From an uncultured Chloroflexota bacterium (GTDB taxonomy: Bacteria > Chloroflexota > UBA11872 > UBA12225), in assembly GCA_902805635.1 (NCBI GenBank), contig CADCTC010000204.1, positions 10,903 through 74,902 of the forward strand: a DNA stretch of 64,000 nucleotides, in the 5' to 3' direction. The notes under the pieces were generated by a model. It was not told the DNA's origin. It saw nothing but the letters and a program-made list of their open reading frames with translations, and did no database searches. Positions 1-64,000 of this stretch are shown in pieces. The translations under genes were made by a program, and so were the position numbers. Every line of letters starts with the position of its first letter. Positions within the stretch are counted from its first letter, which is position 1.

Positions 1-63
1 CTGGGTGAGACGCTGCTGATCGGGTTTGATGCGAGCCGCTGGGCGGAGGCGCTGAACGTCTAG
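1..63 (+). CDS. 3' end of an unidentified upstream CDS (partial, runs off the window)
   Basis: The frame is open from base 1 to TAG at 61-63 (LGETLLIGFDASRWAEALNV*), with mostly G/C third positions. It is too short to name. Confidence 0.25.
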   Translation: MGETLLIGFDASRWAEALNV

Positions 64-211
64 CGCAGCCTTCATCTGTTACGGGCGAGGTACAAACCCG
101 TCACGGTTTGCATCCGGGCACCACGTAGCGGGTGCAGTGGCGGTCGAGCGACGTGCAAATCGCTCTACACTTTGTAGTACGATCAGACTATAGGAATACG
201 AGAAACGGATC

Positions 212-481
212 ATGCGTAGGACTACCGCGCCATGCCCCTTGACGCCACGCGAGCTTCAGATCCTGGCGGGCGTCGCGGAGGGGTGCTCAAACCGCACCGT
301 CGGCGAACAGCTGGGGATTTCTGAGCAGACGGTGAAGAACCACCTGGCGAAGGTACTGCAGCGGCTGCGCGCACCCGACCGCACCGCAGCCGTGGTCATT
401 GCGCTGCGCCAGGGGTGGCTTGACCTCAACGCGCTCCATGTCGCCGAACGCGACGTGCACGGCCTCCAGCGGGCGGCCTGA
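212..481 (+). CDS. LuxR/GerE-family HTH transcriptional regulator (stand-alone DNA-binding domain)
   Basis: LTPRELQILAGVAEGCSNRTVGEQLGISEQTVKNHLAKVLQRL is a textbook GerE-type helix-turn-helix. Confidence 0.85.
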   Translation: MRRTTAPCPLTPRELQILAGVAEGCSNRTVGEQLGISEQTVKNHLAKVLQRLRAPDRTAAVVIALRQGWLDLNALHVAERDVHGLQRAA

Positions 482-563
482 CCGGGTTCGCCGAGTAGCT
501 GGCACACGCGTTGAGCGCGGGTGCGTCCGAGCACGTGGAGGGCCTATTCGATAGCGTCATTCG

Positions 564-995
564 TTATGTGACGGCCGCCGGCACCGGCACAACGCGCGTA
601 ACGGCGTCGCGCAGGCGGCTGATGGTGGCCTGCTTGCCGAGCACCGCGTCGACCCCGGGCGGCTTCTCCCCCGCGTCCATCAGATCGCCGAAGCCGGTGA
701 GCAAGATGATGGATGTGGTGGGAGATCGCCCCTTTATGGCTACGGCGAGCTGATCGCCGCCCATGCGCGGCATGGCGCGATCGGTGACGACCAAATCGAA
801 CGTTCCCGTCTCGAACGCCGCCAGCGCCTCGACCCCGTCGGAGGCAGCCGTGACGGTGTGGCCTTCGGCCCGCACCAGCGCTTCGGTGATTTGGCGCACC
901 TGCGGATCGTCGTCCACGATGAGGACGCGCAGCGGCGCCGGCCGGGAAGGGGCGGCCTGGCCGTTCACCCCCTCTGCACTACGGGTCAGCTCCAC
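564..995 (-). CDS. CheY-like receiver domain protein (probably the C-terminal part of a decayed hybrid sensor kinase)
   Basis: Receiver motifs are present: RVLIVDDDPQV, DLVVTDRAMPRMGG and IILLTGF. The only start is GTG at 995. The frame stays open upstream through a HATPase_c tail and the 8-bp repeat. Confidence 0.8.
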   Translation of the reverse strand: MELTRSAEGVNGQAAPSRPAPLRVLIVDDDPQVRQITEALVRAEGHTVTAASDGVEALAAFETGTFDLVVTDRAMPRMGGDQLAVAIKGRSPTTSIILLTGFGDLMDAGEKPPGVDAVLGKQATISRLRDAVTRVVPVPAAVT

Positions 996-1828
996 GTGCG
1001 GGAATCGCAGCAGGACGCCCGTGCCGCCACCGGGGTGACTTTCAATGGCAACCGAGCCGCCGTGACGACGTGACGACGTGACGACGTGACGACGTGACGA
1101 CGTGACGACGTGACGACGTGACGACGTATGGTGGCCTGAGCAGCATGGGTCGAGTCAAGAATGCTGGCGTGGACCTCTTGCGCCCATCTCCAGGTCAGGT
1201 GCGCTGCCAGGATACCGCGCACGTCGCCATTGTCGTCCACGACCGGCGCCGAGACGTCTAGGAAGCGCATCGGCTCGCCCGACGGACTGGGGAGCAGGCT
1301 GCTGAGCAGCTCTGCCTTGTGCACGTCGCCCACGAAAACACCGCTAGCCCCGCGGGCGAACACCGGTCGCTGGGAGATGTTCATGCCTTCAAGCACCCCG
1401 CCCGTGCCGGCGCGCACCACGCCATCCGGGCGGACGAAGCCCAGCCAGGCGTAACTCGGAAACGTCCGCTGCCGCATCTCCATAAGCTGCCGCTGCTCCT
1501 CCTGGGTCACATCCGGAGCGGTCAGCGTCTCGATGGAGGCGACCAACCGTATCTCGCGATGGCGCTCGAACATGCCGCGGTCAAGTGCGCCCGCCAAAGT
1601 GCGGGCCAGGGCGGCGAGATCCTGCCCGGTTTGTGCTGCGCGCTGGCGCTCCGCGGCGGAACCTACCGGCGCACTGATGAAGATCACGAACGCGCTGGTG
1701 GTGGCGCCGAAGGTAAGCGCCAGACGCGCACGCAGGCTGCGCGATGGGTTCAGCGATTGACGGGTGGACTGGTGGTCCGGTGCACTCTCCTTGGTAACGG
1801 CGAGTGGTGTGGCGAGTGCTGGCCCCAT
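986..1828 (-). pseudogene. Sensor histidine kinase remnant: N-terminal membrane anchor plus extracytoplasmic Cache/PDC-like sensor domain, with the kinase core missing
   Basis: There is an N-terminal TM segment (LALTFGATTSAFVIFISAPV). It is followed by a sensor-like domain of about 200 aa (SYAWLGFVRPDGVVRAGTGGVLEGMNISQRPVF...). The ORF then reads straight into (RRHVVTSS)n encoded by the repeat and stops inside the receiver ORF. No HisKA H-box and no N or G1 boxes are present. Confidence 0.6.
1061..1127. repeat. Perfect tandem repeat of 8 copies of CGTGACGA plus a partial CGT
   Basis: Counted directly. The units are 1061-1068, 1069-1076 and so on to 1117-1124, followed by cgt. Confidence 0.97.
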
Positions 1829-2125
1829 GGTCCGGAGTCTCTCGTACGTGAAATCTGGATGGTCGTCACGGTTGCCCCCTCAAGACTGCGAGTCCCTTAG
1901 CCAGGTGTAGCTCAGCGCACACGTTATGCAACTGACTTGCACTCACTCGGGACAGGAGTCTTTCACGCCAGCGAGCGGAAGAGGGAAAGAGTTGGCGCCC
2001 TATATCGTTAAGCATGTGGCCTTTCCGTCTAGCCTGGCACAGAAGTAGGCACGTCCCCGCCAAAGCGCGGTACTATCCTGGTGGCCCAGGGCATCCCTGG
2101 TCTTCATAGGAAGGAACCTATTCAC

Positions 2126-4150
2126 ATGGCGGAAGGCGGACCGCCCCTGGTAGCGCCGGCCAAGCCGGCGACGAACGCGGGGCAGACGAGCTATAGCGGC
2201 AAGATCCTGCGCGTCAACCTGACGACCGGAGAGCACTCGGTCGACGAGCTCTCCGAGACGATCTACCGGCGCTACCTGGGCGGCAGCGCGCTGGCGTCGT
2301 ATTACCTGCTCAGCGAGCTGCCCGCCGGTGTGGACCCGCTCGGCCCGGACAACATGCTGATCTTCATGACGAGCGTGATCAACGGCACGTCGCTCTCGGG
2401 CGCGAACCGCTATACGGCAGCGGCGAAGTCGCCGCTCAATGATGGGTTTGGCGAGGCCGAGGCCGGTGGGTACTGGGGCCCTGAGCTCAAGGGGTGCGGG
2501 TACGACGGCATGATCATCACCGGCAAGGCGGAGAAGCCGGTGTACCTGTGGATCAAGGACGGCGAGGTAGAGGTCCGGGACGCGGCGGCCTACTGGGGCA
2601 AGAAGGCGACCGAGGTCCAGGAGGGGCTGGAGACTGAGCTGGGCGACCGGCGCATCCGCGTGCTGCAGTGTGGCATCGCGGGGGAGCGCCTGGTCCGCTA
2701 CGCCGCCATTGTCAACCAGTGCCGCCACTTCCATGGTCGAGCCGGGCTGGGCGCGGTGATGGGGTCCAAGAACCTGAAAGCGGTGGTCGTGCGCGGGCGC
2801 AAGGCGCCGCGCCCGATGGTCCGAGACCAGGCGCGCGGCATCCTGGACTGGTTCCGCGAGCACTACGACGGCGACCACGACCGCATGCACCAGCTCGGCA
2901 CGCCGGGCGGTATCCCCGCGCTGCAAGCTGACGGCATCCTGCCGACGCGCAACTTCACACAGGGCAACTTCGAGCACTTCCGCGAGATCTCGGGCCAGAC
3001 CATGGCCGACACGATCCTGGTCAACCGCGGGACGTGCTTCGCGTGCATTGTCGCGTGCAAGCGCGAGGTGAGCGTGCCGGAGTACGGCGTCGAGGCCAAG
3101 CACGGTGGCATGGAATACGAGACGATCGCCGCCACGGGCTCGCTGACCGGCGTGGGCGACCTCAAGCGAATCGCGCGCTACAGCACGCTGTGCAACGAGT
3201 ACGTGCTGGACAGCATCTCCACCGGCATGTGCATCGCATGGGCGCAGGAGTGCTACGAGCGTGGCATCCTCACCAAGGAAGACACCGGCGGGCTGGAGCT
3301 CAACTGGGGCAATGCCGACGCTGTGGAGACACTCATCCACCAGATCGCGCACCGTGAGGGGTTCGGCAACCTACTGGCGGAGGGCAGCTGGCGGGCGGCG
3401 CGCACCGTGGGGCGCGGGACCGAGCAGTACGCGCACACCTGCAAGAAGCAGGAGTTCCCCATGCACGAGCCGCGCGGCAAGCGCAGCCTGGCGCTGGCCT
3501 ACTCCATCTCGCCGACCGGCGCGGACCACATGGAGGCGCCGCACGACCCGGCCTACGAGGGTTTCGACGTCAACGACACGAGCCCGCTGGGGGCGCTGGG
3601 CCTGATCGAGCCGGTGGACCGTATGGACCTGGGCCCGAAGAAGGTCAAGGCGTTCTTCTACACCCAGATGCTGTGGAGCGCCTACAACTCCGTAGGCATG
3701 TGCGACTTCGTGGGGGTGCCGATCAACCCGCTGAAGGCCCAGAAGCTGGTGGACTTCGTCAACGCCTGCACCGGCTGGGAAATGACGGTCCACGAGCTGT
3801 TCAAGGTTGGCGAGCGGGCGAACACGATGGCGCGCTTGTTCAACAACCGCGAGGGCTTCACCGTCGCGGACGATTCGCTCCCGCCGCGCATGTTCGAACC
3901 GCTGGGCAACGGGCCGCTCGAGGGCGAGAAGATCGACCCGGAGGAGTTCGAAGCGGCGAAGAAGATGTACTACCAGATGGCCGGCTGGGACACGGCGACC
4001 GGCGAGCCACTGCTGGGCAAGCTGGCTGAGCTGGACCTGCTGTGGGCGACCGGCGCTGCCGGCACCAACGGCAATGGCAAGGCGCACGCGAACGGCAACG
4101 GCACGGCACAGCGGGCGCACCAGCGGTCGGCCGAGCCAGTCATCGGGTAG
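2126..4150 (+). CDS. aor: Aldehyde:ferredoxin oxidoreductase family protein (tungstopterin enzyme)
   Basis: The N-terminus ([17 protein letters not shown]...[13 protein letters not shown]) matches the family, as do [29 protein letters not shown] and the 4Fe-4S ligand block [12 protein letters not shown] chose ATG 2126, which is preceded by AGGAAGGAA. The C-terminal tail is Asn/Gly-rich. Confidence 0.9.
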
Positions 4151-4185
4151 TCCTGCAACACTCAGTCGCTATTGGGAACAAAGAT

Positions 4186-5174
<989 letters not shown>

Positions 5175-5181
<7 letters not shown>

Positions 5182-5783
5182 GGCAAGCTCCCAAGATCGG
5201 AGTACTTGCGGTGCAAGGCGACGTCGCGGAACACGCGGCGTCGCTGCGCGCCGTGGGGGCGGAGCCCGTGGAAGTGCGCTTGCCAGGGCAGCTTGAGGGG
5301 CTGGCTGGCCTGGTGATCCCCGGTGGTGAGAGCACCGCCATCGGCAAGCTCCTGGTGAACTGGGGCTTGCACGCGCCGCTGCGTGAGCGCATCCGGCTGG
5401 GCTTCCCGGTGTGGGGCACCTGCGCCGGGGCGATCATGCTGGCGGAGGACGTGAAGGACGCGCTGCCGGAGCAGCCGCTGCTCGGCGGGATGGACATCAG
5501 CGTGCGGCGCAACGCATTCGGCCGGCAGACACAGAGCTTCGAGACGGACTTGCCGGTGCCGTCACTGGGAAACCAGCCGGTGCACGCTGTGTTCATCCGT
5601 GCGCCGAAGATCGAGAGCGTCGGCGAGGACGTGGAGGTGCTGGCGACCCTGGAAGATGGATCGATCGCAGCCGCACGGCAGGGGCCGCTGCTGGCGACCA
5701 CGTTCCACCCGGAGCTAACGCCGGACACGCGGTTCCACCGGCTCTTCGTAGAGATGGCCGCTAAGACACGAACGACCCGCTAA
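5175..5783 (+). CDS. pdxT: Pyridoxal 5'-phosphate synthase glutaminase subunit PdxT
   Basis: [28 protein letters not shown] and TTFHPEL are present. The ATG overlaps the pdxS stop (ATGGTGA). Confidence 0.93.
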
Positions 5784-5791
5784 ATCAGGGA

Positions 5792-8023
5792 CTACTTCGA
5801 CGGCACCAGGCCGCTGCGGACATCGCGGGAGGCGGCGGTCACGTCCTTGATCTTTTCAATCTTGCTCAGCAGGCGGCTAAGCTGCTGGAGGCTGGCAAGC
5901 TCCACAGACGTCAGGATAGTGGCCACACCATTCTTGTTCACATCCACTGTCGCGCCGGTGATATTGAGCTTTTCCTCGGTAACCACCGTGGCCACGTCGC
6001 GTAGCAGCCCCTCGCGGTCATATGCCTCCACGCGAATGGTGACCGGATAGGACTGCACGCCGGTGCGCGCCCAATCGACCTGCACGAGTCGCTCGGGCTC
6101 GTCTTCCGCGCGCACGTTCTTACAGTCGCGACGGTGGACGCTGACGCCCTTGCCGCGCGTGATGTAGCCGATGATCTCGTCGCCGGGCACCGGCTTGCAG
6201 CAGGTCGCCATGCGGGTGAGCAGGTCTCCTACACCAAGCACGCTGACGGCGCCGGTGCTCCCGGTGGAGGCAGGCGTGGGAGTGGCCTGGCCGTCTGGCG
6301 GCAGCTCTGGAAACTGAACCTCGGCCGGGGCACGCAAGCCGAGGCGGCTAACGACCGTTTGTATGCCGACGCCGCCGTAGCCCAGCGCCGCCAGCAGCAG
6401 GTCAACGCTGGGTTGGTGGAGCGCCTCGGCAACGTCGGTCAGCTTCTCGTCGGAGAGGACACCCAGGCCACCCAGGCCCAGACGCTTGAGCTCCTTATCC
6501 AGGGCTTCCTTGCCACGCGCGATGTTGGCGGCGCGCTGCTGCTGCTTGAACCACTGGCGGATCTTCTCGCGCGCGTGCGCGGTCTGGACCAGGGTCAGCC
6601 AGTCGCGGCTGGGGCCGTGGGCGCCCTTGCTGGTGAGGATCTCGACGATGTCCCCGTTCTTGAGCTGGTAGTCGAGCGGGACCAGCTTGCCGTTGACCCG
6701 CGCGCCGATGCAGCGGTGGCCCACGTCGGTATGGATGCGGTAGGCAAAGTCCAGTGGAGTGGCGCCGGCCGGCAAGTCCTTGATGGCGCCCTTGGGCGTG
6801 AAGACGTAGACCTGGTCCTGGAAGACGTCCATCTTGACGCTCTCGACGAACTCGGTCGCCGACGAGAGCTCCTGCTGCCACGCCATCAGCTGGCGCAGCC
6901 AGGCCAGCTTGGCCTCGAAGGCCGGGTCGCCCTGGCTGCCTTCCTTGTAGCGCCAGTGAGCGGCGATACCGTGCTCGGCGACCTGGTGCATTTCATGAGT
7001 GCGGATCTGCACCTCCATGAAGCGCCCGCCGGGGCCGATCACCGCGGTATGCAGCGACTGGTACATGTTGCCCTTGGGCATGGCGATGTAGTCGTCGAAC
7101 TGCCCGGGAACGGGCTTCCAGATGCTATGGACCGTGCCGAGCGCGGCGTAACACTCGGCCAGTGTGCCAACCTGGACACGGATGGCCAGCAGGTCATACA
7201 GCTGGTCGAAGCTGCGGCCGGTGCGCAGCATCTTGTTGTAGATGGAATACAGGTGCTTCGGGCGCCCGGTGACCGTAGGCTCAAGGCCGTGCTTCCTGAG
7301 CTCGGCGGTCAGCAGGTCGATCGCTTCCGCAATGTGGCGCTCGCGCGCCTGGCGCGTCTCCGCCAGCAGACGCTTCAGCCCCTGGTACTTCTCCGGCTCC
7401 AGGTGAAAGAAGGCGCCGTCCTCCAGCTTCCACTTCAGCTGCCAGATACCCAGTCGGTGCGCAAGCGGCGAGTAGATTTCGAGCGTCTCGCGCGCGATTC
7501 TCTTACGGGATTCGGGCGCCTTTCCGTCCAGGGTGCGGACATTGTGCAGGCGGTCGCACAGCTTGATGATGACCACACGGATGTCCTCCGCCATGGCCAG
7601 GAACATCTTGCGGAGGTTTTCCGCCTGCTGCTCTTCCAGCGTCTGCCACTGGATGCGAGACAGCTTGGTGACGCCGTCTACCAGCTTGGCCACCTCCTGG
7701 CCGAAGCGCTCCTCAACCTGTTCCAATTTGAAGGAGGTGTCCTCGGGCACGTCGTGCAGCAGGCCGGCGCAGATCGTGGCCCGGTCCATTTGCAGCTCGG
7801 CCAGCACCAGCGCGGTCTCCAGCGGGTGCTGGACGTACGGCTCGCCAGTGCCGCGGAGCTGGCCATCGTGGGCGCGAGCGGCAAACTCGAACGCGTCACG
7901 CACCGGCGCCAGATCGACGTTTGGCAAGTACCCGCGCATTGCCTCTTGAAGGTCCTCGATCGTGGACAGCCGCCGGCGCGGAGGCTGCGGCTGCGTGTCG
8001 AGCTCGGCGGTGGCGAGGGCCAT
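5792..8023 (-). CDS. relA: Bifunctional (p)ppGpp synthetase/hydrolase (RelA/SpoT homologue)
   Basis: The HD domain (HPLETALVLAE...LLHDVPEDT), the synthetase region (RPKHLYSIYNKM, YQSLHT), the TGS domain and the C-terminal ACT-like domain are all readable. Confidence 0.95.
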   Translation of the reverse strand: MALATAELDTQPQPPRRRLSTIEDLQEAMRGYLPNVDLAPVRDAFEFAARAHDGQLRGTGEPYVQHPLETALVLAELQMDRATICAGLLHDVPEDTSFKLEQVEERFGQEVAKLVDGVTKLSRIQWQTLEEQQAENLRKMFLAMAEDIRVVIIKLCDRLHNVRTLDGKAPESRKRIARETLEIYSPLAHRLGIWQLKWKLEDGAFFHLEPEKYQGLKRLLAETRQARERHIAEAIDLLTAELRKHGLEPTVTGRPKHLYSIYNKMLRTGRSFDQLYDLLAIRVQVGTLAECYAALGTVHSIWKPVPGQFDDYIAMPKGNMYQSLHTAVIGPGGRFMEVQIRTHEMHQVAEHGIAAHWRYKEGSQGDPAFEAKLAWLRQLMAWQQELSSATEFVESVKMDVFQDQVYVFTPKGAIKDLPAGATPLDFAYRIHTDVGHRCIGARVNGKLVPLDYQLKNGDIVEILTSKGAHGPSRDWLTLVQTAHAREKIRQWFKQQQRAANIARGKEALDKELKRLGLGGLGVLSDEKLTDVAEALHQPSVDLLLAALGYGGVGIQTVVSRLGLRAPAEVQFPELPPDGQATPTPASTGSTGAVSVLGVGDLLTRMATCCKPVPGDEIIGYITRGKGVSVHRRDCKNVRAEDEPERLVQVDWARTGVQSYPVTIRVEAYDREGLLRDVATVVTEEKLNITGATVDVNKNGVATILTSVELASLQQLSRLLSKIEKIKDVTAASRDVRSGLVPSK

Positions 8024-8062
8024 GATGGTGATGAAGTGCGAGATGCCGGCTAGAGAGTCAGG

Positions 8063-9838
8063 TTAGCGTCCGTACGCGTTGCGCACAACCCCCGCGACAG
8101 CGGCCGAGGAAGGACGCGCGTCCTGCAGGCGAAGCTCAAGGGATTCGTTGCCATTCCAGGTCGAGCTTTCGAGCGAGAAGAGGACGTCGAGGTGGGGCGT
8201 GCCGGCCAGGAAACCCGCGTGGCTGCCGAAGTTTGGGCCAAACGCGGTGAAGGTGAGCCGGCCGGCGCGGAGGCGGGCGCGCAGGTGCTTGCCTCCGGCG
8301 CCCACAGGGCGGGCTTCCAGGAGTCGCAGGCGCTCGGCCAGGAAAAGCGGGTGCGGGTTAGAGTGGCCAAACGGGCGCAGGCACGACAGGCCATTGAAGA
8401 CGGCCCAGCTCAGATCACCCTCCGACAGCAGACCGTCGGCGACGATAGGCGCGGCGCTTTCGTCCGGCGTGCCGGCGCACGCGGAAAGCAGCCGGTCCAC
8501 CAGGCGGTCCAGGTGGCACGGCAGGACCGCAAACCCGGCGGCTTGGGCGTGGCCGCCGTGCTCGATGAGCAAGTCAGCGCAGCCGTCAAGCAGCGACACC
8601 AGGTCGAAGCCAGGCAAGCCGCGCGCCGAGCCACGGCAGGCGTCACTCCCAACGTCCACGATGATAGCCGGGCGGCGGAACTCATCGGTCAATCGCGCCG
8701 CTACCAGCCCGAGGACGCCGCCTGGCCACGCCTGGCCGCGCACCACCAGGATCGGTTGGTCGCCCGCGAGGATGGCCTGCTCGCGCGCGGCGAGCAGCAC
8801 CTGCTCGGTGAGCGCCTGTCGCTCGGCGTTCATCTGGTCGAGCTGCCGGACCAGTTCGGCGGCGCGGTGCGCGTCCCGCGTGGCAAGCAGCTCCAGCGCC
8901 AGGTCGGCGCAGCTCATGCGCCCGGCGGCGTTCAGTCGCGGCCCGATGGAGAAGGCGACGGTGCGCTCGTCAATGGCGCCACCTCCACGCGCCAGCAGCG
9001 CGCGGATGCCGGGCCGCGGGGCTTCGTTGAGCCGACGCAGCCCGCGCTGCACCAGCCGGCGGTTCTCGCCGGACAGGGGGGACACGTCCACGATCGTGCC
9101 GAGCGCGACGAGATCGAGCAGATCGTCAGGAACCAGCCCACTAAGCAGACCGGAATAACCCAGCGCCTGGACAAGCTTCCAGGAGACGCCGCAGCCCGAC
9201 AGGTCCTTGCATGGATACGGGCAACCGGGCTGGTGCGGGTTGACAAGAGCCACAGCGTCGGGCAGCGACGGACCGGTCAGGTGGTGGTCGGTGATGATCA
9301 CGTCAATGCCGAGTGATCGCGCGTGTGCCACCGCCTCGACGGCGCGGCTGCCGGTGTCGCACGTGACGATCAGCGAGACGCCCGCGGCGGCGAACTGGTC
9401 AACCGTTGCGGCTGTCAGACCGTAACCGGTGGCGCTGCGCCCGGGGACGTACGAAATGACCCGGATGCCGGCGGAGCGCAGGCCCTCGGACAGAACCACG
9501 GTGGCCGTGACGCCGTCCACGTCGAAGTCGCCATGCACGGCCACGATCTCGCGTCGCGAAATGGCCTGCCGGAGCCGCGCGATGGCCCGATCCATGCCCA
9601 GTAGCGCGAATGGATCGTGTAGCGTGCCGCTATGCAGGAACTCCTGGATCGCCAGCGGGCTCACCAGTCCGCGCGAAAAGAGCACCTGGACGGCGACCGG
9701 GTGCAGGAGCGGCAGCCCCGCGGCGAGTGACGGTGGCGCCTGCGGGGCGATCTCCCAGGGGCGCCCGCTCAGGGATGCAGGATCGTTCGCCGCGGCGGTG
9801 GCAGGGGACATTGCGGCCGGGTACGTCATAATCCCCAC
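8063..9838 (-). CDS. recJ: Single-stranded-DNA-specific exonuclease RecJ
   Basis: DHH motifs are present (VAVHGDFDVDGVTAT, TCDTGS, VIITDHH), followed by a DHHA1 region (GGHAQAAGF). Confidence 0.9.
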   Translation of the reverse strand: MGIMTYPAAMSPATAAANDPASLSGRPWEIAPQAPPSLAAGLPLLHPVAVQVLFSRGLVSPLAIQEFLHSGTLHDPFALLGMDRAIARLRQAISRREIVAVHGDFDVDGVTATVVLSEGLRSAGIRVISYVPGRSATGYGLTAATVDQFAAAGVSLIVTCDTGSRAVEAVAHARSLGIDVIITDHHLTGPSLPDAVALVNPHQPGCPYPCKDLSGCGVSWKLVQALGYSGLLSGLVPDDLLDLVALGTIVDVSPLSGENRRLVQRGLRRLNEAPRPGIRALLARGGGAIDERTVAFSIGPRLNAAGRMSCADLALELLATRDAHRAAELVRQLDQMNAERQALTEQVLLAAREQAILAGDQPILVVRGQAWPGGVLGLVAARLTDEFRRPAIIVDVGSDACRGSARGLPGFDLVSLLDGCADLLIEHGGHAQAAGFAVLPCHLDRLVDRLLSACAGTPDESAAPIVADGLLSEGDLSWAVFNGLSCLRPFGHSNPHPLFLAERLRLLEARPVGAGGKHLRARLRAGRLTFTAFGPNFGSHAGFLAGTPHLDVLFSLESSTWNGNESLELRLQDARPSSAAVAGVVRNAYGR

Positions 9839-9886
9839 TTAAGGAGTATAGCTTCGATCCAGAACGGGATCGGGGTCCCCTACCTC

Positions 9887-11263
9887 ATGTTTTACGATCA
9901 GGCGAAGATCACGGTGGCCGGCGGCAACGGCGGCAACGGCTCAGTCCACATGCGGCGCGAGAAGTTCGTGCCGCGCGGCGGCCCGGACGGCGGCGACGGG
10001 GGCCGCGGTGGCAGCGTCTATCTTGAAGCGACCGCCAATCTGAACACGCTGCTGCCATTCCGCTTCAAGCGCACCTTCGCGGCTGAGCCGGGTGGGCCGG
10101 GGGGCCGGCGCAACATGCACGGCAAGGCAGGCGAGGATCTGGTCATCAAGGTCCCGCCGGGGACCGTCGTGCGCGACGCCGCCACGGAGGAGCTATTAGC
10201 CGACGTGGTGGAGCCGGGAACGCGGGTCCTGGTCGCGCGCGGCGGCCGCGGCGGGCTGGGCAACTCACACTTTGCCACGTCCACGGAGCGCACGCCAGAG
10301 TTCGCCCAGAAGGGCGACCCCGGCGAGGAGCGCGAGCTGGCGCTGGAGCTGCGCGTCATCGCGGACGTGGGACTGGTGGGGTACCCGAACGCGGGTAAGT
10401 CGTCGCTGCTGGCAGCGATCAGCGCCGCACGCCCCAAGATCGCGGACTATCCGTTCACTACACTGGAGCCGAACCTGGGCGTGGTGGGCATCGCCGACGA
10501 GTCGTTCGTCGTGGCGGACATCCCAGGATTGATCGAGGGAGCGCACGAGGGCGCGGGGCTGGGACACCAGTTCCTGCGTCACGTGGAGCGCACACGCCTG
10601 TTGGTGCACGTGGTGGATCTGGCGGGCGTCGACGGTCGCCAGGACCCGGTGGAGGACTTCGAGCGCATCAACCACGAGCTGGCCGGCCATTCGGCCGAGC
10701 TGGCGCGCCGGCCCCAGATCGCGGCGGCGAACAAGATGGACCTGCCGGACGCGCAGGCGCGCTGGGATTCGTTCCAGCGCACCATGCAGAAGCGCGGGGT
10801 ACCGGCCTTCCCTATCTCCGCAGCGACACGCGAGGGAGTCGAGCCGTTGCTGCGCGCCGTGGCGACGAGACTGGCGGAGATCAGGCGAGACGAGGCGGAG
10901 CAGGCGGCGGCGGAGACAGCGCTGCTCGCGCCAGACTTCGAGACGGCTCCGGACCACCAGGTATTCACGCCGATCCAACAGGCGCGCGAGTTCTTCGTGC
11001 AGCAGGCGCCCGACGGGTCGTTCGAGGTGACCGGACGTGCAGTAGAGCGGCTAGCCAACCAGACCGACTTCACCAGCGAAGCAGCGGTGAAGCACCTCTA
11101 CCAGCGCCTGCGCCAGCTAGGGGTGGCCGGCGCGCTGACAAAGGCGGGCGTTGTTCCCGGCACGCGCGTGCGGCTGGGGAATGAAGAGATCGATTGGATG
11201 GCGCAAGCGCGCCCGCCGGAGAAAAAACGCCGCACGGCACGCCAGCGCAAGCTGGGCGGGTAA
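9887..11263 (+). CDS. obg: GTPase Obg/CgtA
   Basis: The Gly-rich Obg fold is present (FYDQAKITVAGGNGGNGSVHMRREKFVPRGGPDGGDGGRGGSV). The G domain shows GYPNAGKSSLL and DIPGLIEGA. A C-terminal OCT-like domain follows. Confidence 0.95.
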   Translation: MFYDQAKITVAGGNGGNGSVHMRREKFVPRGGPDGGDGGRGGSVYLEATANLNTLLPFRFKRTFAAEPGGPGGRRNMHGKAGEDLVIKVPPGTVVRDAATEELLADVVEPGTRVLVARGGRGGLGNSHFATSTERTPEFAQKGDPGEERELALELRVIADVGLVGYPNAGKSSLLAAISAARPKIADYPFTTLEPNLGVVGIADESFVVADIPGLIEGAHEGAGLGHQFLRHVERTRLLVHVVDLAGVDGRQDPVEDFERINHELAGHSAELARRPQIAAANKMDLPDAQARWDSFQRTMQKRGVPAFPISAATREGVEPLLRAVATRLAEIRRDEAEQAAAETALLAPDFETAPDHQVFTPIQQAREFFVQQAPDGSFEVTGRAVERLANQTDFTSEAAVKHLYQRLRQLGVAGALTKAGVVPGTRVRLGNEEIDWMAQARPPEKKRRTARQRKLGG

Positions 11264-11280
11264 GACTGCGGCCCTGGCGT

Positions 11281-12714
11281 TCAATACGCGCCCTTGCCCT
11301 TGAGGACGGCGGGGATGGTGCGCCAGAGGATCTGGAGGTCGAGCAGGGGGGAGTAGTTCTGGATGTAGTAGATGTCGTACTCCACGTTTTCGTGCAGAGG
11401 CAGGTCGGAGCGGCCGTTGACCTGCCACCAGCCGGTGATGCCGGGGGGCACGGCAAGGCGCTTGCGCTGCCAGGGTTCGTAGCGCTCGACGATCCACGGC
11501 TGCTCCGGCCGCGGGCCGACCAGGCTCATCTCGCCGGCGAGCACGTTCAATAAATTTGGCAGCTCGTCCAAGCTCCAGCGGCGCAGCACCGCGCCCACGC
11601 GCGTGCGGCGGGGGTCCTCCCGGTGCTTGAACGCCCTGGTTTGGTCCGCCCCCTCCACCATGGTGCGGAACTTCCACATGCGGAACAGCCGGCCATTCTC
11701 GCCCACGCGCCAGGGGCCGTACAACACCGGTCCGGGCGAGTCGAGCTTGATGGCGAGCGCCAGCGCGAGCAGCAGAGGCGCGGTACCCACGAGGGCGACG
11801 GTGCCCAGCGCGAGATCGAAGACGCGCTTGACGACCCGATCGAAGCCGGTGATGGCGGGCTCGCGGATGCCGATCAAGGGCACGCCCCAGAAGTCCTCAA
11901 CGCGCGCGCGGGCGGCGATCATCTCGAAGCGCTCGGGCACGATGCGCACCTGCACCGGCAGTAGCAGCAGGTCCAGCGCCAGGCGCACGATCGTCTCGTG
12001 CTCACGCGCAGGCAGCGCCACGATCACGTCGTCGATGCGGTGCTCTTGCACCAGGCGCACCACGTCCGACGCTGGGCCCAGGGTGGGGGCGACCGCGTCC
12101 TGGGCGTCCACAGAGTCGGCGGCTCCCGCGGAGTCGTCGGTCACTGCGGCGCGGTCGGCGCCTGCGCCGCCCGCAGCGTAGCCCACGAGAGTGAGACCAC
12201 TCCAGGGGTGCGCGGCGATGAGCTGCGCGATCTCACGGCCGACAGCGCCAGGGCCGGTCGGCCCGACGATGAGCAGGCGCCGCGCCGCGTGGCCACCGGC
12301 GGCGAGCCAATTGAGCAGGACGCGAGTGACCAGGCGCACGTTGAGCAGGAAGAGCAGGTCCAGCACCAGGAAGTACGCCAGCAGCAGGCGCGAGATGAAG
12401 CGGAACTCGAACAGGAAGAAGAAGCCGATCAGCACCAGCGCGGAGACGCCGGCGGCGGGCACCACCGCGCGTAGCTCGTCCAGGAACGTGCGCGTGCGCC
12501 GGGTGTCGTAGGCTCCGAAGAGGCGCAGGAAGAAGGGCCAGATCACCGCCGCCGCGATCAGGATAGGCGCCTTGATGAACGGACCGGGAGAGACGAGCGG
12601 CGGCCCGAACGGAAGCGTCGTGCGGCCCCAGTCCGCCAGCAGCAGCGCGACACAGGTCAGCGACGCGTCGGCCAGGAACAGCAGCGTCAGCAGCCGGTCG
12701 GCAAAACCCTTCAT
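11281..12714 (-). CDS. Polyprenyl-phosphate hexose-1-phosphate transferase (WbaP-like initiating enzyme of the 'bacterial sugar transferase' family)
   Basis: N-terminal TM helices are followed by a C-terminal catalytic block (RPEQPWIVERY...PPGITGWWQVNGRSDL...YDIYYIQNYSPLLDLQILWRT). The start is uncertain: ATG 12714 is used, and a GTG at 12771 is possible. Confidence 0.85.
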   Translation of the reverse strand: MKGFADRLLTLLFLADASLTCVALLLADWGRTTLPFGPPLVSPGPFIKAPILIAAAVIWPFFLRLFGAYDTRRTRTFLDELRAVVPAAGVSALVLIGFFFLFEFRFISRLLLAYFLVLDLLFLLNVRLVTRVLLNWLAAGGHAARRLLIVGPTGPGAVGREIAQLIAAHPWSGLTLVGYAAGGAGADRAAVTDDSAGAADSVDAQDAVAPTLGPASDVVRLVQEHRIDDVIVALPAREHETIVRLALDLLLLPVQVRIVPERFEMIAARARVEDFWGVPLIGIREPAITGFDRVVKRVFDLALGTVALVGTAPLLLALALAIKLDSPGPVLYGPWRVGENGRLFRMWKFRTMVEGADQTRAFKHREDPRRTRVGAVLRRWSLDELPNLLNVLAGEMSLVGPRPEQPWIVERYEPWQRKRLAVPPGITGWWQVNGRSDLPLHENVEYDIYYIQNYSPLLDLQILWRTIPAVLKGKGAY

Positions 12715-12736
12715 AGAGGAGGCGGAATCAACTCTA

Positions 12737-13921
12737 TCAACGCCGCTGGACGCTGCGGTGGAGCAATTCACGGTACAACGAGGCAGTGCGTTCGACCATC
12801 CGCTCTGTGGAGAAACGCTCCAGCACGTCTGTGCGGCCGGCAGCGCCGAGGCACGTTGCGGTGTGGGGCTCGGACAGCAGGCGCACGACGTTGTTCGCGA
12901 GAGCCTCCACGTGCTCGCCTGGCGCCAGCAGGCCCGTCTCGCCGTGACGCACCACGTCGTGGGTGCCGTCTACGTCCGATGCCACGACCGGGGTGCCGGC
13001 GGCGAGCGCCTCGATGACTGAATACGGCAGTCCTTCGAAGCGTGACGTGAGCAGGAAGACGTCGAGCGCGGCCAGGATGCGACGTGCGTCGGGGCGGTGG
13101 CCAAGGAACTCGATCCGGTCGCGCAGGCCCAGTCGCTCTGTCTCCGCAAGCACGTCTGATTCCAGGCTGCCCCCACCCCAGATCCAGACGAAGCGCGCGT
13201 CCGGGACTGCCTCGGCCACGCGCGCAGCGACGCGGATCCAGGTGAGCGGGTCCTTCTGCGGCAGCATGCGCGCCAGCGTGCCAACCAGCGGTGCGCCATC
13301 CCAGGCGGCCAGCTCCGGGACGACCTCGCCGATGCGATGCCTGGTGGCGGGGAGCTCTGAGGAGACGACGCCGTTCTGCACGACGGCGACCCGGCGGCGG
13401 GTGGCGATGCCGTGTGCCACCGCTTGCTCGGCCTCGCCGGGGGACACGGCAATGACACGGTCGGTAAACCGTCCAAGCACGCGCTCGCTGGCGAGGAACA
13501 GACGGCCGCGGTTGCCCCACTCGTCGCTCAAGAACGCAAAACCGTGGGGTGAGTACACTAGCTTCGGGCGCCGGCCGATACCGGCGAGCAGGGCCGCCGG
13601 ACGGGCGAGGGCGCCAGCGATGGACGAATGGGCATGCACCACGTCGTAGCGTCCCGTGCCAATCAGGCGACTCAGGCGAACCAGCGCCTTCGCGTTGGAA
13701 GGGCTGAATGGGCGCCGCGTCATCGGCACCTCATGGGCAGGCACTCCAAGAGCGTGGAGATCGTCCCAAAACGATACGTCGCCATGCGATTGGTCGCGCA
13801 CGCGCGGACACGCCACATCCACGTCCCAGCCCGCGGCGTGCAGGCCCGCGGAAAGGTCCAGCACGTGGCGCTTGGTGCCGCCGATGGTGGCTTCCAGCAC
13901 CTGGAGCACGCGGCCGGTCAT
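12737..13921 (-). CDS. Glycosyltransferase, GT4 (GT-B fold) family
   Basis: The N-terminus reads GGTKRHVLDLSAGL. The C-terminal block is FLLTSRFEGLPYSVIEALAAGTPVVASDVDGTHDVV..GETGLL. The start overlaps the upstream stop (ATGA). Confidence 0.85.
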   Translation of the reverse strand: MTGRVLQVLEATIGGTKRHVLDLSAGLHAAGWDVDVACPRVRDQSHGDVSFWDDLHALGVPAHEVPMTRRPFSPSNAKALVRLSRLIGTGRYDVVHAHSSIAGALARPAALLAGIGRRPKLVYSPHGFAFLSDEWGNRGRLFLASERVLGRFTDRVIAVSPGEAEQAVAHGIATRRRVAVVQNGVVSSELPATRHRIGEVVPELAAWDGAPLVGTLARMLPQKDPLTWIRVAARVAEAVPDARFVWIWGGGSLESDVLAETERLGLRDRIEFLGHRPDARRILAALDVFLLTSRFEGLPYSVIEALAAGTPVVASDVDGTHDVVRHGETGLLAPGEHVEALANNVVRLLSEPHTATCLGAAGRTDVLERFSTERMVERTASLYRELLHRSVQRR

Positions 13922-15093
13922 GACCGAGCCGCAAGGGCCTCACGGTAGACGGCGATCGTCTCGTCCACCATACGATCGGCGGTGAAGTGCTCGCGCACGC
14001 GCTGATAACCGGCTGCGCCGAGACGGCGGCGCTCGGCGGCATCATCACACAGTCTGTGTAGTGCGCCGGCCAGCGCAGGAGGGTCTTCAGGCGGGACGAG
14101 GAGTCCAGTCACGCCGTCGATCACCACCTCCGGCACCGCCGATACGCGCGTCGCGACGACGGGCTTCCCGGCCGCCATCGCTTCGAGGAACACCAATCCA
14201 AACCCTTCCCACAGCGACGCCATGACGAACACATCGCAGGCAGCCATGAGCCGTGGCACGTCGGTTCGCTCGCCGGCGAAGATGACCTTGCCGTCCAGGT
14301 CAGGTGCAGCAGCGCGGCGGTGGAGGGCCGCGACGTAGTCGTCACCTGCCTGCTGACCGGCCCCCACGAGCACCAGGCGCGCCGTAGGATCGCGCTGGAG
14401 CAGCAGGCTCATGGCGTCCAGGAGCACGGGGTGCCCTTTCTGTGGATCGAGACGGGCGACGCACAGCAAGAAGGGCGCATCGGCGGGCACGTCCAGGTCG
14501 CGGCGGATGGCGCGGGCTGCGGTGTCGGCGAGCGCGACGGGGAACTTGCCGAGGTCGATGCCGTAGTAGACTCGGCGGATGGCATCGGGACGGACCCGTC
14601 CCGCCTCGACCACGTAGCGGCCGACGTGGTCGGACAGCACGATCACGCGGTCGTCGAGGCGAGACAGCCAGCCATGCACGTGTGACACCCACGGACGGCG
14701 CAGCGCGGCCTCGTCGTTGTGCTTGGAGGCAATGGTCACGCGCGCGCCGCCGAAGCGGCCCGCCACGGCGCCCAGCGCGTCCGCCTTGAGCAGATGGGTG
14801 TGCAGCACATCGGGCTTGAAGGCGGAGACGAGGCCCCATAGCCGGCCGAGCACGGCGGCGTAGGGCGCAGTGCCCTGCTCGGCCTGACCGAGGTGGTTTG
14901 GGAATGGCGTGACCTCGGTGAACTCACGCGTCATCACGGGGTCTTTGAGATACGCCAGCTCCAGCTGATGGCCGCGCCGCTTCTGGCCGCGCATCAGCTC
15001 CAGCAGGTGCGCCTGCGCTCCGCCGCGCGCCAGCGACGTAATGACGTGCAGGATGCGCAAGCGGTCCGACGAAGGGCCAGGTGCAGTGGACAC
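13918..15093 (-). CDS. Glycosyltransferase, GT4 (GT-B fold) family
   Basis: LRILHVITSLARGGAQAHL and FVMASLWEGFGLVFLEAMAAGKPVVATRVSAVPEVV..GVTGLLV are present. Confidence 0.85.
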   Translation of the reverse strand: MSTAPGPSSDRLRILHVITSLARGGAQAHLLELMRGQKRRGHQLELAYLKDPVMTREFTEVTPFPNHLGQAEQGTAPYAAVLGRLWGLVSAFKPDVLHTHLLKADALGAVAGRFGGARVTIASKHNDEAALRRPWVSHVHGWLSRLDDRVIVLSDHVGRYVVEAGRVRPDAIRRVYYGIDLGKFPVALADTAARAIRRDLDVPADAPFLLCVARLDPQKGHPVLLDAMSLLLQRDPTARLVLVGAGQQAGDDYVAALHRRAAAPDLDGKVIFAGERTDVPRLMAACDVFVMASLWEGFGLVFLEAMAAGKPVVATRVSAVPEVVIDGVTGLLVPPEDPPALAGALHRLCDDAAERRRLGAAGYQRVREHFTADRMVDETIAVYREALAARS

Positions 15094-15099
15094 CGTGCG

Positions 15100-15957
15100 C
15101 TAGGCGGCAGTCATCGCCCGTACCCCGTCCTCGAACGAGGTGAGACGGTCAGGGAGGTCGTACAGACGGCGCAGGTGGGAGATATCGCCGACAATGCGGT
15201 CGGGGCTGCCTGGCTGGTCCTCGATGACCGGCTGCTGGCCCAAGACACGGCCGATCGTTTCGGCCATCTGGCGCACAGTCAACGCTTCGTCACCGCCCAG
15301 GTTGAGCACCTGGTTGCCTTGGGCTGCCAGCGACTGGGCAAGCACGTCCACGACGTGGTCGATGTAGATTGGGTTGAAGGCCGGGCCGGTGCCGCCGGGG
15401 ACGGTGACGGCCGTTCCAGAGCGAACGCGGTTGATCAGGCCGGGGACAAGGCGGCCAGCCTGGCCAGGGCCGTAGGGGGTGAACAGCCGAAAGATGGAGT
15501 GTGGGACAAGGTCGCCGTAGGCCATGATCAGACGTTCCGCAGCGACCTTTGTCGCGGCGTAGTATCCGGCACCATCGGTTCGATCGTCCTCTCTCCAGGG
15601 GCGGTCACCACCATAGACCGAACCGCTCGAGGCGAACACGAAGCGACGGGCCCCGGATCGCTGGGCAAGGTCGAGCAGGCGCTGCGTCGCCGTTACGTGA
15701 ACCGCGAACATGTCGCTCGCCTGCTGGGGGAAGGGAACGTTCGCCTGCGCCAGGTGCATGACTGCATCGATCCGCTCCGGCAGCACCCCCGCCGGCTCCG
15801 GCTGCGTCAGGTCCCAGAGCAGCGGCTCGGTGCCTGCCAGGCGCCGGAGCCGGGCAGCGTCGTGCCCCGCGGCAACGACGTGGTGGCCTTGCTTGACCAG
15901 GTGTGGAATGAGGTGGCCGGCGACGAACCCGGTGGCGCCGGTGACGAGGATCTGCAT
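15100..15957 (-). CDS. NAD-dependent epimerase/dehydratase (extended SDR)
   Basis: MQILVTGATGFVAGHL is a Rossmann motif, and YAATK is the catalytic YxxxK. I trimmed the start to ATG 15957 because the longer ORF-track N-terminus is Arg/Cys/Ser-rich and non-protein-like. Confidence 0.8.
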   Translation of the reverse strand: MQILVTGATGFVAGHLIPHLVKQGHHVVAAGHDAARLRRLAGTEPLLWDLTQPEPAGVLPERIDAVMHLAQANVPFPQQASDMFAVHVTATQRLLDLAQRSGARRFVFASSGSVYGGDRPWREDDRTDGAGYYAATKVAAERLIMAYGDLVPHSIFRLFTPYGPGQAGRLVPGLINRVRSGTAVTVPGGTGPAFNPIYIDHVVDVLAQSLAAQGNQVLNLGGDEALTVRQMAETIGRVLGQQPVIEDQPGSPDRIVGDISHLRRLYDLPDRLTSFEDGVRAMTAA

Positions 15958-15970
15958 TGGTTCTGTTTCG

Positions 15971-16906
15971 CTAGGTCGCGGCTGCCGCCGCGCCGGCCCC
16001 GTGAGGCAGCTGCGCTTCGACGACGCGGCGCATGCCGTCGCGGAAAGGGATTGTCGCCTGCCAGTCGAGCAGGCGGGCCGCCTTCTCGCTGGAACCGACC
16101 CGGCGCAGCATCGGCACCTGCACGTCTTTGAACTCAGGTTGGAAAGGCGACTGCGTGAGCTCGAGAAGGGTGAACACCACGTCACGCACGGTCTTCTCCT
16201 CACCGCTGCCCACGTTGAAGGTCTCGTCGGTCACGTCGGCCTCCATGGCGCGCACGGTGGCGCCTGCGACGTCCGACACGTAGACGAAGTCGAACGACTG
16301 CGAGCCGTCGCCGTTCACGACCGGTGGCTGGCCCGAGGCGATGCGCTTGAGCACGCTGTCTACCAGGCCAAAGCCCATGAAGGGACCGTAGACGTTCATG
16401 TAGCGCAGCGTCACGTAATCCAGCTTGAAGGTGGTGGCCATGGCGCGCAGCAGCGCCTCCCCGGCGATCTTGGTCGCACCGTACACGGTCCGTGCATTGA
16501 GTGGGTGCCCTTCGTCCATTACCTCCAGCGTGTCGCCGTAGACCGACGACGCGGATGAGAACACCACTTTTCTGACACCGGCCTGATGGGCGGCTTCAAA
16601 GACGTTGAATGAGCCGTCTACGTTCACCTGGAGGGCAAGGCGCGGGTTCTCGGTGGACGGATTGAGCGCCAGCACCGCCATGTGGAACACACCGTCCACG
16701 CTCTCCATAGCACGGCGGATGTCGTCGGGACGGGTCAGATCGCCTTCGAGCAGCTCTACGCCCTGGCGGTCTCGCAGGTGTGGCGCCTTGCCGGGCACCT
16801 CCAGGACGCGGACCTGCGCGCCCTTCTCAAGAAGCAAGTCCACGACGTAGCGGCCGATGAACCCGCCGCCGCCGGTGACCAGGAACCGTTGACCAGCTAA
16901 CTGCAC
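15971..16906 (-). CDS. NAD-dependent epimerase/dehydratase (extended SDR, UDP-sugar 4-epimerase/decarboxylase-like)
   Basis: RFLVTGGGGFIGRYVV and YGATK are present. The GTG start at 16906 is preceded by AGGAG. Confidence 0.8.
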   Translation of the reverse strand: MQLAGQRFLVTGGGGFIGRYVVDLLLEKGAQVRVLEVPGKAPHLRDRQGVELLEGDLTRPDDIRRAMESVDGVFHMAVLALNPSTENPRLALQVNVDGSFNVFEAAHQAGVRKVVFSSASSVYGDTLEVMDEGHPLNARTVYGATKIAGEALLRAMATTFKLDYVTLRYMNVYGPFMGFGLVDSVLKRIASGQPPVVNGDGSQSFDFVYVSDVAGATVRAMEADVTDETFNVGSGEEKTVRDVVFTLLELTQSPFQPEFKDVQVPMLRRVGSSEKAARLLDWQATIPFRDGMRRVVEAQLPHGAGAAAAAT

Positions 16907-16987
16907 GTGATGGGACTCCTGAGGGTGGCCAAAGCCCGGCAGTGTAGCACCGCTCGGCGCCGTGACCTCTGCTAGAAAGAACGCACC

Positions 16988-18877
16988 ATGTGTGGCATCG
17001 CCGGCACGTTCGAGACGCGGCCCGGAGGTTGGAGAGGCGGGGAGGGCGAGCAGGGCGGGGCGCGCAGCCGCGCCGAGGCGATGGCGGGGCTGATCGCGCA
17101 TCGCGGGCCCGATGCGGATGGATTCCTAGTGGATGGGCCGGCAGCGCTGGCGAACCGGCGCCTGGCCATCATCGACCTGTCGCCGGCGGGGCGGCAGCCG
17201 CTCTTCAACGAGGATGGGTCGGTAGGGCTGGTCTACAACGGCGAGCTCTACAACTTCCTGGCGCTGCGCGGCGAGCTGATCCAGAAGGGGCACCGGTTCC
17301 GGTCACATTCGGACACCGAGGTGATCGTGCACGCGTACGAGGAGTACGGGCCCGCGTGCGTGCGGCGGTTCAATGGGATGTTTGCGTTCGCGGTGTGGGA
17401 TCGGCGCCGCGAGACGCTCTTCCTGGCGCGCGACCGGTTCGGGGTGAAACCGCTGTACTACACCTGGCTGGACGGCACCCAGGCGGAGGGGGGGCGTACG
17501 CTGGCGATCTCATCGGAGGTCAAGGCATTCCTGGCGCTGCCGGGCTTTCAGCCGCGCCTGGACCCCGAAGCGGCGGTGGAGTATCTGACCTTCCAAAACG
17601 TGTTCTCGGACCGGACGCTGTTTGCCGGGGTGCGGCTGCTTCCGGCCGGCAGCACGTTGACCGTGACCGCGGGCGGTGAGATACAGCAGGAGCGCTACTG
17701 GACCTTCCGCTTCGAGCCGGAGGCGGACAAGGGGGAGGCGCACTACGTAGCAGGCGTGCGGGAGCGGTTCGAGGAAGCCGTGCGCCGCCAGCTGATGAGC
17801 GACGTGCTGGTCGGCAGCTATCTCTCCGGTGGCATGGATTCGGGCTCTATCTGCGCCGTGGCGAGCCAGCAGCTGCCGCAGCTCCACACGTTCACCGGCG
17901 GGTTCCCGTTGCTGGGGGCGCAGGGACTGGAGCAGCACTCCGACGAGCGAATGCAGGCGCGGCGCATGGCAACGGCGATGGAGACCCGGCATCACGAGCT
18001 GGAGGTCGCGCCGGGAGCAATGGCGGACGTGCTGGCGGAGCTGGTGTGGCACCTGGAGGACCTGCGGGTGGCGTCGAGCTACCACAACTACCTGGTGGCG
18101 GGGCTGGCGGGATCGACCGTGAAGGTGGTGCTGTCAGGCGCGGGCGGCGACGAGCTCTTTGCCGGCTACCCCTGGCGCTACGAACACGCGCGCGTCGCTC
18201 GGACGGTAGAGGAGTTTGCCCAGGCGTACGGCGCGTACTGGTCGATCCTGCTGCCAGACGCCGCGAAGCCGGCCTTCCTGGCAGGCGAGCTCGCGGCGGC
18301 GGGACGTGGCTTCTCGGCGACCGAGGCGGCGCGCGGGGTGTTGGCGGACTATAGGGCGGAAGCGCGCGTGGACGATCCGCTGAACCTGGCGCTGACGTTC
18401 GAAGCCCGCACGTTCCTGCAGGGACTGTTCGTGGTGGAGGACAAACTCTCTATGGCGCACTCGCTCGAAAGTCGCGTGCCCTTCCTGGACAACGACCTGG
18501 TGGACTTCGCCTGCGCCATGCCCAGCGCGTACAAGCTGCGCGACGGCACCTCCAAGTACGTGCTGCGGGAAGCGATGCGTGGCCTCATCCCGGAAGACAT
18601 CCTGGTGGCACGCAAGCAAGGGTTTGCACCTCCGGAAGATGCGTGGTTCCGCGGCCCAGCACTGCCGTACCTGCGGGAAGTAGTCCTCTCCCAGCGCAGC
18701 CTTGGGCGGGGCTGGTTCCGCCCCAAGGCGCTGGAGCGGATATTTGCGGAGCACGTCGCGGGGACGGCGAACCACAAGAAACTGCTGTGGTCGCTGGCGT
18801 GCCTGGAATGGTGGGGGCGGATCTTCCTCGACGGCGAGCGGCCGGAGCGGCGGTTCACCGCGCGGCGGCCAGGCTAG
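16988..18877 (+). CDS. Asparagine synthase (glutamine-hydrolysing) family amidotransferase, copy 1
   Basis: The N-terminal nucleophile is MCGIAG. The PP-loop is SGGMDSGSI. The overall length fits AsnB. Confidence 0.85.
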   Translation: MCGIAGTFETRPGGWRGGEGEQGGARSRAEAMAGLIAHRGPDADGFLVDGPAALANRRLAIIDLSPAGRQPLFNEDGSVGLVYNGELYNFLALRGELIQKGHRFRSHSDTEVIVHAYEEYGPACVRRFNGMFAFAVWDRRRETLFLARDRFGVKPLYYTWLDGTQAEGGRTLAISSEVKAFLALPGFQPRLDPEAAVEYLTFQNVFSDRTLFAGVRLLPAGSTLTVTAGGEIQQERYWTFRFEPEADKGEAHYVAGVRERFEEAVRRQLMSDVLVGSYLSGGMDSGSICAVASQQLPQLHTFTGGFPLLGAQGLEQHSDERMQARRMATAMETRHHELEVAPGAMADVLAELVWHLEDLRVASSYHNYLVAGLAGSTVKVVLSGAGGDELFAGYPWRYEHARVARTVEEFAQAYGAYWSILLPDAAKPAFLAGELAAAGRGFSATEAARGVLADYRAEARVDDPLNLALTFEARTFLQGLFVVEDKLSMAHSLESRVPFLDNDLVDFACAMPSAYKLRDGTSKYVLREAMRGLIPEDILVARKQGFAPPEDAWFRGPALPYLREVVLSQRSLGRGWFRPKALERIFAEHVAGTANHKKLLWSLACLEWWGRIFLDGERPERRFTARRPG

Positions 18878-20235
18878 GCGCTCTCGCCGGGCAGGTGGCG
18901 CCAGCGAGCAGGGTGTTCGACGGCAACGTCGTACGGCCGGCCGCGGCGCTCCACGCGCAGCTCGTACAGGCGGTCGTGGTAGACGAGAACGTCGCCGGGA
19001 GCGGCGATGCCGTCGCGGTCGCGGTAGACGTGCGGGGAGAGGAAGTAGCGGCCACGGCCGAGGAGGAGTGGGTCAAGACTGATCTCGAACGTCCCGTGGC
19101 CATGAAGCGGCGGGATGCGCAGGCCGGCGTCGCGCGCGTCCAGGCCGAGGGCAGCCACACCGTCGGTCCGGGTCGCGAGCACGACCATCGCGAGGTCATC
19201 GAACGGCGCATCGCCCTCGTACTCGAGTCGCAGTGTGAGGGCCTCGCCCGCGAAGTACTCCTCTTGCGGGGCGCCCTGGGGACCGAGCAGCTCGACACGC
19301 GTGAACCGAAGCTCGCCGGTGCCCCAAACGTGAGCGTCGTCTGCCACACGTGGACCGGCCGAGGAGGCGGGGGAGGCGGGAGAGTCGCTGAAGCGGCGCC
19401 GGTCGCCAAGGGCGCGCGCCTCGTTCTGCTCGTGACGCCTCAGGGCCGCGTCGTAGTCACGACACACCGTGGCGGGGTCGCCGTCGCCGGCAAGCTCCCC
19501 GGCTTCGATCCAGAGGGCGCGGCGACACAAGCGTTGGACGAGGTACGTGTTGTGAGAGACGAATAGGACGGTGGCGCCGCTCTCGCAGATCTGGCGGATG
19601 CGCTCGAAGCACTTCGCGATGAAGGCGGCGTCTCCGGCGGCGAGCGCTTCGTCGATGATCAGGATCTCAGGATCGACGCTGATCGCGACGGAGAACGCGA
19701 GTCGCGCCTGCATGCCCAACGAGTACGTCTTGAACGGCATGTCCATGTAGGCGCCGAGCTCCGCGAACTCCACGATCGAGTCGTACTTTCGCCTCACTTC
19801 CGCCTCACTCATGCCGAGCACGGCGCCACCCAGGTAGACGTTGTCGCGTCCGGTGAACTCCGGATGAAAGCCACTGCCCAGCTCCAAGATCACCGACATG
19901 CGGTAGTTGACGTCGATGTCGCCCTGGGTAGGCGAGCTGATGCCGGCGAGCAAGCGGAGCAACGTGGTCTTGCCGGCGCCGTTGCGGCCGATGACCCCGA
20001 CGATCTCGCCCCGGCCTACGTCAAACGAGACATCGCGTAGGGCCCAGAAGGGGCGATGGCGTGGCCGGCGGCTGATCCACTCCAGCACGCGGTCCACCTG
20101 GCGCTGATAGACCGGAAACCGCTTGGAGACGTGACGCACGGAAAGCGCGAGGGGAGACGAATCCTCACCCCCAGCCCCTCTCCCACAGGAGCGGGGAGGT
20201 TCGCCGGCAACCGGCTCCGCGGGAAGGGCGGTCAT
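18874..20235 (-). CDS. wzt: Polysaccharide ABC exporter ATP-binding protein (Wzt/TagH-like) with a C-terminal beta-rich extension
   Basis: Walker A (GRNGAGKTT), the signature (YSLGMQARLAFS) and Walker B (ILIIDEAL) are present. A tail of about 200 aa follows the NBD (GTGELRFTRVELLG...LTLRLEYEG...) and resembles Wzt C-terminal carbohydrate-binding domains. Confidence 0.85.
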   Translation of the reverse strand: MTALPAEPVAGEPPRSCGRGAGGEDSSPLALSVRHVSKRFPVYQRQVDRVLEWISRRPRHRPFWALRDVSFDVGRGEIVGVIGRNGAGKTTLLRLLAGISSPTQGDIDVNYRMSVILELGSGFHPEFTGRDNVYLGGAVLGMSEAEVRRKYDSIVEFAELGAYMDMPFKTYSLGMQARLAFSVAISVDPEILIIDEALAAGDAAFIAKCFERIRQICESGATVLFVSHNTYLVQRLCRRALWIEAGELAGDGDPATVCRDYDAALRRHEQNEARALGDRRRFSDSPASPASSAGPRVADDAHVWGTGELRFTRVELLGPQGAPQEEYFAGEALTLRLEYEGDAPFDDLAMVVLATRTDGVAALGLDARDAGLRIPPLHGHGTFEISLDPLLLGRGRYFLSPHVYRDRDGIAAPGDVLVYHDRLYELRVERRGRPYDVAVEHPARWRHLPGESA

Positions 20236-21065
20236 AGGATGTCGCTCAGGAAGGCGCGTGTGCGCTCGAAGGCGACGTAGCCGGCGAGGAAGGTCACGCA
20301 GGCGACAACGGCGAAGATGACGAAGCTGGTGGCGTGCACCGGGCCGCCGAGAAGCGCGTCGCGATAGAGGCGGATGAGGTGGGTGAGGGGATTGAGCTCG
20401 ACAAGAGGACGGAGCAGGCGCGGCGTGTCGGCATCGGTGTAGAAGATCGGCGTGAGGAACATGCCCGCCATCAGGGCGATGGACACCAGCTCGCGCACGT
20501 CCCGCAGCACCGCGCCGGCGGCGCCGAGCAGCCAGGCGATGCCGGCGAGAAAGACGACTTGCAGTGCAATAGTGGGGAGAAGCAGGGCGAGCGACGGCGC
20601 CACGGCGCCACGCGACCAGACGGCGATTCCAATCAGGGCAATCAGGCCGGCGACCTGGGAAAAAGCAGTGGTGTAGAGGGCGGTGAGCGGCAGGACCTGG
20701 ATCGGGAAGACGGCGAATTTGACCAGGTTGCGGTGCTCGGCCATCGCCTGCGTGGCGCGGCCGGCGACCTCAGAGAACGCGACCCAGGGGAGCAGGCCCG
20801 CAACGACGTGGAGGGCGTACTCCTGGGGCGCGCCGCCGGGGCTGAGGCGTCCGCGGAAAACGGTGGTGAAGATCACCGTGTAGAGCGCGACGAAGAGCAG
20901 AGGGTAGACGGCAGCCCACAGGTAACCGATGGTCGAGCCGGCATAACGCTGCCGCAAGTCGCGCTCGGCCATGCGGCGCAGCAGCCGCCGGTGGCGCCAG
21001 AGCCCCAGGATGCGCCGAGGCAGCGGCGCGTCGATGTCGCGCGCCTCGACGTATCGCCAGCTCAT
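20232..21065 (-). CDS. wzm: ABC-2 type polysaccharide exporter permease (Wzm-like)
   Basis: It is a six-TM protein with the typical N-terminus (LLRRMAERDLRQRYAGSTIGYLWAAVYPLL). It has 4-nt overlaps with both neighbours. Confidence 0.85.
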   Translation of the reverse strand: MSWRYVEARDIDAPLPRRILGLWRHRRLLRRMAERDLRQRYAGSTIGYLWAAVYPLLFVALYTVIFTTVFRGRLSPGGAPQEYALHVVAGLLPWVAFSEVAGRATQAMAEHRNLVKFAVFPIQVLPLTALYTTAFSQVAGLIALIGIAVWSRGAVAPSLALLLPTIALQVVFLAGIAWLLGAAGAVLRDVRELVSIALMAGMFLTPIFYTDADTPRLLRPLVELNPLTHLIRLYRDALLGGPVHATSFVIFAVVACVTFLAGYVAFERTRAFLSDIL

Positions 21066-22708
21066 GCGCGGACAACCTTACTGATGCTCCTACGAATCAG
21101 GGCAGTGGTCAGCTCACGCAGGCGGAACGCTCGCGCGGCAGGATCACGGCGCGGCAGTTGCAGGCTGACCCCGGCCGCAAACGAGGCGACCGCTCTCTCC
21201 AAAGCGTCAAGGGAGCGCGAGTCGGCGTCCCAGGCGGACACGCCAGAGAGCCGGCACAGCATGCCGTGGTGCGCCAGGAAGAGGAAGTGAGCGCGTGCCT
21301 TGCAGCGGCCGAGGGAAAGGCGGAACGTTTGCTCCAAGGCCGAGACTCCGTCAATCTGCCGATGTGCCGAGTCGAGGAGCTCGGCACGCTGGTCGGCAGG
21401 AAGCCAGCGGCGAACGGAGTCGGCGGCCTGGACGTCAAGGGGGGCGTCCGCGGCAGGACGCATGTAGAGGCCGAGCTGGAACGGGGGAATGGCGAGCGGA
21501 GGCTCGACGAGAGTCATGGCGCCATCGCGACGAACGGTCCACGCTGCGGGCACATGGACTGTCACACCGGTCCACTGGTCGGCCAGGGGCCGATCAAACG
21601 GCGGGACGACCAGGCCGACGGGCGCTGACGCAGCCGGTACGGCGCCGAGCGGCAGAGTGAGCGCAGGCGCCTCAACGGGAGCTTCGACGAACGGCGCTGG
21701 TGAGTCGCCGGGGGGTAAACGGACGCCACGAACGTGAACGGCGCCGCCGCACTCGCCCCAACGAGAGATCGCATCCGGCGTCGTAAAGCGAATGGGTCGG
21801 CTGAGGACGACATCCCCGAAGCCGGCATCGTGGAACCACCGGCGGACTTCGGTCTGCGTGTGGACGTGGTTGTACTGAGGTGAATACGCGTCGAACGTGT
21901 CGAACACGAGCGTGGATAGGTCGGCGGCGCTGCGCGCCCCGCTGCCGTCGCAGACTTTCAGCCAGGGGCTGATCAGCCGGTAGACAGCAGGATCACGGAT
22001 GACCAGCAAACGGCACGCGCGGTAGCGCAGCGCGTCGGGCAGGCAGCGGAAGAGGGCGCGCACCATATCGGTAAGCAGGCGGTGGCGGAGGCCTGTCCGC
22101 TCATAGAGCATGACGTAGAGGGTGCCGCCGGGCTTGACCAGGGGAACCAGGCGCTCGAAGGCGGCCCTTGTGCTGACGGTGTGGTGCAGCACCCCCCAGC
22201 TCATCACGAAGTCGAACGACTCCGGAGGGAAGGGCAGGTCGAACAGACTGGCCTGGTAGACCCGCGCGCCAGGAAAGGGAGCAAGCGCGCGCCGGGTGGC
22301 GGTTACGCCCGACTCGGTGAGATCGACCGCTAAGACCTCTGCGCCCATGGCGGCGAGAGCGTAGCTCCATCGGCCGGAGCCGCAGCCGGCGTCGAGGCAG
22401 CGCCTCCCGGCGAACCATTCGCGCGGCAGGCGCACGTCCTGGCAGAGCTCATCCGCGAGCGCCAGGCGGAAGTGGACCCGCTGGGAGTCCTCGTAGCGGG
22501 CGTGTTCGAAGTCGAAGGAACGCTGGACCTGCCGCTCGCCGGCGGCCAGACCGATCAGGAGCCGGGGGACTCCGTCGCGGACGGGGAAGACACGCCCGCA
22601 ACCCAGACAGCGTAACGCAGCCGGTTCGGAGGTCAGACGGCCGCGGCAGGCCGGGCAGACCAGTAGCGCCTCAGCGGGAGCAGCGACTGAAGCGGTGTCG
22701 GTGGTCAT
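21062..22708 (-). CDS. Zinc-ribbon (Trm112-like) plus class I SAM-dependent methyltransferase with a C-terminal domain of about 230 aa of unknown function
   Basis: The zinc ribbon reads LLVCPACRGRL...LRCLGCGRVFPVRDGVPRLL, and motif I is CLDAGCGSGRW. I trimmed the start to ATG 22708 (ATGA overlap with the upstream stop). The 867-aa track ORF is an Arg-rich alternate-frame extension. Confidence 0.8.
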   Translation of the reverse strand: MTTDTASVAAPAEALLVCPACRGRLTSEPAALRCLGCGRVFPVRDGVPRLLIGLAAGERQVQRSFDFEHARYEDSQRVHFRLALADELCQDVRLPREWFAGRRCLDAGCGSGRWSYALAAMGAEVLAVDLTESGVTATRRALAPFPGARVYQASLFDLPFPPESFDFVMSWGVLHHTVSTRAAFERLVPLVKPGGTLYVMLYERTGLRHRLLTDMVRALFRCLPDALRYRACRLLVIRDPAVYRLISPWLKVCDGSGARSAADLSTLVFDTFDAYSPQYNHVHTQTEVRRWFHDAGFGDVVLSRPIRFTTPDAISRWGECGGAVHVRGVRLPPGDSPAPFVEAPVEAPALTLPLGAVPAASAPVGLVVPPFDRPLADQWTGVTVHVPAAWTVRRDGAMTLVEPPLAIPPFQLGLYMRPAADAPLDVQAADSVRRWLPADQRAELLDSAHRQIDGVSALEQTFRLSLGRCKARAHFLFLAHHGMLCRLSGVSAWDADSRSLDALERAVASFAAGVSLQLPRRDPAARAFRLRELTTALIRRSISKVVRA

Positions 22709-24801
22709 CTGGCTGTGGCTTGGGCTGGCAGAGCCGGTCGCGCGGGTTGAAGAACGCGGAACTGGCGCGTCACCAGGAAGGTGACCTGGCAAAGCGCCCA
22801 GGCGAGGATGGCGGCCGCGAACGGGGCAGCCATGTAGGCGTAGCGGACCTGGAAGAGACGGCTCTGCGGCACACCGGCAATGAACCCGATGGGGGGCAGC
22901 ACGCCCACGAGACACAGCGCGAGCGGCAGCCAGTGTGTGCGCCAGAGGCGCCGCCGAGCGAGAAGACCGGCGCAGCCGGCGAAGAAAACCAGCGGCACGA
23001 GCCACGGAGACTCCAGGCCGAGGTAGCCGCCCAGCCCCGCGGTGAACCGCGAGGAAGCACCGGCCACGGCATAGTGGGGAGAGATAAACATCTCCTGGGC
23101 GTAGATGCGGAAGATCCCCCGGGTGGTGTACCAGGCCAGCTGAGGCGGCGAGTGGTAGCTGAACAGGTACTCGGCCGCGGTGACGCGGCGATCTTCCTCG
23201 AATCCCGGCGTGCCAAGCCGGTCGGCGAACTCCTCCTTCCAGTTGGCGGTGGCGATGATCGTGGAGGCAGGAAACGCCTCGCCACGCGAGCGGGCGTACC
23301 CCGCGAAGACCGGTACCAGCACGAGCGCGAGCAGCGCGGCTGTGGCGCCAAGACGAACGAGGCTCCAGCGCTGTGCGACCGCGGCCCAGAGCAGCACGAA
23401 ACCGGCGAACGGCAGCGCGTCTAGGCGGGTGAGGCCCGCAGCGGCGGCGCTCAACGGCGCAAGCCATGACAGCCGCAGCCGGCCGGTGGAAGGCAGCCAG
23501 AGCAGCGCGACCGCGATGGCGAGGAAGACCCCGGTTGCCTCCTCGCGCAGGCCAACTACGCCGTTGCGGACCCACGTGGAGTCGGCGCTCATGAGGTAGG
23601 CGGTAACGGCGCCCGCCGGGCGGCCGAGTAGCGCGGCGACGGCAACCCCACTCACCACCACCCACGCAAGGGAGGAGGCGAGCGAAAAGAAGACGGCGTG
23701 CAGCTCACCGGGACCGAGAAGCGACAGCCAGGCCTGGAGCAGGAAGACGTAGAGGGGCTCGCGGAACCACGTGCTGCCGCCGAAGAACAGCTCCAATCGC
23801 CCGGCGCCTTCGGCTGACATTTTGCGGCCAAGCGAGAGCGCCTCGTCGTAGTAGCTCTGCGCGTCGAGGCTGAGCGGCACCGAGTACTCCGGGCTGACCA
23901 CGAGGTGCTGCCAGCGCCACTGGAACCCGGCGAGAACAGCACCGATGAGCAGCGCGCAGAAGGCTGCACTGTCGAGCGTATGGCGCTGCCCTCGGGCGCC
24001 AGCGCGATGCATGCGGAGCGTGACGAACGCGGCCAGTGTCAGCCACCAGGCGACCATGCCGGCCGGCTCAGCGGACGAGCGTGCGAAGGTGAGAACCAGA
24101 TACCCCACGAATCCCAGTAGCGGAGATATCAAGAACGGGAGAACGTCGTGTGAGACACGTCGGCGTGGAACAGGTGCGTGCGAGGCGCCGTTCGCCAGAG
24201 GATCGGCAGCCGTCCTGGTGGCGGTTATGAAAATTTGCAAACAAGCCGTCGCGAGAGCAGCTGTTGCCGTTACGTAGAGCACGGCAACGATGGCCGGATC
24301 GACTTCCGTCGCGCCGATCCCGGGCGGAGGGGGGCCTAGCAGCAGGTGCGCCAGCGTGGCGAGGCATGGGTCCAACGTATTGCCAAGGACTTGCCAGGCC
24401 ACGTCGCCACCGCCTCGAAGTGTGAGTACGGTCGCGGCAGCAGGCGGAAGGACGGCCAGGGAAACGGGCAGCAGCGCCGCGGCAGCGCGGCGTGACCACA
24501 GCGGCAACCCACCCTTCGCATCGGCAGCGAGCGGCGCGAGGAGAAGCGCAGCCAGCGCGAGTCGGCCGAGCACACCGTTGCCAAGGAACGCTGCACCGGC
24601 GGATGTAGGAGCCGCTCTCAGAGCAAGTAGCGCCACCGGATCTGCCAGCCACAGCGCAGCCGCGCCGCCGGCGACGGCGAGAACGACCTGCCGGTGACGC
24701 GCCAGTAGGTGCCACAGGGTGGCAGTCCAGCCGGGACGGGTGGCGGAAAGCAGCCACACGGCTGCGCCGAGCGCCAGCGACACAGCGGCGGATGGGCTCA
24801 C
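22705..24801 (-). CDS. Polytopic membrane protein, GT-C-like (ArnT/PMT-type) glycosyltransferase module
   Basis: It has more than 10 hydrophobic segments. The loop motif LDAQSYYDEALSL...FREPLYVFLLQAW is present. The C-terminal signature NWKEEFADRLGTPGF...YLFSYH...RGIFRIY is shared with both halves of the 1846-aa protein. The GTG start at 24801 overlaps the upstream stop (GTGA). Confidence 0.65.
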   Translation of the reverse strand: MSPSAAVSLALGAAVWLLSATRPGWTATLWHLLARHRQVVLAVAGGAAALWLADPVALLALRAAPTSAGAAFLGNGVLGRLALAALLLAPLAADAKGGLPLWSRRAAAALLPVSLAVLPPAAATVLTLRGGGDVAWQVLGNTLDPCLATLAHLLLGPPPPGIGATEVDPAIVAVLYVTATAALATACLQIFITATRTAADPLANGASHAPVPRRRVSHDVLPFLISPLLGFVGYLVLTFARSSAEPAGMVAWWLTLAAFVTLRMHRAGARGQRHTLDSAAFCALLIGAVLAGFQWRWQHLVVSPEYSVPLSLDAQSYYDEALSLGRKMSAEGAGRLELFFGGSTWFREPLYVFLLQAWLSLLGPGELHAVFFSLASSLAWVVVSGVAVAALLGRPAGAVTAYLMSADSTWVRNGVVGLREEATGVFLAIAVALLWLPSTGRLRLSWLAPLSAAAAGLTRLDALPFAGFVLLWAAVAQRWSLVRLGATAALLALVLVPVFAGYARSRGEAFPASTIIATANWKEEFADRLGTPGFEEDRRVTAAEYLFSYHSPPQLAWYTTRGIFRIYAQEMFISPHYAVAGASSRFTAGLGGYLGLESPWLVPLVFFAGCAGLLARRRLWRTHWLPLALCLVGVLPPIGFIAGVPQSRLFQVRYAYMAAPFAAAILAWALCQVTFLVTRQFRVLQPARPALPAQATAR

Positions 24802-26522
24802 GCGGCGGGGAGCGCATCCCGCGGGATGGGCGCGACGGGTGCCCCCAGAGCCGGCGGGTTGCCGCGCAGGCGCTCCAGCCACGGCTGAAGCTTGAGGCGC
24901 CGGAACCCGACAAAGCTCATCTTGAAGAGCAGCGGCGCGTGCTCGACGACACGCACTTTTGAGTAGCCTGAGGTCCGGGCGCGGTAGCGGACTGGGACCT
25001 CGACGATGCGGAGACCGAGACGGGCAGCGCCGAAGAGCAGATCGAAGTCGCCGAAGGGATCGAAGTCCCCGAAGTAGCCGCGGTTGGCCGCCAGGCGGTC
25101 GTAGTCGCGCTTGCGCATGACCTTGGTGCCGCACAGCGTGTCCTTGATCGTCTGGCCCAGCAGCCAGGTAAAGAGCACACTGAAAAACTTGTTGCCGAGC
25201 AGGCGGTGGAACATCATGGCCTCGTCTTCCATGGGGTAGACGAGGCGGGTGCCGTTGACGAAGCCGGCCTTGCGGGTGGCGATCGGGGTGAGGAACTTGG
25301 GCAGCTCTTCGGGCGGCACCGTGAGGTCCGAGTCCAGGATGAATAGGACATCCCCGCCGGCGGCCGCAAATCCCTTGCGAACCGCGTCGCCTTTCCCCAG
25401 GCGCAGCATGCGGACCTCGCCGTCAGCCGGCACATGGGCTGTGGGCGACGGCCGGCCGATGGAAAGGGCTGACTGGCCAGAAGGCAGCACGCCGGACCCT
25501 GGGGCGCTCTCGGCCGGTCGCCAGCCGGTGGTGGCTGCGAAGGGGGCGATCTCCGGGGGTGCGGGCCCATTGGGGTCCGGGACCTGGTCGATAAGCTTGA
25601 TGTCGCGCCGGCCGCGGTAGCGCTCGATCTGCTCGAGGATGCGCTCGCGCGTGCGGTCGGTCGAGGCGCCGTCCACGAAGATGACCTCGGTGTGCGTGCC
25701 CAGATCGGGCATCCGGTCGAGGCAGGCGGCGATGTTGTCTTCCTCGTTGCGGCACGGGACGATCACCGAGCAGCTGAGCGCCTCTGCGCGCGGCGGCTGC
25801 TGCGGCTGCACGACCCAATGGGTAGTGAGCCCCATCAGGCGCAGGAACGGCAGGCGAATCAGCCACTGGTTGAACAGGGGACCAAGGACGGGGACGGGCC
25901 GCGGGAGCAACAGACGCGTGTCGCGCGCCAGCGTCGCGTAGTCGGTGAGCAAGAGCACGTTGTCAACGTCGGCCATGCCGAGCCAGTTCTGGGCGCCCTG
26001 GGGCATTTTCAGCCCCAGTCGTTCGGCGGCGGTGAGCGCTACCTGCCAGGCAAAGTTCCAGTAGGTAATGACAATCCTGGTCTGCGGGGTGCAGACTCGA
26101 TGGAGCACCTCCAGCACCAGCTGGATGTCTTCCAGGTGGCCCAGCAAGTCCGAGCAGATCACGTAATCGAAGGTGCCGCGCACCGGTGGCTCGTGAGCGT
26201 CGGCGCGCAGGAACTGGAGCTGCGGGTGGCGTAGGCGCGCCTGGCGCAGCATGCCTTCGCTCACGTCCAGGCCGACCCCAAACGAGGGCTGGACTGCCGC
26301 CAGCAGGTCGCCGACGCCGCAACCGAGCTCGAGGACGCGCGCGCCGGGAGGGATGGTCTGGCGGGCCAGGCGCTCGATCTCGGCGTAATAGAAGTGGTTG
26401 CGCGCGCGCCAGGCAGGGCGGCCGGTAGCGTATCGGTCAAACCACGCGGCGGTGCGCTGCGCGACGCGCACGCGGTGGCCGCGCCGGAAGTCGGTGTCAG
26501 CCGGTGGAGGAACTGAGGTCAC
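24798..26522 (-). CDS. Fusion protein: N-terminal class I SAM methyltransferase plus C-terminal GT2 (polyprenyl-phosphate sugar synthase-like) glycosyltransferase
   Basis: The methyltransferase motif I is ARVLELGCGVGDLL. The GT2 part shows CSVIVPCRNEEDNI...VIFVDGASTDRT and FILDSDLTV. The start is GTG at 26522. Confidence 0.8.
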   Translation of the reverse strand: MTSVPPPADTDFRRGHRVRVAQRTAAWFDRYATGRPAWRARNHFYYAEIERLARQTIPPGARVLELGCGVGDLLAAVQPSFGVGLDVSEGMLRQARLRHPQLQFLRADAHEPPVRGTFDYVICSDLLGHLEDIQLVLEVLHRVCTPQTRIVITYWNFAWQVALTAAERLGLKMPQGAQNWLGMADVDNVLLLTDYATLARDTRLLLPRPVPVLGPLFNQWLIRLPFLRLMGLTTHWVVQPQQPPRAEALSCSVIVPCRNEEDNIAACLDRMPDLGTHTEVIFVDGASTDRTRERILEQIERYRGRRDIKLIDQVPDPNGPAPPEIAPFAATTGWRPAESAPGSGVLPSGQSALSIGRPSPTAHVPADGEVRMLRLGKGDAVRKGFAAAGGDVLFILDSDLTVPPEELPKFLTPIATRKAGFVNGTRLVYPMEDEAMMFHRLLGNKFFSVLFTWLLGQTIKDTLCGTKVMRKRDYDRLAANRGYFGDFDPFGDFDLLFGAARLGLRIVEVPVRYRARTSGYSKVRVVEHAPLLFKMSFVGFRRLKLQPWLERLRGNPPALGAPVAPIPRDALPAA

Positions 26523-27109
26523 GAGTGGTGGGATCTCCCGAAGAGCGGAACCGCCGCAGGCCGGGCGTGAGCCGTTCTAGGACTGCAACGGCTACCAGCA
26601 GCCCGAGGTAGAAGACGGCGAACCAGATAATCCACTCGTTGATGAGCGCGTCCAACCAGGCGCCGGCACCGGGTGAGAACCACGGCTGCCAGGAGGCCGT
26701 GACGGCGGTGAGCGCCGAGGCCACGGCAGCGGCGAGCGCGCCGGGGCTCCAGCCGGTGGCGGCGCGGGACGTGTCGCCTGGATTGGCCGCCGGTGGTGTG
26801 CCACTGGGCGAGGCGCCAGTCGATTCGGCCGGGAGCCGGGCGGATGTATCGTACACGGAACCACAGTTGATACCACAGACCGGCGCACATGGCGCCCAAG
26901 CAACGGACGGCGACGCTCGGCGGGCCGGTAGGTTCAGCCCCGAGCTGAGCGCCGCGGCGCTGGCCACCCTGGTTGCGCTGGCGGGGCTTCAGTTTCCCTC
27001 TCCCGGCGACTGGATGGCGACGTGGGGCGGAGTGCTGGAGCTCGGCGCGTCGCTCTGGATTGTCGGCTTTGTGGGAACGCTGCCCGCGCTCTGGGTGGTT
27101 GAAGGCGGG

Positions 27110-28462
27110 ATGGCGGGATGGATGTCCCGCCGGCGCGGCGTTGACGTGCCCGCCAACCCCGTCTACCAAACCCCCGGCCCCTTCCCTAAAGGGAAGGGGA
27201 GTGAGACAGCGCCGGCAGCGGTGACGCGCGCTCGACGTGGAGCACGGGCAACGGCTGCCTGGGCGGCGCTGCTCCTGGCGATCTGTGTGGTGGAGCTCCT
27301 GCTGCACGAGGGAGAGCGCAACCCGTTCGTAGCAACCAGCCGGCCGGAGAGCGGAGTAGTGGACTGGACGGTCGCGGATGGTTACGCAACGCTGCTAGAC
27401 GGGCACATTGCCCAGGGGGACGGACTATTCCTGTTGCCAATGCTGGGCCTATTCCTAGGCGACCGGCCGCCGGAGCCGAGTGAGTTCGACCGGCGAGCGG
27501 GACACGTGTTCCTGGTCTCGCTGCTGGCACGGCCAGTCGGCGCATACTGGGCGTTTGCAGTGGTGAACCTGCTGAGTTGGTGGGCGGCAAGCCTGAGCGT
27601 CTGGTGGCTGGCGCGCCGGCGGTGGCCGGGTTCGCCGGTGCCCTGGATCGCCGGCCTGCTGACGGCAACCGGCCAGGGGTTCATTTTCATGTCCACGGCG
27701 CCGCAAGCGCACGCGGCGGCGTTCGCGGCGTTCGCGCTGGTACTCGCGCTGGCGGATAGGCTCCGGCTGTGGCGGCGCGAGGCCGGTCTAAGCGCCTGGC
27801 TGCGGCTGGGCTGGGCCGCGGGGGCGGCAGGGCTCATTTACCTGGTGTACCTGCCGTGCTTGTTGTTCTTCTGGCTCTATGGCGTGGCACGCGGACGGCT
27901 GGCGGGACTGGTGCTGGCGACGGCAGCCACGCTGGGTATCGTGGTGACGTGGGAGCGGCTCGCGGCTGCGCTGCTGGGCCTGAGCTTCTCAGGAGGGAAC
28001 AACGACCTGGCGGGGGAGGCGCTGGGCGGCTGGGTCAACCTGGCGCGGGCGAGCGCGGCACACGTTGTGGGGCAGCTGCACCATAGCTCGGTCCGAGGCC
28101 TGATGGTGGGAGCGTTCTACTACCCCTGGTGGGTGCTGGCGGCGTTTGGGCTTGCCGTGAGCACACGAGACGCCCGACGTTGGGGGCTGGCGGTCATGCT
28201 GGCGACGGCGCTGCCGGCGGTGGCATTCACGACGCGGTTCAACTTGCCTCGGGTGGCGTACTTCATGTACCCGGCGCTATACCCGCTGGCGGCCGCCGGG
28301 ATCGTGTGGCTGGCGGGACAGGTCTGCAGACGCTCCCCTGCCGGCCGTTGGGTCGTGGTGGTGGCGCTCACCGGCGGGCTAGTGGCGCTGACCAACCTGG
28401 ACGTAGTGGGGCTGCAGCACCTGGCACTGTGGTTCCACCACTCCAAGGGGCGTGAATGGTGA
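27110..28462 (+). CDS. Family A polytopic membrane protein (paralogue 1), unassigned, possibly GT-C or polymerase-like
   Basis: It shares ERNPF, F(Y/P)YPWW(V/A)LAA(F/I)G and R(V/A)A(Y/F)(F/Y)MYPA(L/V)Y with 30881..32203. The start is uncertain. Candidates are 26639, 27014, 27110, 27122 and GTG 27224; the last fits the paralogue's length best. Confidence 0.6.
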   Translation: MAGWMSRRRGVDVPANPVYQTPGPFPKGKGSETAPAAVTRARRGARATAAWAALLLAICVVELLLHEGERNPFVATSRPESGVVDWTVADGYATLLDGHIAQGDGLFLLPMLGLFLGDRPPEPSEFDRRAGHVFLVSLLARPVGAYWAFAVVNLLSWWAASLSVWWLARRRWPGSPVPWIAGLLTATGQGFIFMSTAPQAHAAAFAAFALVLALADRLRLWRREAGLSAWLRLGWAAGAAGLIYLVYLPCLLFFWLYGVARGRLAGLVLATAATLGIVVTWERLAAALLGLSFSGGNNDLAGEALGGWVNLARASAAHVVGQLHHSSVRGLMVGAFYYPWWVLAAFGLAVSTRDARRWGLAVMLATALPAVAFTTRFNLPRVAYFMYPALYPLAAAGIVWLAGQVCRRSPAGRWVVVVALTGGLVALTNLDVVGLQHLALWFHHSKGREW

Positions 28463-29223
28463 ACGTTTCGCATCAACTGAGCCGGACGCCCCGGTGGGTG
28501 CCGTGGGCTGCATTGGGTGGGGCGGGAGCGTTGAGCGCGATTGGGGCACCGCTTCCCACGGTCATCGCGCGCGTGTTCTTCGTGACGGTGGCAGGTGGGG
28601 CTCTGGTGATGGCGCTGGAGGCGGTGGGGCGCAGGGCGCAACTGCTGGCGGCAGGGGTGCTCCTGGCACTCGTGGTGGTCCAGATGACGGTACGGCGCCC
28701 GCTGGAAACGCCACCGCCGTCGCAATGGACGGTCGAGCTGCCCACGCCCGCCGAGCGGGTTCGGCACACCATTGCGTTGCCACTAGGCAAGGCGCAGTGG
28801 GGGCAGTGGTGGAGCGGCGCGTCCGGGGCGGCGGTGTACGTGTGCGCGCGCGGACCGCTGGAAGAGGCGGACGGGTTGGATCTGGTGCTCAATGACGAGG
28901 TCCTGGGCCGCATTACGCAGACCCACGCGTTTGGCCCACGGCCGCTGCCGACAAGCGTCGGCTTCTACCGCGTGCCGGTGACGCGCGCCGTGCTGGAGCG
29001 GTCGCCATCCGCGGTGTTCGAGCTGCGCCGCGCAGCGGCAGCCACAGCGCGGCCGGTGGAGATCTGCGGCACGTTCACCTACCGGCCGACCGCGGGCCTG
29101 GAGAGCAGCGCATTCTTCGACGGAGCGCGGTGGACGAGTCCCGGCCCGACACAGCGCGGTCGCTACATCGTCGAGCTGCGGATCGAGCGCCTGCCGGGCA
29201 ACGCGCTGGTGGCGCTTTATTGA
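28456..29223 (+). CDS. Family B protein (paralogue 1): N-terminal TM helices plus a beta-rich extracytoplasmic domain of about 170 aa, unknown function
   Basis: It shares FYRVPVTRAVLER / VFELRR / ARWTS / RYIVELR with 30027..30890. The ATG overlaps the upstream stop (ATGGTGA). Confidence 0.65.
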   Translation: MVNVSHQLSRTPRWVPWAALGGAGALSAIGAPLPTVIARVFFVTVAGGALVMALEAVGRRAQLLAAGVLLALVVVQMTVRRPLETPPPSQWTVELPTPAERVRHTIALPLGKAQWGQWWSGASGAAVYVCARGPLEEADGLDLVLNDEVLGRITQTHAFGPRPLPTSVGFYRVPVTRAVLERSPSAVFELRRAAAATARPVEICGTFTYRPTAGLESSAFFDGARWTSPGPTQRGRYIVELRIERLPGNALVALY

Positions 29224-29287
29224 TCGGGGTGTGACCGGTGCATGGCCGGTGCGGCTCCTGCAAATCCACGCGCCGCCGGCGTCGTGT

Positions 29288-30067
29288 TCAGGCGGCAGTC
29301 GGGCGGGAGCCGGCAATGAGCAGCGACCCCGCCAGGTGGGAGATGAGCGGGAGCCGCTCGAGACACGACTCGACGCGCTGGGCGATCAGTACGACCGACG
29401 CTGGGATGATGGGGTGCAAAAAGTCGAACGGGGTCACTTGGTGCACATCGAGGCCGGCGTCCACCAGGAGGCGGCGCGTCTGCGGCGCAAAGAAGGCGGT
29501 TTCATGGGGAGTGTCACCCAACCAGCGTTTAATCGGAGGGACGTTCTTCTGCACGGCAACCTGGGGGTTGAGCATGTTCGGCTCGGTGAAGGCAAAGCGG
29601 CCACCGGGCTTGAGCACGCGGCGCAGCTCGCTCAGTGCGGGGCCAATGCGGAGGTGGTGCAGGACAGCATTGCCGAGAACGGCGTCGAATGCGCCATCGG
29701 GGAAGGGTAGGCGCTCGGCGTCGCCAAGCACGAACCGGGCGCCACCGCCAATGCCGCGCTCGACCGCGACGTGCACAAGGTCGGCCACCAAGTCGAGCGC
29801 CACGAGCGCGGCGCCGCGCTCGGCGAGCCGGGCGGTGTACTCGCCGGTGCCACAGCCGAGCTCGAGGACGCGCGCGCCGGGCTGCACGCGCGCCGCGTCC
29901 AGCAAGAGAGCGCTGCGCCGGCGCACGCGCTCTTGTCCCGCCAGGCCATGCTGCCCCCACACGGCCGCCGCGCGGCCGGCAATTGCGCGTCCGTGCGAGA
30001 GCTCGGCGAGCTTGCGCAGATCGGAATCAGTACCAGATGCCGGCATGCGGGAGTCCATTAGCGTCAT
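29288..30067 (-). CDS. Class I SAM-dependent methyltransferase
   Basis: Motif I is ARVLELGCGTGEY, and AFDAVLGNAVLHH and LKPGGRFAF follow. The start is trimmed to ATG 30067; ATG 30058 and 30046 are also possible. It overlaps the 3' end of the upstream gene. Confidence 0.8.
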   Translation of the reverse strand: MTLMDSRMPASGTDSDLRKLAELSHGRAIAGRAAAVWGQHGLAGQERVRRRSALLLDAARVQPGARVLELGCGTGEYTARLAERGAALVALDLVADLVHVAVERGIGGGARFVLGDAERLPFPDGAFDAVLGNAVLHHLRIGPALSELRRVLKPGGRFAFTEPNMLNPQVAVQKNVPPIKRWLGDTPHETAFFAPQTRRLLVDAGLDVHQVTPFDFLHPIIPASVVLIAQRVESCLERLPLISHLAGSLLIAGSRPTAA

Positions 30068-30890
30068 AGAAGCGAAGCTCGATGTAATAGCGACTCGACG
30101 CCGGCCGTCCACTGACGAGCGGGACCGGCACGTCGGCAAGGTTGTCGGATGTCCAACGACCGGCGGACCACCGTAAGCTGGCGCCGCGATCCTGACGATC
30201 GGGGTCGTCCTGGCCACCGCAGAACCGTGCGGGTGGCCCCGCTACCCCCTCGCGCCGGAGCTCGACCACCAGCGGCGCCTGGCGCTCCACCACATCACGC
30301 GTGACGGGCAGGTTGTACCAGCCGGCGGCGCCGGGAGGTCCCTTGCGCTCGAGCGCCGCCAGTGGGACCGGCTCGGCGCCGTTCAGCGCGATGACCACGC
30401 CCGCCTCTGGAGAGATCACGTCGGGGCTACACACGGCGATGGCGGCGCGCTGTGCGCTGCGCCAGGCACGCTCCCACTCGCGGTCCCCTGCGGCCGACAG
30501 CGGTAGCTCGCGCCGGATGGCGTCGCCGGGCGCGGAGAGGGAGACTGTCCAGCCCACGACAAGCGGCAGGGGCAGCGTGCCCACGCCGAGTTGCTGCGCA
30601 CCGGTAGCCGCGACGACGAGCACCGCGGCTGCAATTGCGGTTCGAGCTCCGGCGAGGCGCGTGATCAGCGCAAGGCCGGTAGGCCACAACAAGGCAGCGA
30701 AGAACAGCGTGGCCCAGAAACGTGGCCATGGCTTGATCCCGGGTTCCACCAGCAGCGTCCCGCCAAGGGCACACAGCGCGACAGCGGCGGTGGCGCCAAG
30801 GCCGATAACCAGGCCACTCGTGGTGGAAGTGCGGAAGGGATTCTTCGCTTCACCCATAGTGACCGGCACCCGCGGTCGTCTTAACGCCAT
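30027..30890 (-). CDS. Family B protein (paralogue 2)
   Basis: WYNLPVTRDVVER / VVELRR / GRWTS / RYYIELR are present. GGGAG lies 4 nt upstream of ATG 30890. Confidence 0.65.
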   Translation of the reverse strand: MALRRPRVPVTMGEAKNPFRTSTTSGLVIGLGATAAVALCALGGTLLVEPGIKPWPRFWATLFFAALLWPTGLALITRLAGARTAIAAAVLVVAATGAQQLGVGTLPLPLVVGWTVSLSAPGDAIRRELPLSAAGDREWERAWRSAQRAAIAVCSPDVISPEAGVVIALNGAEPVPLAALERKGPPGAAGWYNLPVTRDVVERQAPLVVELRREGVAGPPARFCGGQDDPDRQDRGASLRWSAGRWTSDNLADVPVPLVSGRPASSRYYIELRFYDANGLPHAGIWY

Positions 30891-32203
30891 GACGCTCCCA
30901 TCGACTCGTGGAAGCGAGTAATCAACAAGGTATCGCCGAGCAGGTCGAGGTTGCTGGTGAAGACGACGCTAGCGAGGGCCGCGACGGTGACGGCGAGGGA
31001 GACAGGGTGTATGCGCGCTGGCCGGCCAACTCCTTCAGGGTCGGGGGAGGTGGCAAGCCTCAGGCAGCGAACAACCAAGTCGCCGAGGGTAAGAGCGCCA
31101 CGAGCTGCCATCACGTAGACGGCGGGGTACATGTAGAACGCGGCGCGCGGGAGGGGGATGAGGGAGAGGATGACGATAGCGGGGAGCAGGCCGGCCATGA
31201 AGAAGGCAAGCGCCCAGCTGCGATCCCGCGGCGGACTGGCGAGGAAGCCAATGGCGGCGAGCGCCCACCAGGGGTAAGGAAAGGCACTGGCGAGCGTGCC
31301 GCGGATCGCGGCGGCACCCGCCACCGGGCCGCCGCGCAGGTACGTCAGCACGTCGGAGGGCGGGCGGCGAAGGTTGGTGAGCCATGCGGCGATTGAGCTA
31401 CCGACGGCGGAGCTGTTGTCGGTGGTGAAGCCCAGACCGACCACACTTTGGCCGTAGACCTCCCACGTGGCTGAGATGGCAAGTGTGACCACGGACGCGG
31501 CGAGCAGGTAGCGCCAGGGCACGCGGCGCAGCCCGTAGACCCACCAGAACAGCAGCAGCGGGATATGGGCAAAGTAGATGGTGGAGGCGACGCCGGCAGC
31601 CCAGCCGAGCAGCAGCCAGCCGCGCACCCCTGCCCTCTCGTCGAAGGCCCCCAGCCACTCGGAGAGCGCCAGGACGAGGAAGAACGTGGCGTACGCGGCC
31701 AGGTAGGACATCGGCACGCCGGCCATGAAGATGAAGCCATTCCCCGCGGCGACCAGGAACGAGGTGGCGCACGCCAGGCGGACGTCTCCCCAGCGGCGGC
31801 GCACGAACCAGAAGCACGCCGCCGCTGCGGCCCACCAGAAGAGCCAGTTGAGCAGCAGGAATCCGGTGTAGGGGCCGGCCCACGGCACGACTAGGGAGGA
31901 GAGATACGCATACGCGGCGCGGCGGTCGAGGATGCCGCTGCCTTCGGGACCACGACTGCCCAGGAACATGGCGGTCAGCGTGAGAATGCCGTTGGCGTCG
32001 TGCAGCACGGGCACAGTACCGACCCAGGTGACGTAGCCGTCTCCCGGCAGGAGCTCGCTGACGCTGGACGCCGGCCGGCTGCTGACCAGGAAGGGGTTGC
32101 GGGCGCCGCTGTGGGTGACCAGCTCCAGCGCGCAGACCGCGGCAAGGACCAGCAACCAGAGCGCGTGGAATCGCCGGCCGGCCGGAAGAGTGGAGCGGAT
32201 CAC
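30881..32203 (-). CDS. Family A polytopic membrane protein (paralogue 2)
   Basis: It aligns along its length with 27110..28462 (ARNPF, FPYPWWALAAIGF, RAAFYMYPAVY). The GTG start at 32203 overlaps the upstream stop (GTGA). The longer track ORF overlaps the preceding gene. Confidence 0.7.
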   Translation of the reverse strand: MIRSTLPAGRRFHALWLLVLAAVCALELVTHSGARNPFLVSSRPASSVSELLPGDGYVTWVGTVPVLHDANGILTLTAMFLGSRGPEGSGILDRRAAYAYLSSLVVPWAGPYTGFLLLNWLFWWAAAAACFWFVRRRWGDVRLACATSFLVAAGNGFIFMAGVPMSYLAAYATFFLVLALSEWLGAFDERAGVRGWLLLGWAAGVASTIYFAHIPLLLFWWVYGLRRVPWRYLLAASVVTLAISATWEVYGQSVVGLGFTTDNSSAVGSSIAAWLTNLRRPPSDVLTYLRGGPVAGAAAIRGTLASAFPYPWWALAAIGFLASPPRDRSWALAFFMAGLLPAIVILSLIPLPRAAFYMYPAVYVMAARGALTLGDLVVRCLRLATSPDPEGVGRPARIHPVSLAVTVAALASVVFTSNLDLLGDTLLITRFHESMGASWR

Positions 32204-33147
32204 GTGCCCTGGTTCAGCGCGAGCGAGGCGGTGTAGCTGGCAGTTTCGAGGCGGAGCCGGCCGCCGTGCTGCGGATCCGTCTTCGGCTCGCCGAGGCGCA
32301 CCTGGGTGAGCTCCTCTCGTTGCGGCGCTCGCCAGATCACCTGCCCATCGATTGCCAGCACGATCTCGCGAGTGTCGCGCGTGACCTGCCAATCGTGAGC
32401 CCGGCCATCGCTCCCGGCGGGATGGCGCAGCTCAAAGCCGCGGGCGGCGTTGCGCTCATCCGGATAGGTGACGTGAACGCCATAGTCGACCAGCTGGATC
32501 AGCAGGCGACGCGCCTCGAACACGACGTAGAAGGGGTGAGTTCGCGTGGCGGCGGCCCGCCACGCGACCCGTTCAACGCGCGGAAGCTCCAGCAGGCCGA
32601 CCGGAAGCAGCCAGTTGCGGTGCGGACTCGGCCACTCTCCCAGGCGCGCGACAGCATACGCGGCACCGCCGGGCGGACTGTCCAACACCAGTGCGCGACC
32701 CTCCACGCGAGCTGTACCGCCGCTGCGCGTCTCCAATTCCCAGTCCCGGCGCAATGACGCATCGTCGGCGAAGGTGGCATCGAGCGCAATCACGGGACCA
32801 CCGCGTGTGATTGGGTTCGCTATGCGGGCGTAGTGGACCGCGTCGCTCACCAGCAGGGTGACCGCCGCACATACGAGTGGCAGGCGGCTGCCGGCACCCG
32901 CCTGCGCGCGGATAAGACCCCACACGGCCACTGAGGCGGCACCGCCCAACAGGCTGAGTCGCGCAGCGCGCCCCCATGGCCCGTCGGCAACGGGATCCCA
33001 GGTCAGCAGGCGTAGGGCCACTGCAGCGACAGCCAGCGCCAGCAGCAAGGCAATGCGACGCCGCTCGTCCTGGTCAGCAAGGATGCGCGCTAACGAGGGT
33101 CGGATGCCAGGCGTCGTCGGAGCGGCAAGACTGGCTGGAGGGTGCAT
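32200..33147 (-). CDS. Family C protein (paralogue 1): 3-TM anchor plus a beta-sandwich (ConA/LamG-like?) domain of about 200 aa, unknown function
   Basis: It aligns end to end with 33168..34151 and 43781..44683 (LTWD.VADGP, H.....ANPITRG, LLIQ.V.YG.H.TYPDERN, DW...RD.R.I...IDG...W, VRLGE.K.D..HGG). Confidence 0.7.
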   Translation of the reverse strand: MHPPASLAAPTTPGIRPSLARILADQDERRRIALLLALAVAAVALRLLTWDPVADGPWGRAARLSLLGGAASVAVWGLIRAQAGAGSRLPLVCAAVTLLVSDAVHYARIANPITRGGPVIALDATFADDASLRRDWELETRSGGTARVEGRALVLDSPPGGAAYAVARLGEWPSPHRNWLLPVGLLELPRVERVAWRAAATRTHPFYVVFEARRLLIQLVDYGVHVTYPDERNAARGFELRHPAGSDGRAHDWQVTRDTREIVLAIDGQVIWRAPQREELTQVRLGEPKTDPQHGGRLRLETASYTASLALNQGT

Positions 33148-33167
33148 GGCAGGCGGACGCCCGGCGC

Positions 33168-34151
33168 CTAGCGTTCGAGCGTGACGCGGTAAGAGACAGA
33201 CTCTACGCGCATCGAGCCGCCGTGCTCCCGGTCGTTCTTGGTTTCGCCCAGCCGCACCTGGTTGAGCTCGCCGCGTTGCGGGGCAGCCCAGACCTGGCGC
33301 CCGTCAATACTGACGGCAATCTGACGGCTGTCGCGCACGATGCGCCAGTCGTGCGCCTGACCATCGGCGCCAACGGGGTGCTGGACCTCGTGCCCGCGCA
33401 GCTGGTTGCGCTCATCCGGGTAAGTGATGTGGATGCCATAGCCGACCGCCTGGATCAGCAGGGTTGGTACATCGACCACGACGTAGTAGGGCTGGGTGCG
33501 CTGCACGGTCGCGCGCCAGGCGAGCTGCTCCACACGCGGGCGCTCTGCGAGACCTACGGGCAGCCACCACTGCGTCGCGATGTCCGGCACCGGCTGCAGT
33601 CTAGCGCGCAAGTAGGCGACGGCGCTGGGCGGGCTGGTCAATACCGCGGCGGGTCCGTCGAACCGTACCTGGCCACCGCCACTCATCTCCATCTCCCAGC
33701 TCCTGCGCGCCGACTCGTCGGCAAACGAGCCAGCCACCTCGCGGATGGGCGCGCCGCGCGTGATCGGGTTAGCAAGCCGCACATAGTGGATCGCGTCCCC
33801 GGCGAGAAGCACCACCAGTGCAGACGCGAGTGGTACCCAGCTGCCACGAGCCGTCTGCAGCCTGACGAGGAACCAGATCACGACCACCGTGGCGCCGGCA
33901 AACAGGGCCACCTTCACAAACCGGCCTCGCGGGCCATCGGCGACCAGGTCCCACGTTAGTACGCGCAGCGCGAGGCTCACGACGATCACAGCGGCCAGGA
34001 TCGCCAGGAAGCGCCAGTCGCTGGGGGAGACGTACTCGTCCAGGCGTTCTCGCCACGAGCGGCGCCGCTCGTGAACCGGTATAGCGCCCGCGATACCGGC
34101 GGCATCTCCCTCTGCAGGGAGCGCTGCGCCTTCCGCCATCTGTCCGGCCAT
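33168..34151 (-). CDS. Family C protein (paralogue 2)
   Basis: It has the same architecture and motifs. ATG 34151 lies 1 nt after the TAA of the giant gene, with GGAGG upstream. Confidence 0.7.
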   Translation of the reverse strand: MAGQMAEGAALPAEGDAAGIAGAIPVHERRRSWRERLDEYVSPSDWRFLAILAAVIVVSLALRVLTWDLVADGPRGRFVKVALFAGATVVVIWFLVRLQTARGSWVPLASALVVLLAGDAIHYVRLANPITRGAPIREVAGSFADESARRSWEMEMSGGGQVRFDGPAAVLTSPPSAVAYLRARLQPVPDIATQWWLPVGLAERPRVEQLAWRATVQRTQPYYVVVDVPTLLIQAVGYGIHITYPDERNQLRGHEVQHPVGADGQAHDWRIVRDSRQIAVSIDGRQVWAAPQRGELNQVRLGETKNDREHGGSMRVESVSYRVTLER

Positions 34152-34152
34152 G

Positions 34153-37100
34153 TTAGAAGGTACCTCCAGAGACGTCTGCGGCGATAGCCGGCGCACCCCC
34201 GGCGCCGCTCAGTGAGTGACCACGCCGCACGCGCGACGCCAGCCACAGCGGCACCGCGCATACCGCATACGCCGCGGCGAGCACGGCGTAGGGCAGCGCA
34301 TGGTGAGCGTAGCGCGGCGCGAAGACCCACGGGTTGGGCACGCCGGCCATGAACGCGTAGAACGGCGCCAGGCTGGCCACCACCACGAACGGGATCAGCC
34401 AGCGGCGCGTGGCCAGCAGCAGCGCCGTGCCGGCAATGAAGAGCCACAATGCCACCGGCCGGCCGCCGATGACGAGCTGGTCGCGGAACAAGATGTCCGG
34501 AAAGATGCGAATGAAGCCGCGCACGCTGTATTCCACGAAGGTGGTGATGGAGTGATACCCAAAGAAGTAGGTCATCGGAGAGATGGAGGGGCCGGCTGCC
34601 CAATCGGCCGCGTACGCTTCCTGACTGGGAAAGCCGGGAGTGCCCATGCGTTCCGGGAACTCGAGATTCCGGTTCACCGTGGCGCCATAGGTGCCCGGAT
34701 AGAACGGGTCGAGCCGGGTGAAGGCATACCCCGCGTACATGGGGCCAGCGAGCACGCCCGTGACCAGCACCGCGGCGACCCAGGCACGCCAGTCCCAGCG
34801 TAAGGCGAGCGCGCCTAAGGTCATCACCAATCCCGCCAGCACCAGCATGTCCGCGCGCACCAGGATCAGACCACCGGCGCACGTCCCGACCAGCGCGATA
34901 CGCCACGGGCGCGGTGAATCGCCCGGCCGGGCATCCACGAAGATGGCAGAGACGAGGCCGAGGAAGAAGATCGCCACCAGCTCTTCGCGCAGCCCGGCCA
35001 CCCCGTTGGCGATCTGCGCCGGGTTCAGCGCGTAGAGCAGGCCACCGGCGAGTCCGGCCAGTGGGTGCAGCACGCGCCAGCCCAACCAGCAGGTGAGCGC
35101 CGCGAGCGCGACCGAGAGGCCGAGCGACGCGAGCCGGGTGTGAAAAGCGGACACGCCCAACACGTTGTAGACCAGCCGCAGCGCGAACGGCCAACCCGGC
35201 TCGCGCCCCATGTGGTCGGCGGCGTAGAACGCCGCGGCGGCGCTGACATGGCCATCGAAACCAGACTCGTAGGCGGCTTCCAGGAGCGGCGAGGGCCGCG
35301 CCAGCCGGTAGCGCGACATCTTCTCCGGCACGCCCGCCGCGATCGCCTGGTAGTCACGCGCATCGGGCACCAGAAACTGGTAACGCACCTGCATCAACTG
35401 CTGCCAGCGCGCATCGGTCGCGACCGCGGCCACCACCAGGCAGGCAACAAGGAGCCAGGCACGTCCGTACCGCCGTGCCTGCCCCATACCGCCAGCAGCG
35501 CCTTCGCCCCGGGACGCGCTGACGCTCCCCGCATCGCCTCGACGCAGCGCGGCCCATGCTGCGACCGACGCGGCGACGGTGATGATCAGCCCGGCGGCGA
35601 GACGGGCGGCGCGCAGCGCGTAATCCGCGTCTGGCGAGTTGTGCAGGTCCAGGAGAAGGGACGTGTCCAGTACGGCGCCCATCCGCGCGGTAGGAGCGGC
35701 CGGAGCAGCCAGCGCTGCCAGGCGCGCGACTCCGGCGACCAGGACACCCGCCACCAACCCGCTCGGTCCGGCGAACGACGCTCGCCCCGCACCGCGCGCC
35801 AGCGCGTGCACTATCGCCGCCGCGACCGCAGCGTACGCGACGATGGGAAATGTGGCGTGCGGCACGGTGCCCTCGTCCGTCACCACGCTCACCAGGAACG
35901 AGGGCAGGACGGTCACCTCGCCCGTGGTGGTGTTGGAGGCCGAAAAGCGCAGGCGGTAGACAGTTTCAGTCCCTAACAGCGGCGTCAGGTCGAGCATCTG
36001 TCCGCCCGCGATTTCGCCGAGTGAGGCGTCTCTTAGCACCGGCACAAACGGCGCGCCCTCACCGGCTGCGACTTCGAGCGCGTTGGGGAACGATTCGTCG
36101 GAGAGCGTCTCTCCGGACTCGGCGAGCCTGCGGTTGTAGAACTCCGCCTTGAGCAGGACCACCGAGCGCGGCGGCCGGTCCAGGCGAGTGACGATGCTGC
36201 CGGAGGCGCCGGGAGCCAGCGTCAGGCCGCGGAGCCCAAGACCAAACCCACTGCGCTGCTCCTGGCGAGCGTCTTCGGTCAGAGAGTAATTGAAAAAAGA
36301 ACGGTACAAGTCATGCGCCTGGGCGTCGGGCGCCGCGGCCGTGCCCCATCCGCGCATCGCATCCGGAAACACTGCGGCCGCCACAGCCGCGGCGGCAAGT
36401 GCTGTGCCGGCCAAGGAGGCGCCTGATGGAAGCCACCTCGCGAGTAACGGCGCGGCGCCTCGCCACCACCGGGCAAGCTGCTGCGGCAGACTCTGGCCGC
36501 GCCCGTCAATTCGCAGCACGAGCGCGCCGATCGCAATGCACGCCAACGCCATCGGCGTACCGGGGAAGAGCACCAATTGCATGCCGAATAGCGCGGCGGC
36601 GCGGGACGCGGCAGCCGGCGTTACAACGCCTGCCACCATGGCCAGTGAGGCGTAGCCGAGCCCCACTGCCAAGAGTGCCGGAAGAGAAGGACCGACGCCA
36701 CGGAGCAGGGAACGGTAGGCACGGTTGGCGGCACCGGGACTCACCGCGTTGGCGGCCAGCGCTAGGAGCAGCACACCAGCGGTCAGAGACACCAGCCAGG
36801 CGCGCCAGAAGCCGGCGAGCCAGAGGGGCGGCGCCGCCAGCCGTGTCGCCCCGGCGGGCTCGATGGCCAGCGCGACCGCCAGCGCCCCCGCGAAGATTAC
36901 ACCGATGGGAATGGACCGGCGCGGACCGCCGAGCCGCGACAAGAACCGGAGGGGCAGCGCCGCAGCAAGTCGGGGCCGTGCGGCAGCTACACGGTGGAGC
37001 ACCAGGAGCGGTAGCGCGCCTAAGCCATACCCGGCGATCAGTTCTGTGTACGGCAGGACGTGATGGGCGTAGCGCGGCACGAACATCGGCCCCGGGGCAC

Positions 37101-39693
37101 CCGCGAGGAACGAATAGAACGGCACCAGCCCGACGACCACTAGCGACGGCGCCAGCCACCTTCGCCTCACCAGCAGCAGTGCGGCGCCGGCCAAGAACGC
37201 GGCGAGACGCACCGGCTGGCCGCGATACAGGAACTCGTTGAAGATGCGCAGGAACCCGCGGGCAGAGAACTGGATGAACTCGGCGGGAGTGTGATAGCCG
37301 AAGAAGTACGTCATGGGCGAGGTGTACGGCGGCGCGGCCCAGTTGACCGCGTACTGCTCCGGCGTGGGGAACCCTGGAGTGCCGAGGCGGTGCTGGAACT
37401 CCAAATTGCGGTTCACAGTTGCCCCATATGTCCCTGGGAAGAAGGGGTCCAGGCGCGTGAGCGCGTAGCCGCCGTACATTGGCCCAGCCAGCGCCGCGAC
37501 GACGCCGGTAGCGGCGAGCCACTCGCGCCAGTCCCAGCGCAGCGCGATCGCGCCCAACGTCACGATCAGCCCGGCCAGCACGACCATGTCGGCGCGCACC
37601 AACACCAATGCGCCGCCGCAGACGCCGACCAGCGCCAGCCGCCAGGGACGGACCACCGCGCCACGGCGCACGCCCACGAACACGCCGGCCACCAGGGCCA
37701 CAAACAGAAGTGACACAAGCTCTTCGCGCAGGCCGGCGACACTGTTGGTGACCTGCGCCGGATGGAGCGCGTAGAGCAGCCCTCCAATGAGCCCGGCCAG
37801 TGGGTGCAGCACGCGCCAGCCTAACCAGCAGGTCAGAGCTGCCAGGACCACGGCAAAGCCGAGCGACGTGAGCCGGGTGTGAAAGGCGGACACACCCAAC
37901 ACGTTGTAGACCAGCCGCAGCGCAAGCGGCCATCCGGGCTCCCTGCCGTTGTTCTCTGAGGCATAGAAAGTGGCGGCGGCGCTGACGCGGCCGTCGAACC
38001 CGGACGCGTAGAGCGTGTCCAGGACCTCGGACGGGCGCTCCAGCCGGTAGCGCGCCGTTTTCTCGGGCAGTTCGGCCGCAATCGCCTGGTAACCGGCGGC
38101 GTCCGGCGCCAGCAGATCCTGGTGTACCGCCATCAGCTGCTGCCATCGAGCATCGAGCGCCACCGCGGCGACGAGCAGGCACGCGATGACGAGGGCGACT
38201 CTTGCCGCGCGGCGTCCTGGCGCTGCTGTGCCCGAGGCAAGCGCGACCAGCGCACCAACGGTCCTCTCGGCTGGCCGGGAGGACCGTGCGGCGCCGAAGA
38301 GCGACGCCAACAAAGTGAGGGCGCTCGCCGCCGCCGCAGCGTAGAAGACAATCGGAAACGTGGCGTCGGGGAGTGCCTCGCGATCGAGGCCGGCGCTCAC
38401 GGAAAACGACGTGAGAGCGGTGACGGCGGAGCCGGTGATATTGCGGGCCGAGAACCGCAGGCGATAGACCCGCTCGCCCGCCAGCAGCGGCGTCAGGTCG
38501 AACGGGGGCGTGCCAACGGCCTCGCCCACCGTCTGATTGGTCAGCAGCGTTCGGAACGGTTGGCCCTCACCGGCCGCAATCTCCAATCGGTTCTCGAACC
38601 GCACGCTCTGCACAGCGGCACCCGTAGCCGGTGCCCCGGCGACTATGCGGTCGTAGAAGTTGGACCGCAGCACCACGGCGGTGTCGGGGTCGCGCTCCAG
38701 CCGCACGACAAGCGTGCCCTCACGTCCAGGCTCCAGCGTCAGCCCGTCATACCCCGGCTGAAAACCACTCAGCTGCTCTATGCGGGTGTCGGCGGGCAGG
38801 GCGCCGTACACAAACGAGGTGTAGTAGCTGTGCCGCTGTGCACCCGGCGGATCGGCCCGCGCCCAGCCGCGCATCGCGCCCGGAAAGACGACTGTGGCCA
38901 CGACACCGGCAGCCACCGCCGCGGCGACTACCGGCGCAGCCGCTGTCAGCAGCCGCGTCGCACCTGGACCGAAACCGCGACATCCCCTGGCCACCCAATC
39001 CACTATGCGCTGTTGCCTGGCATCCAGAAACACAACTCCGGCTGCCAGGGCGGCGCATGCCAGGACAAAAGGCGTTCCGGGGAATAGGAGGGCGAACAGG
39101 CCACGTACGGCTGCCTCGTGCGCCAGCTGCGCGGGAGTCAGCACGCCGGCGACCAGCAGCAGGGCGGCGTACGCCAGCGTGGCTGCGAGCGCCAGGGGAA
39201 GCGCACGGACGGCGCGAACGCGGACGCGTTGGAGCGCTCCCCACAGGCCACCGGGCGCGGCGGTATTGGCCATCAGCGCCACCAGCACGCCAAGCGCGGC
39301 TGCCGGCACGAGCCACACGTGCCACCACCCGCTCAGCCAGACCGGCAGCGCTGCGGCGCGGATAGGCCAGCCAGGCTCGACCACGAGCAGCGCCGCCAGC
39401 GCCGTCATAAGCACGACGCCGGCAGCGTGCCGGACCCATCGGCCGTTGTTGTCCGTTGGTGTGCCGGGCACCGGCGGTATGGCGGGTGTCGCACGGGCGA
39501 ATGGCGCCGCCGGGGCGGGAGTCGCGTTCTCAGTCACGCGCCGCGCTCCGGTCACGGGCACACCCGACCCGCGCGGCGACCGAGAAACCAAGGGTGACTT
39601 GCTATGCTCCCGCGCAGCTTGAAAATGGCCACTGCGGTTGCGGCTCGTGCAGCCGCGGGGCCATCGAGCCGGTCCTCGTGACGCAGTGGACAA
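34153..39693 (-). CDS. Giant (up to 1846 aa) polytopic membrane protein made of two tandem units of about 900 aa, each ending in a GT-C-like module
   Basis: It is a single uninterrupted frame. Unit 1 (about aa 85-905) and unit 2 (about aa 925-1825) align throughout, for example ARWQQLM at aa 515 and 1428, and GREPGWP(L/F)ALRLVYNVLGVSAFHTRL at aa 583 and 1496. The true start is probably downstream of 39693 (in-frame GTGs at about 39561, 39555, 39537 and 39471), because 39693 leaves only 15 nt to the divergent gene. Confidence 0.8.
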   Translation of the reverse strand: MSTASRGPARWPRGCTSRNRSGHFQAAREHSKSPLVSRSPRGSGVPVTGARRVTENATPAPAAPFARATPAIPPVPGTPTDNNGRWVRHAAGVVLMTALAALLVVEPGWPIRAAALPVWLSGWWHVWLVPAAALGVLVALMANTAAPGGLWGALQRVRVRAVRALPLALAATLAYAALLLVAGVLTPAQLAHEAAVRGLFALLFPGTPFVLACAALAAGVVFLDARQQRIVDWVARGCRGFGPGATRLLTAAAPVVAAAVAAGVVATVVFPGAMRGWARADPPGAQRHSYYTSFVYGALPADTRIEQLSGFQPGYDGLTLEPGREGTLVVRLERDPDTAVVLRSNFYDRIVAGAPATGAAVQSVRFENRLEIAAGEGQPFRTLLTNQTVGEAVGTPPFDLTPLLAGERVYRLRFSARNITGSAVTALTSFSVSAGLDREALPDATFPIVFYAAAAASALTLLASLFGAARSSRPAERTVGALVALASGTAAPGRRAARVALVIACLLVAAVALDARWQQLMAVHQDLLAPDAAGYQAIAAELPEKTARYRLERPSEVLDTLYASGFDGRVSAAATFYASENNGREPGWPLALRLVYNVLGVSAFHTRLTSLGFAVVLAALTCWLGWRVLHPLAGLIGGLLYALHPAQVTNSVAGLREELVSLLFVALVAGVFVGVRRGAVVRPWRLALVGVCGGALVLVRADMVVLAGLIVTLGAIALRWDWREWLAATGVVAALAGPMYGGYALTRLDPFFPGTYGATVNRNLEFQHRLGTPGFPTPEQYAVNWAAPPYTSPMTYFFGYHTPAEFIQFSARGFLRIFNEFLYRGQPVRLAAFLAGAALLLVRRRWLAPSLVVVGLVPFYSFLAGAPGPMFVPRYAHHVLPYTELIAGYGLGALPLLVLHRVAAARPRLAAALPLRFLSRLGGPRRSIPIGVIFAGALAVALAIEPAGATRLAAPPLWLAGFWRAWLVSLTAGVLLLALAANAVSPGAANRAYRSLLRGVGPSLPALLAVGLGYASLAMVAGVVTPAAASRAAALFGMQLVLFPGTPMALACIAIGALVLRIDGRGQSLPQQLARWWRGAAPLLARWLPSGASLAGTALAAAAVAAAVFPDAMRGWGTAAAPDAQAHDLYRSFFNYSLTEDARQEQRSGFGLGLRGLTLAPGASGSIVTRLDRPPRSVVLLKAEFYNRRLAESGETLSDESFPNALEVAAGEGAPFVPVLRDASLGEIAGGQMLDLTPLLGTETVYRLRFSASNTTTGEVTVLPSFLVSVVTDEGTVPHATFPIVAYAAVAAAIVHALARGAGRASFAGPSGLVAGVLVAGVARLAALAAPAAPTARMGAVLDTSLLLDLHNSPDADYALRAARLAAGLIITVAASVAAWAALRRGDAGSVSASRGEGAAGGMGQARRYGRAWLLVACLVVAAVATDARWQQLMQVRYQFLVPDARDYQAIAAGVPEKMSRYRLARPSPLLEAAYESGFDGHVSAAAAFYAADHMGREPGWPFALRLVYNVLGVSAFHTRLASLGLSVALAALTCWLGWRVLHPLAGLAGGLLYALNPAQIANGVAGLREELVAIFFLGLVSAIFVDARPGDSPRPWRIALVGTCAGGLILVRADMLVLAGLVMTLGALALRWDWRAWVAAVLVTGVLAGPMYAGYAFTRLDPFYPGTYGATVNRNLEFPERMGTPGFPSQEAYAADWAAGPSISPMTYFFGYHSITTFVEYSVRGFIRIFPDILFRDQLVIGGRPVALWLFIAGTALLLATRRWLIPFVVVASLAPFYAFMAGVPNPWVFAPRYAHHALPYAVLAAAYAVCAVPLWLASRVRRGHSLSGAGGAPAIAADVSGGTF
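34219..36921 (-). repeat. Intragenic repeat unit 2 of the giant gene (approximate bounds; carries an extra insert of about 74 aa)
   Basis: The offset between matching motifs is 839 aa near the unit starts and 913 aa from ARWQQLM onward. Confidence 0.7.
36979..39441 (-). repeat. Intragenic repeat unit 1 of the giant gene (approximate bounds)
   Basis: Hand alignment of the two protein halves. Bounds are good to within a few tens of nt. Confidence 0.7.
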
Positions 39694-39708
39694 ACACCTG
39701 ACACCGGC

Positions 39709-40800
39709 ATGAAACCGGCACTCCTCTCCTGGCTTGTCTGCCCCGCCTGTCGCCAGGATCTCACCTGTACGGCGGTCGAAGAGCGCGACGGCGAGATCAT
39801 CGAAGGCCAGCTGTCGTGCGGCGGCTGCGGTGCTGTCTATCCCATTCTGCGGGGCATCCCGCGCATGGCGCAGGGACCACTGCTACCGGAGCAGGAACGC
39901 ACTGCCAAGGCGTTTGGCTACGAGTGGAAGCGCTTCCACGTGTACCACCCGGAGTATGAGCGCCAGTTCCTGGAGTGGGTGGCGCCGCTGACGCCGGCCG
40001 ACTTTCGAGGCAAGTTGGTGTTGGACGCAGGCTGCGGCATGGGGCGTCACACGCTCCTCTCGTCCGGCTTCGGCGCGGCGGCGGTGATCGGGATCGATCT
40101 GAGCGCGGCGGTGGAATCTGCATACCGCAACACGAAATCGCTCCCCAACGCGCACGTCGTGCAGGCCGACATCACCCGGCTGCCGTTTCGGTCACCCTTT
40201 GACCTCGTCTATTCCGTTGGAGTGCTGCACCATCTGCCGAATCCGGCCCGCGGGTTCGCGTCTTTGGTCACACACCTCAAGGACGGCGGACGCATCGCGG
40301 CGTGGGTCTATGGCGCGGAAGGCAACTTCCTAGTGACGCGCCTGCTCAACCCGTTCCGCCTGGCAGTCACGGCGCGCCTGCCGCTGCGGGCGCTTGACGC
40401 GATGAGCTGGGTCCCGGCGGCGCTGGCCTATCCGTTCTTGAAGACGGTCTTCCAGGCTATCCAGCGCCGGCCGGCACTGCGCGCGCGGCTGAGCGTTATC
40501 CCGTACCTGGAGTACGCCTGCTACCTCTCCGACCTTGGCCTGAACCCGCTGCACTCCATTGTCTTTGACCACCTGGCGCCGGAGATCTCCTTCTACCTGC
40601 GGCGCGAAGACATGGAGGCGTGGTGCCGGGACAACCACCTGGTTGATACCGGCATCTATTGGCACAAGCGGTACTCATGGCGGGTGCAAGGGACACGCAG
40701 GGCGACTTTAGTCCCAGTAGGGCCGGCTGTAGAAGAGCCGATGCCGGCGGCCGTTCCGGACAGCAGGGAACCAGCGACGATCTCGGGGGAGCGCGCTTGA
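39709..40800 (+). CDS. Zinc-ribbon (Trm112-like) plus class I SAM-dependent methyltransferase
   Basis: The zinc ribbon reads LVCPACRQDL...LSCGGCGAVYPILRGIPRM. Motif I is LVLDAGCGMGRH, and VGVLHHLPNP follows. Confidence 0.85.
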   Translation: MKPALLSWLVCPACRQDLTCTAVEERDGEIIEGQLSCGGCGAVYPILRGIPRMAQGPLLPEQERTAKAFGYEWKRFHVYHPEYERQFLEWVAPLTPADFRGKLVLDAGCGMGRHTLLSSGFGAAAVIGIDLSAAVESAYRNTKSLPNAHVVQADITRLPFRSPFDLVYSVGVLHHLPNPARGFASLVTHLKDGGRIAAWVYGAEGNFLVTRLLNPFRLAVTARLPLRALDAMSWVPAALAYPFLKTVFQAIQRRPALRARLSVIPYLEYACYLSDLGLNPLHSIVFDHLAPEISFYLRREDMEAWCRDNHLVDTGIYWHKRYSWRVQGTRRATLVPVGPAVEEPMPAAVPDSREPATISGERA

Positions 40801-40814
40801 GGGGGGCACCGCCG

Positions 40815-41474
40815 GTGCAGGGCAGCGGCCGGCTGCACGTGCCACGCCGTGAGCACATCTCGCGCGTGGATCCTTCGGACCCGCTGGACTTCTATTACGC
40901 GCCGCACACGGCGTGGATCTTCCGCTGGCGGCTCCAGCTCGCGCTGGACCTGCTGGGACCTGGCCCGTTCGAGCGCGTGTTGGAGGCCGGCTACGGCAGC
41001 GGCATCCTGCTGCCGAGCCTAGCGGCGCGCAGCGGCGCCCTGCACGCCATGGACCTACATCGGCGTACCGATCTTGTGGCGCCGATGCTGCGCCAGGAGC
41101 ACGTACACGCCGCGCTCATAGTGGGAGACGTGTGCGGCCTTCCGTACGCACCCGGCACATTCGACGCGCTGGTGTGCATCAGCACACTGGAGCACCTACA
41201 CGGCCCTGAGCTCAGCGCGGCGGTGGAGGGGTTCCAGCGCGTGCTGCGTCCCGGCGGCGTGGCGGTGGTGGGGGTGCCCGCGTCAGGCAGAGTGATGGAA
41301 GGACTGTTCAGAGCAATCGGGTTTAATGAGATCGACGACCATCACGTCTCGACCCGCAACGCCATCGAAGTCGAGCTGCGGCGGTGCTTCCACGTTGAAC
41401 GGCAGGCACACCTGCCAGCAGTGGTGCCGCAGTCGGCTGCGCTGTACACCGTGCTACGTTGCCGCCGGCACTGA
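40815..41474 (+). CDS. Class I SAM-dependent methyltransferase (Methyltransf_11-like)
   Basis: RVLEAGYGSGIL, FDALVCISTLEHL and LRPGGVAVV are present. I chose the GTG start at 40815, just after the upstream stop. The start is uncertain. Confidence 0.7.
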   Translation: MQGSGRLHVPRREHISRVDPSDPLDFYYAPHTAWIFRWRLQLALDLLGPGPFERVLEAGYGSGILLPSLAARSGALHAMDLHRRTDLVAPMLRQEHVHAALIVGDVCGLPYAPGTFDALVCISTLEHLHGPELSAAVEGFQRVLRPGGVAVVGVPASGRVMEGLFRAIGFNEIDDHHVSTRNAIEVELRRCFHVERQAHLPAVVPQSAALYTVLRCRRH

Positions 41475-41487
41475 GCGAAGCGGGCAG

Positions 41488-42087
41488 CTAGGGGTGCCAG
41501 GGTGTGGGTGGCGCGAGCGTCCAGCGCACGATCACCAGCGTGGCGACCAGCCAGTAGGGTCTAAGTGCGTGGGGACCAAACGCCCGTTGCATGATCAGCA
41601 TCCCGCAGGCTAGCAGCAGTGCCGCCCAGGCCATCATCGGTAGCCCAGACGCCGGATCGGCGCGGAAACGCCAAAGCAGCACTGTCGCCACGGCGCTCGC
41701 CCAGGCCGCCGCGTTTGCCACCGGCTGCGCACCCCGGCCAGACAGGGTCCCTTCAACTGCCGGCCGTGAGAGCGCACCAGGCGAGCGGACCATGCTGGCC
41801 ATCCCACGTATGACGGCAGCCGCTGTCACCGCTACGAAAGCGACGACGACCCACGAGAGATACCCCCGAGCAAGGGTGAGCGGGGCGTTCAGCGGATCAG
41901 CCCACGCCTGGAATGTCTGCACCCCCCACAAAGCGGGAACGAGCGCGAGCACAGCGGCCAAAGGCAGCGTCTGCTTGAGCGGGTGGGGCGGCGCAGGCAC
42001 GGTGCGCGCTAGCACCAGCCGCCTCCTCGCCTTCTGGTCACTGGCGCCACCATGCGGTGGCAAACGCCAGGTGGCCGGCGAGGTCAC
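41488..42087 (-). CDS. Small multi-pass membrane protein, unknown function
   Basis: It has four hydrophobic segments. A start at 42087 would overlap the upstream gene by 50 nt, and an in-frame GTG at about 42015 is an alternative. Confidence 0.45.
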   Translation of the reverse strand: MTSPATWRLPPHGGASDQKARRRLVLARTVPAPPHPLKQTLPLAAVLALVPALWGVQTFQAWADPLNAPLTLARGYLSWVVVAFVAVTAAAVIRGMASMVRSPGALSRPAVEGTLSGRGAQPVANAAAWASAVATVLLWRFRADPASGLPMMAWAALLLACGMLIMQRAFGPHALRPYWLVATLVIVRWTLAPPTPWHP

Positions 42088-43462
42088 TCAGCACCAATCC
42101 GGCAGCGGCAGCCACGAGCCCCCCTGCCGGCAGCCATCGCAACACGAGCACGCGCGTGGAATCGCGTCGCGTGGGTTGTTCTTCGGTTAGGTCGATGCGG
42201 TGGGCATACCCATCGCCCTGTGACGAAAACGTGCGGGATAGCCACTGCCCGCACCACACTGCTGCCCATGCTCCCAGTACGTACCACGCCGGGTACGCCA
42301 GGTACAGCGTACGCGGAAACATCCTGCTCACCGCAGCGCCACCCGTCACGGTGAGGATCCACACCAACGCCCACACCCGCACACGGGGAGGCGCCACCAC
42401 CAGCCCAACCAACCCCAAAAGAAATACCGGCGGCGTCGGCGTAATGACCCCCTGAATGACGGCGCGCAGCACTACGTCAAGAAGTGTGTCCTGCCGTCCC
42501 TCAGCGAGACCCAAGCTTTGCGCAACCATGAGCCCCCACGAGTTGTAGGTCGCGATGCGACCCTCTGTGACGATTCCGAGGAGCCCCCACCACAGTACCT
42601 GCAGCGCCAGGTAAGCGCATGGCACGCCCACAGCCAACACGGCCGCCTCCCGCCACCGTGCATCACGTAGAAGCCACCCGTACGCGGCGTAGACAACCAC
42701 GAGCAAGACCAGCAAGGGAGGGCCGATCTCCAGCGTTGCATTGGCCACGAAAAACACCAGCGCCACGTACCAGACCGCGGCACTGCTCCACGTGTGCGCA
42801 AGCGCGAGGGCAGTACTGGCGCCCGTCGAACTGCCAATGGCGCTCCGCCTGTGCGACTCCTGGTTGGCGACGGGTCGGCCGAGATGTTCTTTCACGTGGT
42901 TCACGGCCGGAAAGACCGCCCTGTCCAGGAGGAGCATCGCCAGCGGCGCTGCCGCGTAACCGAACGGATGAGGATCCACCTGACCGGCGTAGTGGTGGAA
43001 GCCGGGGCTTACCACCGCAAGAGCGCCCGCGACTTGCCCAGCGCGGTGCCGGTCAGCTGTGCAGATGGTCGTATGTCGCAGGACCGAGGTACACAGCGCC
43101 GCCGTGGCGAAGACGCTCACCACCCAGCACACTAAGGTCCAGACATTCGAGGCGAGCACGATTCCACCGACCCATGGCAGTAGCAGCGCGATGAGCACGC
43201 CGGGCAAGAAGCGTGAGCCGTTCTGACTCAGCAGGGCAGGTCCGCCGACGTGCGCTCGACTCCGCTCACCCCAATGCTCGCTGCCCTCGGCCACCAGGAC
43301 CGTTTGCAGCACGTCGATCCACTCCCACTCGACCAGGAAGCCTTCGTGCTCGACGAGCAAGTGTGGGCCGAGCGCACCGATCCACGTCCGGCCCATAAAG
43401 CGTGGCGCGGCGGTAAGCAGGATGATCAGGAAGACCACGGCGACTGTCAGCGCTTGCCGTCT
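42038..43462 (-). CDS. Family A polytopic membrane protein (paralogue 3, more divergent)
   Basis: It has the same layout as the other two. There is an N-terminal TM, then a loop, then NVWTLVCWVVSVFATAAL (compare NLLSWWAASLSVWWL). The C-terminal RTLYLAYPAWY matches RVAYFMYPALY. The start is tentatively GTG 43462. The 639-aa track ORF runs into the divergent intergenic region. Confidence 0.55.
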   Translation of the reverse strand, partial: RRQALTVAVVFLIILLTAAPRFMGRTWIGALGPHLLVEHEGFLVEWEWIDVLQTVLVAEGSEHWGERSRAHVGGPALLSQNGSRFLPGVLIALLLPWVGGIVLASNVWTLVCWVVSVFATAALCTSVLRHTTICTADRHRAGQVAGALAVVSPGFHHYAGQVDPHPFGYAAAPLAMLLLDRAVFPAVNHVKEHLGRPVANQESHRRSAIGSSTGASTALALAHTWSSAAVWYVALVFFVANATLEIGPPLLVLLVVVYAAYGWLLRDARWREAAVLAVGVPCAYLALQVLWWGLLGIVTEGRIATYNSWGLMVAQSLGLAEGRQDTLLDVVLRAVIQGVITPTPPVFLLGLVGLVVAPPRVRVWALVWILTVTGGAAVSRMFPRTLYLAYPAWYVLGAWAAVWCGQWLSRTFSSQGDGYAHRIDLTEEQPTRRDSTRVLVLRWLPAGGLVAAAAGLVLSDLAGHLAFATAWWRQ

Positions 43463-43780
43463 CACGTGCCCATCGTTACCTGTGCCACGAACCCTCCAGT
43501 CCGCTCTCTCGCGCGGACGTGGTTCTGGCGCCGCGTCTAATCCACGGGCTGAAACGTGCCCGAGATTGCCCTGGCGGCTGCCGGTAGCACAACCTTGCCG
43601 GCAACGTTGTAGAACTGTGGCGCCGCCGCTCGAACAACCAATACGACCGTGCCAGCCGCCGGTCCAGACGTGGCCGGCCGGGCACCCCGTGTGATGGCCG
43701 CGGCTCTTCAGGCCGGACCGCGGGAAGGGCAAGCCGCGCGCCAGGCTGTACCAACACACTCGACAACGGCGCCTGCCATC

Positions 43781-44683
43781 ATGGCTGGGCGGGCGGCAGA
43801 GTGGATCGTCGCGCTGGGCCTGGTAGCGCTGGCGGCGGTGCGCGTCTTTACATTCGACCAATGGGCGGACGGCGACTGGCTCAGCTACGGCCGGCACGCG
43901 CTCTTCGGTACCGCGGTGGCGGCCGGGACGTGGCTGTTGGTCCGCCTGCAGTTGCACGCGCGCGCCTCGCTGCTGCGTGCCCTACCGTGGCTGGCCGCGC
44001 TGGCCATCACCCTGCAGTTTGACGTGCCGCACCTCCAGCGGATCACCCATCCGGTGGTACGGAGCCGTGAGCTGGTGGTCGCCAACGCTTTCGATAGCGC
44101 TCAGAGCATCGGGGGAGCCGCTTCGCCCAACCGCTGGAGTCCCGAAGTTGGGCAAGGCGGCAGCGTGGCCGTCCAGGACGGCGCGGCGGTCTTGACGGCG
44201 CCCGCCGGCGCGGGGGCGTTCCTGGAGCTCCCGACACCGAAGCGACTGGATCTGAACGCGGGCCTGGATTGGCTGCCACGAGGATTCGCCCTGGAAACTT
44301 ATGATGAATCACTGGATTGGACGGCAGCCGTCACCCTAGAGCGGCCATTCCTGGTAATGGTGGACACAGAGCCGTTACTGCTCCAAGCAACGCCGTACGG
44401 GCTGCACCTCACGTTTCCAGACCTCGCGACGCGCAGGACCACCGAACACCAGATCGAGCTACTGGACATCCCCGGCAGCCAGGCGCGTGCCTATACGCTG
44501 GAGCGAGCTGATGGCTTGATACGGCTACGGATCAATGGCGAAGGTGTGTGGGTCCAGCCCGACCCCGGGCCGCTCGTCCGGGTGCGTTTCGGGGAAACTC
44601 GGCCAAGCGAGTTGCACGGCGGACGGATAGTTCTCGATAACGTGCGGTACGTTCGGCGCTTCGTCGAGCAGCCACGTGGCTGA
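43781..44683 (+). CDS. Family C protein (paralogue 3)
   Basis: FTFDQWADGDW, ITHPVVR, LLLQATPYGLHLTFPD, LIRLRINGEGVW and VRFGETRPSELHGG are present. The start is trimmed to ATG 43781. Confidence 0.7.
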   Translation: MAGRAAEWIVALGLVALAAVRVFTFDQWADGDWLSYGRHALFGTAVAAGTWLLVRLQLHARASLLRALPWLAALAITLQFDVPHLQRITHPVVRSRELVVANAFDSAQSIGGAASPNRWSPEVGQGGSVAVQDGAAVLTAPAGAGAFLELPTPKRLDLNAGLDWLPRGFALETYDESLDWTAAVTLERPFLVMVDTEPLLLQATPYGLHLTFPDLATRRTTEHQIELLDIPGSQARAYTLERADGLIRLRINGEGVWVQPDPGPLVRVRFGETRPSELHGGRIVLDNVRYVRRFVEQPRG

Positions 44684-44844
44684 CGCCGCTGTGCTGGACA
44701 CATTCCGGTGGCGTGCGGACGCGGCCGGGCGGTCAATGACAGCGTTACACTTGGCGCTGGTAGACGGCGTCCGTCGCGTGGAAGCAGCATGGCGACCGTC
44801 GCACCGCTCCCTGGGCGCTGTGCGCTCACCCGACCCGCGGCGCC

Positions 44845-45708
44845 GTGCGCCGTGCGGCGACCACTATGCCTGAGCTCGCGCTTGCCGTCCCGGCGCTCAT
44901 CCCACTCGTCGCCGTAGAGCTGGCGAAGACCGTGCGCTGGCGCGTCCTATTTGGGCAGGGCCGGCCGTCGTTTGCCACGTGCCTGCGCGCCCTCGTAGCG
45001 GGGCAGACTGCCAACGCGCTGTCGCCGGTCCGTGCAGGCGATGCGCTCCAGGTTGGCATTATCACCGCTCAGGGCGCGCCGCTAGGTGCCGCCACCGGCG
45101 CGCTGGCCGGCACCAAGGCCATCGATACAGTGTGCCTTGGGGCAATCGCCCTGGCCGTTGCCGGGACGTCCGCGTTCTCGCGCGCAGGGGTAGGCATCGC
45201 GGCCGGGCTAATGGTCCTTGCCGCCGCAGCCGTGCTGGCGCTGCGCGGCCGCGGGCTGCGCCGGCGACTTGAAGAGAATCGCATCGCACGCAAGCTGCGT
45301 CTGGCGTCGCTCATGGACGTGGCCGAGGCGCTGCGTGAGCCGCGCGTGCTTTGGACGGTCTTCCTCACCACCGGCACGGTCTGGCTGGCAGGCCTGGCCG
45401 CAAACGGAGTGCTATTGGCGGCGGTTGGACTACCAGTGGACCTGCACCTGGCGGCACGGATCATCGTAGCGGGATACCTGGTGGGCCTGTTCCCGTCCCC
45501 GCCGGCGCAGTTGGGTACATTTGAGGCGGCGATCACCGTGGCGCTCACGTCGGCGGGAGTGCCGCTCCAGGAGGCGCTGGCGGTCGCGGTGAGTCTGCAC
45601 GTGTGTCAGTTCGTAAAGCTCGGCGTTTTGTTAGCGGTCAGCTTCGCGCTGACGATGCGGCGCGCCACATGGGCAGCATGGGCGCGCTGGCCCGCTCGCA
45701 GCGCGTGA
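44845..45708 (+). CDS. Membrane protein resembling the LPG-synthase-TM/UPF0104 ('flippase-like') family
   Basis: It is multi-pass. ELAKTVRWRVLF...FATCLRALVAGQTANALSPVRAGDALQV matches my recollection of the family's RW...P.R.G(E/D) signature. It sits directly upstream of a GT2, a commonly seen pairing. Confidence 0.55.
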   Translation: MRRAATTMPELALAVPALIPLVAVELAKTVRWRVLFGQGRPSFATCLRALVAGQTANALSPVRAGDALQVGIITAQGAPLGAATGALAGTKAIDTVCLGAIALAVAGTSAFSRAGVGIAAGLMVLAAAAVLALRGRGLRRRLEENRIARKLRLASLMDVAEALREPRVLWTVFLTTGTVWLAGLAANGVLLAAVGLPVDLHLAARIIVAGYLVGLFPSPPAQLGTFEAAITVALTSAGVPLQEALAVAVSLHVCQFVKLGVLLAVSFALTMRRATWAAWARWPARSA

Positions 45709-45746
45709 GCATACCCGGCGTGAAGGCGACTACCCACAAGACGGAA

Positions 45747-46742
45747 ATGGCGATGGGCGCCGCGCGCGGCACCGTGGTGATCCCAGCGCACAATGCAGCA
45801 CGCACGTTAGGTGTGTGCCTGGATGCGCTCAGGGCCCAAGGGGTGCCAAGCAGCGACTTTTCGCTGATAGTTGTCGATGACGCTTCGTCGGACGGCACCG
45901 CCGCGGTGGCGTCACGGTCGGACGTAGTGGTGCTCGCAGGGCCCGGGACCGGCCCGGCAGCCGCCCGCAACGTGGGAGCGCGGGCCGCGACGGGAGAGGT
46001 GCTGGTGTTTCTGGATGCAGACACGGTCCCGGAGCAGGGCTGGCTGCGTGAGCTCGTGGCTCCACTGGCGGAGCCTGAGGTCGTGGCGGTGAAGGGGCGG
46101 TACCGGTCAGCGCAGCGGAGCGTGCTGGCGCGCTTTGCGCAGCTAGAGTTCGAGTGGAAATACGCGCGCCTGGAGCGCGCTGAGCGGGTGGATTTCGTCG
46201 ATACTGGTACCGCCGCGTACCGGCGGAATGCGTTCTTGGGCGCGGGTGGCTTCGACGAGGGTTTCCGCGCCAGTGAGGATGTAGACCTGGCGTTTCGGCT
46301 CGCGGCGGCTGGGGCGAAGATCGTCTTCAACCCAAGGGCAGTGGTGCTGCACCGGCACACAGAGGACCTTCCGGGCTACTTCGGCAAGAAAGTGCGCGCT
46401 GCCTACACACGCACGCTGGTCTACCGCCGCTACCCACGGAAGGCGCTAGGCGACTCCTACACCCCACCGCTGATGGGACTACAGATCGCACTGACCGGGG
46501 CGACGACCGTCGCGCTCCCGCTGGCGCTCGCCAGGTTCCCTCTGGCGAGGACCGCCCTGTGCACCGCTCTCACCGGGTTCGTCTTGTCGGTGCTGCCGAT
46601 GGTGCGACGCTCTATCACGAGTGACCCGACACTCGCACCGCTCGTCCCCGCGCTCGCTTTCCTGCGTGCGTTCGCGCAGGGCATCGGTGCAGCGGGCGCG
46701 TTCGCCCAGGGAATGCTGCAGCGGCGCGGGGACGCGGCATGA
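45747..46742 (+). CDS. GT2 family glycosyltransferase
   Basis: TVVIPAHNAARTL...LIVVDDASSDGT and VFLDADTVP are present. There are C-terminal hydrophobic segments. The start is ATG 45747 or 45753. Confidence 0.8.
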   Translation: MAMGAARGTVVIPAHNAARTLGVCLDALRAQGVPSSDFSLIVVDDASSDGTAAVASRSDVVVLAGPGTGPAAARNVGARAATGEVLVFLDADTVPEQGWLRELVAPLAEPEVVAVKGRYRSAQRSVLARFAQLEFEWKYARLERAERVDFVDTGTAAYRRNAFLGAGGFDEGFRASEDVDLAFRLAAAGAKIVFNPRAVVLHRHTEDLPGYFGKKVRAAYTRTLVYRRYPRKALGDSYTPPLMGLQIALTGATTVALPLALARFPLARTALCTALTGFVLSVLPMVRRSITSDPTLAPLVPALAFLRAFAQGIGAAGAFAQGMLQRRGDAA

Positions 46743-48322
46743 GGACCGCACACGCCGGCAACATCGCCAACAATGCCTACCTGATCGCCAAGTTCCTCCG
46801 CCGGCGCGGCGAGGACGCGCACGCGTTCCACTTCCGGTCCGAGTTCATCATGGGGCACCCGGAGTGGGAGGACGCCGACTTCGACGCAGAGCTGGACCCG
46901 TTCGATCCGCCCGACTGGAACGCGCTGCGCTTCACCAATGGCTTCCAGCGACCCCAATGGGTGCACTACATCAGCGGCCTCCCGCGGCCGTACGAGCTCC
47001 CGCGCGACGCGCCGGGCGGCCGCGACGCGCGAGTGATGGCCGCGACCTTCAGCGACGCGCGACCCGCGCCGCGCGGCTCCCTGGTGGGAACGCTGCGCGC
47101 GGCATCGGCCGGGCTGGCCACTCGGTATGGACAGCTGGCGCGGCAGGGGCAGCTGCGACCTGAGGAACGGGCGCAGCTGGTGGTGCTGGGATTGCTGCGC
47201 CAGGGCGTGGAGTGGGCGTCCTTCCAGCGCGCCGAGCGGCGCCTGCTGCTGAACGATCGCCTGCGCGCCGTCCTGGAACAGGCGGACGAGATCAACACGC
47301 ACTCCAAGCTGGCTGCCGCCGGCGAGCGCATCCGCCTGCGCGACCTGATTAAGACGCCGTTCTGGCCCTCCTACCGCCCCATGGCCGCGGACTATGACCT
47401 GGTGCAGCTCTACGGGCTAGAGGCGACCAAGGGCGTGTTCCTGCCCGCGGACAAGCCGCTGGTGGCGTTCGAGCACTCGACGATGCGCACGTTGCCGTTC
47501 GAGAACACGGTGCAGGGGCGGCTGCTCAACCTCGCTTACCGCGTGGCCGACTTTTGCGTCATCACCAACCCGGACGTGGTGAGCTCCGCCAAACGCCTGG
47601 GACTGCAGCACTATCGGTTCATCCCGCACCCACTGGACCAGGACAAATACGCGCCGCCGGGCGATCCCAACACGCCGCTACGCCGGGAGATCCTGCAGCA
47701 GACTGGAGCGGAGCTGATCTTCCTGTGCCCCACACGCCACGAGTGGAGCAACGCCTTCGACAGCAAACGCAGCGACCGGGTGATCAAGGCGTACGCCGCC
47801 TACTGCCGCAACTCGGCCAACCCGCGCGCCGCGCTGGTGCTCTCGCGCTGGGGTCGTGATGTGCGGGCCACCGAGACTCTGATCGAGCAGGAAGGGCTGG
47901 TCGACCGCGTGGTGTGGCGCCATCCCATGCACAAGCTGCGGCTGCTGGAGCACTACCGCGCCGCGGACGTGGTGCTGGACCAGTTCCACGAGGCGGTAGG
48001 CACGTTCGGCACGGTGACCGCGGAGGCGCTCTCCTGCGCGCGGCCGGTGATCATGTACTACAACCCGGCGGTCCACGAGTGGTGCCTGCCCGAGGCGCCG
48101 CCTATCGAGAGCGCGCTGACCGAAGAAGACATCCTGGCCCGCCTGGAGCAGCTGGCGGGTGACCCGGAGCGGCGCCGGCGCGTGGGCGACGCATCCCGCG
48201 CGTGGATCATCAAGTGGCACAGCTGGGAGCGCTGCGCCGACGACCACCTGGCCATGTACCAGGAGGTAATGACCAGGCGCGCCGCGGACGCCGCGGCCCA
48301 GGAAGGTACGTTCAGTAGGTGA
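46739..48322 (+). CDS. Probable GT-B fold (GT4-like) glycosyltransferase with an atypical N-terminal half
   Basis: The C-terminal half resembles GT4 (LSRWGRDV..., YRAADVVLDQFHEAVGTFGTVTAEALSCARPVIMY). The ATGA overlaps the upstream stop. Confidence 0.5.
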   Translation: MRTAHAGNIANNAYLIAKFLRRRGEDAHAFHFRSEFIMGHPEWEDADFDAELDPFDPPDWNALRFTNGFQRPQWVHYISGLPRPYELPRDAPGGRDARVMAATFSDARPAPRGSLVGTLRAASAGLATRYGQLARQGQLRPEERAQLVVLGLLRQGVEWASFQRAERRLLLNDRLRAVLEQADEINTHSKLAAAGERIRLRDLIKTPFWPSYRPMAADYDLVQLYGLEATKGVFLPADKPLVAFEHSTMRTLPFENTVQGRLLNLAYRVADFCVITNPDVVSSAKRLGLQHYRFIPHPLDQDKYAPPGDPNTPLRREILQQTGAELIFLCPTRHEWSNAFDSKRSDRVIKAYAAYCRNSANPRAALVLSRWGRDVRATETLIEQEGLVDRVVWRHPMHKLRLLEHYRAADVVLDQFHEAVGTFGTVTAEALSCARPVIMYYNPAVHEWCLPEAPPIESALTEEDILARLEQLAGDPERRRRVGDASRAWIIKWHSWERCADDHLAMYQEVMTRRAADAAAQEGTFSR

Positions 48323-49449
48323 TGACGGAAGGGAGCCTGCCAGCGGGCAACACGCACGCTGGAGAGACGGCTCGCGTCGGCGTGGTGGGCGCGGGCTATT
48401 GGGGACCCAACCTGATCCGGAACCTGGCCGAGCTGCCGCGCTCCCCGCTCGTGGCGGTGGCTGACCGTGACCCGGCGCGGCTGGAATACGCGCGAGCGCG
48501 GTACCCGCACGTGCGCTTCTACAGCGAGCTGGAAGAGCTGCTGGCGGACGGCGAGGTGAACGCGGTGGTCCTGGCGACGCCGGCCGAGCTGCACGAGCGC
48601 CACGCGCTGGCAGCGTTGGAGGCAGGCAAGCACGTGTTCGTCGAGAAGCCGCTCGCGACGTCCAGTGCCGGGTGCCGGCGCCTGATGGCGGCGGCAGAGG
48701 CGCATGGCCGGGTGCTGATGGTGGGGCACACCTTCCTGCACAATGATGCCGTGCGCTGGGTAAAGGCGCGCATTGACGAGGGCGACCTGGGAGACGTGCT
48801 GTACCTCTACTCGCGGCGCCTGAACCTGGGTCAGGTGCGCCAGGACATCAACGTGGTGTGGAACCTGGCCCCGCACGACATCTCGATCATGCTGTACCTG
48901 GCCGGACAACGCCCTGATCGGGTGGCCTGCCACGGTCAGGCATTCCTCCAGAAGGGGGTGGAGGACGTGGCGTTCCTGACGCTGGAGTTCGGCGCGGCGC
49001 CCGGCGGCACCGGGGCACGCCGGGCAGCCCACATCCACGTCTCGTGGCTGGATCCCAACAAGGTGCGGGAAGTGGTCGTGGTGGGGTCGCGCAAGATGGT
49101 CGTCTATGACGACGTTGACGCCGACCACATGATCCAGGTGTACGACAAGGGCGTGGACCGCGTGCCCGTGCAGGCTGGCGGTGCGGCGGCGAGCGACCCG
49201 CGCGAGCGGCTAGAGACGTTCGGCGAGTTCAAGCTCTGGCTGCGCTGGGGCGACCTGACCATCCCCAAGCTGCGCGTTGCCGAGCCGCTGCGCAACGAGA
49301 TGGCGCACTTCATCCAGTGCATCGAGACCGGCCAGGCGCCGATTACAGGCGCACTCAACGGTCTTGAGGTGGTGCGCGTCCTGGAAGCGGCCGATGAGTC
49401 GCTGCGCGCCGGCGGCGCGCCGGTCGAGATTGATTGGAGCGCGACGTGA
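48319..49449 (+). CDS. Gfo/Idh/MocA-family NAD-dependent sugar-nucleotide oxidoreductase (WbpB-like)
   Basis: VGVVGAGYWGPNLIRNL, AVVLATPAELH and VFVEKPLA are present. Confidence 0.8.
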   Translation: MMTEGSLPAGNTHAGETARVGVVGAGYWGPNLIRNLAELPRSPLVAVADRDPARLEYARARYPHVRFYSELEELLADGEVNAVVLATPAELHERHALAALEAGKHVFVEKPLATSSAGCRRLMAAAEAHGRVLMVGHTFLHNDAVRWVKARIDEGDLGDVLYLYSRRLNLGQVRQDINVVWNLAPHDISIMLYLAGQRPDRVACHGQAFLQKGVEDVAFLTLEFGAAPGGTGARRAAHIHVSWLDPNKVREVVVVGSRKMVVYDDVDADHMIQVYDKGVDRVPVQAGGAAASDPRERLETFGEFKLWLRWGDLTIPKLRVAEPLRNEMAHFIQCIETGQAPITGALNGLEVVRVLEAADESLRAGGAPVEIDWSAT

Positions 49450-50156
49450 GCGGAGCCACGCCGGCCACCATCGCGCCTTCGGCGCGCATCTATCCCAACG
49501 TCCAGTTGGGCGAGGGCAGCGTGGTAGGTGACTTCGTCATCATCGGCGAGCCCGCGCGCGGCGTAGCCCCAGGCGAGGCCGCAACGGTGATCGGCGCCGG
49601 GGCGGTGATCCGCTCGCACACCGTCATCTACGCGGGCAACGTGATCGGGGCTGGGTTCCAGTCGGGCCACGGCGCGCTGCTGCGCGAGAGCAACACCATC
49701 GGCGATAACGTCAGCGTCGGCAGCCACTCGATCATCGAGCACCACGTCGATATCGCCGACCGCGTACGGATCCACTCGCAGGCGTTCGTGCCGGAGTACA
49801 GCACACTCAAGCGCGGGTCGTGGGTGGGGCCCGGCGTGCGGCTGACCAATGCACCGCACCCGCTGTGCCCGGACGTGCAGCGGTGCCTCGTGGGGCCAAC
49901 GCTCGAGGCGGGGGCGAAGATCGGCGCCAACGCGAGCCTGCTGCCCGGCGTACGCATCGGCGAGAACGCGCTGGTCGGCGCGGGCGCGGTCGTAACGCGC
50001 GACGTGGAGCCGGGCGCTGTGGTGGCGGGCAACCCGGCGCGCACGGTGAAGCACATCCGCGACCTCGTGTGCCCCGCCACCGGGCTCAACCCGTATCGCG
50101 CCATCCTGGGCGTCCCTGGCGATGATAGCGACGACGACGATCACGCCGGACGTTAG
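49434..50156 (+). CDS. Hexapeptide-repeat (left-handed beta-helix) N-acetyltransferase (WbpD-like)
   Basis: Imperfect [LIV]-G-x4 hexads repeat throughout, for example IGENALVGAGAVVTRDVEPGAVVAGNPAR. Confidence 0.8.
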   Translation: MERDVSGATPATIAPSARIYPNVQLGEGSVVGDFVIIGEPARGVAPGEAATVIGAGAVIRSHTVIYAGNVIGAGFQSGHGALLRESNTIGDNVSVGSHSIIEHHVDIADRVRIHSQAFVPEYSTLKRGSWVGPGVRLTNAPHPLCPDVQRCLVGPTLEAGAKIGANASLLPGVRIGENALVGAGAVVTRDVEPGAVVAGNPARTVKHIRDLVCPATGLNPYRAILGVPGDDSDDDDHAGR

Positions 50157-50165
50157 ACAACCGAG

Positions 50166-51359
50166 ATGACTGCCACTCCGCTAACTGCGTCCGAGCGTCC
50201 GCGCACCGCGGAGAAGGTGCCGCTGGTTGACTTGAGTGCCGAGTATGCGTCGATCAATGGCGAGATCGACGCTGCGATCCAGGACGTGATCGCCCGCACG
50301 GCGTTTGTGCGCGGGCCCTTCGCGCGCGCGTTCGAATCACAGTGGGCAACGTACTGCGGTGCATCGCACGCGGTAGGCTGCGCCAACGGCACCGTCGCCA
50401 TCGAGCTGGCGCTGCGCGCCCTGGGCATCGGCCCAGGCGACGAAGTCATCACCACGCCGCTGACGTTCATCGCCACGGTCGAGTCGATCGTGCACGCGGG
50501 GGCCACGCCGGTGCTCGCCGAGATCGATCCGCGCACGTGCAACCTCTCGCCGGAGGCTACGAAGGCGGCGATCACACCGCGCACCAAGGCGATCGTTCCG
50601 GTGGCGCTGTACGGACAGCCGGCGGACATGGGGGCGTTCCGGCACATCGCGGACACGCACGGGCTGCTGGTGGTGGAAGACTCCGCACAGGCGCAGGGGG
50701 CGGCATGGGCGGGACGCCGCACCGGCAGCGATGGCGTGGCCGACGCGACGACTTTTAGCTTCTATCCCGGCAAGAACCTGGGCGCATACGGCGACGCCGG
50801 CGCTGTGACTACCGCCGACCCGGCGCTGGCCGACCGCATCCTGCGCCTCTCCGACCATGGACGGGCGGAGAAGTACACCCACGACCAGGTCGGCTTCAAC
50901 AGCCGGCTGGACGGTATCCAGGCCGCGGTCTTGTCGGCCAAGCTGCCGCGCCTGGATGCGTGGAACGCTGCGCGGCGACGCCTAGCGCAGCGATATGACA
51001 CCCTGCTGGCCGGAGCCGTGCAGCGCGGCCTGCTGCGCACGGTGGAACAGGCGCCCGACGCGCGGGGCGTCTACCACCTGTACGTAGTGCGCGTGGCCGC
51101 GCCCCCCGCTGGCGCCGGGCGCGACGCGGTGCTTGCTTCGCTTCGAGACGCCGGGATCGAAGCCGGCGTCCATTACCCGGTGCCGCTGCACCTGCAGCCG
51201 GCGCTGGCGCACCTCGGCTACGGTGACGGCGCCTTTCCGGAGGCCGAGCGCGCCTCACGCGAAGCGCTGTCGCTGCCGATCTTCCCGCTGATGACCGAGG
51301 CACAGCAAGACCGAGTGGTCGCGGCGCTGCTCGCAGCGGTCGGGGCCAGCGGGGCGTAA
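50166..51359 (+). CDS. DegT/DnrJ/EryC1/StrS-family PLP-dependent sugar aminotransferase (WbpE-like)
   Basis: CANGTVAIELAL, VVEDSAQAQG and the PLP-lysine block FSFYPGKNLGAYGDAGAV are present. Confidence 0.88.
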   Translation: MTATPLTASERPRTAEKVPLVDLSAEYASINGEIDAAIQDVIARTAFVRGPFARAFESQWATYCGASHAVGCANGTVAIELALRALGIGPGDEVITTPLTFIATVESIVHAGATPVLAEIDPRTCNLSPEATKAAITPRTKAIVPVALYGQPADMGAFRHIADTHGLLVVEDSAQAQGAAWAGRRTGSDGVADATTFSFYPGKNLGAYGDAGAVTTADPALADRILRLSDHGRAEKYTHDQVGFNSRLDGIQAAVLSAKLPRLDAWNAARRRLAQRYDTLLAGAVQRGLLRTVEQAPDARGVYHLYVVRVAAPPAGAGRDAVLASLRDAGIEAGVHYPVPLHLQPALAHLGYGDGAFPEAERASREALSLPIFPLMTEAQQDRVVAALLAAVGASGA

Positions 51360-51360
51360 C

Positions 51361-53289
51361 TTGTGCGGCATCGCCGGGTGGATTGACTACCAGGGGTCGC
51401 GCGCGGACGTAGCGCGGCTGCTGGAGCGGATGAAGACCGCCATCTGGCACCGCGGGCCGGACGAGGAGGGCTCCTACCAGGACGAGCATGCCGCGATCGG
51501 AATGCAGCGCCTGGCGATCATCGACCTGGCCGGCGGGCAGCAGCCGATGTCAAATGAGGACGGCTCGATCTGGGTGGTCTTCAACGGCGAGATCTACAAC
51601 GCGCCCGAGCTGCGGCCACAGCTGGAGGCGCGCGGCCACCGCTTCGCCACCCACGCCGACACCGAGGTGATCCTCCACCTGTACGAAGAGATGGGCGACG
51701 ACTGCGCGATCGCGCTGGAGGGGATGTTCGCCTTCGCCGTGTGGGACACGCGCCGCCAGCGGGCGCTACTGGCGCGCGATCGGCTGGGCAAGAAGCCGCT
51801 GTTCTACTCGCAGGCGCCGGGCGGGCTGCTGTTTGGCTCGGAGCTCAAGGCGCTGCTGTGCCATCCGGGTCTGCCGCGCGAGATCGACCTTGAGTCGCTG
51901 AACACCTACCTGGCGCTCAACTACACGCTGGCGCCGCGGACCATGCTGCGGAGCGTGCGCCAGGTGCGGCCGGGGCACCGGCTGGTCTACGCCGCCGGCA
52001 GCCTGCGCGAGTCGGCGTACTGGGAGCCGCGTGGTGGCGGCGCTGCGCCTGTCGAGCCGCTAGAGGAGTTCCGCGCGCTGCTGGACGCTGCGGTCAAGAA
52101 ACGCCTGCTCTCGGATGTGCCGCTGGGGGCGTTTCTCTCCGGTGGCATTGATTCAAGCAGCGTCGTGGCGCTGATGCAGCGCCACATGGCCGACCCGGTG
52201 CGCACGTTCTGCCTGGCGTTCCGTGAGGAATCATGGGGCGAGCAGGACTTCGCGGCCGAGGTCGCGCGCCACACTGGCGCGCGCCACACCGAGGCCGAGG
52301 TGCCAGCGCAGCCGCTGGCGGACGCGCTGCCGCGCATCGTCGCGGCGCTCGACGAGCCGCACGGGGACACGTCGGCCATCCCAATGTACTACCTCTGCAA
52401 GGCAACCCGCGACGGTATGACGGTGGCGCTCTCAGGCGATGGCGGCGACGAGGCGCTGGCCGGCTACGAGACCTATGTCGCCGACACCGTCCGGCCACTT
52501 TACCGGCTGCTGCCGCGGCCGGTACGCACCGGAGTGGTGGCACGCGCAGTGCGCGCGCTGCCTGTCTCCAACGCCAAGGTCGGCGCCGACGAGATGCTGC
52601 GACGCTTTGTCGCCGGCGCCGAGCTCGATGGCGACCGCGCGCACTATGCCTGGCGCACCATCTTTGGCCAGGCGGAGCGCAACGCGCTCCTCGGCGGTGA
52701 GGCGCGCGGCGTGGCAGCGGCGCACGACCCGTTCGAGGACAGCCTGGCGCTGGCGCCAAACCTAGATACCTTCTCCGGCGTCCAGCGCTTCATGTACTTC
52801 GACTTGCGCACCTGGCTGCCCAACGACATCCTGGTCAAAGCCGATCGCACGAGTATGGCGCACTCGCTGGAGGTGCGCGCGCCGTTTCTGGACCACCGCC
52901 TGGTGGAGTTCGCGCTGCGCCTGCCGTCGCGCTGGCTGCTGAACGGGCTGCAGAAAAAGGCCATCCTCAAGCGCGCCATGCGCGGCCTACTGCCGGACCG
53001 CATCCTGGACCGGCGCAAGCGCGGCTTCAACGCACCGGTGCGCACCTGGATGAACGGGCCGCTGCGCGAGCTGGTCCAGGAGACGGTGGCGGGACGTGCC
53101 GGCGGCACGCTGCCCTGGTTCGAGCCGGACAGTCTGCGCCGGCTCGTAGCTCGCCACGATACGGCGGCCGCCGAACACTCGTTGCAGCTTTGGGGGCTGC
53201 TGATGTTCCACCTCTGGCACGACTGGATGCGTGCCTGGCAGGTCCCCACAACGACCCGTGACCCGATCACCGTATCGACATCGACATGA
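51361..53289 (+). CDS. Asparagine synthase (glutamine-hydrolysing) family amidotransferase, copy 2
   Basis: A TTG start is followed by CGIAGW (N-terminal Cys nucleophile). The PP-loop is SGGIDSSSV. Confidence 0.85.
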   Translation: MCGIAGWIDYQGSRADVARLLERMKTAIWHRGPDEEGSYQDEHAAIGMQRLAIIDLAGGQQPMSNEDGSIWVVFNGEIYNAPELRPQLEARGHRFATHADTEVILHLYEEMGDDCAIALEGMFAFAVWDTRRQRALLARDRLGKKPLFYSQAPGGLLFGSELKALLCHPGLPREIDLESLNTYLALNYTLAPRTMLRSVRQVRPGHRLVYAAGSLRESAYWEPRGGGAAPVEPLEEFRALLDAAVKKRLLSDVPLGAFLSGGIDSSSVVALMQRHMADPVRTFCLAFREESWGEQDFAAEVARHTGARHTEAEVPAQPLADALPRIVAALDEPHGDTSAIPMYYLCKATRDGMTVALSGDGGDEALAGYETYVADTVRPLYRLLPRPVRTGVVARAVRALPVSNAKVGADEMLRRFVAGAELDGDRAHYAWRTIFGQAERNALLGGEARGVAAAHDPFEDSLALAPNLDTFSGVQRFMYFDLRTWLPNDILVKADRTSMAHSLEVRAPFLDHRLVEFALRLPSRWLLNGLQKKAILKRAMRGLLPDRILDRRKRGFNAPVRTWMNGPLRELVQETVAGRAGGTLPWFEPDSLRRLVARHDTAAAEHSLQLWGLLMFHLWHDWMRAWQVPTTTRDPITVSTST

Positions 53290-54368
53290 GCGAAGCTCCT
53301 CCTTCAAGCGCACCTACCACCGCACCCGCCGCCGCCACCGTTCGCGGTGAGCCTGTCGAACCACGCCCTTCGACAGGGTCCCCCCTGAGCCTGCCGAAGG
53401 GCTCAGGGCGAACGGATAGCGATCCCGGTTCAGTGACCGCGGTGCTCGGAGCGTTGTCCAACTTCGATTCGCGACCGCTGGAGCCGGGCTTCAGCGTCGT
53501 CATCCCCGCCATGAACGAGGGCGGCGCGGTGGGAGACGTGGTGCGTCGCCTACGCGAGACGATGCAGGCGACCGGACAGCCGTTCGAGGTCATCGTCGTG
53601 GACGATGGATCCAACGACGACACGGCCCAGGAAGCGCGCGATGCAGGGGCGACAGTGCTGCAGCACCCGCAGAACGCCGGCTACGGCGCCGCGCTGAAGA
53701 CCGGCATCCTGCGCGCGCAGTTCGACCGCATCATCATCACCGACGCCGACGGCACCTACCCCATCGACCGCATTCCTGACCTGATGGCGGAGTCCGCCCG
53801 CTTCGACATGGTGGTCGGCGCACGCCAGGGTGAGCACTACCGCGAATCGGCGTTCAAGGAGCCGGCGCGCCTGATCTTCGGCGCGCTGTGCAGCTGGGTC
53901 ACCGGGGTCCGCATCCCGGACGTGAACAGTGGCCTGCGAGTGTTCCGCACCTCGCTTGCGCGCCAGTATTTCCACGTCATCTCGCAGGGCTTCTCATTCA
54001 CCACCACTATCACGCTGGCGGCGCTCTCCAACGGGTACTTCGTGAAGTACATCCCGGTGGACTACCACCGGCGAGTCGGACAGAGCAAGGTGCGGCTGAC
54101 GCGCGATGTGCCACGCACGACGCAGATCATCCTGCAGGCGATCGTCTACTACAACCCCATCAAGCTGTTCCTGATGTTCGCCCTCGCGTCGCTGGCCGCG
54201 GCGGCCGTGTTCTGGCTGCTGTTCGCCGTGACGCAGCTCGTGGTGCTGGGCCTGACGGCGGGGTTGTTCACCGTCTCCGTGGTGCACTTCGTCGCCATCG
54301 GGCTGCTGGCGGACCTGATCCGCGTGCGCCAGATCCCCCGTGCCCCCACCCTCACCAGCCAGCGCTAG
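53286..54368 (+). CDS. GT2 polyprenyl-phosphate sugar synthase-like glycosyltransferase (DPM1/GtrB/ArnC type) with two C-terminal TM helices
   Basis: FSVVIPAMNEGG...VIVVDDGSNDDT, ITDADGTYP and the C-terminal helices IKLFLMFALASLAAAAVFWLL and LFTVSVVHFVAIGLLADLI are present. The ATGA overlaps the upstream stop. Confidence 0.82.
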   Translation: MSEAPPSSAPTTAPAAATVRGEPVEPRPSTGSPLSLPKGSGRTDSDPGSVTAVLGALSNFDSRPLEPGFSVVIPAMNEGGAVGDVVRRLRETMQATGQPFEVIVVDDGSNDDTAQEARDAGATVLQHPQNAGYGAALKTGILRAQFDRIIITDADGTYPIDRIPDLMAESARFDMVVGARQGEHYRESAFKEPARLIFGALCSWVTGVRIPDVNSGLRVFRTSLARQYFHVISQGFSFTTTITLAALSNGYFVKYIPVDYHRRVGQSKVRLTRDVPRTTQIILQAIVYYNPIKLFLMFALASLAAAAVFWLLFAVTQLVVLGLTAGLFTVSVVHFVAIGLLADLIRVRQIPRAPTLTSQR

Positions 54369-54460
54369 CGGACTTCCGGCTGCTGCCCAAGTCCCCTGGC
54401 TGCTGGGGAGTGCTGCCGGCGAGTCACGAGGACCCGCCGGCAACGTGTATGCGCCTATAA

Positions 54461-54616
54461 CTAAATCGTGGCGTAAATCTGCGTGAAGACGGCGCCGATC
54501 TGCGGGCCGAGCAAGAGCAAGATCGCGATGACAACAATTGCGACGAGGAAAATAATGAGGGCGTACTCGATCAAGCCCTGACCCAGCTCGGCAGGATGGG
54601 GCGCGCGCTCAGCCAT
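54461..54616 (-). CDS. flp: Flp/Fap-family type IVb pilin (51 aa)
   Basis: MAERAPHPAELGQG-LIEYALIIFLVAIVVIAILLLLGP contains the G/xxxxEY processing motif followed by a hydrophobic helix. I trimmed the 153-aa track ORF to ATG 54616. Confidence 0.7.
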   Translation of the reverse strand: MAERAPHPAELGQGLIEYALIIFLVAIVVIAILLLLGPQIGAVFTQIYATI

Positions 54617-54832
54617 GGCCGGCGCTGCCTCGAGCGCAGTGGGCTGGTCTTCTATCTGGTCCCGTTTCGTAGCGGCATTCCTCCTTTCAGCGGCGGCGTC
54701 AGCCAGGCCGCGAGATGGCTGACTATACGCGATTCGTGCACTTCGCGCGGCATTGGCGCCGCATCCGCGGCGCAAGACGCGCGGCTGGCACATTGCTTGC
54801 TCACCCCGGCCCGTGAAAGGGAGGACCGAAGC

Positions 54833-55186
54833 ATGGCCAGCACCGAGCGAGCAGTTGAGGCAAGCGCGCCCACGACGGAAGATGTGATCGAGGCGTTGCG
54901 CGCCGCGTACGGGCCGCGCCACGAAGCGGCGTACGAGGAGGGGTTAGACGACTTCGGGCGCGTGATCGAAGACCGGTTCGACGTCGACGGCGGCGAGGGG
55001 CGGCGCATCGCACAGGAGCTCGAGCAGGCCCAGGTGCTGCGCTTCTTCCATGCCAGCGCCGGCCGAAACTCCGAGGGCCCGCGCGTGGGGCTGTTCGACC
55101 AGCCGGGGGAGATGCCGGAGGGCCGGCCAGAGCCCGAGCCGAGCGGCCGGCACTGGCAGGTCGGGCGAGACGACGCGGAGATGTAG
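54833..55186 (+). CDS. Hypothetical acidic protein (117 aa)
   Basis: ATG 54833 is preceded by AGGGAGG. The composition is reasonable. I recognise no motif. Confidence 0.45.
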   Translation: MASTERAVEASAPTTEDVIEALRAAYGPRHEAAYEEGLDDFGRVIEDRFDVDGGEGRRIAQELEQAQVLRFFHASAGRNSEGPRVGLFDQPGEMPEGRPEPEPSGRHWQVGRDDAEM

Positions 55187-55191
55187 CGCGC

Positions 55192-56997
55192 TCAGGCGCC
55201 GGCGGGCTGCAGGCGCGGCGCTACCGCCGCCCGCTGCCGGTTGGGAGCAGTGGCCCCCGGCAGCAGGACGGTAAACGTGGTGCCGTCTTCAGGGGAGCTA
55301 GAGACGGAAATGGCGCCGCCGTGGCGCTCGACCACTTCACGTGCGATCGCCAGGCCAAGCCCGCTCCCTTCCACCTCTCTGGCGCGCGACTTGTCCACGC
55401 GGTAGAAGCGATCGAACACGCGCGGCAGGTCTTCCGCCGGAATGGAAGCGTCACTGTTGTGGACCGTCACTCGAATTGACGGAGCGGCCGTGCCGGCGCC
55501 TGGGGCATACCCAGACACGGTGAGCCCGCCTGACGCGCTGCCCACGCCACCCACGCCCGACTGCGTCCCACGACTCGCACCACCCGCGGGAACCACAGAA
55601 GCGACGACGGAGATCGACCCGCCGGCCGGCGTGTACTTGCCTGCGTTGTCAAGTAGGTTGCCGAATACGCGATCCAACTGGTCCTCATCCCCAATAACCG
55701 GCAGGAGCTCGCCTACGCGAACATTCAGACGCAGGTCTCGTTGCTCGGCCACATGCTGCAGGCGGCGCTGCGCCTCGCGCAGGAGGACCGCCACGTCCAC
55801 CTCTTTCTGCACGGCAGGCATGTCTTGTGACTCTACGCGCGAGAGGTAGAGCAGGTCCTCGACCAGCCGGCGCATGCGATTCGCTTCCTCGTTGATGATC
55901 TCCCCCGCCTGGGTCGCCCCTGCGGCGCCGGTGAGGGTGCCGTCCACCAGTGCCTGGGAGAACCCCTGGATAGAAGTCAACGGCGTGCGCAGCTCGTGCG
56001 ACGCGTTGGCCAGGAACTCACGCAGCGCACGATGCGAGCGCTCCACCTCCTCCGACATGGCATTGAAGGAGGCGGCCAGCTGGGCGACTTCGTCGCGTCC
56101 GCTAACCGGGATGCTCTGGCGGAAGCGCCCGCGCGCGATGTCTTGCGCGGCGCGGGTAATCTGGCGCAGCGGCCGCGTGATCGACCGTGAGAGCCAGAAC
56201 GCCACCGCAAGCGACGCGAGCACCGACGCGCCCAGCGCCAGGCTGAGGCTGGGGATGAGCTCGCGCCAGGCGGCGCGCAGGTCGCGTTCCGGGACCGCCA
56301 GGACCACCCGGTACACCATCTGGCGGGTGATGAACCGGTCCAGTGGGTCGCCGCGCCCGTCGCCCGGACCTCCGCCTTGCCGGCCCCCTCCCGCGGGGGC
56401 GCCGGGAGCACCCGGCTGGCCGGGTTGACCTTGCTGCGCCGGCGCGCCCTGCACCGGGGCTGTGACAAAGATGTAGGGGCGGCCGGGCAGGTCTCCGTCG
56501 TCGGTCCACACCGATGCACGAGTACGCAGCCCCGGGCGCGGGGCACCGCGCGGCGCCGGTTCACCGGCGACCGGCAGGTCTATCCGCCGGCCTTGAAACG
56601 CCACGTCGAATGGCTCGGACGGCGCCGGCTGCTCGGCGTGGATGCGCCCCTGCGCGTCCACCACGAGCACGCGCACGTGGCCAACATTCGCTGGGATGAA
56701 CTGGCCGGCGATGATGGCGCCGATCTCCTCCGGCCGCGCCTCACGCGATTCCAGCTGGCGGCCCACGAAGGCGGCCGCCATGGCGACCTCGCTGAGCCGC
56801 TCCACGGCAAGCCGGTTCTGGTAATCCTGCACCAGCCAGACCGCGGTGGAGCCGGCGGTGGACAAAGTGACCAAGATGACCGCCAAAAACCCGGCCAGCA
56901 GTCGGCCGCGCAGGCTCGCAAAAAAGGAACCCGACGAGCCCGCTGTCCCGGGCAGCGAAGCCTGCGCGACTTGCCGCGCAGGGCTACTGAGCGCCAC
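55192..56997 (-). CDS. Sensor histidine kinase (TM - extracytoplasmic domain - TM - HAMP - HisKA - HATPase_c)
   Basis: The H-box is SHELRTPLTSIQGF, the N box is NLLDNAGKYTP, and the G2 box is GSGLGLAIAREVVERHGG. The GTG start at 56997 is preceded by GAGGAG and overlaps the regulator stop. Confidence 0.88.
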   Translation of the reverse strand: MALSSPARQVAQASLPGTAGSSGSFFASLRGRLLAGFLAVILVTLSTAGSTAVWLVQDYQNRLAVERLSEVAMAAAFVGRQLESREARPEEIGAIIAGQFIPANVGHVRVLVVDAQGRIHAEQPAPSEPFDVAFQGRRIDLPVAGEPAPRGAPRPGLRTRASVWTDDGDLPGRPYIFVTAPVQGAPAQQGQPGQPGAPGAPAGGGRQGGGPGDGRGDPLDRFITRQMVYRVVLAVPERDLRAAWRELIPSLSLALGASVLASLAVAFWLSRSITRPLRQITRAAQDIARGRFRQSIPVSGRDEVAQLAASFNAMSEEVERSHRALREFLANASHELRTPLTSIQGFSQALVDGTLTGAAGATQAGEIINEEANRMRRLVEDLLYLSRVESQDMPAVQKEVDVAVLLREAQRRLQHVAEQRDLRLNVRVGELLPVIGDEDQLDRVFGNLLDNAGKYTPAGGSISVVASVVPAGGASRGTQSGVGGVGSASGGLTVSGYAPGAGTAAPSIRVTVHNSDASIPAEDLPRVFDRFYRVDKSRAREVEGSGLGLAIAREVVERHGGAISVSSSPEDGTTFTVLLPGATAPNRQRAAVAPRLQPAGA

Positions 56998-57787
56998 CGG
57001 CAGTCTCCTCAGCGCTGGCGGCGCCCGTCGGGCTGGCAGGGCTGGTACCGGGCGCGCTTTTCGGCGCGGAAGCCGTGACCGCCTCCGGCGCCACGAGCTT
57101 GTAGCCGACGCCACGCACCGTCTGGACGTGCGCAGTTGCATTGGACAGCTTGTCCCGCAGCCAGGTGACGTGCACGTCCACCGTACGGCTATCTCCCAGG
57201 TACTCGTAGCCCCAGACGCGACTCAGCAGCGCCTCCCGCGTGAGGACGCGCCCCTCTTCCTGCGCCAGGGCCAGCAGGAGGTCGAACTCCTTGGCGCGCA
57301 GCTGCACCTCTTGGCCGTCGATGCGCATCTCGCGCCGGGCCGGGTCGATACGCACGTTTCCGACCTCCACCAGGACATCCTGGTCGCGCGGCGCCTGCGA
57401 GCGGCGCAGCACGGCTTTGACGCGGGCGACCAACTCGCGCGGATTGAAGGGCTTGGTGATGTAATCGTCGGCGCCCAGCTCCAGACCGACGATCTTGTCC
57501 ACGTCGTCGGTACGTGCGGTGAGCATGATGATGGGCAGGTTGGTTTCCTTGCGCAGCCGCCGGCAGACTTCAATACCGTCCAGGCGCGGCATCATGATGT
57601 CCAGGATGACCAGGTCCGGCTTGAAGCGACGCGCCTTGTCGAGCGCCTCCTGCCCATCAAACGCCGTTTCCACGCGGAAGCCTTCGTTGCCGAGGTACAG
57701 CTTGACCAGCTGGACGATGTTCTTCTCGTCGTCGGCGACGAGGATGCTGCTCACCATGCTGACGTTGTCCTGACTGCCCCTCTCCAT
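56984..57787 (-). CDS. OmpR/PhoB-family response regulator
   Basis: The receiver shows ILVADDE and DLVILDIMMPRLDG. A winged-helix domain follows (LLLALAQEEGRVLTREALLSRVWG...RTVDVHVTWLRDKL). The start is 57787 or 57757. Confidence 0.9.
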   Translation of the reverse strand: MERGSQDNVSMVSSILVADDEKNIVQLVKLYLGNEGFRVETAFDGQEALDKARRFKPDLVILDIMMPRLDGIEVCRRLRKETNLPIIMLTARTDDVDKIVGLELGADDYITKPFNPRELVARVKAVLRRSQAPRDQDVLVEVGNVRIDPARREMRIDGQEVQLRAKEFDLLLALAQEEGRVLTREALLSRVWGYEYLGDSRTVDVHVTWLRDKLSNATAHVQTVRGVGYKLVAPEAVTASAPKSAPGTSPASPTGAASAEETAGGAQ

Positions 57788-58079
57788 ACTGCCAGACAGA
57801 ACAGTACGCGGCCTGCACTAAGCGGTAGTACCGCCATTGTTAAATGCCGGCTAAAACAGTCCCCGGCGAGCGATCGCCGCGCATCGGTTCGCATCCGGCG
57901 GTGGTGACGGAACGTATGTTTGGCTGACCGGCGACGGCGTGGGCGCGTGAAGAGCCCCCTCCGCGTACGTGCCGTCGCCGGTCGCTTTTTGCCTCCGGCA
58001 CGGCAAAATGGGGTGGGGAGTCGGTAAGTGAGGTAAGATGGCCGAAGACCATCTTCATCATCGACCAGGAGTGTGAGCA

Positions 58080-58634
58080 GTGGGACTGCTGGATAAGTTG
58101 ACGGCGCCCTTCAAGGGCATAGCGGACTGGCAGAAGCAGCAGGCGGCGGCGGCGGCGGAGCGGAACCGCGCCGAAGAGGAGCAGCACCAGGCGCGGCGCG
58201 ACGCCTACATGAAGGAAATCATGGAGGAATGGGCCGGCGCCGAGCGCGTCGAGCCGAAGCCCTACCGTGAGCTCTCGATTGGAGAGTCCAAGGTAGGCCG
58301 CATTCCGGCAGTGGAGTACTTCCTGAACACCGCTGCGGTGCGCCTGCATCACCTCATGCCGGGCGACATGATGCGCCAGGCAGCGCTGATCGACGCCCTG
58401 GGCATGCAACTGGACGGCCTGGAAGAAGGTGAGATCGGCGACGTGATCGACGTCAAGCCCAAGGACATGGCAGCCATCGAGCACGGCGCGGTCAACCTCG
58501 GTCCCGTCCCAGAGTTCAAGAATGCTGAGGGGACTCGCTGGCGGTTCTTCCTGGAGCTAAGCTACAGCGCCGCCACTGGAAGCGGTCGCGGCGGCATCCA
58601 GACCCGCTACTTCATCGCCGACTGCACGCTCTAG
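58080..58634 (+). CDS. Hypothetical protein (184 aa)
   Basis: It has a GTG start and a clean ORF with plausible composition. I recognise no motif. Confidence 0.45.
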   Translation: MGLLDKLTAPFKGIADWQKQQAAAAAERNRAEEEQHQARRDAYMKEIMEEWAGAERVEPKPYRELSIGESKVGRIPAVEYFLNTAAVRLHHLMPGDMMRQAALIDALGMQLDGLEEGEIGDVIDVKPKDMAAIEHGAVNLGPVPEFKNAEGTRWRFFLELSYSAATGSGRGGIQTRYFIADCTL

Positions 58635-59596
58635 TCGGCGCCGACCGGTACGGCTGCCGGGTCGGGCACGCGCGCCTGCGCCGGCAGCACGATCTCCATT
58701 CCCTCGTATGCGGCGTCCACCGCGAGCGGGGACCCGACGGCGAGCGATCGGGCGCGTTCGAGTACGACATCCACCTTCGCGTCGTCGCTGGTGGGGTCGT
58801 GGTGAAACAAGACGAGGCGGCGGGCGCCTGCGGCGCGGGCGAAGTCCACCACGTACCCGGTGGGGCTATGGCCCCAGCCCACCTTCGAAGGGTATTCCTC
58901 GTCGGTGTATTGCGCGTCGTGGATGAGCACGTCGGCGTCCCGCGCCAGCGTGAGCATCGTCGGGTCGAGGATGATCTGGTCGCCTTCCCGGCGTGGCTCC
59001 GCGTCGGTGAGATACACCACCGTACGGCCGTGTACTTCGACTCGGTAACCAACCGTGACGCTGGAGTGGGAGAGCGGCGCGACCGTCACGCACAGCCCCG
59101 CGACGCTGTGCACGCCGTGCTCCAAGCGCTGGAACTGGACTGTCGCACCGAGCTGCCCCAGACCCACCGGAAAGTAGCGGTGGATCATCTGCCCTTCCAG
59201 CGCGCCCAGCGCATCGCCGTCACCTTCGGCGTTGCCGTAGACGCAGATGCGGTTGCCGGGGATGAACGCCGGTATGAAGAACGGGAAGCCCTGGATGTGG
59301 TCCCAGTGGGTGTGAGTAAGGAGGAGGTGTGCCGTCAACGGGAGGCGCTTCTCGCGCATCAGGCTCATGCCCAGCGCGCGGATGCCGGACCCGGCGTCGA
59401 AGATGAACAGCAGCGGCGGCTCGCCCGGCACTCGCGAAGCTGCTTCGAGCGTGACGCACGACGTGTTGCCGCCGTAGCGCAGCGTGTCGGGGCCGGGGGC
59501 CGGGATAGAGCCGCGCACGCCCCAAAACCGCACGCGCACCGCGTCAGAGGCGTCTACTTCCATCCCGTCTATCTGTGCGGGCGCTGACTCTCCCAT
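58631..59596 (-). CDS. MBL-fold metallo-hydrolase
   Basis: RFWGVRGSIP and the metal motif LLLTHTHWDHIQGFPFF are present. The start is trimmed to ATG 59596. Confidence 0.85.
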   Translation of the reverse strand: MGESAPAQIDGMEVDASDAVRVRFWGVRGSIPAPGPDTLRYGGNTSCVTLEAASRVPGEPPLLFIFDAGSGIRALGMSLMREKRLPLTAHLLLTHTHWDHIQGFPFFIPAFIPGNRICVYGNAEGDGDALGALEGQMIHRYFPVGLGQLGATVQFQRLEHGVHSVAGLCVTVAPLSHSSVTVGYRVEVHGRTVVYLTDAEPRREGDQIILDPTMLTLARDADVLIHDAQYTDEEYPSKVGWGHSPTGYVVDFARAAGARRLVLFHHDPTSDDAKVDVVLERARSLAVGSPLAVDAAYEGMEIVLPAQARVPDPAAVPVGAD

Positions 59597-59693
59597 GGCC
59601 GTAGCCTGCCCCAAGGGTAGCCTGTTTCGGAAGTCTGGACCGCCGGGTTGTGCCACGCGCTGCACGGTCGGGACGTCGAGCCGGAACAGGCTA

Positions 59694-59720
59694 GTGGTTT
59701 GTCACAGGGGTAGTGGGGTA
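59694..59720. repeat. IS630 left terminal inverted repeat
   Basis: gtggtttgtcacaggggtagtggggta, compared with the reverse complement of the right end gtagcctgtcactcgggaagtagtgggta. The shared blocks are gt.g..tgtcac, ggg and gtagtggg. Confidence 0.7.
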
Positions 59721-59746
59721 TTGGTCCCGCGGCGGTAGGGTTTTGG

Positions 59747-60942
59747 GTGAAGACCTATCGGGTCCGGCTGACGGACGAGGAGCGGCGGGCGCTAGAGGCG
59801 CTGGCGACGAAGGGGCGGGTGGCGGCGCGCAAGGCGACGCACGCGCGCATCCTGCTCAAGGCGGACGAAGGGCCGGAGCGGGTGGACGGGGAGCAACAGG
59901 GGGAGGTGGCGGGCACTGCCGGTGGACCCGCATGGACGGATGCGCGGATCGCGGAGGCGCTGGAGGTCGGGGTGAACACGGTGCAGCGCCTGCGCAAGCG
60001 CTGCCTGGAGGAGGGAGCGCTCGCCGCGCTGGCGCGGCGGCCCTCGACGGCGGCGCCGCGGCGGAAGCTGGACGGGCGGGCGGAGGCGCAGCTCATCGCG
60101 CTGTCGTGCGGGGTGGCGCCGGACGGGCGCGAGGGCTGGAGCCTGCGGCTGCTGGCCGAGCAGATGGTGGAGCTGGAGTACGTGGACGCCCTGTCGCACG
60201 AGACGGTGCGGCGGGTGCTGAAAAAAACGAGCTCAAGCCCTGGCTCCGCCAGCAGTGGGTGATCCCGCCGGCGCAGAACGCCGAGTTCGTCGCCAAGATG
60301 GAGGATGTGCTCGACGTCTACGAGCGTCCCTATGACTCGGCGCGGCCGGTGGTCTGCCTGGACGAGACCAGCACGCAGCTGCTGGCCGAGACCCGCGCCC
60401 CGGTGCCAGCGGCGCCCGCGCGGGACGGGAAGCCGGGCCGCCCCACCCGCTTTGACTCCGAGTACGAGCGCCGCGGCGTGGCCAACCTGTTCCTGGTGTG
60501 CGAGCCCCTGCGCGGCTGGCGCCACCTGACGGTGAGTAGCCGCCGCACCAAGGTGGACTGGGCGCACGTCGTGCGCGACCTGCTGGACGTGCACTACCCG
60601 CACGCCGAGAAGGTCGTGCTGGTGCAGGACAACCTCAACACCCACACGCTGGGCGCCCTCTACGCCGCCTTTGCGCCCGCGGAAGCCAGGCGCCTGGCGC
60701 GCAAGCTGGAGCGGCACTACACCCCCGCCCACGGCAGCTGGCTCAACGTTGCCGAAGTCGAGCTGGCCGTCCTCTCCAGGCAGGTGCTCGCCGCGCGCGT
60801 CCCCGACGAGGCCACCCTGCGCGAGCGGGCGACCGCCTGGTTCGCCGCCCGCAACGCGAAGCGCGGCCCCGTCCGCTGGCGCTTCACCACCGCCGACGCC
60901 CGCACCAAGCTCCACCGCCTCTACCCACTACTTCCCGAGTGA
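59747..60942 (+). CDS. IS630-family transposase in two frames (orfA 59747..60262 with the HTH; orfB frame to 60942 with the DDE domain), joined by a -1 shift
   Basis: orfA ends ...RRVLKKTSSS, and the -1 frame reads ...KNELKPWLRQQW. A -1 slip on the A7 run gives the contiguous product ...VLKKNELKPW... Confidence 0.8.
60221..60227 (+). other. A7 run: candidate programmed -1 frameshift site, or a 1-nt indel, in the transposase
   Basis: In ctg aaa aaa acg, re-pairing one base back yields AAC GAG CTC AAG (NELK) in the orfB frame. Confidence 0.55.
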
Positions 60943-60950
60943 CAGGCTAC
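60922..60950. repeat. IS630 right terminal inverted repeat
   Basis: See the left repeat. It overlaps the 3' end of the transposase gene. Confidence 0.7.
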
Positions 60951-61144
60951 TAGAGCACGGCAAACCCATTCCCGCGCCACGCTACCGGCCAGCCATTTAC
61001 TAAGCCGCCGGATAAATCCTCCCGCTGGCCGCTTGCGAGAGCTCCACGATGCGCTTTCACGGTGTGAGCCGAGCGGATCCTCCGTGTGACTCCGCTCACA
61101 CTACCTGACCACCAGCAACGCGTGCTACCGTAACGCCGCCTTCG

Positions 61145-62116
61145 ATGGGCACTCTCACCGGCTACCTCCAGCGCGCCTTCGCCGAGCACTGCCCGCCCGG
61201 CTGGACCGCACACGCTGAGGTCCCGCTGCTCTCGCGCGACCTGGCCGCCCTGCTCGGCTACGCCCCGCAGGCCGACGTGCTCCTGGAGCGCGCCGACGGC
61301 TCCCGCCGCCTATGGATCGAGTTCGAGGTCAGCCGCGCCGACCCAGTAGCCAACCACGCCAAGTTCGCCACCGCCCACCTCTTCCAGCCGCAGCTTGCCG
61401 GCGAGACCTTCCTTTCTATGGTGAGCCCTCACGTCGCGCGTGGCCGGCGCAACCTGGCGGCGAACACCGTGTCGCTGATGCGCCACGTCGGCATGAGCGC
61501 GTTCCAGACCGTGCTCTTCCCTCACCTCCCGGCCGGCGAGATCAAGCGGCTCAACCATCTCGACCCGTCGTCGGCAGGCGTGCGGTTCCCGAGCGTGGCA
61601 CCCGAGATCGAGCGAGCGTTCGCCGTTGCCGAACCGGTCGCCACCGTCTCCGGCCACCGCGTCCACCTCGTCGGCGACATCCTGGACTCCCTGCTCAATG
61701 TCCGCCGCTGGAATGAAGAAGTCGCCACTCCGGAGGGCTGTGCTATGTGGGGCAAGCGCACCGTCACGTACTTCGTGTTCGATCCACACTCACGTCTCTT
61801 CGCTCCCGCCAAGTTCTGCGCGTACCTGCCGCTGCCGGCCGACTGGTCGATCACTGCGCCATCACCGTCAGCCGCGTACGCGCGGGCAACGATGAGCATG
61901 GACCTCTATGCCTCCCTAGACCGGACCGACACCCGCTTCGACGGTCACCGGGCACAAGGTCATCTGACCCAAGGTCTTGGTATGGGTGTCGTGCCGGTCA
62001 ATCAAGACTCAGCCACTGCAGCGGATTTCAACTCGTGGCTGGGTAGTTACCAGAAGTCAATTCAGCCGCACCACTCTGGCCCGGTGGTGCTCACCGTCCC
62101 ATCCTGGTTTGGCTGA
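61145..62116 (+). CDS. Hypothetical protein (323 aa), possibly PD-(D/E)xK nuclease-like
   Basis: It is a clean ORF. The only motif-like element is ADVLLERADGSRRLWIEFEVSR (a D...ExE pattern), so the call is weak. Confidence 0.4.
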   Translation: MGTLTGYLQRAFAEHCPPGWTAHAEVPLLSRDLAALLGYAPQADVLLERADGSRRLWIEFEVSRADPVANHAKFATAHLFQPQLAGETFLSMVSPHVARGRRNLAANTVSLMRHVGMSAFQTVLFPHLPAGEIKRLNHLDPSSAGVRFPSVAPEIERAFAVAEPVATVSGHRVHLVGDILDSLLNVRRWNEEVATPEGCAMWGKRTVTYFVFDPHSRLFAPAKFCAYLPLPADWSITAPSPSAAYARATMSMDLYASLDRTDTRFDGHRAQGHLTQGLGMGVVPVNQDSATAADFNSWLGSYQKSIQPHHSGPVVLTVPSWFG

Positions 62117-62206
62117 TGGACGCGGGCGTTCCGCTCCGGCCCACCAATCGGTATCTCGGGCCCAGCGCTACGGAACGCTGCACCGGGCTACGATCTCTAG
62201 GGCCCG

Positions 62207-62476
62207 CTACACGCCGGCGGCGCCCTGCCCTTCTACTGACTCGTGTTCCTCTTCTTTGCCGGACCGCTTCCTGATCCGTGTCTGGGCCTTACGCACCGAA
62301 CTTGCGCTAGTATCAAGAACTTGGGCTAGTTCGACAGCAGACGCTCCAGTGGTTGAGAGAACTCGCACCATATCTTGTTGGGTGAGTACGTCGTCAGGAC
62401 GCTTGCGCAATTGAGTTGCCATCAACCGGTTCAAGATCTTCAACTGCGTGACAATAGCGTCAGCACTATTTTCCAT
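62207..62476 (-). CDS. Small HTH-like protein (89 aa) in the lower-GC islet
   Basis: MENSADAIV...LTQQDMVRVLSTTGASAVELAQVLDTSASSVRKAQTRIRK looks like a helix-turn-helix. The start is trimmed to ATG 62476. Confidence 0.45.
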   Translation of the reverse strand: MENSADAIVTQLKILNRLMATQLRKRPDDVLTQQDMVRVLSTTGASAVELAQVLDTSASSVRKAQTRIRKRSGKEEEHESVEGQGAAGV

Positions 62477-62516
62477 CGCCGTTTCGCGACTCCCGTTCCT
62501 CGCCACGACCCTCTCC

Positions 62517-62687
62517 TTACTGCTTGCCGCTTTCGGTGCTGATAGTAGACTTGGCCTTAGTCGTCGGCGTGCGCCTAGGCCCGGCAGGCGCACTAAAGGC
62601 ACGAATGAAATCTCTATTCAACTCCTCCACTTGGGCCATTAGATCAGGTGGAAACATGTCAAGAGCGATACCGGCATCCCTCAGCAT
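62517..62687 (-). CDS. Small ORF (56 aa) not in the supplied track, unknown function
   Basis: Hand translation gives MLRDAGIALDMFPPDLMAQVEELNRDFIRAFSAPAGPRRTPTTKAKSTISTESGKQ*. Its ATG overlaps the stop of the upstream frame (ATGCTGA). Confidence 0.3.
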   Translation of the reverse strand: MLRDAGIALDMFPPDLMAQVEELNRDFIRAFSAPAGPRRTPTTKAKSTISTESGKQ

Positions 62688-63033
62688 CTGAAAACCCTTC
62701 CCATGAATATCGAGTGTGTCGACCTACTTGCTCGGTTCGCCTGCGCCAGCCCCTTCTCGTGGTGCGCGTCCGACTTCACCTCAAACCCGGCCAGCCGTTC
62801 GGCCCCGTCTGACTCGTAGACGCACACCAGGTTTGGCCGCCACTTGCCCCAGTTGGCTCCCATCTGCGCATGAACGCCGACCGCAGGTAGCTCCCGTCCG
62901 CGTCCACAAGAATGTCGCGGACCCCCTTGCCCTCCAACCCGTCTGACGACAGCGCGCGCTTGAGCCACCACACCACCTCCGCCTCGCTCGGCCGCCCGCT
63001 GCTCTGCTCGTCATCCTGCGTCGCCAGTGTCAC
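62681..63033 (-). pseudogene. Possible frameshifted nuclease-like gene (two overlapping ORFs, 62776..63033 and 62681..62971)
   Basis: Both frames have good codon usage on their own side of about 62880. The joined reading would be ...EVVWWLKRALSSDGLEGKGVRDILVDADGSY / ANWGKWRPNLVCVYESDGAERLAGFEVKSDAHHEKG, which shows a D...E.K pattern. Confidence 0.35.
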
Positions 63034-63164
63034 ACAGCTGCTTGCATACTTCCCCTATGCCTGCCAACCACCTGGACCGGTCGCGCCAGGCGCTAGGCCG
63101 CATGAGCCACCGGGGTGTGCCGCTGCGCCCGGCACCCAGGCCAGGCCAACCGAGGTAATGAGAC

Positions 63165-64000
63165 CATGACCACCCAGACGAAGCCGTTCGCCTCGCCGCT
63201 GCGGGACAACCCCGTCGGCTGGCCAGAGGAGCTCCTGCCGCTGTTCGAGCGCTCGGTCACCGTCGAGCTCGCCACCATGAGCCGTGCAGGGCAGCCGATC
63301 ACCTTCCCGCTCACGCCCTACGTGGGCGACGACGGCCGCACGCTCGACGTATCCACCGGCGTGACCTACCCGGCCAAGGCCGAGCGCGCCCGCCGTTACC
63401 CGCGGGTGTGCCTCTTGTACGGGGACCCCGCCGACGCCGGGCTGCCCGGTGGGCCAGTCGCCGTGGTGCAGGGCCTGGCGACGGTCCGGGACAGCGACCT
63501 GCAGGCCGGCACCGACCGCTACCTCCGGCTGCAGATCACCCGGTTTCCGCGTGCGGTCAAGGGGCCCCGCTTCCTGCTCCGCGGCGCCGCCTGGTACCTG
63601 GCGCGCATCTGGATCCACGTGACGCCGGCTCGGATTCGCTGGTGGCCCGACGGGCGTCTGGACGAGCAGCCGCGGGAGTGGCTGGCGCCGCCGGCGACCG
63701 TCGCTCCGCCGTCGGACCCGGCGCCACCCGGCAGACAACCCGCGTCCTGGACGCAGGCCCCCGGCGACTGGCGCTCTGCCGCCCGGATGGCCGTGAAGCG
63801 GCTGGACCTGCGCGACCTCACCGTGGTGGACCGAGACGGCACTCCGCTGTGCGTCCCCGTGAGCGGCGTCGCGGAGCACGCCGACGGCTTCCGCCTGGCG
63901 CTGCCGCGCGGCGTGCTGCCCGTCGCCGCGGGGCCGGCGTGCCTCACCTTCCACACCCACCCGCCCGGGTGGCCAGAAACCACCACGCACCAGGAGAACC
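63165..64000 (+). CDS. Pyridoxamine 5'-phosphate oxidase-like (FMN/F420-binding split-barrel) family protein, partial (runs off the window)
   Basis: It is absent from the ORF track because it has no stop. Hand translation from ATG 63165 (GAGG upstream) is open to base 64000: MTTQTKPFASPLRDNPVGWPEELLPLFERSVTVELATMSRAGQPITFPLTPYVGDDGRTLDVSTG... The family call is tentative. Confidence 0.55.

Follow-up and report, generated by a model that had tools for sequence, protein, structure and literature searches.

We describe here a two-component locus, on contig C204 of a draft genome bin (6.1 Mb, 327 contigs, 89% complete, 68.7% G+C), in which an N-terminal sensor fragment and a receiver are separated by a perfect array of an 8-nt unit. 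The whole stretch of 64,000 nucleotides that was analysed is called the window below. The locus is probably a non-functional relic of a sensor-kinase gene, or of two neighbouring kinase genes joined by a deletion, with an 8-nt repeat grown in place at the junction. An earlier note made on this DNA had seen in the locus either an unusual product of decay or an on/off junction of the slipped-strand type. The first option is supported by the domains that are absent compared to intact homologues and that are not found elsewhere in the bin. The second is not supported, since no copy number of the repeat yields a kinase, though the frame logic of the note was right.

The two coding pieces flanking the array

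The features of the locus are collected in Table 1. The upstream piece consists of a cytoplasmic N-terminus, a first transmembrane segment (TM1, about residues 36-56) and the membrane-distal lobe of a dCache_1 domain. The Pfam match to dCache_1 is weak, covering residues 66-209 and only positions 6-148 of the 240 positions of the profile; it bears out the earlier description of the upstream ORF as a membrane anchor followed by a Cache-type sensor that runs into the array. A search of 1.84 billion representative proteins with residues 1-233 yielded 1578 homologues. In the best 150 of these 1578, the alignment begins at residues 16-66 of the query and ends at residues 208-232, and homology stops just before the array. 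In the alignment, the fragment tracks intact kinases through ...AHLTWRWAQEVHASILDS... and ends where their membrane-proximal Cache lobe begins.

Table 1. Features of the locus, with positions in the window.
Feature	Position	Strand	Basis or content
N-terminal sensor fragment, residues 1-233	1128..1828	minus	Pfam dCache_1 and homologue alignment
280-aa ORF as assembled	986..1828	minus	sensor fragment, 22 array-encoded residues and 25 out-of-frame residues
Tandem array (CGTGACGA)x8.4	1061..1127	none; (TCGTCACG)n on the gene strand	Tandem Repeats Finder, exact unit positions, translations
HATPase_c C-terminal remnant GGSVAIESHPGGGTGVLLRFPH, 22 aa	996..1061	minus, receiver frame	paralogue alignment; tblastn and blastp
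Receiver ORF, 143 aa from GTG 995	564..995	minus	Pfam Response_reg, E 5e-21
Stop/start overlap, 10 nt	986..995	minus	sensor-frame TGA 988-986, 5 nt downstream of the first possible receiver start GTG 995-993

The nearest kin of the sensor half are cyanobacterial Cache kinases. The 233 N-terminal residues are 41-52% identical to kinases of the architecture dCache_1-HAMP-(PAS)-HisKA-HATPase_c(-REC), which are mostly cyanobacterial (P0003, P0007 and P0155, the last of which is named 'Adaptive-response sensory-kinase SasA' by its source), and TM1 and the distal Cache lobe are aligned throughout. No close orthologue was found among 1.84 billion representatives or among 5.8 billion proteins, the best match being 52% identical, and none of 40 related genomes carries an orthologue of the sensor. 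The 280-aa ORF is the sole member of its 90%-identity cluster in a set of 15 billion proteins. Neither these clusters nor an exact-protein look-up revealed a further copy of the locus, and an exact search with a 24-mer of the receiver-side flank gave no match in metagenome contigs or genome contigs. A natural short family made of an anchor and a distal lobe was also considered and rejected: the relatives of about 280-300 aa in the databases are truncated by contig ends and extend into the proximal lobe.

Nine intact homologues were analysed with Pfam. They contain TM1, a full dCache_1 domain (about positions 3-239 of 240), a second transmembrane segment (TM2), HAMP, often PAS, HisKA and HATPase_c. 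HisKA was detected in all nine and a C-terminal receiver in two, and the homologues are 650-900 aa long. Compared to these proteins, the locus lacks the second (membrane-proximal) Cache lobe, TM2, HAMP, PAS, HisKA and all of HATPase_c except its last 22 residues. Neither ORF matched the HisKA profile of Pfam at E <= 1. Likewise, no Pfam match to HATPase_c was obtained and the complete series of N, G1, F and G2 boxes is not present, what remains of this domain being the residues that follow the HGG motif. Two membrane passes around a complete extracytoplasmic sensor are not found either, as the proximal lobe and TM2 have no counterpart. The absence of TM2, of HAMP and the HisKA H-box and of the N and G1 boxes, pointed out in the earlier note, is therefore confirmed both by the intact homologues and by Pfam, and the alignment to intact kinases that the note had suggested shows the lost part to run from the proximal lobe into HATPase_c, most of which is included. 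Proteins with matches to both halves have 416-536 residues between the two breakpoints, which would correspond to about 1.25-1.6 kb of missing DNA if a single gene was cut, and to more if two genes were. The missing segment was not found elsewhere in the bin, where tblastn searches with the proximal lobe, TM2 and HAMP regions of eight homologues returned only weak HAMP matches in unrelated kinases.

On the other side of the array, the receiver frame is open upstream through the entire array, where it reads ...SSRRHGGSVAIESHPGGGTGVLLRFPHVELTRS..., and the 22 residues after the array match the C-terminal strands of HATPase_c residue for residue, both in paralogues of the same genome (C304 and C131) and in hybrid kinases of the databases. 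At this place the paralogues read GTV(R/Q)RHGG-x-I-x-S-x-PG-x-GT. Positions G2, S8, G11, G13, T14 and P21 of the tail are invariant in the alignment, and the tblastn and blastp alignments of the tail and receiver begin at residue 1-2 of the HATPase_c piece. This agreement with the paralogues establishes that, as had been proposed, the G2-box/C-terminal end of a HATPase_c domain lies 3' of the array and is continuous with the receiver. The Response_reg domain (about 600-926) retains all its motifs, namely the acidic pair DD, the phospho-acceptor Asp (TDRAMP), the Thr (LLTG) and the Lys, and D50, D51, D94, T122 and K143 are invariant in the receiver alignment. The locus has kept in this way the C-terminal receiver with a conserved Asp pocket of a hybrid sensor histidine kinase. 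Several relatives of this half are labelled Chloroflexi. Two gene calls are on record for the receiver, that of NCBI giving 134 aa from GTG 968. Inspection of the sequence ahead of the two GTG codons revealed no Shine-Dalgarno-like motif that would lie at a usable distance; a promoter/terminator scan of positions 1-2200 gave no promoter-like site and a single terminator-like match at chance level, and an Rfam scan of the same region gave no match.

Regarding the ancestry of the two pieces, the tail and receiver are 50-54% identical, over about 95% of their length, to hybrid kinases of the PAS/GAF-HisKA-HATPase_c-REC type. These are cytoplasmic kinases of Chloroflexota and soil bacteria (the C304 and C131 paralogues; P0176, P0180 and P0203), and their alignment starts at the first post-array residue. 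By contrast, the tails of Cache-family hybrid kinases are just 25-36% identical to the tail and receiver, and the locus differs further from the dCache_1 sensor kinases in lacking everything from the proximal Cache lobe through the G2 region. No Cache domain is present in the best 120 matches of the tail and receiver, so that the sensor half would be of other ancestry than the cytoplasmic PAS/GAF hybrid kinases, unless the ancestor was a mosaic. Since the closest relatives of the sensor half are not those of the receiver half, a single deletion may have brought together two neighbouring kinase genes. The ancestral state would thus have been one hybrid kinase of mosaic make-up or a pair of neighbouring kinase genes cut by one larger deletion, and the locus is a scar under the one-gene and the two-gene readings alike. 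The earlier statement that the repeat stands in place of the core of a hybrid sensor kinase holds insofar as the core is absent; it also assumed a single ancestral gene, and in this part it has to be widened, a deletion across two genes being possible as well.

The 8-nt array and its reading frames

Tandem Repeats Finder reported a perfect period-8 array of the unit CGTGACGA at 1061-1127 (8.4 copies, 100% matches), and eight exact units were located, with starts at 1061, 1069 and so on to 1117. The perfect eight-copy array of the earlier note is borne out by both results. On the gene (minus) strand, the three frames across the array are all free of stops and each encodes a permutation of RRHVVTSS, again as claimed. 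The array is 67 nt long, sits between two coding pieces and has a unit that is not a multiple of three. As assembled, the sensor and receiver frames differ (1828 mod 3 = 1 and 995 mod 3 = 2). The loss of 8 nt or the gain of 16 nt puts them together, and the gain of 8 nt leads to a stop; the coordinates modulo 3 thereby validate the earlier arithmetic, in which losing one unit or gaining two creates a fusion. With eight units, a truncated sensor and a separate receiver ORF are encoded. Seven or ten units give a fusion made of TM1, half a Cache domain, repeat residues, the 22 HATPase residues and the receiver, and six or nine units give an early stop six codons beyond the array.

Being perfect, located in an ORF and built of units that are not a multiple of three, the tract has the slippage-prone character known from phase-variable loci mediated by simple-sequence repeats. 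It comes after codon 233 of the upstream ORF, at the deletion junction, whereas the tracts of such loci typically, if not obligatorily, lie in a promoter or close to the 5' end of a gene. As single-stranded DNA, the array is predicted to form an interrupted hairpin with blocks of three pairs (-25.9 kcal/mol, z = -6.9), and this folding may favour slippage. The earlier note had proposed to look for arrays of the same unit at further loci; no other CGTGACGA array exists in the 6.1-Mb genome bin.

The junction between the array and the HATPase_c tail bears on the origin of the repeat. The G-T-V-(R/Q)-R-H-G-G of the paralogues aligns with ...S-S-R-R-H|G-G-S-V of the receiver frame, and the last repeat unit supplies the R-R-H codons (CGT CGT CAC) together with the first G of the next Gly codon. 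Since the register of the last unit matches that of the conserved RRH-GG in HATPase, the array appears to have grown from native HATPase codons. The simplest reading of its origin would be the amplification of a native CGTCGTCACG (1.25 units), in which the HATPase codons CGT CGT CAC G (R-R-H-G) would have acted as the seed and would have been expanded in place by replication slippage. CGT is rare as an Arg codon (3 of 39 in the neighbouring gene), which leaves the native origin of the seed unproven. The array would also come to lie exactly at the join if it had slipped against a short stretch of similar sequence upstream.

Short tandem arrays in the genome

About 105 perfect arrays of at least 24 nt with units of 4-15 nt are present in the 6.1 Mb (about 17 per Mb). 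Some 70 of these 105 have 9-nt units, with up to 14 copies. In one megabase, 13 real arrays of at least 24 nt were counted, compared to none after triplet shuffling. Because the shuffled megabase contained no array and the CGTGACGA array is unique, the array at 1061-1127 is not a product of chance, and the genome as a whole displays the excess beyond a composition-preserving random model by which long simple-sequence repeats are recognised. By eye, array lengths form a smooth decreasing series genome-wide, with no pile-up at one length.

The flanks of the arrays were judged by direct inspection of translations, a GC3-periodicity classifier being too noisy to quantify. The long 9-nt arrays inspected are in frame and encode repeated tripeptides, which lie in IS transposases and in the linkers of enzymes and kinases. 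The other long arrays inspected, with units of 7, 8, 10, 11 and 13 nt, are situated just upstream of start codons or after stops, outside genes; examples are (GCGCACCA)x11, about 27 nt ahead of an ORF start, and (CAGTTGC)x10, ahead of an aspartokinase-like ORF. Copies of IS elements provide a direct view of array growth. The C142 IS copy carries (GCGCGGATG)x6.7 where the 95.5%-identical C19 copy has GCGCGCATGGCGCGG (1.7 copies), and the C296 IS carries (CCACCTCAG)x6.6 compared to x2.6 in the 93-98%-identical C142 copy. As the IS paralogues differ in copy number, the arrays are real and dynamic, and these paralogues show that arrays have expanded in place, recently. Amplification in place, a hallmark of long simple-sequence repeats, is thus indicated both by the last unit of our array, which is in register, and by the unexpanded paralogous sites of other arrays.

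In a same-family genome from an independent assembly, a 182-kb sample contained four perfect arrays with units of 14-15 nt; a 97-kb sample of another same-family genome contained no perfect arrays. The loss of mismatch repair was rejected as a simple cause of the arrays, MutS-family genes being present. The array described here resembles the long 5-11-nt simple-sequence repeats of prokaryotes (Mrazek et al. 2007, as presented in PMC11868660) in being likewise over-long, one of many in its genome, of a unit within 7-9 nt and of local origin. It differs from the repeats covered by that account in lying exactly at a deletion junction between kinase remnants. The strong preference for 9-nt units in this genome and that for 14-15-nt units in the small related sample are details of the lineage of which we found no description.

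Discussion

The feature is most likely the junction of a pseudogene, at which a long simple-sequence repeat of an ordinary kind is located. One deletion would remove the proximal Cache lobe, TM2, HAMP/PAS, HisKA and HATPase_c bar its last 22 residues, and either this deletion would have come first or a first 8-nt duplication would have killed the gene beforehand. The genome tolerates 9-nt arrays in frame within genes; an 8-nt array between remnants would mark DNA that has been freed from being read as a single protein. Once the reading frame no longer matters, an array whose unit is not a multiple of three is indeed expected between coding remnants. Judging from the other arrays of the genome, the number of units in the tract very probably continues to rise and fall, and the products of all three frame states would be without function. 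Two observations speak against decay. Neither of the coding pieces beside the array contains a stop or a frameshift, and no catalytic residue of the receiver has been lost, which implies that the lesion is recent or that the pieces are still under selection. In addition, the sensor stop overlaps the first receiver start (986-995), a layout that occurs in translationally coupled genes; a single overlap of this kind could easily be due to chance.

An assembly fault, in which the contig would be mis-joined or collapsed at the repeat, with the kinase core present elsewhere (for example on a short unbinned contig) or with a number of copies other than eight, is unlikely as the source of this structure. 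The bin consists of 327 contigs and is 89% complete, contigs of 1-2 kb are often left out of bins, and perfect arrays of 67 nt are well known to cause difficulties in the graph assembly of short reads; moreover, the locus occurs in one assembly only, with no second for comparison among the clusters and contigs searched. However, an intact gene would then need two identical 8-nt arrays inside the conserved Cache and HATPase folds, which is implausible, and the unit forms no other array in the bin. The smooth fall of array lengths across the genome, seen by eye, also argues against such a fault, as do the arrays that differ sensibly between IS paralogues and continue the native sequence in register. 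It is quite improbable, too, that the parts have been salvaged, that is, that the receiver ORF, perhaps along with the anchored half-Cache, is expressed as a stand-alone single-domain response regulator with the array as a spacer. The receiver is intact with its DD, D, T and K, two pipelines call it as a gene, and the overlap of its first start with the stop of the upstream ORF could allow re-initiation. Yet the region 1-2200 offers no promoter-like site and neither GTG is preceded by a Shine-Dalgarno-like motif at a usable distance; intactness is itself weak evidence at 69% GC, where stops are rare and the lesion is possibly young, and half a dCache domain would be unlikely to fold.

We consider very improbable a functional slipped-strand switch, in which changes in the number of units would move the locus among three states (a receiver made separately, a fusion of sensor and receiver, and an early stop) and the cell would make use of them. 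The long perfect array, with its unit that is not a multiple of three and its stop-free frames, speaks for such a switch. In addition, three classes of copy number give three coding outcomes, comparable arrays have altered their length in this genome, and the hairpin potential of the single strand may raise slippage. Two-component genes are moreover phase-variable elsewhere, as documented for the C-tract of bvgS in Bordetella pertussis (PMC1891110; Stibitz 1989 as cited in PMC11868660) and for the tracts of flgS/flgR in Campylobacter jejuni (PMC3930126). Our locus shares with these genes a slippage-prone tract within the coding region of a sensor kinase or response regulator, whose length sets the frame. 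In bvgS and flgS/flgR, however, the tract is a homopolymer and the ON state is a complete functional protein, whereas in our locus the unit has 8 nt, the catalytic core has been lost and function is not regained at any length. None of the states contains HisKA or a complete ATP-binding domain; all three are devoid of the proximal lobe, TM2, HAMP, HisKA and most of HATPase_c, and no functional ON state can be recognised among them. According to the domain map, the fusion made with seven or ten units, lacking TM2, would place the receiver outside the cell, where it would have no phosphodonor. The tract lies at a mid-gene deletion scar, whereas tuned switches cluster near the 5' end of genes, coding-region repeats of this kind being concentrated near N-termini (PMC3315296). 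The other long arrays inspected with units that are not a multiple of three avoid coding sequence, and the organism, an uncultured member of the Chloroflexota whose genome is large, is not a host-adapted pathogen. A related idea has a very slim chance of being correct, namely a three-state hypermutable junction that would set the output of an orphan receiver, by re-initiation at eight units, a membrane-Cache tether at seven or ten, and uncoupling at six or nine. If true, it would represent phase variation of a signalling module made from a kinase wreck, in a non-pathogen and with an 8-nt unit; and if the tract toggles and the receiver is expressed, the locus would be a rare repeat-driven signalling switch in an environmental bacterium.

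Under the preferred reading of a decayed kinase locus, the 280-aa 'Cache protein' and the 134/143-aa 'response regulator' are the stumps of a destroyed kinase locus, and an annotation flag is warranted for both. For the lineage, the arrays point to the expansion of short repeats as an active mutational force, which brings tripeptide repeats into proteins and long tracts with units that are not a multiple of three into 5' leaders.

Nine-nucleotide arrays and their expansion

The whole genome G000, from which the window comes, has 105 perfect short arrays (at least 24 nt, units of 4-15 nt); in about 70 of them the unit is 9 nt long, with copy numbers reaching 14, and five examples head the table below. 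Since 6-, 12- and 15-nt units are far rarer, this preference looks mechanistic, beyond frame selection as sole cause. The long 9-nt arrays inspected yield tripeptide repeats (AAP, GTA, GTT, ASS and others), some within the linkers of enzymes and kinases, others within transposases. Two pairs of paralogous insertion sequence (IS) copies, with flanks 93-98% identical, carry an identical 9-nt unit within each pair at differing copy numbers, which provides direct evidence of recent in-place array expansion within transposase genes. At another pair of paralogous loci (C211 and C179), whose flanks are about 86% identical, arrays at the same position differ in unit length.

Short arrays of the genome and of the related genome G004
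Location	Unit and copies	Remarks
C93:4177-4305		example
C4:9644-9729		example
C216:13651-13735		example
C305:9491-9573		example
C131:22817-22898		example
C142:10329-10388	9 nt, 6.7	IS copy; paralogous site C19:19293-19307, 1.7 units
C296:2309-2367	9 nt, 6.6	IS copy; paralogous site C142:196-218, 2.6 units
C211:706-738	CCAGGGTCAAA x3	11-nt unit
C179:1247-1292	TGGGTCAAAGCC x3.8	12-nt unit
C138:7497-7585	(GCGCACCA)x11	5' region; ends ~27 nt ahead of ORF start (MSTTTAST...)
C283:3377-3447	(CAGTTGC)x10	5' region, upstream of aspartokinase-like ORF
L015, L017, L019		G004

The kinase remnants and candidate switches

The nearest relatives of the sensor half are cyanobacterial Cache kinases, whereas the receiver half is closest to Chloroflexota/soil PAS-GAF hybrids, paralogues of which this genome also encodes; these differing affinities hint at horizontal gain of the sensor-bearing gene. 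Convergent with the receiver remnant lies an 89-aa ORF (window 212-481, + strand). It contains nothing but a LuxR/GerE helix-turn-helix (E 2e-18) and lacks a receiver domain; it may be a regulator that acts on its own, or one more two-component gene that has been truncated.

The long 5' arrays on C138 and C283, with units not a multiple of three, are candidates for effects of repeat length on expression and, as candidate switches, are more promising than the array between the kinase remnants.

Arrays in the family

In G004, a member of the same family, a 182-kb sample held four perfect arrays (about 22 per Mb), all four with units of 14-15 nt. On this small sample, the array habit is shared within the family, but the two genomes seem to favour units of different length.

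Follow-up and report, generated by a model that had tools for sequence, protein, structure and literature searches.

The 64,000 bp stretch of DNA from an uncultured Chloroflexota bacterium that was analysed here (the window) encodes two copies of a two-gene module, which we have designated A-B. On the plus strand A1 (26642–28462; A-family HMM, E = 2e-147), a type-1 polytopic protein with a predicted GT-C fold, is followed by its type-1 partner B1 (28456–29223; B-family HMM, E = 4e-73), which has three transmembrane (TM) helices and a beta-sandwich ectodomain. On the minus strand A2 (30881–32203), a predicted type-2 GT-C-fold glycosyltransferase, is followed by the type-2 partner B2 (30027–30890) and by a gene for a class I SAM-dependent methyltransferase (29288–30067; Methyltransf_11, E = 2.5e-24), the start of which overlaps the end of B2. 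A2 starts with a GTG codon at 32203 that forms a GTGA overlap with the stop codon of the adjoining upstream gene, C1 (32200–33147, minus strand). C1 encodes a protein of a further family, C, with an N-terminal TM segment and a beta-rich domain, and C2, at 33168–34196 on the same strand, is a second family C paralogue. The methyltransferase gene is the last gene of this C2-C1-A2-B2 operon. The five genes A1, B1, A2, B2 and the methyltransferase gene had been described in an earlier note made from the sequence alone, and all five were found in the window. The overlaps that it gave, ATGGTGA (7 nt) between A1 and B1 and ATGGCGTTAA (10 nt) between A2 and B2, were present, and every A and B motif that it quoted occurred in the translations.

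Two details of the earlier description needed amendment. The start of A1 had been placed at 27110, which is too far downstream, because the A1-type proteins of five loci share an N-terminal extension with two further hydrophobic helices that would otherwise be lost. The ENA gene call for A1 starts at 26642 and gives a protein of 606 aa; the actual start is uncertain and lies somewhere from 26642 to approximately 26900. The GT-C core of A1 is encoded between approximately 27236 and 28459 and is preceded by the two extra conserved TM helices. The aromatic-Tyr pair with which both B proteins had been said to end was found in the B2 type, where the ending is W-Y/F, but not in B1, which ends in Leu-Tyr (...VALY).

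An alignment of A1 (from 27110 to 28462) with A2 showed 38% identity over 431 aa (E = 1e-77), and B1 and B2 were 32% identical over 165 aa (E = 1e-15); the two modules are therefore paralogous. When they were aligned at the nucleotide level only two short stretches were found to be shared, one of 78 nt at 72% identity and one of 31 nt at 84%; there has thus been no recent duplication or gene conversion. Across contigs, orthologues of the same type were 54–69% identical whereas type 1 and type 2 shared 32–43%. The modules had been described as converging head-on around the methyltransferase. They do lie head-on, and the same tail-to-tail arrangement recurred on at least five other Chloroflexota contigs, which points to an ancient duplication; the methyltransferase is not its centre, however, and is missing between the abutting modules of loci L001, L008, L013, L014 and L018. 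An orthologue of the methyltransferase, 62% identical, is encoded in locus L003. Judged by the divergence of the two A-B types, the duplication is old.

The pairing of A with B was also retained outside this genome. B was encoded directly after A in 16 of the 16 A genes for which downstream sequence was available, on 12 contigs, and the types always matched, type-1 A being found with type-1 B. The identity matrices of A and B correlated with r = 0.94, the start and stop codons of A and B overlapped in both copies in the window as well as in L003 and L025, and all of the B-family proteins for which the context could be read were encoded beside an A gene. Amongst distant A relatives, P0058 had a true B downstream (E = 2e-31), P0075 and P0081 had neighbours of B-like architecture that were not demonstrably homologous to B, and P0101 (582 aa) had no B-like neighbour. 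The adjacency, the frequent start/stop overlap and the matched divergence of A and B suggest that the two proteins form a physical complex. The family is rare: a search of 1.84 billion proteins yielded 292 representatives at E ≤ 0.001, and the genomes of 185,579 species contained five loci.

Searches of A1 and A2 against Pfam and NCBIfam revealed no family at E ≤ 0.1, ten distant A relatives matched no named family, and PDB sequences searched with a single A sequence and with an A profile gave no match. A scored below the curated cut-offs of the named GT-C families in Pfam/NCBIfam (STT3/GT66, PMT/GT39, PMT_2-ArnT/GT83, GtrII, GT87, YfhO and others). Pfam GtrII appeared below threshold in five A-family members (best E = 0.0017, 18 bits against a cut-off of 30), PMT reached 10 bits against a cut-off of 22.7, with a weak match in A2 at E = 0.63, and one member gave a stray EpsG match (E = 0.62). 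The earlier note could assign neither A nor B to a named family, which agrees with the absence of both from Pfam and NCBIfam, but A can be placed in the GT-C superfamily by structure.

The AlphaFold model of A2 (pTM 0.84) has 11 predicted TM helices, and the model helices and the positive-inside rule place the N-terminus of A inside. Foldseek analysis with this model revealed that 24 of the 31 best matches were GT-C enzymes or subunits of GT-C complexes, with probabilities of 0.77–1.0. They included STT3 (E = 4e-5), ArnT (5ezm), AglB (3wak), PglB (6gxc/3rce; TMq 0.52), DPY19, AftB, Pmt4, ALG12, AftA and AftD. The probability was 1.0 for STT3, ArnT, AglB, PglB, AftB and Pmt4, with E-values down to 4e-5, whereas matches to transporters did not exceed 0.16. 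TM-scores to solved GT-C structures were moderate (TMq 0.44–0.52). By superposition of the model, A is a member of the GT-C-fold glycosyltransferase superfamily. The first outer loop of A2 has 80 residues (31–110) and contains helices at 68–80 and 94–105, with the invariant residues D69, which begins the first juxtamembrane helix, and D93/R95; the confidence of the loop is low (pLDDT 43–59 over residues 41–100). A conserved outer loop of 55 residues follows TM7. Approximately 22 of the 50 invariant A residues are located in the outer loops or in the outer ends of helices, including D69, D93/R95, W312/W313, R353 and N418/D420/H432, and the cytoplasmic loops hold just two.

In the AlphaFold model of B2 (pLDDT 83) TM helices were predicted at residues 21–47, 55–80 and 82–101, followed by a beta-sandwich at 114–287. 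An alignment of 17 B sequences showed two invariant cysteines in the beta-sandwich, C154 and C224 of B2. Together with the basic N-terminus and the three TM helices, these cysteines suggest that the ectodomain is extracytoplasmic and contains a disulfide. B matched nothing in Pfam, NCBIfam or the PDB sequences, and Foldseek analysis of the ectodomain against the PDB gave no significant match (best E = 0.06). CBM27 and CBM35 were among the matches at E of approximately 0.16–0.18 and a probability of approximately 0.1; as no structural match was significant, a CBM label would reflect the general beta-sandwich shape, and neither structure nor sequence placed the ectodomain in a CBM family. All of the proteins recovered with the B profile were stand-alone, 210–296 aa in length, and none was fused to another domain.

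The surrounding genes encode a Bac_transf primer, GT4 and GT2 enzymes, sugar-modifying enzymes and a glycan ABC exporter composed of Wzt (ABC_tran and Wzt_C) and Wzm (ABC2_membrane) at 18874–21065 on the minus strand. This is a Wzm/Wzt-dependent cell-surface polysaccharide locus, and a Wzm/Wzt pair was also found near A-B in L001 and L003. Transcribed divergently from A1 is a methyltransferase-GT2 fusion (24798–26522, minus strand; Pfam Glycos_transf_2, E = 1e-22, and methyltransferase domains), a candidate polyprenyl-phosphate-sugar synthase. The best PDB matches of its GT2 domain were Dol-P-Man synthase 5MLZ (E = 5e-11) and ArnC, and its best NCBIfam match was AglJ (E = 7e-22), every NCBIfam match being under the equivalog cut-off. 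The fusion is conserved near A-B in L001, L003 and L025, with orthologues that are 68–69% identical in L001 and L003. A GT2 of the Dol-P-Man-synthase/ArnC type thus adjoins A, the conserved residues of which are concentrated in outer loops. A scan of the genes, in which small ORFs were covered non-exhaustively, revealed no flippase of the GtrA or MATE families; an LPG_synthase_TM-domain membrane protein 13 kb away (44845–45708, plus strand; PF03706, E = 4.6e-29) is a candidate lipid-linked-sugar flippase. A further polytopic protein is encoded in the locus at 42038–43435.

GT-C enzymes occur in all domains of life, where they assemble and decorate the glycans of the cell surface; the bacterial enzymes normally consist of a single chain. 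As the A and B genes are always found together, their products look like such an enzyme divided into two pieces. GT136 (Citrobacter youngae ORF12) is an 11-TM GT-C enzyme of a Wzm/Wzt locus; the acceptor O-polysaccharide is bound by its C-terminal CBM, which is dispensable for activity (PMC11127046). Three-component extracytoplasmic glycosylation systems are of the GtrA/GtrB/GtrC type (PMC11127046). A-B resembles these systems in its 11-TM GT-C module, a first outer loop that is modelled as helical and a beta-rich domain predicted to lie outside (acceptor-binding in GT136), in an ABC-transporter-exported polysaccharide, here the putative acceptor, and in a nearby GT2 polyprenyl-phosphate-sugar synthase, for which 24798–26522 is the candidate encoded with the GT-C protein. 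It differs from them in that no sequence relation to Pfam or CAZy-linked models could be detected, in the two paralogous pairs that lie tail to tail, in a beta-rich domain that is encoded by its own gene and has three TM helices of its own, in a synthase to which a methyltransferase domain is fused and in the absence of a GtrA or MATE flippase from the genes scanned. A-B most likely represents a new family of GT-C enzymes with its architecture split over two proteins, GT136 having been compared by its published architecture.

In structure the membrane part of A was best matched by STT3, PglB and AglB (GT66). Like A-B, these enzymes combine a catalytic module in the membrane with a domain outside it, which in their case follows the last TM helix. 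A differs from them in having 11 TM helices instead of 13, no sequence similarity and no fused periplasmic domain, the domain in which the WWDYG-type motif of GT66 is found, and the context of A-B points to single-sugar donors. ArnT (GT83) and the protein O-mannosyltransferases (GT39) share with A a GT-C_A-type fold and an ordered loop after TM7 (the 55-residue outer loop of A), and their donor is a polyprenyl-P-monosaccharide, the type proposed for A; the acceptor and partner protein differ, and no PMT or PMT_2 domain was found in A at a meaningful score. In eukaryotes, GPI mannosyltransferase I (PIG-M/Gpi14 with PIG-X/Pbn1) is a two-subunit GT-C enzyme of the GT-C_B class, in which a small, membrane-anchored partner with a lumenal outer-face domain works with the catalytic subunit. 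Its likeness to A-B is one of concept, and no match of the B model to chain B of 9wno or to other partner subunits was seen among the 50 best.

We consider it probable that A and B together are a two-subunit extracytoplasmic GT-C enzyme that uses a polyprenyl-phosphate sugar, with B replacing the fused ectodomain and the two pairs adding different residues or linkages to an exported polysaccharide. A would be an integral membrane enzyme with its active site on the outer side of the cytoplasmic membrane, and its polyprenyl-phosphate-linked donor, as the gene context suggests, would be made by the adjoining conserved methyltransferase-GT2 fusion. B would be a dedicated partner, its three TM helices keeping the beta-sandwich, stabilised by a disulfide, on the side of the membrane where the active site of A lies; there B may substitute for the C-terminal periplasmic or carbohydrate-binding domain of one-chain GT-C enzymes and probably holds the acceptor glycan or stabilises A. 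A1-B1 and A2-B2 would each add a different residue or linkage to a polysaccharide that is synthesised in the cytoplasm by the surrounding locus and then exported by Wzm/Wzt. More tentatively, and with less confidence than in this general reading, A-B may be an obligate heterodimer, with the ectodomain for acceptor recognition on a subunit of its own that has three TM helices. On this reading A-B would parallel, in bacteria, the two-subunit enzymes of the PIG-M/PIG-X type and would found a new CAZy family, and an early duplication in a Chloroflexota lineage would have produced two cognate pairs with different linkage specificities.

That A is a GT-C enzyme acting alone, with B as a separate operon component such as a glycoprotein that serves as acceptor, an accessory protein for chain length or export or an anchor in the envelope, would fit the dispensable CBM of GT136 and the distant A relatives without a recognisable B. 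It is rather unlikely in view of the invariable adjacency with matched types, the frequent stop/start overlaps and the confinement of B-family proteins to the side of A wherever context could be read, and because each B has diverged in parallel with its own A since an old duplication. We also regard it as distinctly unlikely that A-B is an oligosaccharyltransferase or ligase, with B as its periplasmic domain, by which the complete glycan, once exported by Wzm/Wzt, is moved en bloc from polyprenyl-diphosphate onto its final acceptor, be it a protein of the cell surface, a lipid or a polymer of the wall. The eight best Foldseek matches of A are STT3 subunits, the top TM-score (0.52) is to PglB, and the locus exports a polyprenyl-PP-linked polymer via Wzm/Wzt with no WaaL- or LCP-type ligase among the genes scanned. 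Two paralogous pairs and further polytopic proteins beside a Dol-P-Man-synthase/ArnC-like GT2 are nevertheless the pattern of monosaccharide addition; A has no sequence match to the STT3 or PglB families, its weak sequence hints are to the single-sugar transferases GtrII and PMT, and the Foldseek scores separate ArnT/PMT from STT3 unconvincingly.

The earlier note had asked whether A is Wzy/O-antigen-ligase-like, GT-C or something else. A polytopic protein of approximately 440 aa in a polysaccharide locus, without a Pfam match, could be a Wzy-type polymerase or a WaaL-type O-antigen ligase (SEDS-like or O-antigen-ligase fold), but the fold search pointed to GT-C, with GT-C enzymes on top at a probability of approximately 1.0 and no Wzy, WaaL, RodA or FtsW structure among the 50 best matches, which makes this identity highly improbable. 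Wzm/Wzt (ABC-transporter)-dependent O-antigen synthesis, moreover, needs no Wzy polymerase.

If A-B is a two-subunit GT-C enzyme as proposed, the acceptor-binding part of such an enzyme can be a detachable subunit, and the two diverged cognate pairs would serve as a natural system for studying how acceptor specificity is encoded. For the unannotated protein families A, B and C the analysis also provides an initial functional assignment, and it outlines an envelope-glycan pathway in soil Chloroflexota, the cell surfaces of which are, to our knowledge, almost unstudied. As the family is rare, its wider importance is limited unless the split principle proves general. Family C showed no detectable homology to B (hhalign probability 6%), and a family C protein was encoded directly upstream of type-2 A in eight loci. 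Further pairs of a GT-C protein with an anchored ectodomain may be present in the locus, with family C proteins as the partners of A2 and of the polytopic protein encoded at 42038–43435.

The A-B arrangement is real and conserved. All five ORFs that the earlier note had proposed were found in the window, which has a G+C content of ~69%. When the two polytopic membrane proteins, A1 and A2, were taken as 27110-28462 (plus strand) and 30881-32203 (minus strand), they shared 38% amino acid identity over 431 residues (E 1e-77), and the membrane-anchored beta-rich proteins encoded beside them, B1 (28456-29223) and B2 (30027-30890), shared 32% over 165 residues (E 1e-15); each of these pairs consists of paralogues. 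The quoted A and B motifs were all present in the translations, and the genes overlapped as described, A1 and B1 by 7 nt (GAATGGTGA) and A2 and B2 by 10 nt (ATGGCGTTAA). The start codon of A2 was GTG and overlapped the stop of the upstream gene. The statement that the B proteins end in an aromatic-Tyr pair needed to be narrowed, as it did not hold for B1, which ends Leu-Tyr. The start of A1 at 27110 also had to be given up. Proteins of the A1 type (type 1) from five contigs retained an N-terminal extension, which places the start of A1 upstream of this position. The ENA gene call puts it at 26642; the region from 26642 to ~26900 was not conserved, so that the start codon may lie anywhere within it. 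This extension, ~100 conserved residues with two further hydrophobic helices (within 26642-27235, plus strand), was absent from proteins of the A2 type (type 2).

The ORF at 29288-30067 did encode a methyltransferase, of the class I SAM type. It is not the centre of the arrangement: its ORF overlapped the end of B2 and closes a minus-strand operon with the order polytopic 1846-aa ORF, C2, C1, A2, B2, methyltransferase, in which C1 and C2 belong to a further family (family C). A scan of 26300-32500 revealed promoter and terminator sites to be no more numerous than expected by chance. The head-on layout itself, A2-B2 facing B1-A1, was also found in L001 (a Chloroflexota MAG) and in two other fetched loci, L008 and L014, and partly in L013 and L018, none of which had a methyltransferase between the modules. 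As the tail-to-tail order recurs in other contigs, both the duplication and the convergent order are ancient. An alignment of the two modules, which the note had suggested for dating the duplication, showed almost no DNA similarity, in agreement with this age. Similarity was confined to two stretches, one of 78 nt (72%) and one of 31 nt (84%), which rules out a recent duplication or gene conversion.

The A and B HMMs were run on six frames of every fetched locus. The co-occurrence extended beyond the window: B lay directly after A in all 16 of the A genes with downstream room, on 12 contigs. The gene following type-1 A (n = 5, mutual identity 54-66%) was always a type-1 B and that following type-2 A (n = 11) always a type-2 B, identity between the types being 32-43% for A and 21-33% for B. 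The A and B identity matrices correlated with r = 0.94, a figure dominated by the two-clade structure. Among distant relatives of A, P0058 (A-profile E 2e-83) had a true B downstream (E 2e-31). Downstream of P0075 lay a gene for a 267-268-aa neighbour in which N-terminal TM helices precede a beta-rich domain that ends RY..ELWL...LAT.Y; a B-like neighbour of the same build was encoded upstream of P0081. No homology of these neighbours to B was demonstrable (hmmsearch E 0.02-0.2; hhalign probability ~1%), and what they share with B is the architecture and a C-terminus with a comparable RY..EL..L...Y ending. One 582-aa A relative had no B-like neighbour. Among 149 newly returned A representatives and 34 B-family matches there was no A-B fusion apart from a fragment of 280 aa, P0128, in which the C-terminal part of the A profile was followed by the N-terminal part of the B profile in a single chain. 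This could be a natural fusion or a frameshift read-through at the overlapping stop and start.

The view that neither family could be named stood at the level of sequence, as neither A nor B had a Pfam or NCBIfam match at E <= 0.1; for A it was overtaken by a fold search, which returned GT-C glycosyltransferases. The closest Pfam signals for A were far under the cut-off (GtrII at E 0.002-0.03 in 5 of 27 members; PMT at E 0.63 for A2), ten long distant relatives contained no Pfam domain, and neither a single sequence nor a 27-sequence profile of A matched the PDB. A word-indexed search revealed 36 relatives, all unnamed or "hypothetical protein", and those with a named source belonged to Chloroflexota metagenome bins. 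When 1.84 billion representatives were searched exhaustively with a profile, only 292 matched at E <= 0.001, and a scan of one genome per GTDB species (185,579 species) found the family in 5 loci, all in Chloroflexota. Searching the literature for family A or split bacterial GT-Cs turned up only general GT-C and three-component papers.

An AlphaFold model of A2, built on the family alignment, had a pLDDT of 79 and a pTM of 0.84. Foldseek, which the note had named as a means of deciding whether A is Wzy/O-antigen-ligase-like or a GT-C, pointed to GT-C: 24 of the 31 best PDB matches were GT-C glycosyltransferases or subunits of GT-C complexes (probability 0.77-1.0). STT3 of the yeast and human OST matched with E 4e-5 to 4e-4, and further GT-C matches were ArnT (5EZM), AglB (3WAK), PglB (6GXC/3RCE, TM-score 0.52), DPY19, AftB, Pmt4, ALG12, AftA and AftD. 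Unrelated transporters had probabilities of 0.16 or lower, and Wzy, WaaL and SEDS were not among the matches listed. From the model helices and the Arg/Lys distribution, A was assigned 11 TM helices with the N-terminus inside, a first outer loop of 80 residues with two short helices, a conserved 55-residue outer loop after TM7 and a conserved C-terminal tail outside. Of the 50 invariant positions, approximately 22 were placed on the outer face, among them D69 (where the first loop helix begins), D93/R95, W312/W313, R353 and N418/D420/H432, and only two in cytoplasmic loops. In the predicted topology this distribution is the GT-C pattern, the first loop being modelled at low confidence. Family A is very probably a GT-C glycosyltransferase.

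The 34 B-family proteins found by single-sequence and profile searches were all stand-alone (210-296 aa, none fused). Searching the PDB with the B profile gave nothing useful. A B model (pLDDT 83) showed three TM helices and then a beta-sandwich of ~170 residues; the basic N-terminus and the arginines in the TM2-TM3 loop would place this sandwich outside. C154 and C224 were invariant in 17 of 17 aligned sequences, B1 included, which fits a predicted extracytoplasmic disulfide. Foldseek gave no significant match for the B model (best E 0.06), the low-probability matches being jelly-roll capsid proteins, CBM27 and CBM35.

The modules lie in a single glycan locus spanning ~11.3 to 54.4 kb of the window, which encoded a Bac_transf priming transferase, GT4 and GT2 enzymes, epimerases, a DegT aminotransferase, a hexapeptide acyltransferase, a GFO oxidoreductase, two AsnB-like amidotransferases, several methyltransferases, Wzm, and Wzt with a Wzt_C domain. 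Directly divergent from A1 is a class I methyltransferase-GT2 fusion (24798-26522, minus strand), 68-69% identical to genes adjoining A-B in two Chloroflexota loci, L001 and L003, where Wzm/Wzt are also nearby; another A-B locus, L025, had a GT2 and a methyltransferase near A-B. The GT2 part of the fusion was closest to the Pyrococcus Dol-P-Man synthase (5MLZ, 5e-11), ArnC and AglJ. The joining of the two domains suggests a methylated lipid-linked sugar donor or methylation coupled to donor synthesis. An LPG_synthase_TM protein (44845-45708) is a possible flippase. Two methyltransferases carried an N-terminal Trm112p-like zinc-ribbon segment, at 21062-22708 (minus strand) and 39709-40800 (plus strand). 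The former immediately precedes Wzm/Wzt on the same strand, with its stop overlapping the Wzm start. These enzymes may make a putative chain-end modification read by the Wzt_C domain.

The A-B pairs can be interpreted as a new GT-C family of narrow distribution, its architecture split between two genes. In the proposed mechanism, cytoplasmic assembly of a polysaccharide on a polyprenyl carrier would be followed by export through Wzm/Wzt, and the methyltransferase-GT2 fusion would supply a polyprenyl-phosphate sugar for flipping to the outer face. On that side, the A-B pairs would move the sugar from polyprenyl phosphate to the exported polymer, each pair forming a different linkage. This route shares its logic with three-component systems (GtrA/B/C and relatives) and with GT136, an 11-TM GT-C whose C-terminal CBM binds the acceptor O-polysaccharide (PMC11127046). 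The difference is that the beta-rich outer domain stands on its own here, as the TM-anchored protein B. The best structural matches favour an STT3/PglB-like oligosaccharyltransferase transferring glycans en bloc, but the presence of more than one pair and the Dol-P-Man-synthase-like neighbour speak against this, and we regard it as unlikely. That A is a Wzy or WaaL protein is highly improbable, this reading being rejected by the fold search, with neither among the matches listed. It is also doubtful that B is an unrelated operon passenger, given the strict type-matched pairing; on balance we lean towards B being a working partner of A. The A-B finding would carry greater weight if the complex were confirmed.

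Three family C paralogues, each combining an N-terminal TM segment with a ~230-aa beta-rich domain, were present in the window: C1 (32200-33147, minus strand), C2 (33168-34196, minus strand) and a third copy (43649-44683, plus strand). Family C had no Pfam or NCBIfam match at E <= 0.1. The idea that B and C are one family was rejected, as no homology between them was detectable (hhalign probability 6%). In 8 loci type-2 A was immediately preceded by a C gene, so that C-A2-B2 may be the true conserved unit. Divergent from the third copy is a gene for a 466-aa polytopic protein (ENA call; 42038-43435, minus strand) that weakly and locally resembles the C-terminal half of A (32% over 82 aa, in the YPWW...PR..Y.YPA region). 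L001 encoded a similar pair at 1373-3654, a 442-aa polytopic and a C-like protein, and the window genes may represent another pair of a GT-C and an anchored ectodomain.

Between the Trm112p-methyltransferase and the methyltransferase-GT2 fusion lies a further polytopic protein (22705-24801, minus strand, 698 aa by the ENA gene call; the ORF itself has 809 aa), which shares 54% identity with L001 16886-19003 and more distant similarity with the 1846-aa protein. Neither this protein, which had no family match, nor the 1846-aa protein, which had no Pfam match, matched the PDB by sequence. The 1846-aa ORF (34153-39693, minus strand) consists of two tandem copies of a ~920-aa unit, each seemingly with TM helices, a beta-rich segment and a polytopic C-terminal half; a single-unit homologue of 996 aa is encoded at L001 6037-9027. 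The ENA assembly of the same sample differed by one base at 35032, and two genes of 1501 and 282 aa were called there.

Follow-up and report, generated by a model that had tools for sequence, protein, structure and literature searches.

Three paralogous membrane proteins with a predicted ConA-like fold beside a doubled GT-C-like gene in Chloroflexota: candidate glycan-binding subunits

The window, meaning the whole 64,000-nucleotide stretch of Chloroflexota DNA that was analysed, contains, in a cluster for cell-envelope sugars, three related genes that are referred to here as family C. C1 (33168..34151, minus strand) encodes a protein of 327 aa with an Arg-rich N-terminus, three transmembrane (TM) helices and a predicted ConA-like beta-sandwich. 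It is identical to NCBI AVDCRST_MAG77-4301, which is annotated there as a hypothetical protein. C2 (32200..33147, minus strand; 315 aa) is a paralogue of C1 with 51-54% identity, and C3 (43781..44683, plus strand; 300 aa) is a diverged third paralogue with 33-36% identity. In end-to-end alignments C1 is 51% identical to C2 and 36% identical to C3, and BLASTP gives E-values of 8e-100 and 7e-38 for the same two pairs. By this sequence similarity, which is well above chance, the three are true paralogues, as the earlier note had claimed when it described three ORFs that can be aligned end to end.

A recent tandem copy was considered as the origin of C1 and C2 and rejected. In the closest relative, locus L005, there is a separate orthologue with ~75-79% identity for each of them (75% identity between C2 and the second tandem copy there), so the pair does not stem from a recent duplication.

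The genes around C1 and C2 are packed tightly on the minus strand. The stop codon of a giant gene (TAA, 34155-34153) is followed after 1 nt by the ATG of C1 (34151-34149), and a GGAGG Shine-Dalgarno-like element (34163..34167, minus strand) lies within the end of the giant gene, 11 nt 5' of that ATG. C1 ends at a TAG (33170-33168), and a gap of 20 nt separates it from the ATG of C2 at 33147. The TGA of C2 (32202-32200) overlaps the opening GTG of a family A gene (32203-32201) in the sequence GTGA. The same 4-nt overlap between C and A is found in the called genes of L001 (11005/11002) and L005 (8893/8890), which makes three loci together with the window. Both the 1-nt spacing and the GTGA overlap had been pointed out before and can be read directly from the sequence. 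Co-translation within an operon, also suggested earlier, is consistent with the spacing and the kept overlap, and conserved synteny adds support.

The family A gene (30881..32203, minus strand; 440 aa), translationally coupled to C2, encodes a polytopic membrane protein. It is followed, with a 10-nt overlap, by D' (30027..30890, minus strand; 287 aa), a small TM-anchored protein whose C-terminal region is rich in beta structure. Both have paralogues nearby that are also paired: g607 (26639..28462, plus strand) shares 38% identity with the family A protein over ~420 aa, and g255 (28456..29223, plus strand) is the D-family protein that goes with it. In Pfam, family A matches PMT at E 0.63 only, and hhalign found no relation of family A to an ArnT-like protein or to the giant protein's repeated unit, B, which leaves family A without an assignment.

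C3 is transcribed divergently from the polytopic membrane protein g639 (42038..43957, minus strand). The true start of g639 is probably near 43450, because its homologue in L005 aligns only from residue 172; g639 also weakly resembles the polytopic genes located after C-like genes in locus L017. Immediately 3' of C3 comes a block (44845..46742, plus strand) of a flippase-like LPG_synthase_TM gene (44845-45708) and a GT2 gene (45603-46742), a candidate flippase and a candidate synthase of a lipid-linked sugar donor. Elsewhere in the window lie Wzt (18874-20235, minus strand), an ABC ATPase with a Wzt_C carbohydrate-binding domain, and Wzm (20232-21065, minus strand), an ABC-2 permease, which together are assigned as exporter of the cluster's polymer. 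Besides these and the flippase-like gene, there are a GT1 and five methyltransferase genes, one as a fusion with a GT2.

The giant gene (34153..39693, minus strand) has a maximal ORF of 1846 aa, whose start is uncertain. Two B units of ~920 aa each are joined in it in tandem and in frame, unit 1 at ~36934-39693 and unit 2 at 34156-36933. Each unit begins with a TM bundle, continues with an extracytoplasmic CBM-like beta-sandwich and ends in a GT-C-fold module, which makes up its C-terminal half. B terminates directly past its last TM helix and so lacks a soluble domain at its C-terminus. A distant third B-type paralogue, the GT-C-like g809 (22705..25134, minus strand), shares 28-30% identity with the C-terminal half of each giant unit.

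Evidence for the GT-C nature of B comes from profile comparison, structure and conserved residues. With hhalign, its C-terminal half matches an ArnT/PMT_2-annotated protein at a probability of 96.9% (E 1.9e-10). The best Foldseek matches of a structure model are all GT-C enzymes: STT3, ArnT, AglB, PglB and AftB, with E 2e-4 to 9e-3, as well as AftA and ALG9. The model has a pLDDT of 75.5 and was built on a shallow alignment, since the second and third protein word-searches gave only 7-8 homologues. The motif P523-D524-A525-x2-Y528 is invariant, and its Asp, D524, lies in the first outer loop; B thus combines the polytopic fold with the acidic residue in the first extracytoplasmic loop that mark the GT-C superfamily. 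No Pfam model reaches threshold in B, which therefore stands as a new lineage outside the named families. The giant gene encodes such a GT-C-like glycosyltransferase in doubled form.

The fold of family C was predicted with AlphaFold2. The model of C1 (pLDDT 92.3, pTM 0.82) has three helices at residues 43-65, 75-99 and 106-127 (residues 43-127 together correspond to window positions 33771-34025), in agreement with hydropathy. They are followed by 15 strands in residues 137-325 (33177-33743), which form a sandwich of ~190 residues that is predicted to be extracytoplasmic. The three N-terminal helices and the all-beta C-terminal region of the earlier description are thus borne out by the model.

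Foldseek searches with this model returned 674 matches in PDB and 366 in BFVD at E<=1e-3, with best E-values of 9e-9 and 1e-9, respectively. The top matches are the N-terminal domain of botulinum neurotoxin Hc (BoNT Hc), the lectin domain of V. cholerae sialidase, the Emp47p CRD and phage LamG/ConA-like proteins. TM-scores, normalised to the small targets, reach 0.55-0.59. Both the model and the matches place the sandwich in the ConA-like lectin/glucanase class, a two-sheet antiparallel jelly roll of ~150-250 residues. On this modelled structure, the sandwich of family C is a ConA-like lectin/glucanase/LamG fold. What had been a guess from strand pattern, a 3-TM anchor joined to a ConA/LamG-type sandwich, is supported by lectin-type ConA-like matches at E 1e-8 to 1e-9 and a Foldseek probability of 1.0.

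Sequence comparison gives fainter signals of the same kind. A scan of C1-C3 against Pfam and NCBIfam gave no model at threshold, and a UhpB match in the TM region was spurious. Pfam Laminin_G_2 (PF02210) scores 12.9 and 12.7 bits in C1 and C2 (E 0.16-0.18), below the gathering threshold of 22.9 bits, and does not match C3 at all, so that these proteins do not qualify as members. A sequence-profile search of PDB gave weak matches to GH16 enzymes and neurexin LamG domains (E 0.6-5), with those to GH16 at E 0.56-1.5 over 27-30 residues only. By hhalign, family C is related neither to family D (the g255 type) nor to the internal beta-sandwich of B; a distant homology of C and D is unsupported.

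Conservation was examined in a family alignment of 153 sequences. The motifs quoted in the earlier note (LTWD.VADGP, FTFDQWADGDW and others) are present, and D72, G73, H122 and R125 rank among the 12 best-conserved positions. Near-invariant polar residues across the family are D72, H122, R125, Q234, D307 and H310. The strongest conservation is not confined to the sandwich: the extracytoplasmic TM1-TM2 loop (residues 66-74) is the most conserved region at 2.55 bits per position, followed by TM3 at 2.16 and the sandwich at 1.88. The sandwich has a conserved motif of its own, G-E/D-x3-D-x2-H-G-G, whereas D72, G73, H122 and R125 are placed at the membrane interface, and an invariant cluster of Arg, His and Asp is predicted to lie at the boundary of the outer leaflet. 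Because the TM1-TM2 loop is so conserved, the membrane anchor is probably not passive. These interface residues would suit lipid-phosphate binding or catalysis no less than passive holding of a glycan.

Family C is rare, with 155 clusters at 50% identity among 1.84 billion representatives, and all 12 of 12 genome loci belong to Chloroflexota. In L001-L007 and L009-L016, one B unit directly precedes C in the same orientation. L008 has a B fragment nearby, but on the opposite strand, and in L017 the C-like genes have no B-type neighbour. A look at the family's distribution and genomic neighbours had been proposed earlier as a check.

The numbers of the two also correspond. Where they can be counted cluster-wide, B-type modules and C genes stand at 3:3 in the window, 2:2 in L005 and 2:2 in L001. 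A strict 1:1 match between neighbouring B units and tandem C copies was rejected, since in L005 a single B unit is followed by two C genes.

Family C can also be found fused to another membrane protein. In five proteins (P0132, P0156, P0164, P0185, P0199) the whole C module, three TM helices and sandwich, is located C-terminal to a polytopic protein of ~800-1000 aa. These partners match the end of Pfam YfhO (PF09586) at E 3e-6 to 2e-4, with 20.4-26.4 bits against a threshold of 28.5 and over profile positions ~764-833 of 835 only. Like GT-C enzymes, they carry an invariant Asp right after TM1 (YGNDTGxWD). Searches with their N-terminal parts, by hhalign and against PDB, gave no match, and the label 'YfhO-like' therefore goes back only to the Pfam C-terminal match and the architecture. 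YfhO itself is a predicted GT-C enzyme (PMC5836110). Profile comparison of the YfhO-like partners with B gave no match, and B is an ArnT/PMT_2-like GT-C lineage different from them. The neighbours of one fusion gene, at L019, include a GT2, methyltransferases, a DegT and a TMEM260_N-like gene. In all, three polytopic kinds of partner are seen for family C: B, YfhO-like and g639-like.

GT-C glycosyltransferases build or decorate envelope polymers such as arabinan, O-antigen side chains, teichoic acid sugars and N-glycans, and the module that binds the acceptor usually belongs to the same chain. We lean, with some reserve, towards the reading that family C proteins are membrane-anchored glycan-binding subunits supplied in trans to extracytoplasmic GT-C enzymes. 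This reading is drawn from the fold, the GT-C nature of the partner, the conserved linkage and tight junctions, the Rosetta-stone fusions, the genomic context, the matching copy numbers of B-type modules and C genes and the precedent of known enzymes. Several observations speak against it: the best-conserved residues lie at the membrane interface and not on the sandwich, L005 has two C genes behind one B unit, the C-like genes of L017 lack a B-type neighbour, the YfhO match of the fusion partners is sub-threshold and their profiles do not match B, and the CBM of GT136 ORF12 proved dispensable.

The proposed mechanism would run as follows. Cytoplasmic GT1 and GT2 enzymes and methyltransferases would build a polyprenol-linked, methylated polysaccharide, which the Wzm/Wzt ABC transporter would export. 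Outside, enzymes of the GT-C fold (the two B units of the giant protein, g809 and possibly other polytopic proteins) would extend or decorate it from lipid-linked sugar donors; this direction of the pathway is itself a presumed one. By the positive-inside rule, the Arg-rich N-terminus of a C protein would be cytoplasmic and the ConA-like sandwich would stand on the outer face beyond the three TM helices. The protein would dock on its GT-C partner, forming a B-C complex, through the 3-TM bundle and the conserved outer-leaflet loop. The jelly-roll domain would then capture and position the acceptor glycan, a role suggested by fold and context, and would do so in trans, where EmbC, AftD and GT136 ORF12 have C-terminal CBMs within their own chains.

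The same fold is shared with glucanases, and family C could instead be an enzyme of that superfamily (a hydrolase, a transglycosylase or a polymer-to-wall ligase) with its active site where membrane and sandwich meet. We regard this as rather unlikely. The six near-invariant polar residues and the weak GH16 profile matches would suit it, the concentration of conservation in the outer-leaflet loop and the end of TM3 is what a site acting on a lipid-linked substrate would lead one to expect, and no ligase of the Wzy_C/WaaL or LCP type was found among those cluster genes that were scanned with Pfam (part of the window's genes). However, the best structural matches are binding domains and not catalytic ones, and fusion or coupling to a GT-C is the usual pattern of a CBM. 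GH16 membership, judged by E-[ILV]-D-[IVAF]-[VILMF]-E on a concave-sheet strand, is ruled out, as the catalytic motif E-x-D-x-x-E is absent from C1, C2 and C3. Another reading, in which family C is not a passive CBM but an obligatory catalytic or substrate-loading subunit and D72-G73, H122 and R125 form a polyprenyl-phosphate-linked glycan site together with the sandwich motif, also seems unlikely to us. It might take the form of a composite active site with the GT-C partner or, possibly, of a new kind of membrane-bound polysaccharide ligase or transglycosylase for the envelope of Chloroflexota, which is poorly understood.

The interface residues could also bind the head group of a polyprenyl-(pyro)phosphate for hand-over to the GT-C enzyme, or stabilise that enzyme, which would make family C a lipid-carrier or substrate-handling partner or an assembly chaperone with a structural sandwich. 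The conservation gradient from loop to sandwich, the Arg/His/Asp cluster predicted at the outer leaflet and the three kinds of partner agree with this, yet a 190-residue lectin fold with a conserved motif of its own is unlikely to be merely structural and no known lipid-phosphate-binding motif was identified; we hold it to be quite improbable. Very improbable, in our judgement, is a role in chain length or termination, as a molecular ruler or co-polymerase that would do for an extracytoplasmic polymerising GT-C what Wzz does elsewhere. With several paralogues in a cluster, more than one modal length could be set, and a passage of PMC11127046 cites EmbC CBM mutants as giving shorter arabinan. 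Against it, family C does not resemble Wzz/PCP proteins in structure, and hallmarks of ABC-transporter-type length control (methyltransferases, Wzt_C) are already present in the cluster.

If the glycan-binding reading is true, family C is a modular, exchangeable acceptor-recognition subunit, kept as a separate gene beside one GT-C or fused to another type. It would also offer a first point from which to assign functions to some five membrane-protein families that lack annotation (A, B, C, D and g639). Together these look like an extracytoplasmic polysaccharide machinery specific to Chloroflexota, a phylum in which the architecture of the cell envelope is still under debate. In practical terms the gain is modest: a dark protein family receives an annotation, along with a partner prediction that is open to testing.

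Several known systems resemble family C in part. The ConA-like superfamily (LamG, legume and L-type lectins, BoNT Hc-N, CBM40, GH16) shares the two-sheet jelly roll by Foldseek and leaves sub-threshold sequence echoes of Laminin_G_2 and GH16. In family C, in contrast, the fold is joined to a conserved 3-TM bundle, an architecture of which no description was found. YfhO/GtlB-type GT-C proteins of Gram-positive teichoic acid glycosylation resemble the fusion partners in their C-terminal end and in the Asp after TM1 (PMC5836110). Characterised YfhO proteins, however, have no C module, the match is sub-threshold and covers the last ~70 profile positions only, and the window's own B belongs to the ArnT/PMT_2-like lineage.

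Close parallels are the CBMs of M. tuberculosis EmbC (C-terminal domain, subdomain II) and AftD, which are likewise extracytoplasmic jelly-roll, lectin-like sandwiches. They follow the last GT-C TM helices and are thought to hold the acceptor polysaccharide, and the C-terminal jelly-roll CBM of EmbC binds acceptor (PMC3044687). The five YfhO-like-C fusions reproduce this covalent architecture, with partners identified below threshold, whereas the window and most relatives encode family C separately, as a protein that brings a 3-TM bundle of its own, C1 being an ORF 1 nt downstream of B. Family C has no detectable sequence similarity to the Emb/AftD CBMs, and its membrane-interface motif (D72-G73, H122, R125) is not known there. 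Another parallel is provided by GT136 ORF12 of Citrobacter youngae O1, a GT-C with a C-terminal CBM in a three-component extracytoplasmic glycosylation system. Here, too, a polymer of an ABC-transporter pathway is modified outside by a GT-C (PMC11127046), and the window has a comparable GT2, flippase-like protein and GT-C-like proteins. The CBM of ORF12 binds the unmodified acceptor O-polysaccharide and is dispensable in vivo under the conditions tested (PMC11127046). It is beta-rich, described as immunoglobulin-like, and covalently attached, whereas family C is ConA-like, separately encoded and present in multiple copies.

Family C consists of three paralogous genes, C1 (33168-34151, minus strand), C2 (32200-33147, minus) and C3 (43781-44683, plus), and all three reading frames described in the earlier note are present. 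Their paralogy does extend from end to end: full-length identity is 51% between C1 and C2 and 36% between C1 and C3 (BLASTP E values of 8e-100 and 7e-38). C1 is 100% identical to NCBI AVDCRST_MAG77-4301, which is annotated as a "hypothetical protein" and comes from an uncultured Chloroflexi bacterium.

The tight junctions claimed for the tandem pair can be read directly. The TAA of the giant gene (34155-34153) is followed by one base and then by the ATG of C1 (34151), with GGAGG lying 11 nt 5' of this ATG. C1 and C2 are 20 nt apart, and the TGA of C2 shares bases, as GTGA, with the GTG of a family A gene, famA (30881-32203, minus). A C/A overlap of 4 nt is likewise present in the called genes of two related loci, L001 and L005. 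L005, the closest relative, has one B unit (the module of which the giant gene is built), a tandem pair of C genes and famA. The first of the pair shares 79% identity with C1 and the second 75% with C2; since C1 and C2 each have their own orthologue there, their duplication predates the B-B fusion, and the two copies have been maintained.

An AlphaFold2 model of C1, built from an alignment of 55 family members (mean pLDDT 92.3, pTM 0.82), contains the expected three N-terminal helices (residues 43-65, 75-99 and 106-127), with which hydropathy is concordant, followed by an all-beta domain of 15 strands (137-325). Arg residues abound in the N-terminal tail (HERRRSWRER), which the positive-inside rule would place in the cytoplasm, with the beta domain outside. 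The beta domain had been guessed to be a ConA/LamG-type sandwich. Foldseek returned 674 PDB matches at E<=1e-3, the top ones being botulinum-toxin Hc domains (their lectin-like N-terminal half), the lectin domain of V. cholerae sialidase, a carbohydrate-esterase domain from a phage and the carbohydrate-recognition domain of Emp47p. Matches in BFVD are phage proteins of ConA-like lectin/glucanase and LamG type. Sequence searches gave only sub-threshold echoes of Laminin_G_2 (E 0.16) and of GH16 and neurexin LamG (E 0.6-5). Because model, matches and echoes point to one superfamily, the guess is supported.

When 1.84 billion representative proteins were searched exhaustively with a profile (E<=1e-3), only 155 family C clusters were recovered, mostly of 280-345 aa and matching end to end. 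Nearly all named members come from Chloroflexota MAGs of soil and freshwater sources, and the 12 loci located in GTDB species genomes all belong to Chloroflexota. In an alignment of 153 members, the 12 best-conserved positions are D72 and G73 in the outer loop between TM1 and TM2, H122 and R125 at the outer end of TM3, and, within the sandwich, P198, Q234, G239, W288, G302, D307, H310 and G312. Conservation reaches 2.55 bits per position in the outer loop (66-74), 2.16 in TM3 and 1.88 in the sandwich. Since loop and TM3 outscore the sandwich, the anchor does not appear to be a passive tether, and a maximum at the membrane interface suggests a role beyond holding a glycan.

The giant ORF (34153-39693, minus; 1846 aa) joins two tandem B units of ~920 aa head to tail in one reading frame; the C-terminal halves of the units share 66% identity and the N-terminal halves 46%. 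The true start of the ORF is uncertain because the first 120 codons lack an ATG. The B-B junction is covered at 100% identity by P0213, a gene called in ENA with a length of 1501 aa. In all relatives found, single units of 870-996 aa are encoded, and g809 (22705-25134, minus) is a more distant, third paralogue.

The C-terminal half of the B unit matches an "ArnT-like" protein with PMT/PMT_2 domains (hhalign probability 96.9%, E 1.9e-10). The best PDB matches of an AF2 model of unit 2 (shallow alignment; pLDDT 75.5, pTM 0.78) are all GT-C enzymes: STT3, ArnT, AglB, PglB, AftB, AftA and ALG9. An invariant Asp, D524, lies in the first outer loop, and the unit terminates right behind its last TM helix. 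Residues 209-351 of unit 2 (gene part 34156-36933, minus) are predicted to form an extracytoplasmic beta-sandwich between TM segments, with Foldseek matches to CBM6, CBM61, Eph ligand-binding domains and reelin repeats. Each B unit has its own such sandwich, so the GT-C partner already has one CBM-like domain besides the C subunit.

Linkage of B and C was surveyed by tblastn across 17 loci. A same-strand B unit lies directly upstream of C in L001-L007 and L009-L016; L008 has a nearby B fragment on the opposite strand, and no B was found in L017. The 1-nt spacing, together with conserved synteny, points to co-production of B and C. Where counts are possible, B-type modules and C genes are equal in number (3:3 in the window, 2:2 in L005 and 2:2 in L001), which is no more than suggestive, since the contigs are partial.

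In L017 (7686-14551; Chloroflexota chromosome OY759972.1), a C-like gene heads each copy of a tandemly duplicated triplet, followed by a 3-TM protein (276/303 aa) and a polytopic protein (487/482 aa); between the copies, identity is 73%, 74% and 60% for the three genes in that order. The triplet neighbourhood holds no B, A or D homologue. The polytopic proteins of the triplets show weak similarity to g639 (42038-43957, minus), which is divergently oriented to C3 in the window.

In five fusion proteins (P0132, P0156, P0164, P0185 and P0199), a complete C module follows a large polytopic part and forms the C-terminus. These polytopic partners resemble the terminal part of Pfam YfhO, with matches just short of the threshold (E 3e-6 to 2e-4), and have an invariant Asp immediately behind TM1; their loci are likewise glycan clusters. 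YfhO is a predicted GT-C enzyme with genetic support (PMC5836110). The fusions would show the C module in its in-cis form.

YfhO-like genes of the fusion loci are paired side by side, in L018 (617-7960; 1177 and 1194 aa) and in L019 (7482-14196; 1303 and 856 aa). L019 further holds a 504-aa gene weakly matching TMEM260_N (GT-C O-mannosyltransferase) and a 657-aa gene faintly matching YfhO.

Family D (28456-29223, plus, and 30027-30890, minus; also in L001, L002, L005 and others) comprises unannotated small TM-anchored proteins of ~250-290 aa whose C-terminal region is rich in beta structure and which share two invariant Cys. In most of the 17 loci, D genes are paired near C with genes for family A polytopic proteins (famA and, in the window, g607, 26639-28462, plus). 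A-D is a second module of polytopic protein and small anchored ectodomain protein, parallel to B-C; hhalign found no relation between families D and C.

The genes around family C in the 64-kb window (~68% G+C) form a polysaccharide cluster. It encodes Wzt with a carbohydrate-binding Wzt_C domain (18874-20235, minus), Wzm (20232-21065, minus) and five methyltransferases (21062-23665, minus; 24798-26522; 29288-30217; 39709-40800; 40659-41474), of which one is a GT2 fusion and two contain Trm112p-like zinc ribbons, as well as GT2 and GT1 proteins and a flippase-like LPG_synthase_TM protein. Interspersed large membrane-protein genes matched no Pfam or NCBIfam model. For the Trm112p-methyltransferase (21062-23665), the longest ORF (867 aa) shares ~960 nt with the end of g809; Pfam domains begin in it only at residue ~334, so the start is probably near 22705, right behind the g809 stop. 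The combination of Wzm/Wzt, Wzt_C and methyltransferases recalls ABC-transporter-dependent polymers, in which Wzt reads a methyl-capped chain end.

Within 43781-46742 (plus), C3 is followed by the flippase-like LPG_synthase_TM gene and a GT2 gene; the longest ORFs of these two share ~100 nt. Together with g639, this region resembles a three-component set for extracytoplasmic glycosylation, made up of lipid-sugar synthase, flippase and membrane transferase.

The most economical reading, which we regard as somewhat probable, is that family C would be a glycan-binding subunit given in trans to extracytoplasmic GT-C enzymes. Alternatively, it could be a ConA-like, glucanase-type enzyme working on lipid-linked glycan; the GH16 catalytic motif is absent from C1, C2 and C3, and we consider such an activity unlikely. 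A lipid-phosphate, substrate-handling or stabilising partner is also unlikely. A chain-length determinant seems very improbable.

The ConA-like fold is known, and so is the concept of GT-C enzymes with a CBM. New are the separately encoded, 3-TM-anchored form of the ConA-like module, its conserved interface motif and multi-copy occurrence, its near-complete confinement to Chloroflexota (the single match labelled as an Actinobacteria MAG is P0064), and the unannotated families that flank it. Parallels to family C can be found in EmbC, which has a jelly-roll CBM at its C-terminus (PMC3044687), and in GT136 ORF12, which has an acceptor-binding CBM (PMC11127046, section 10).
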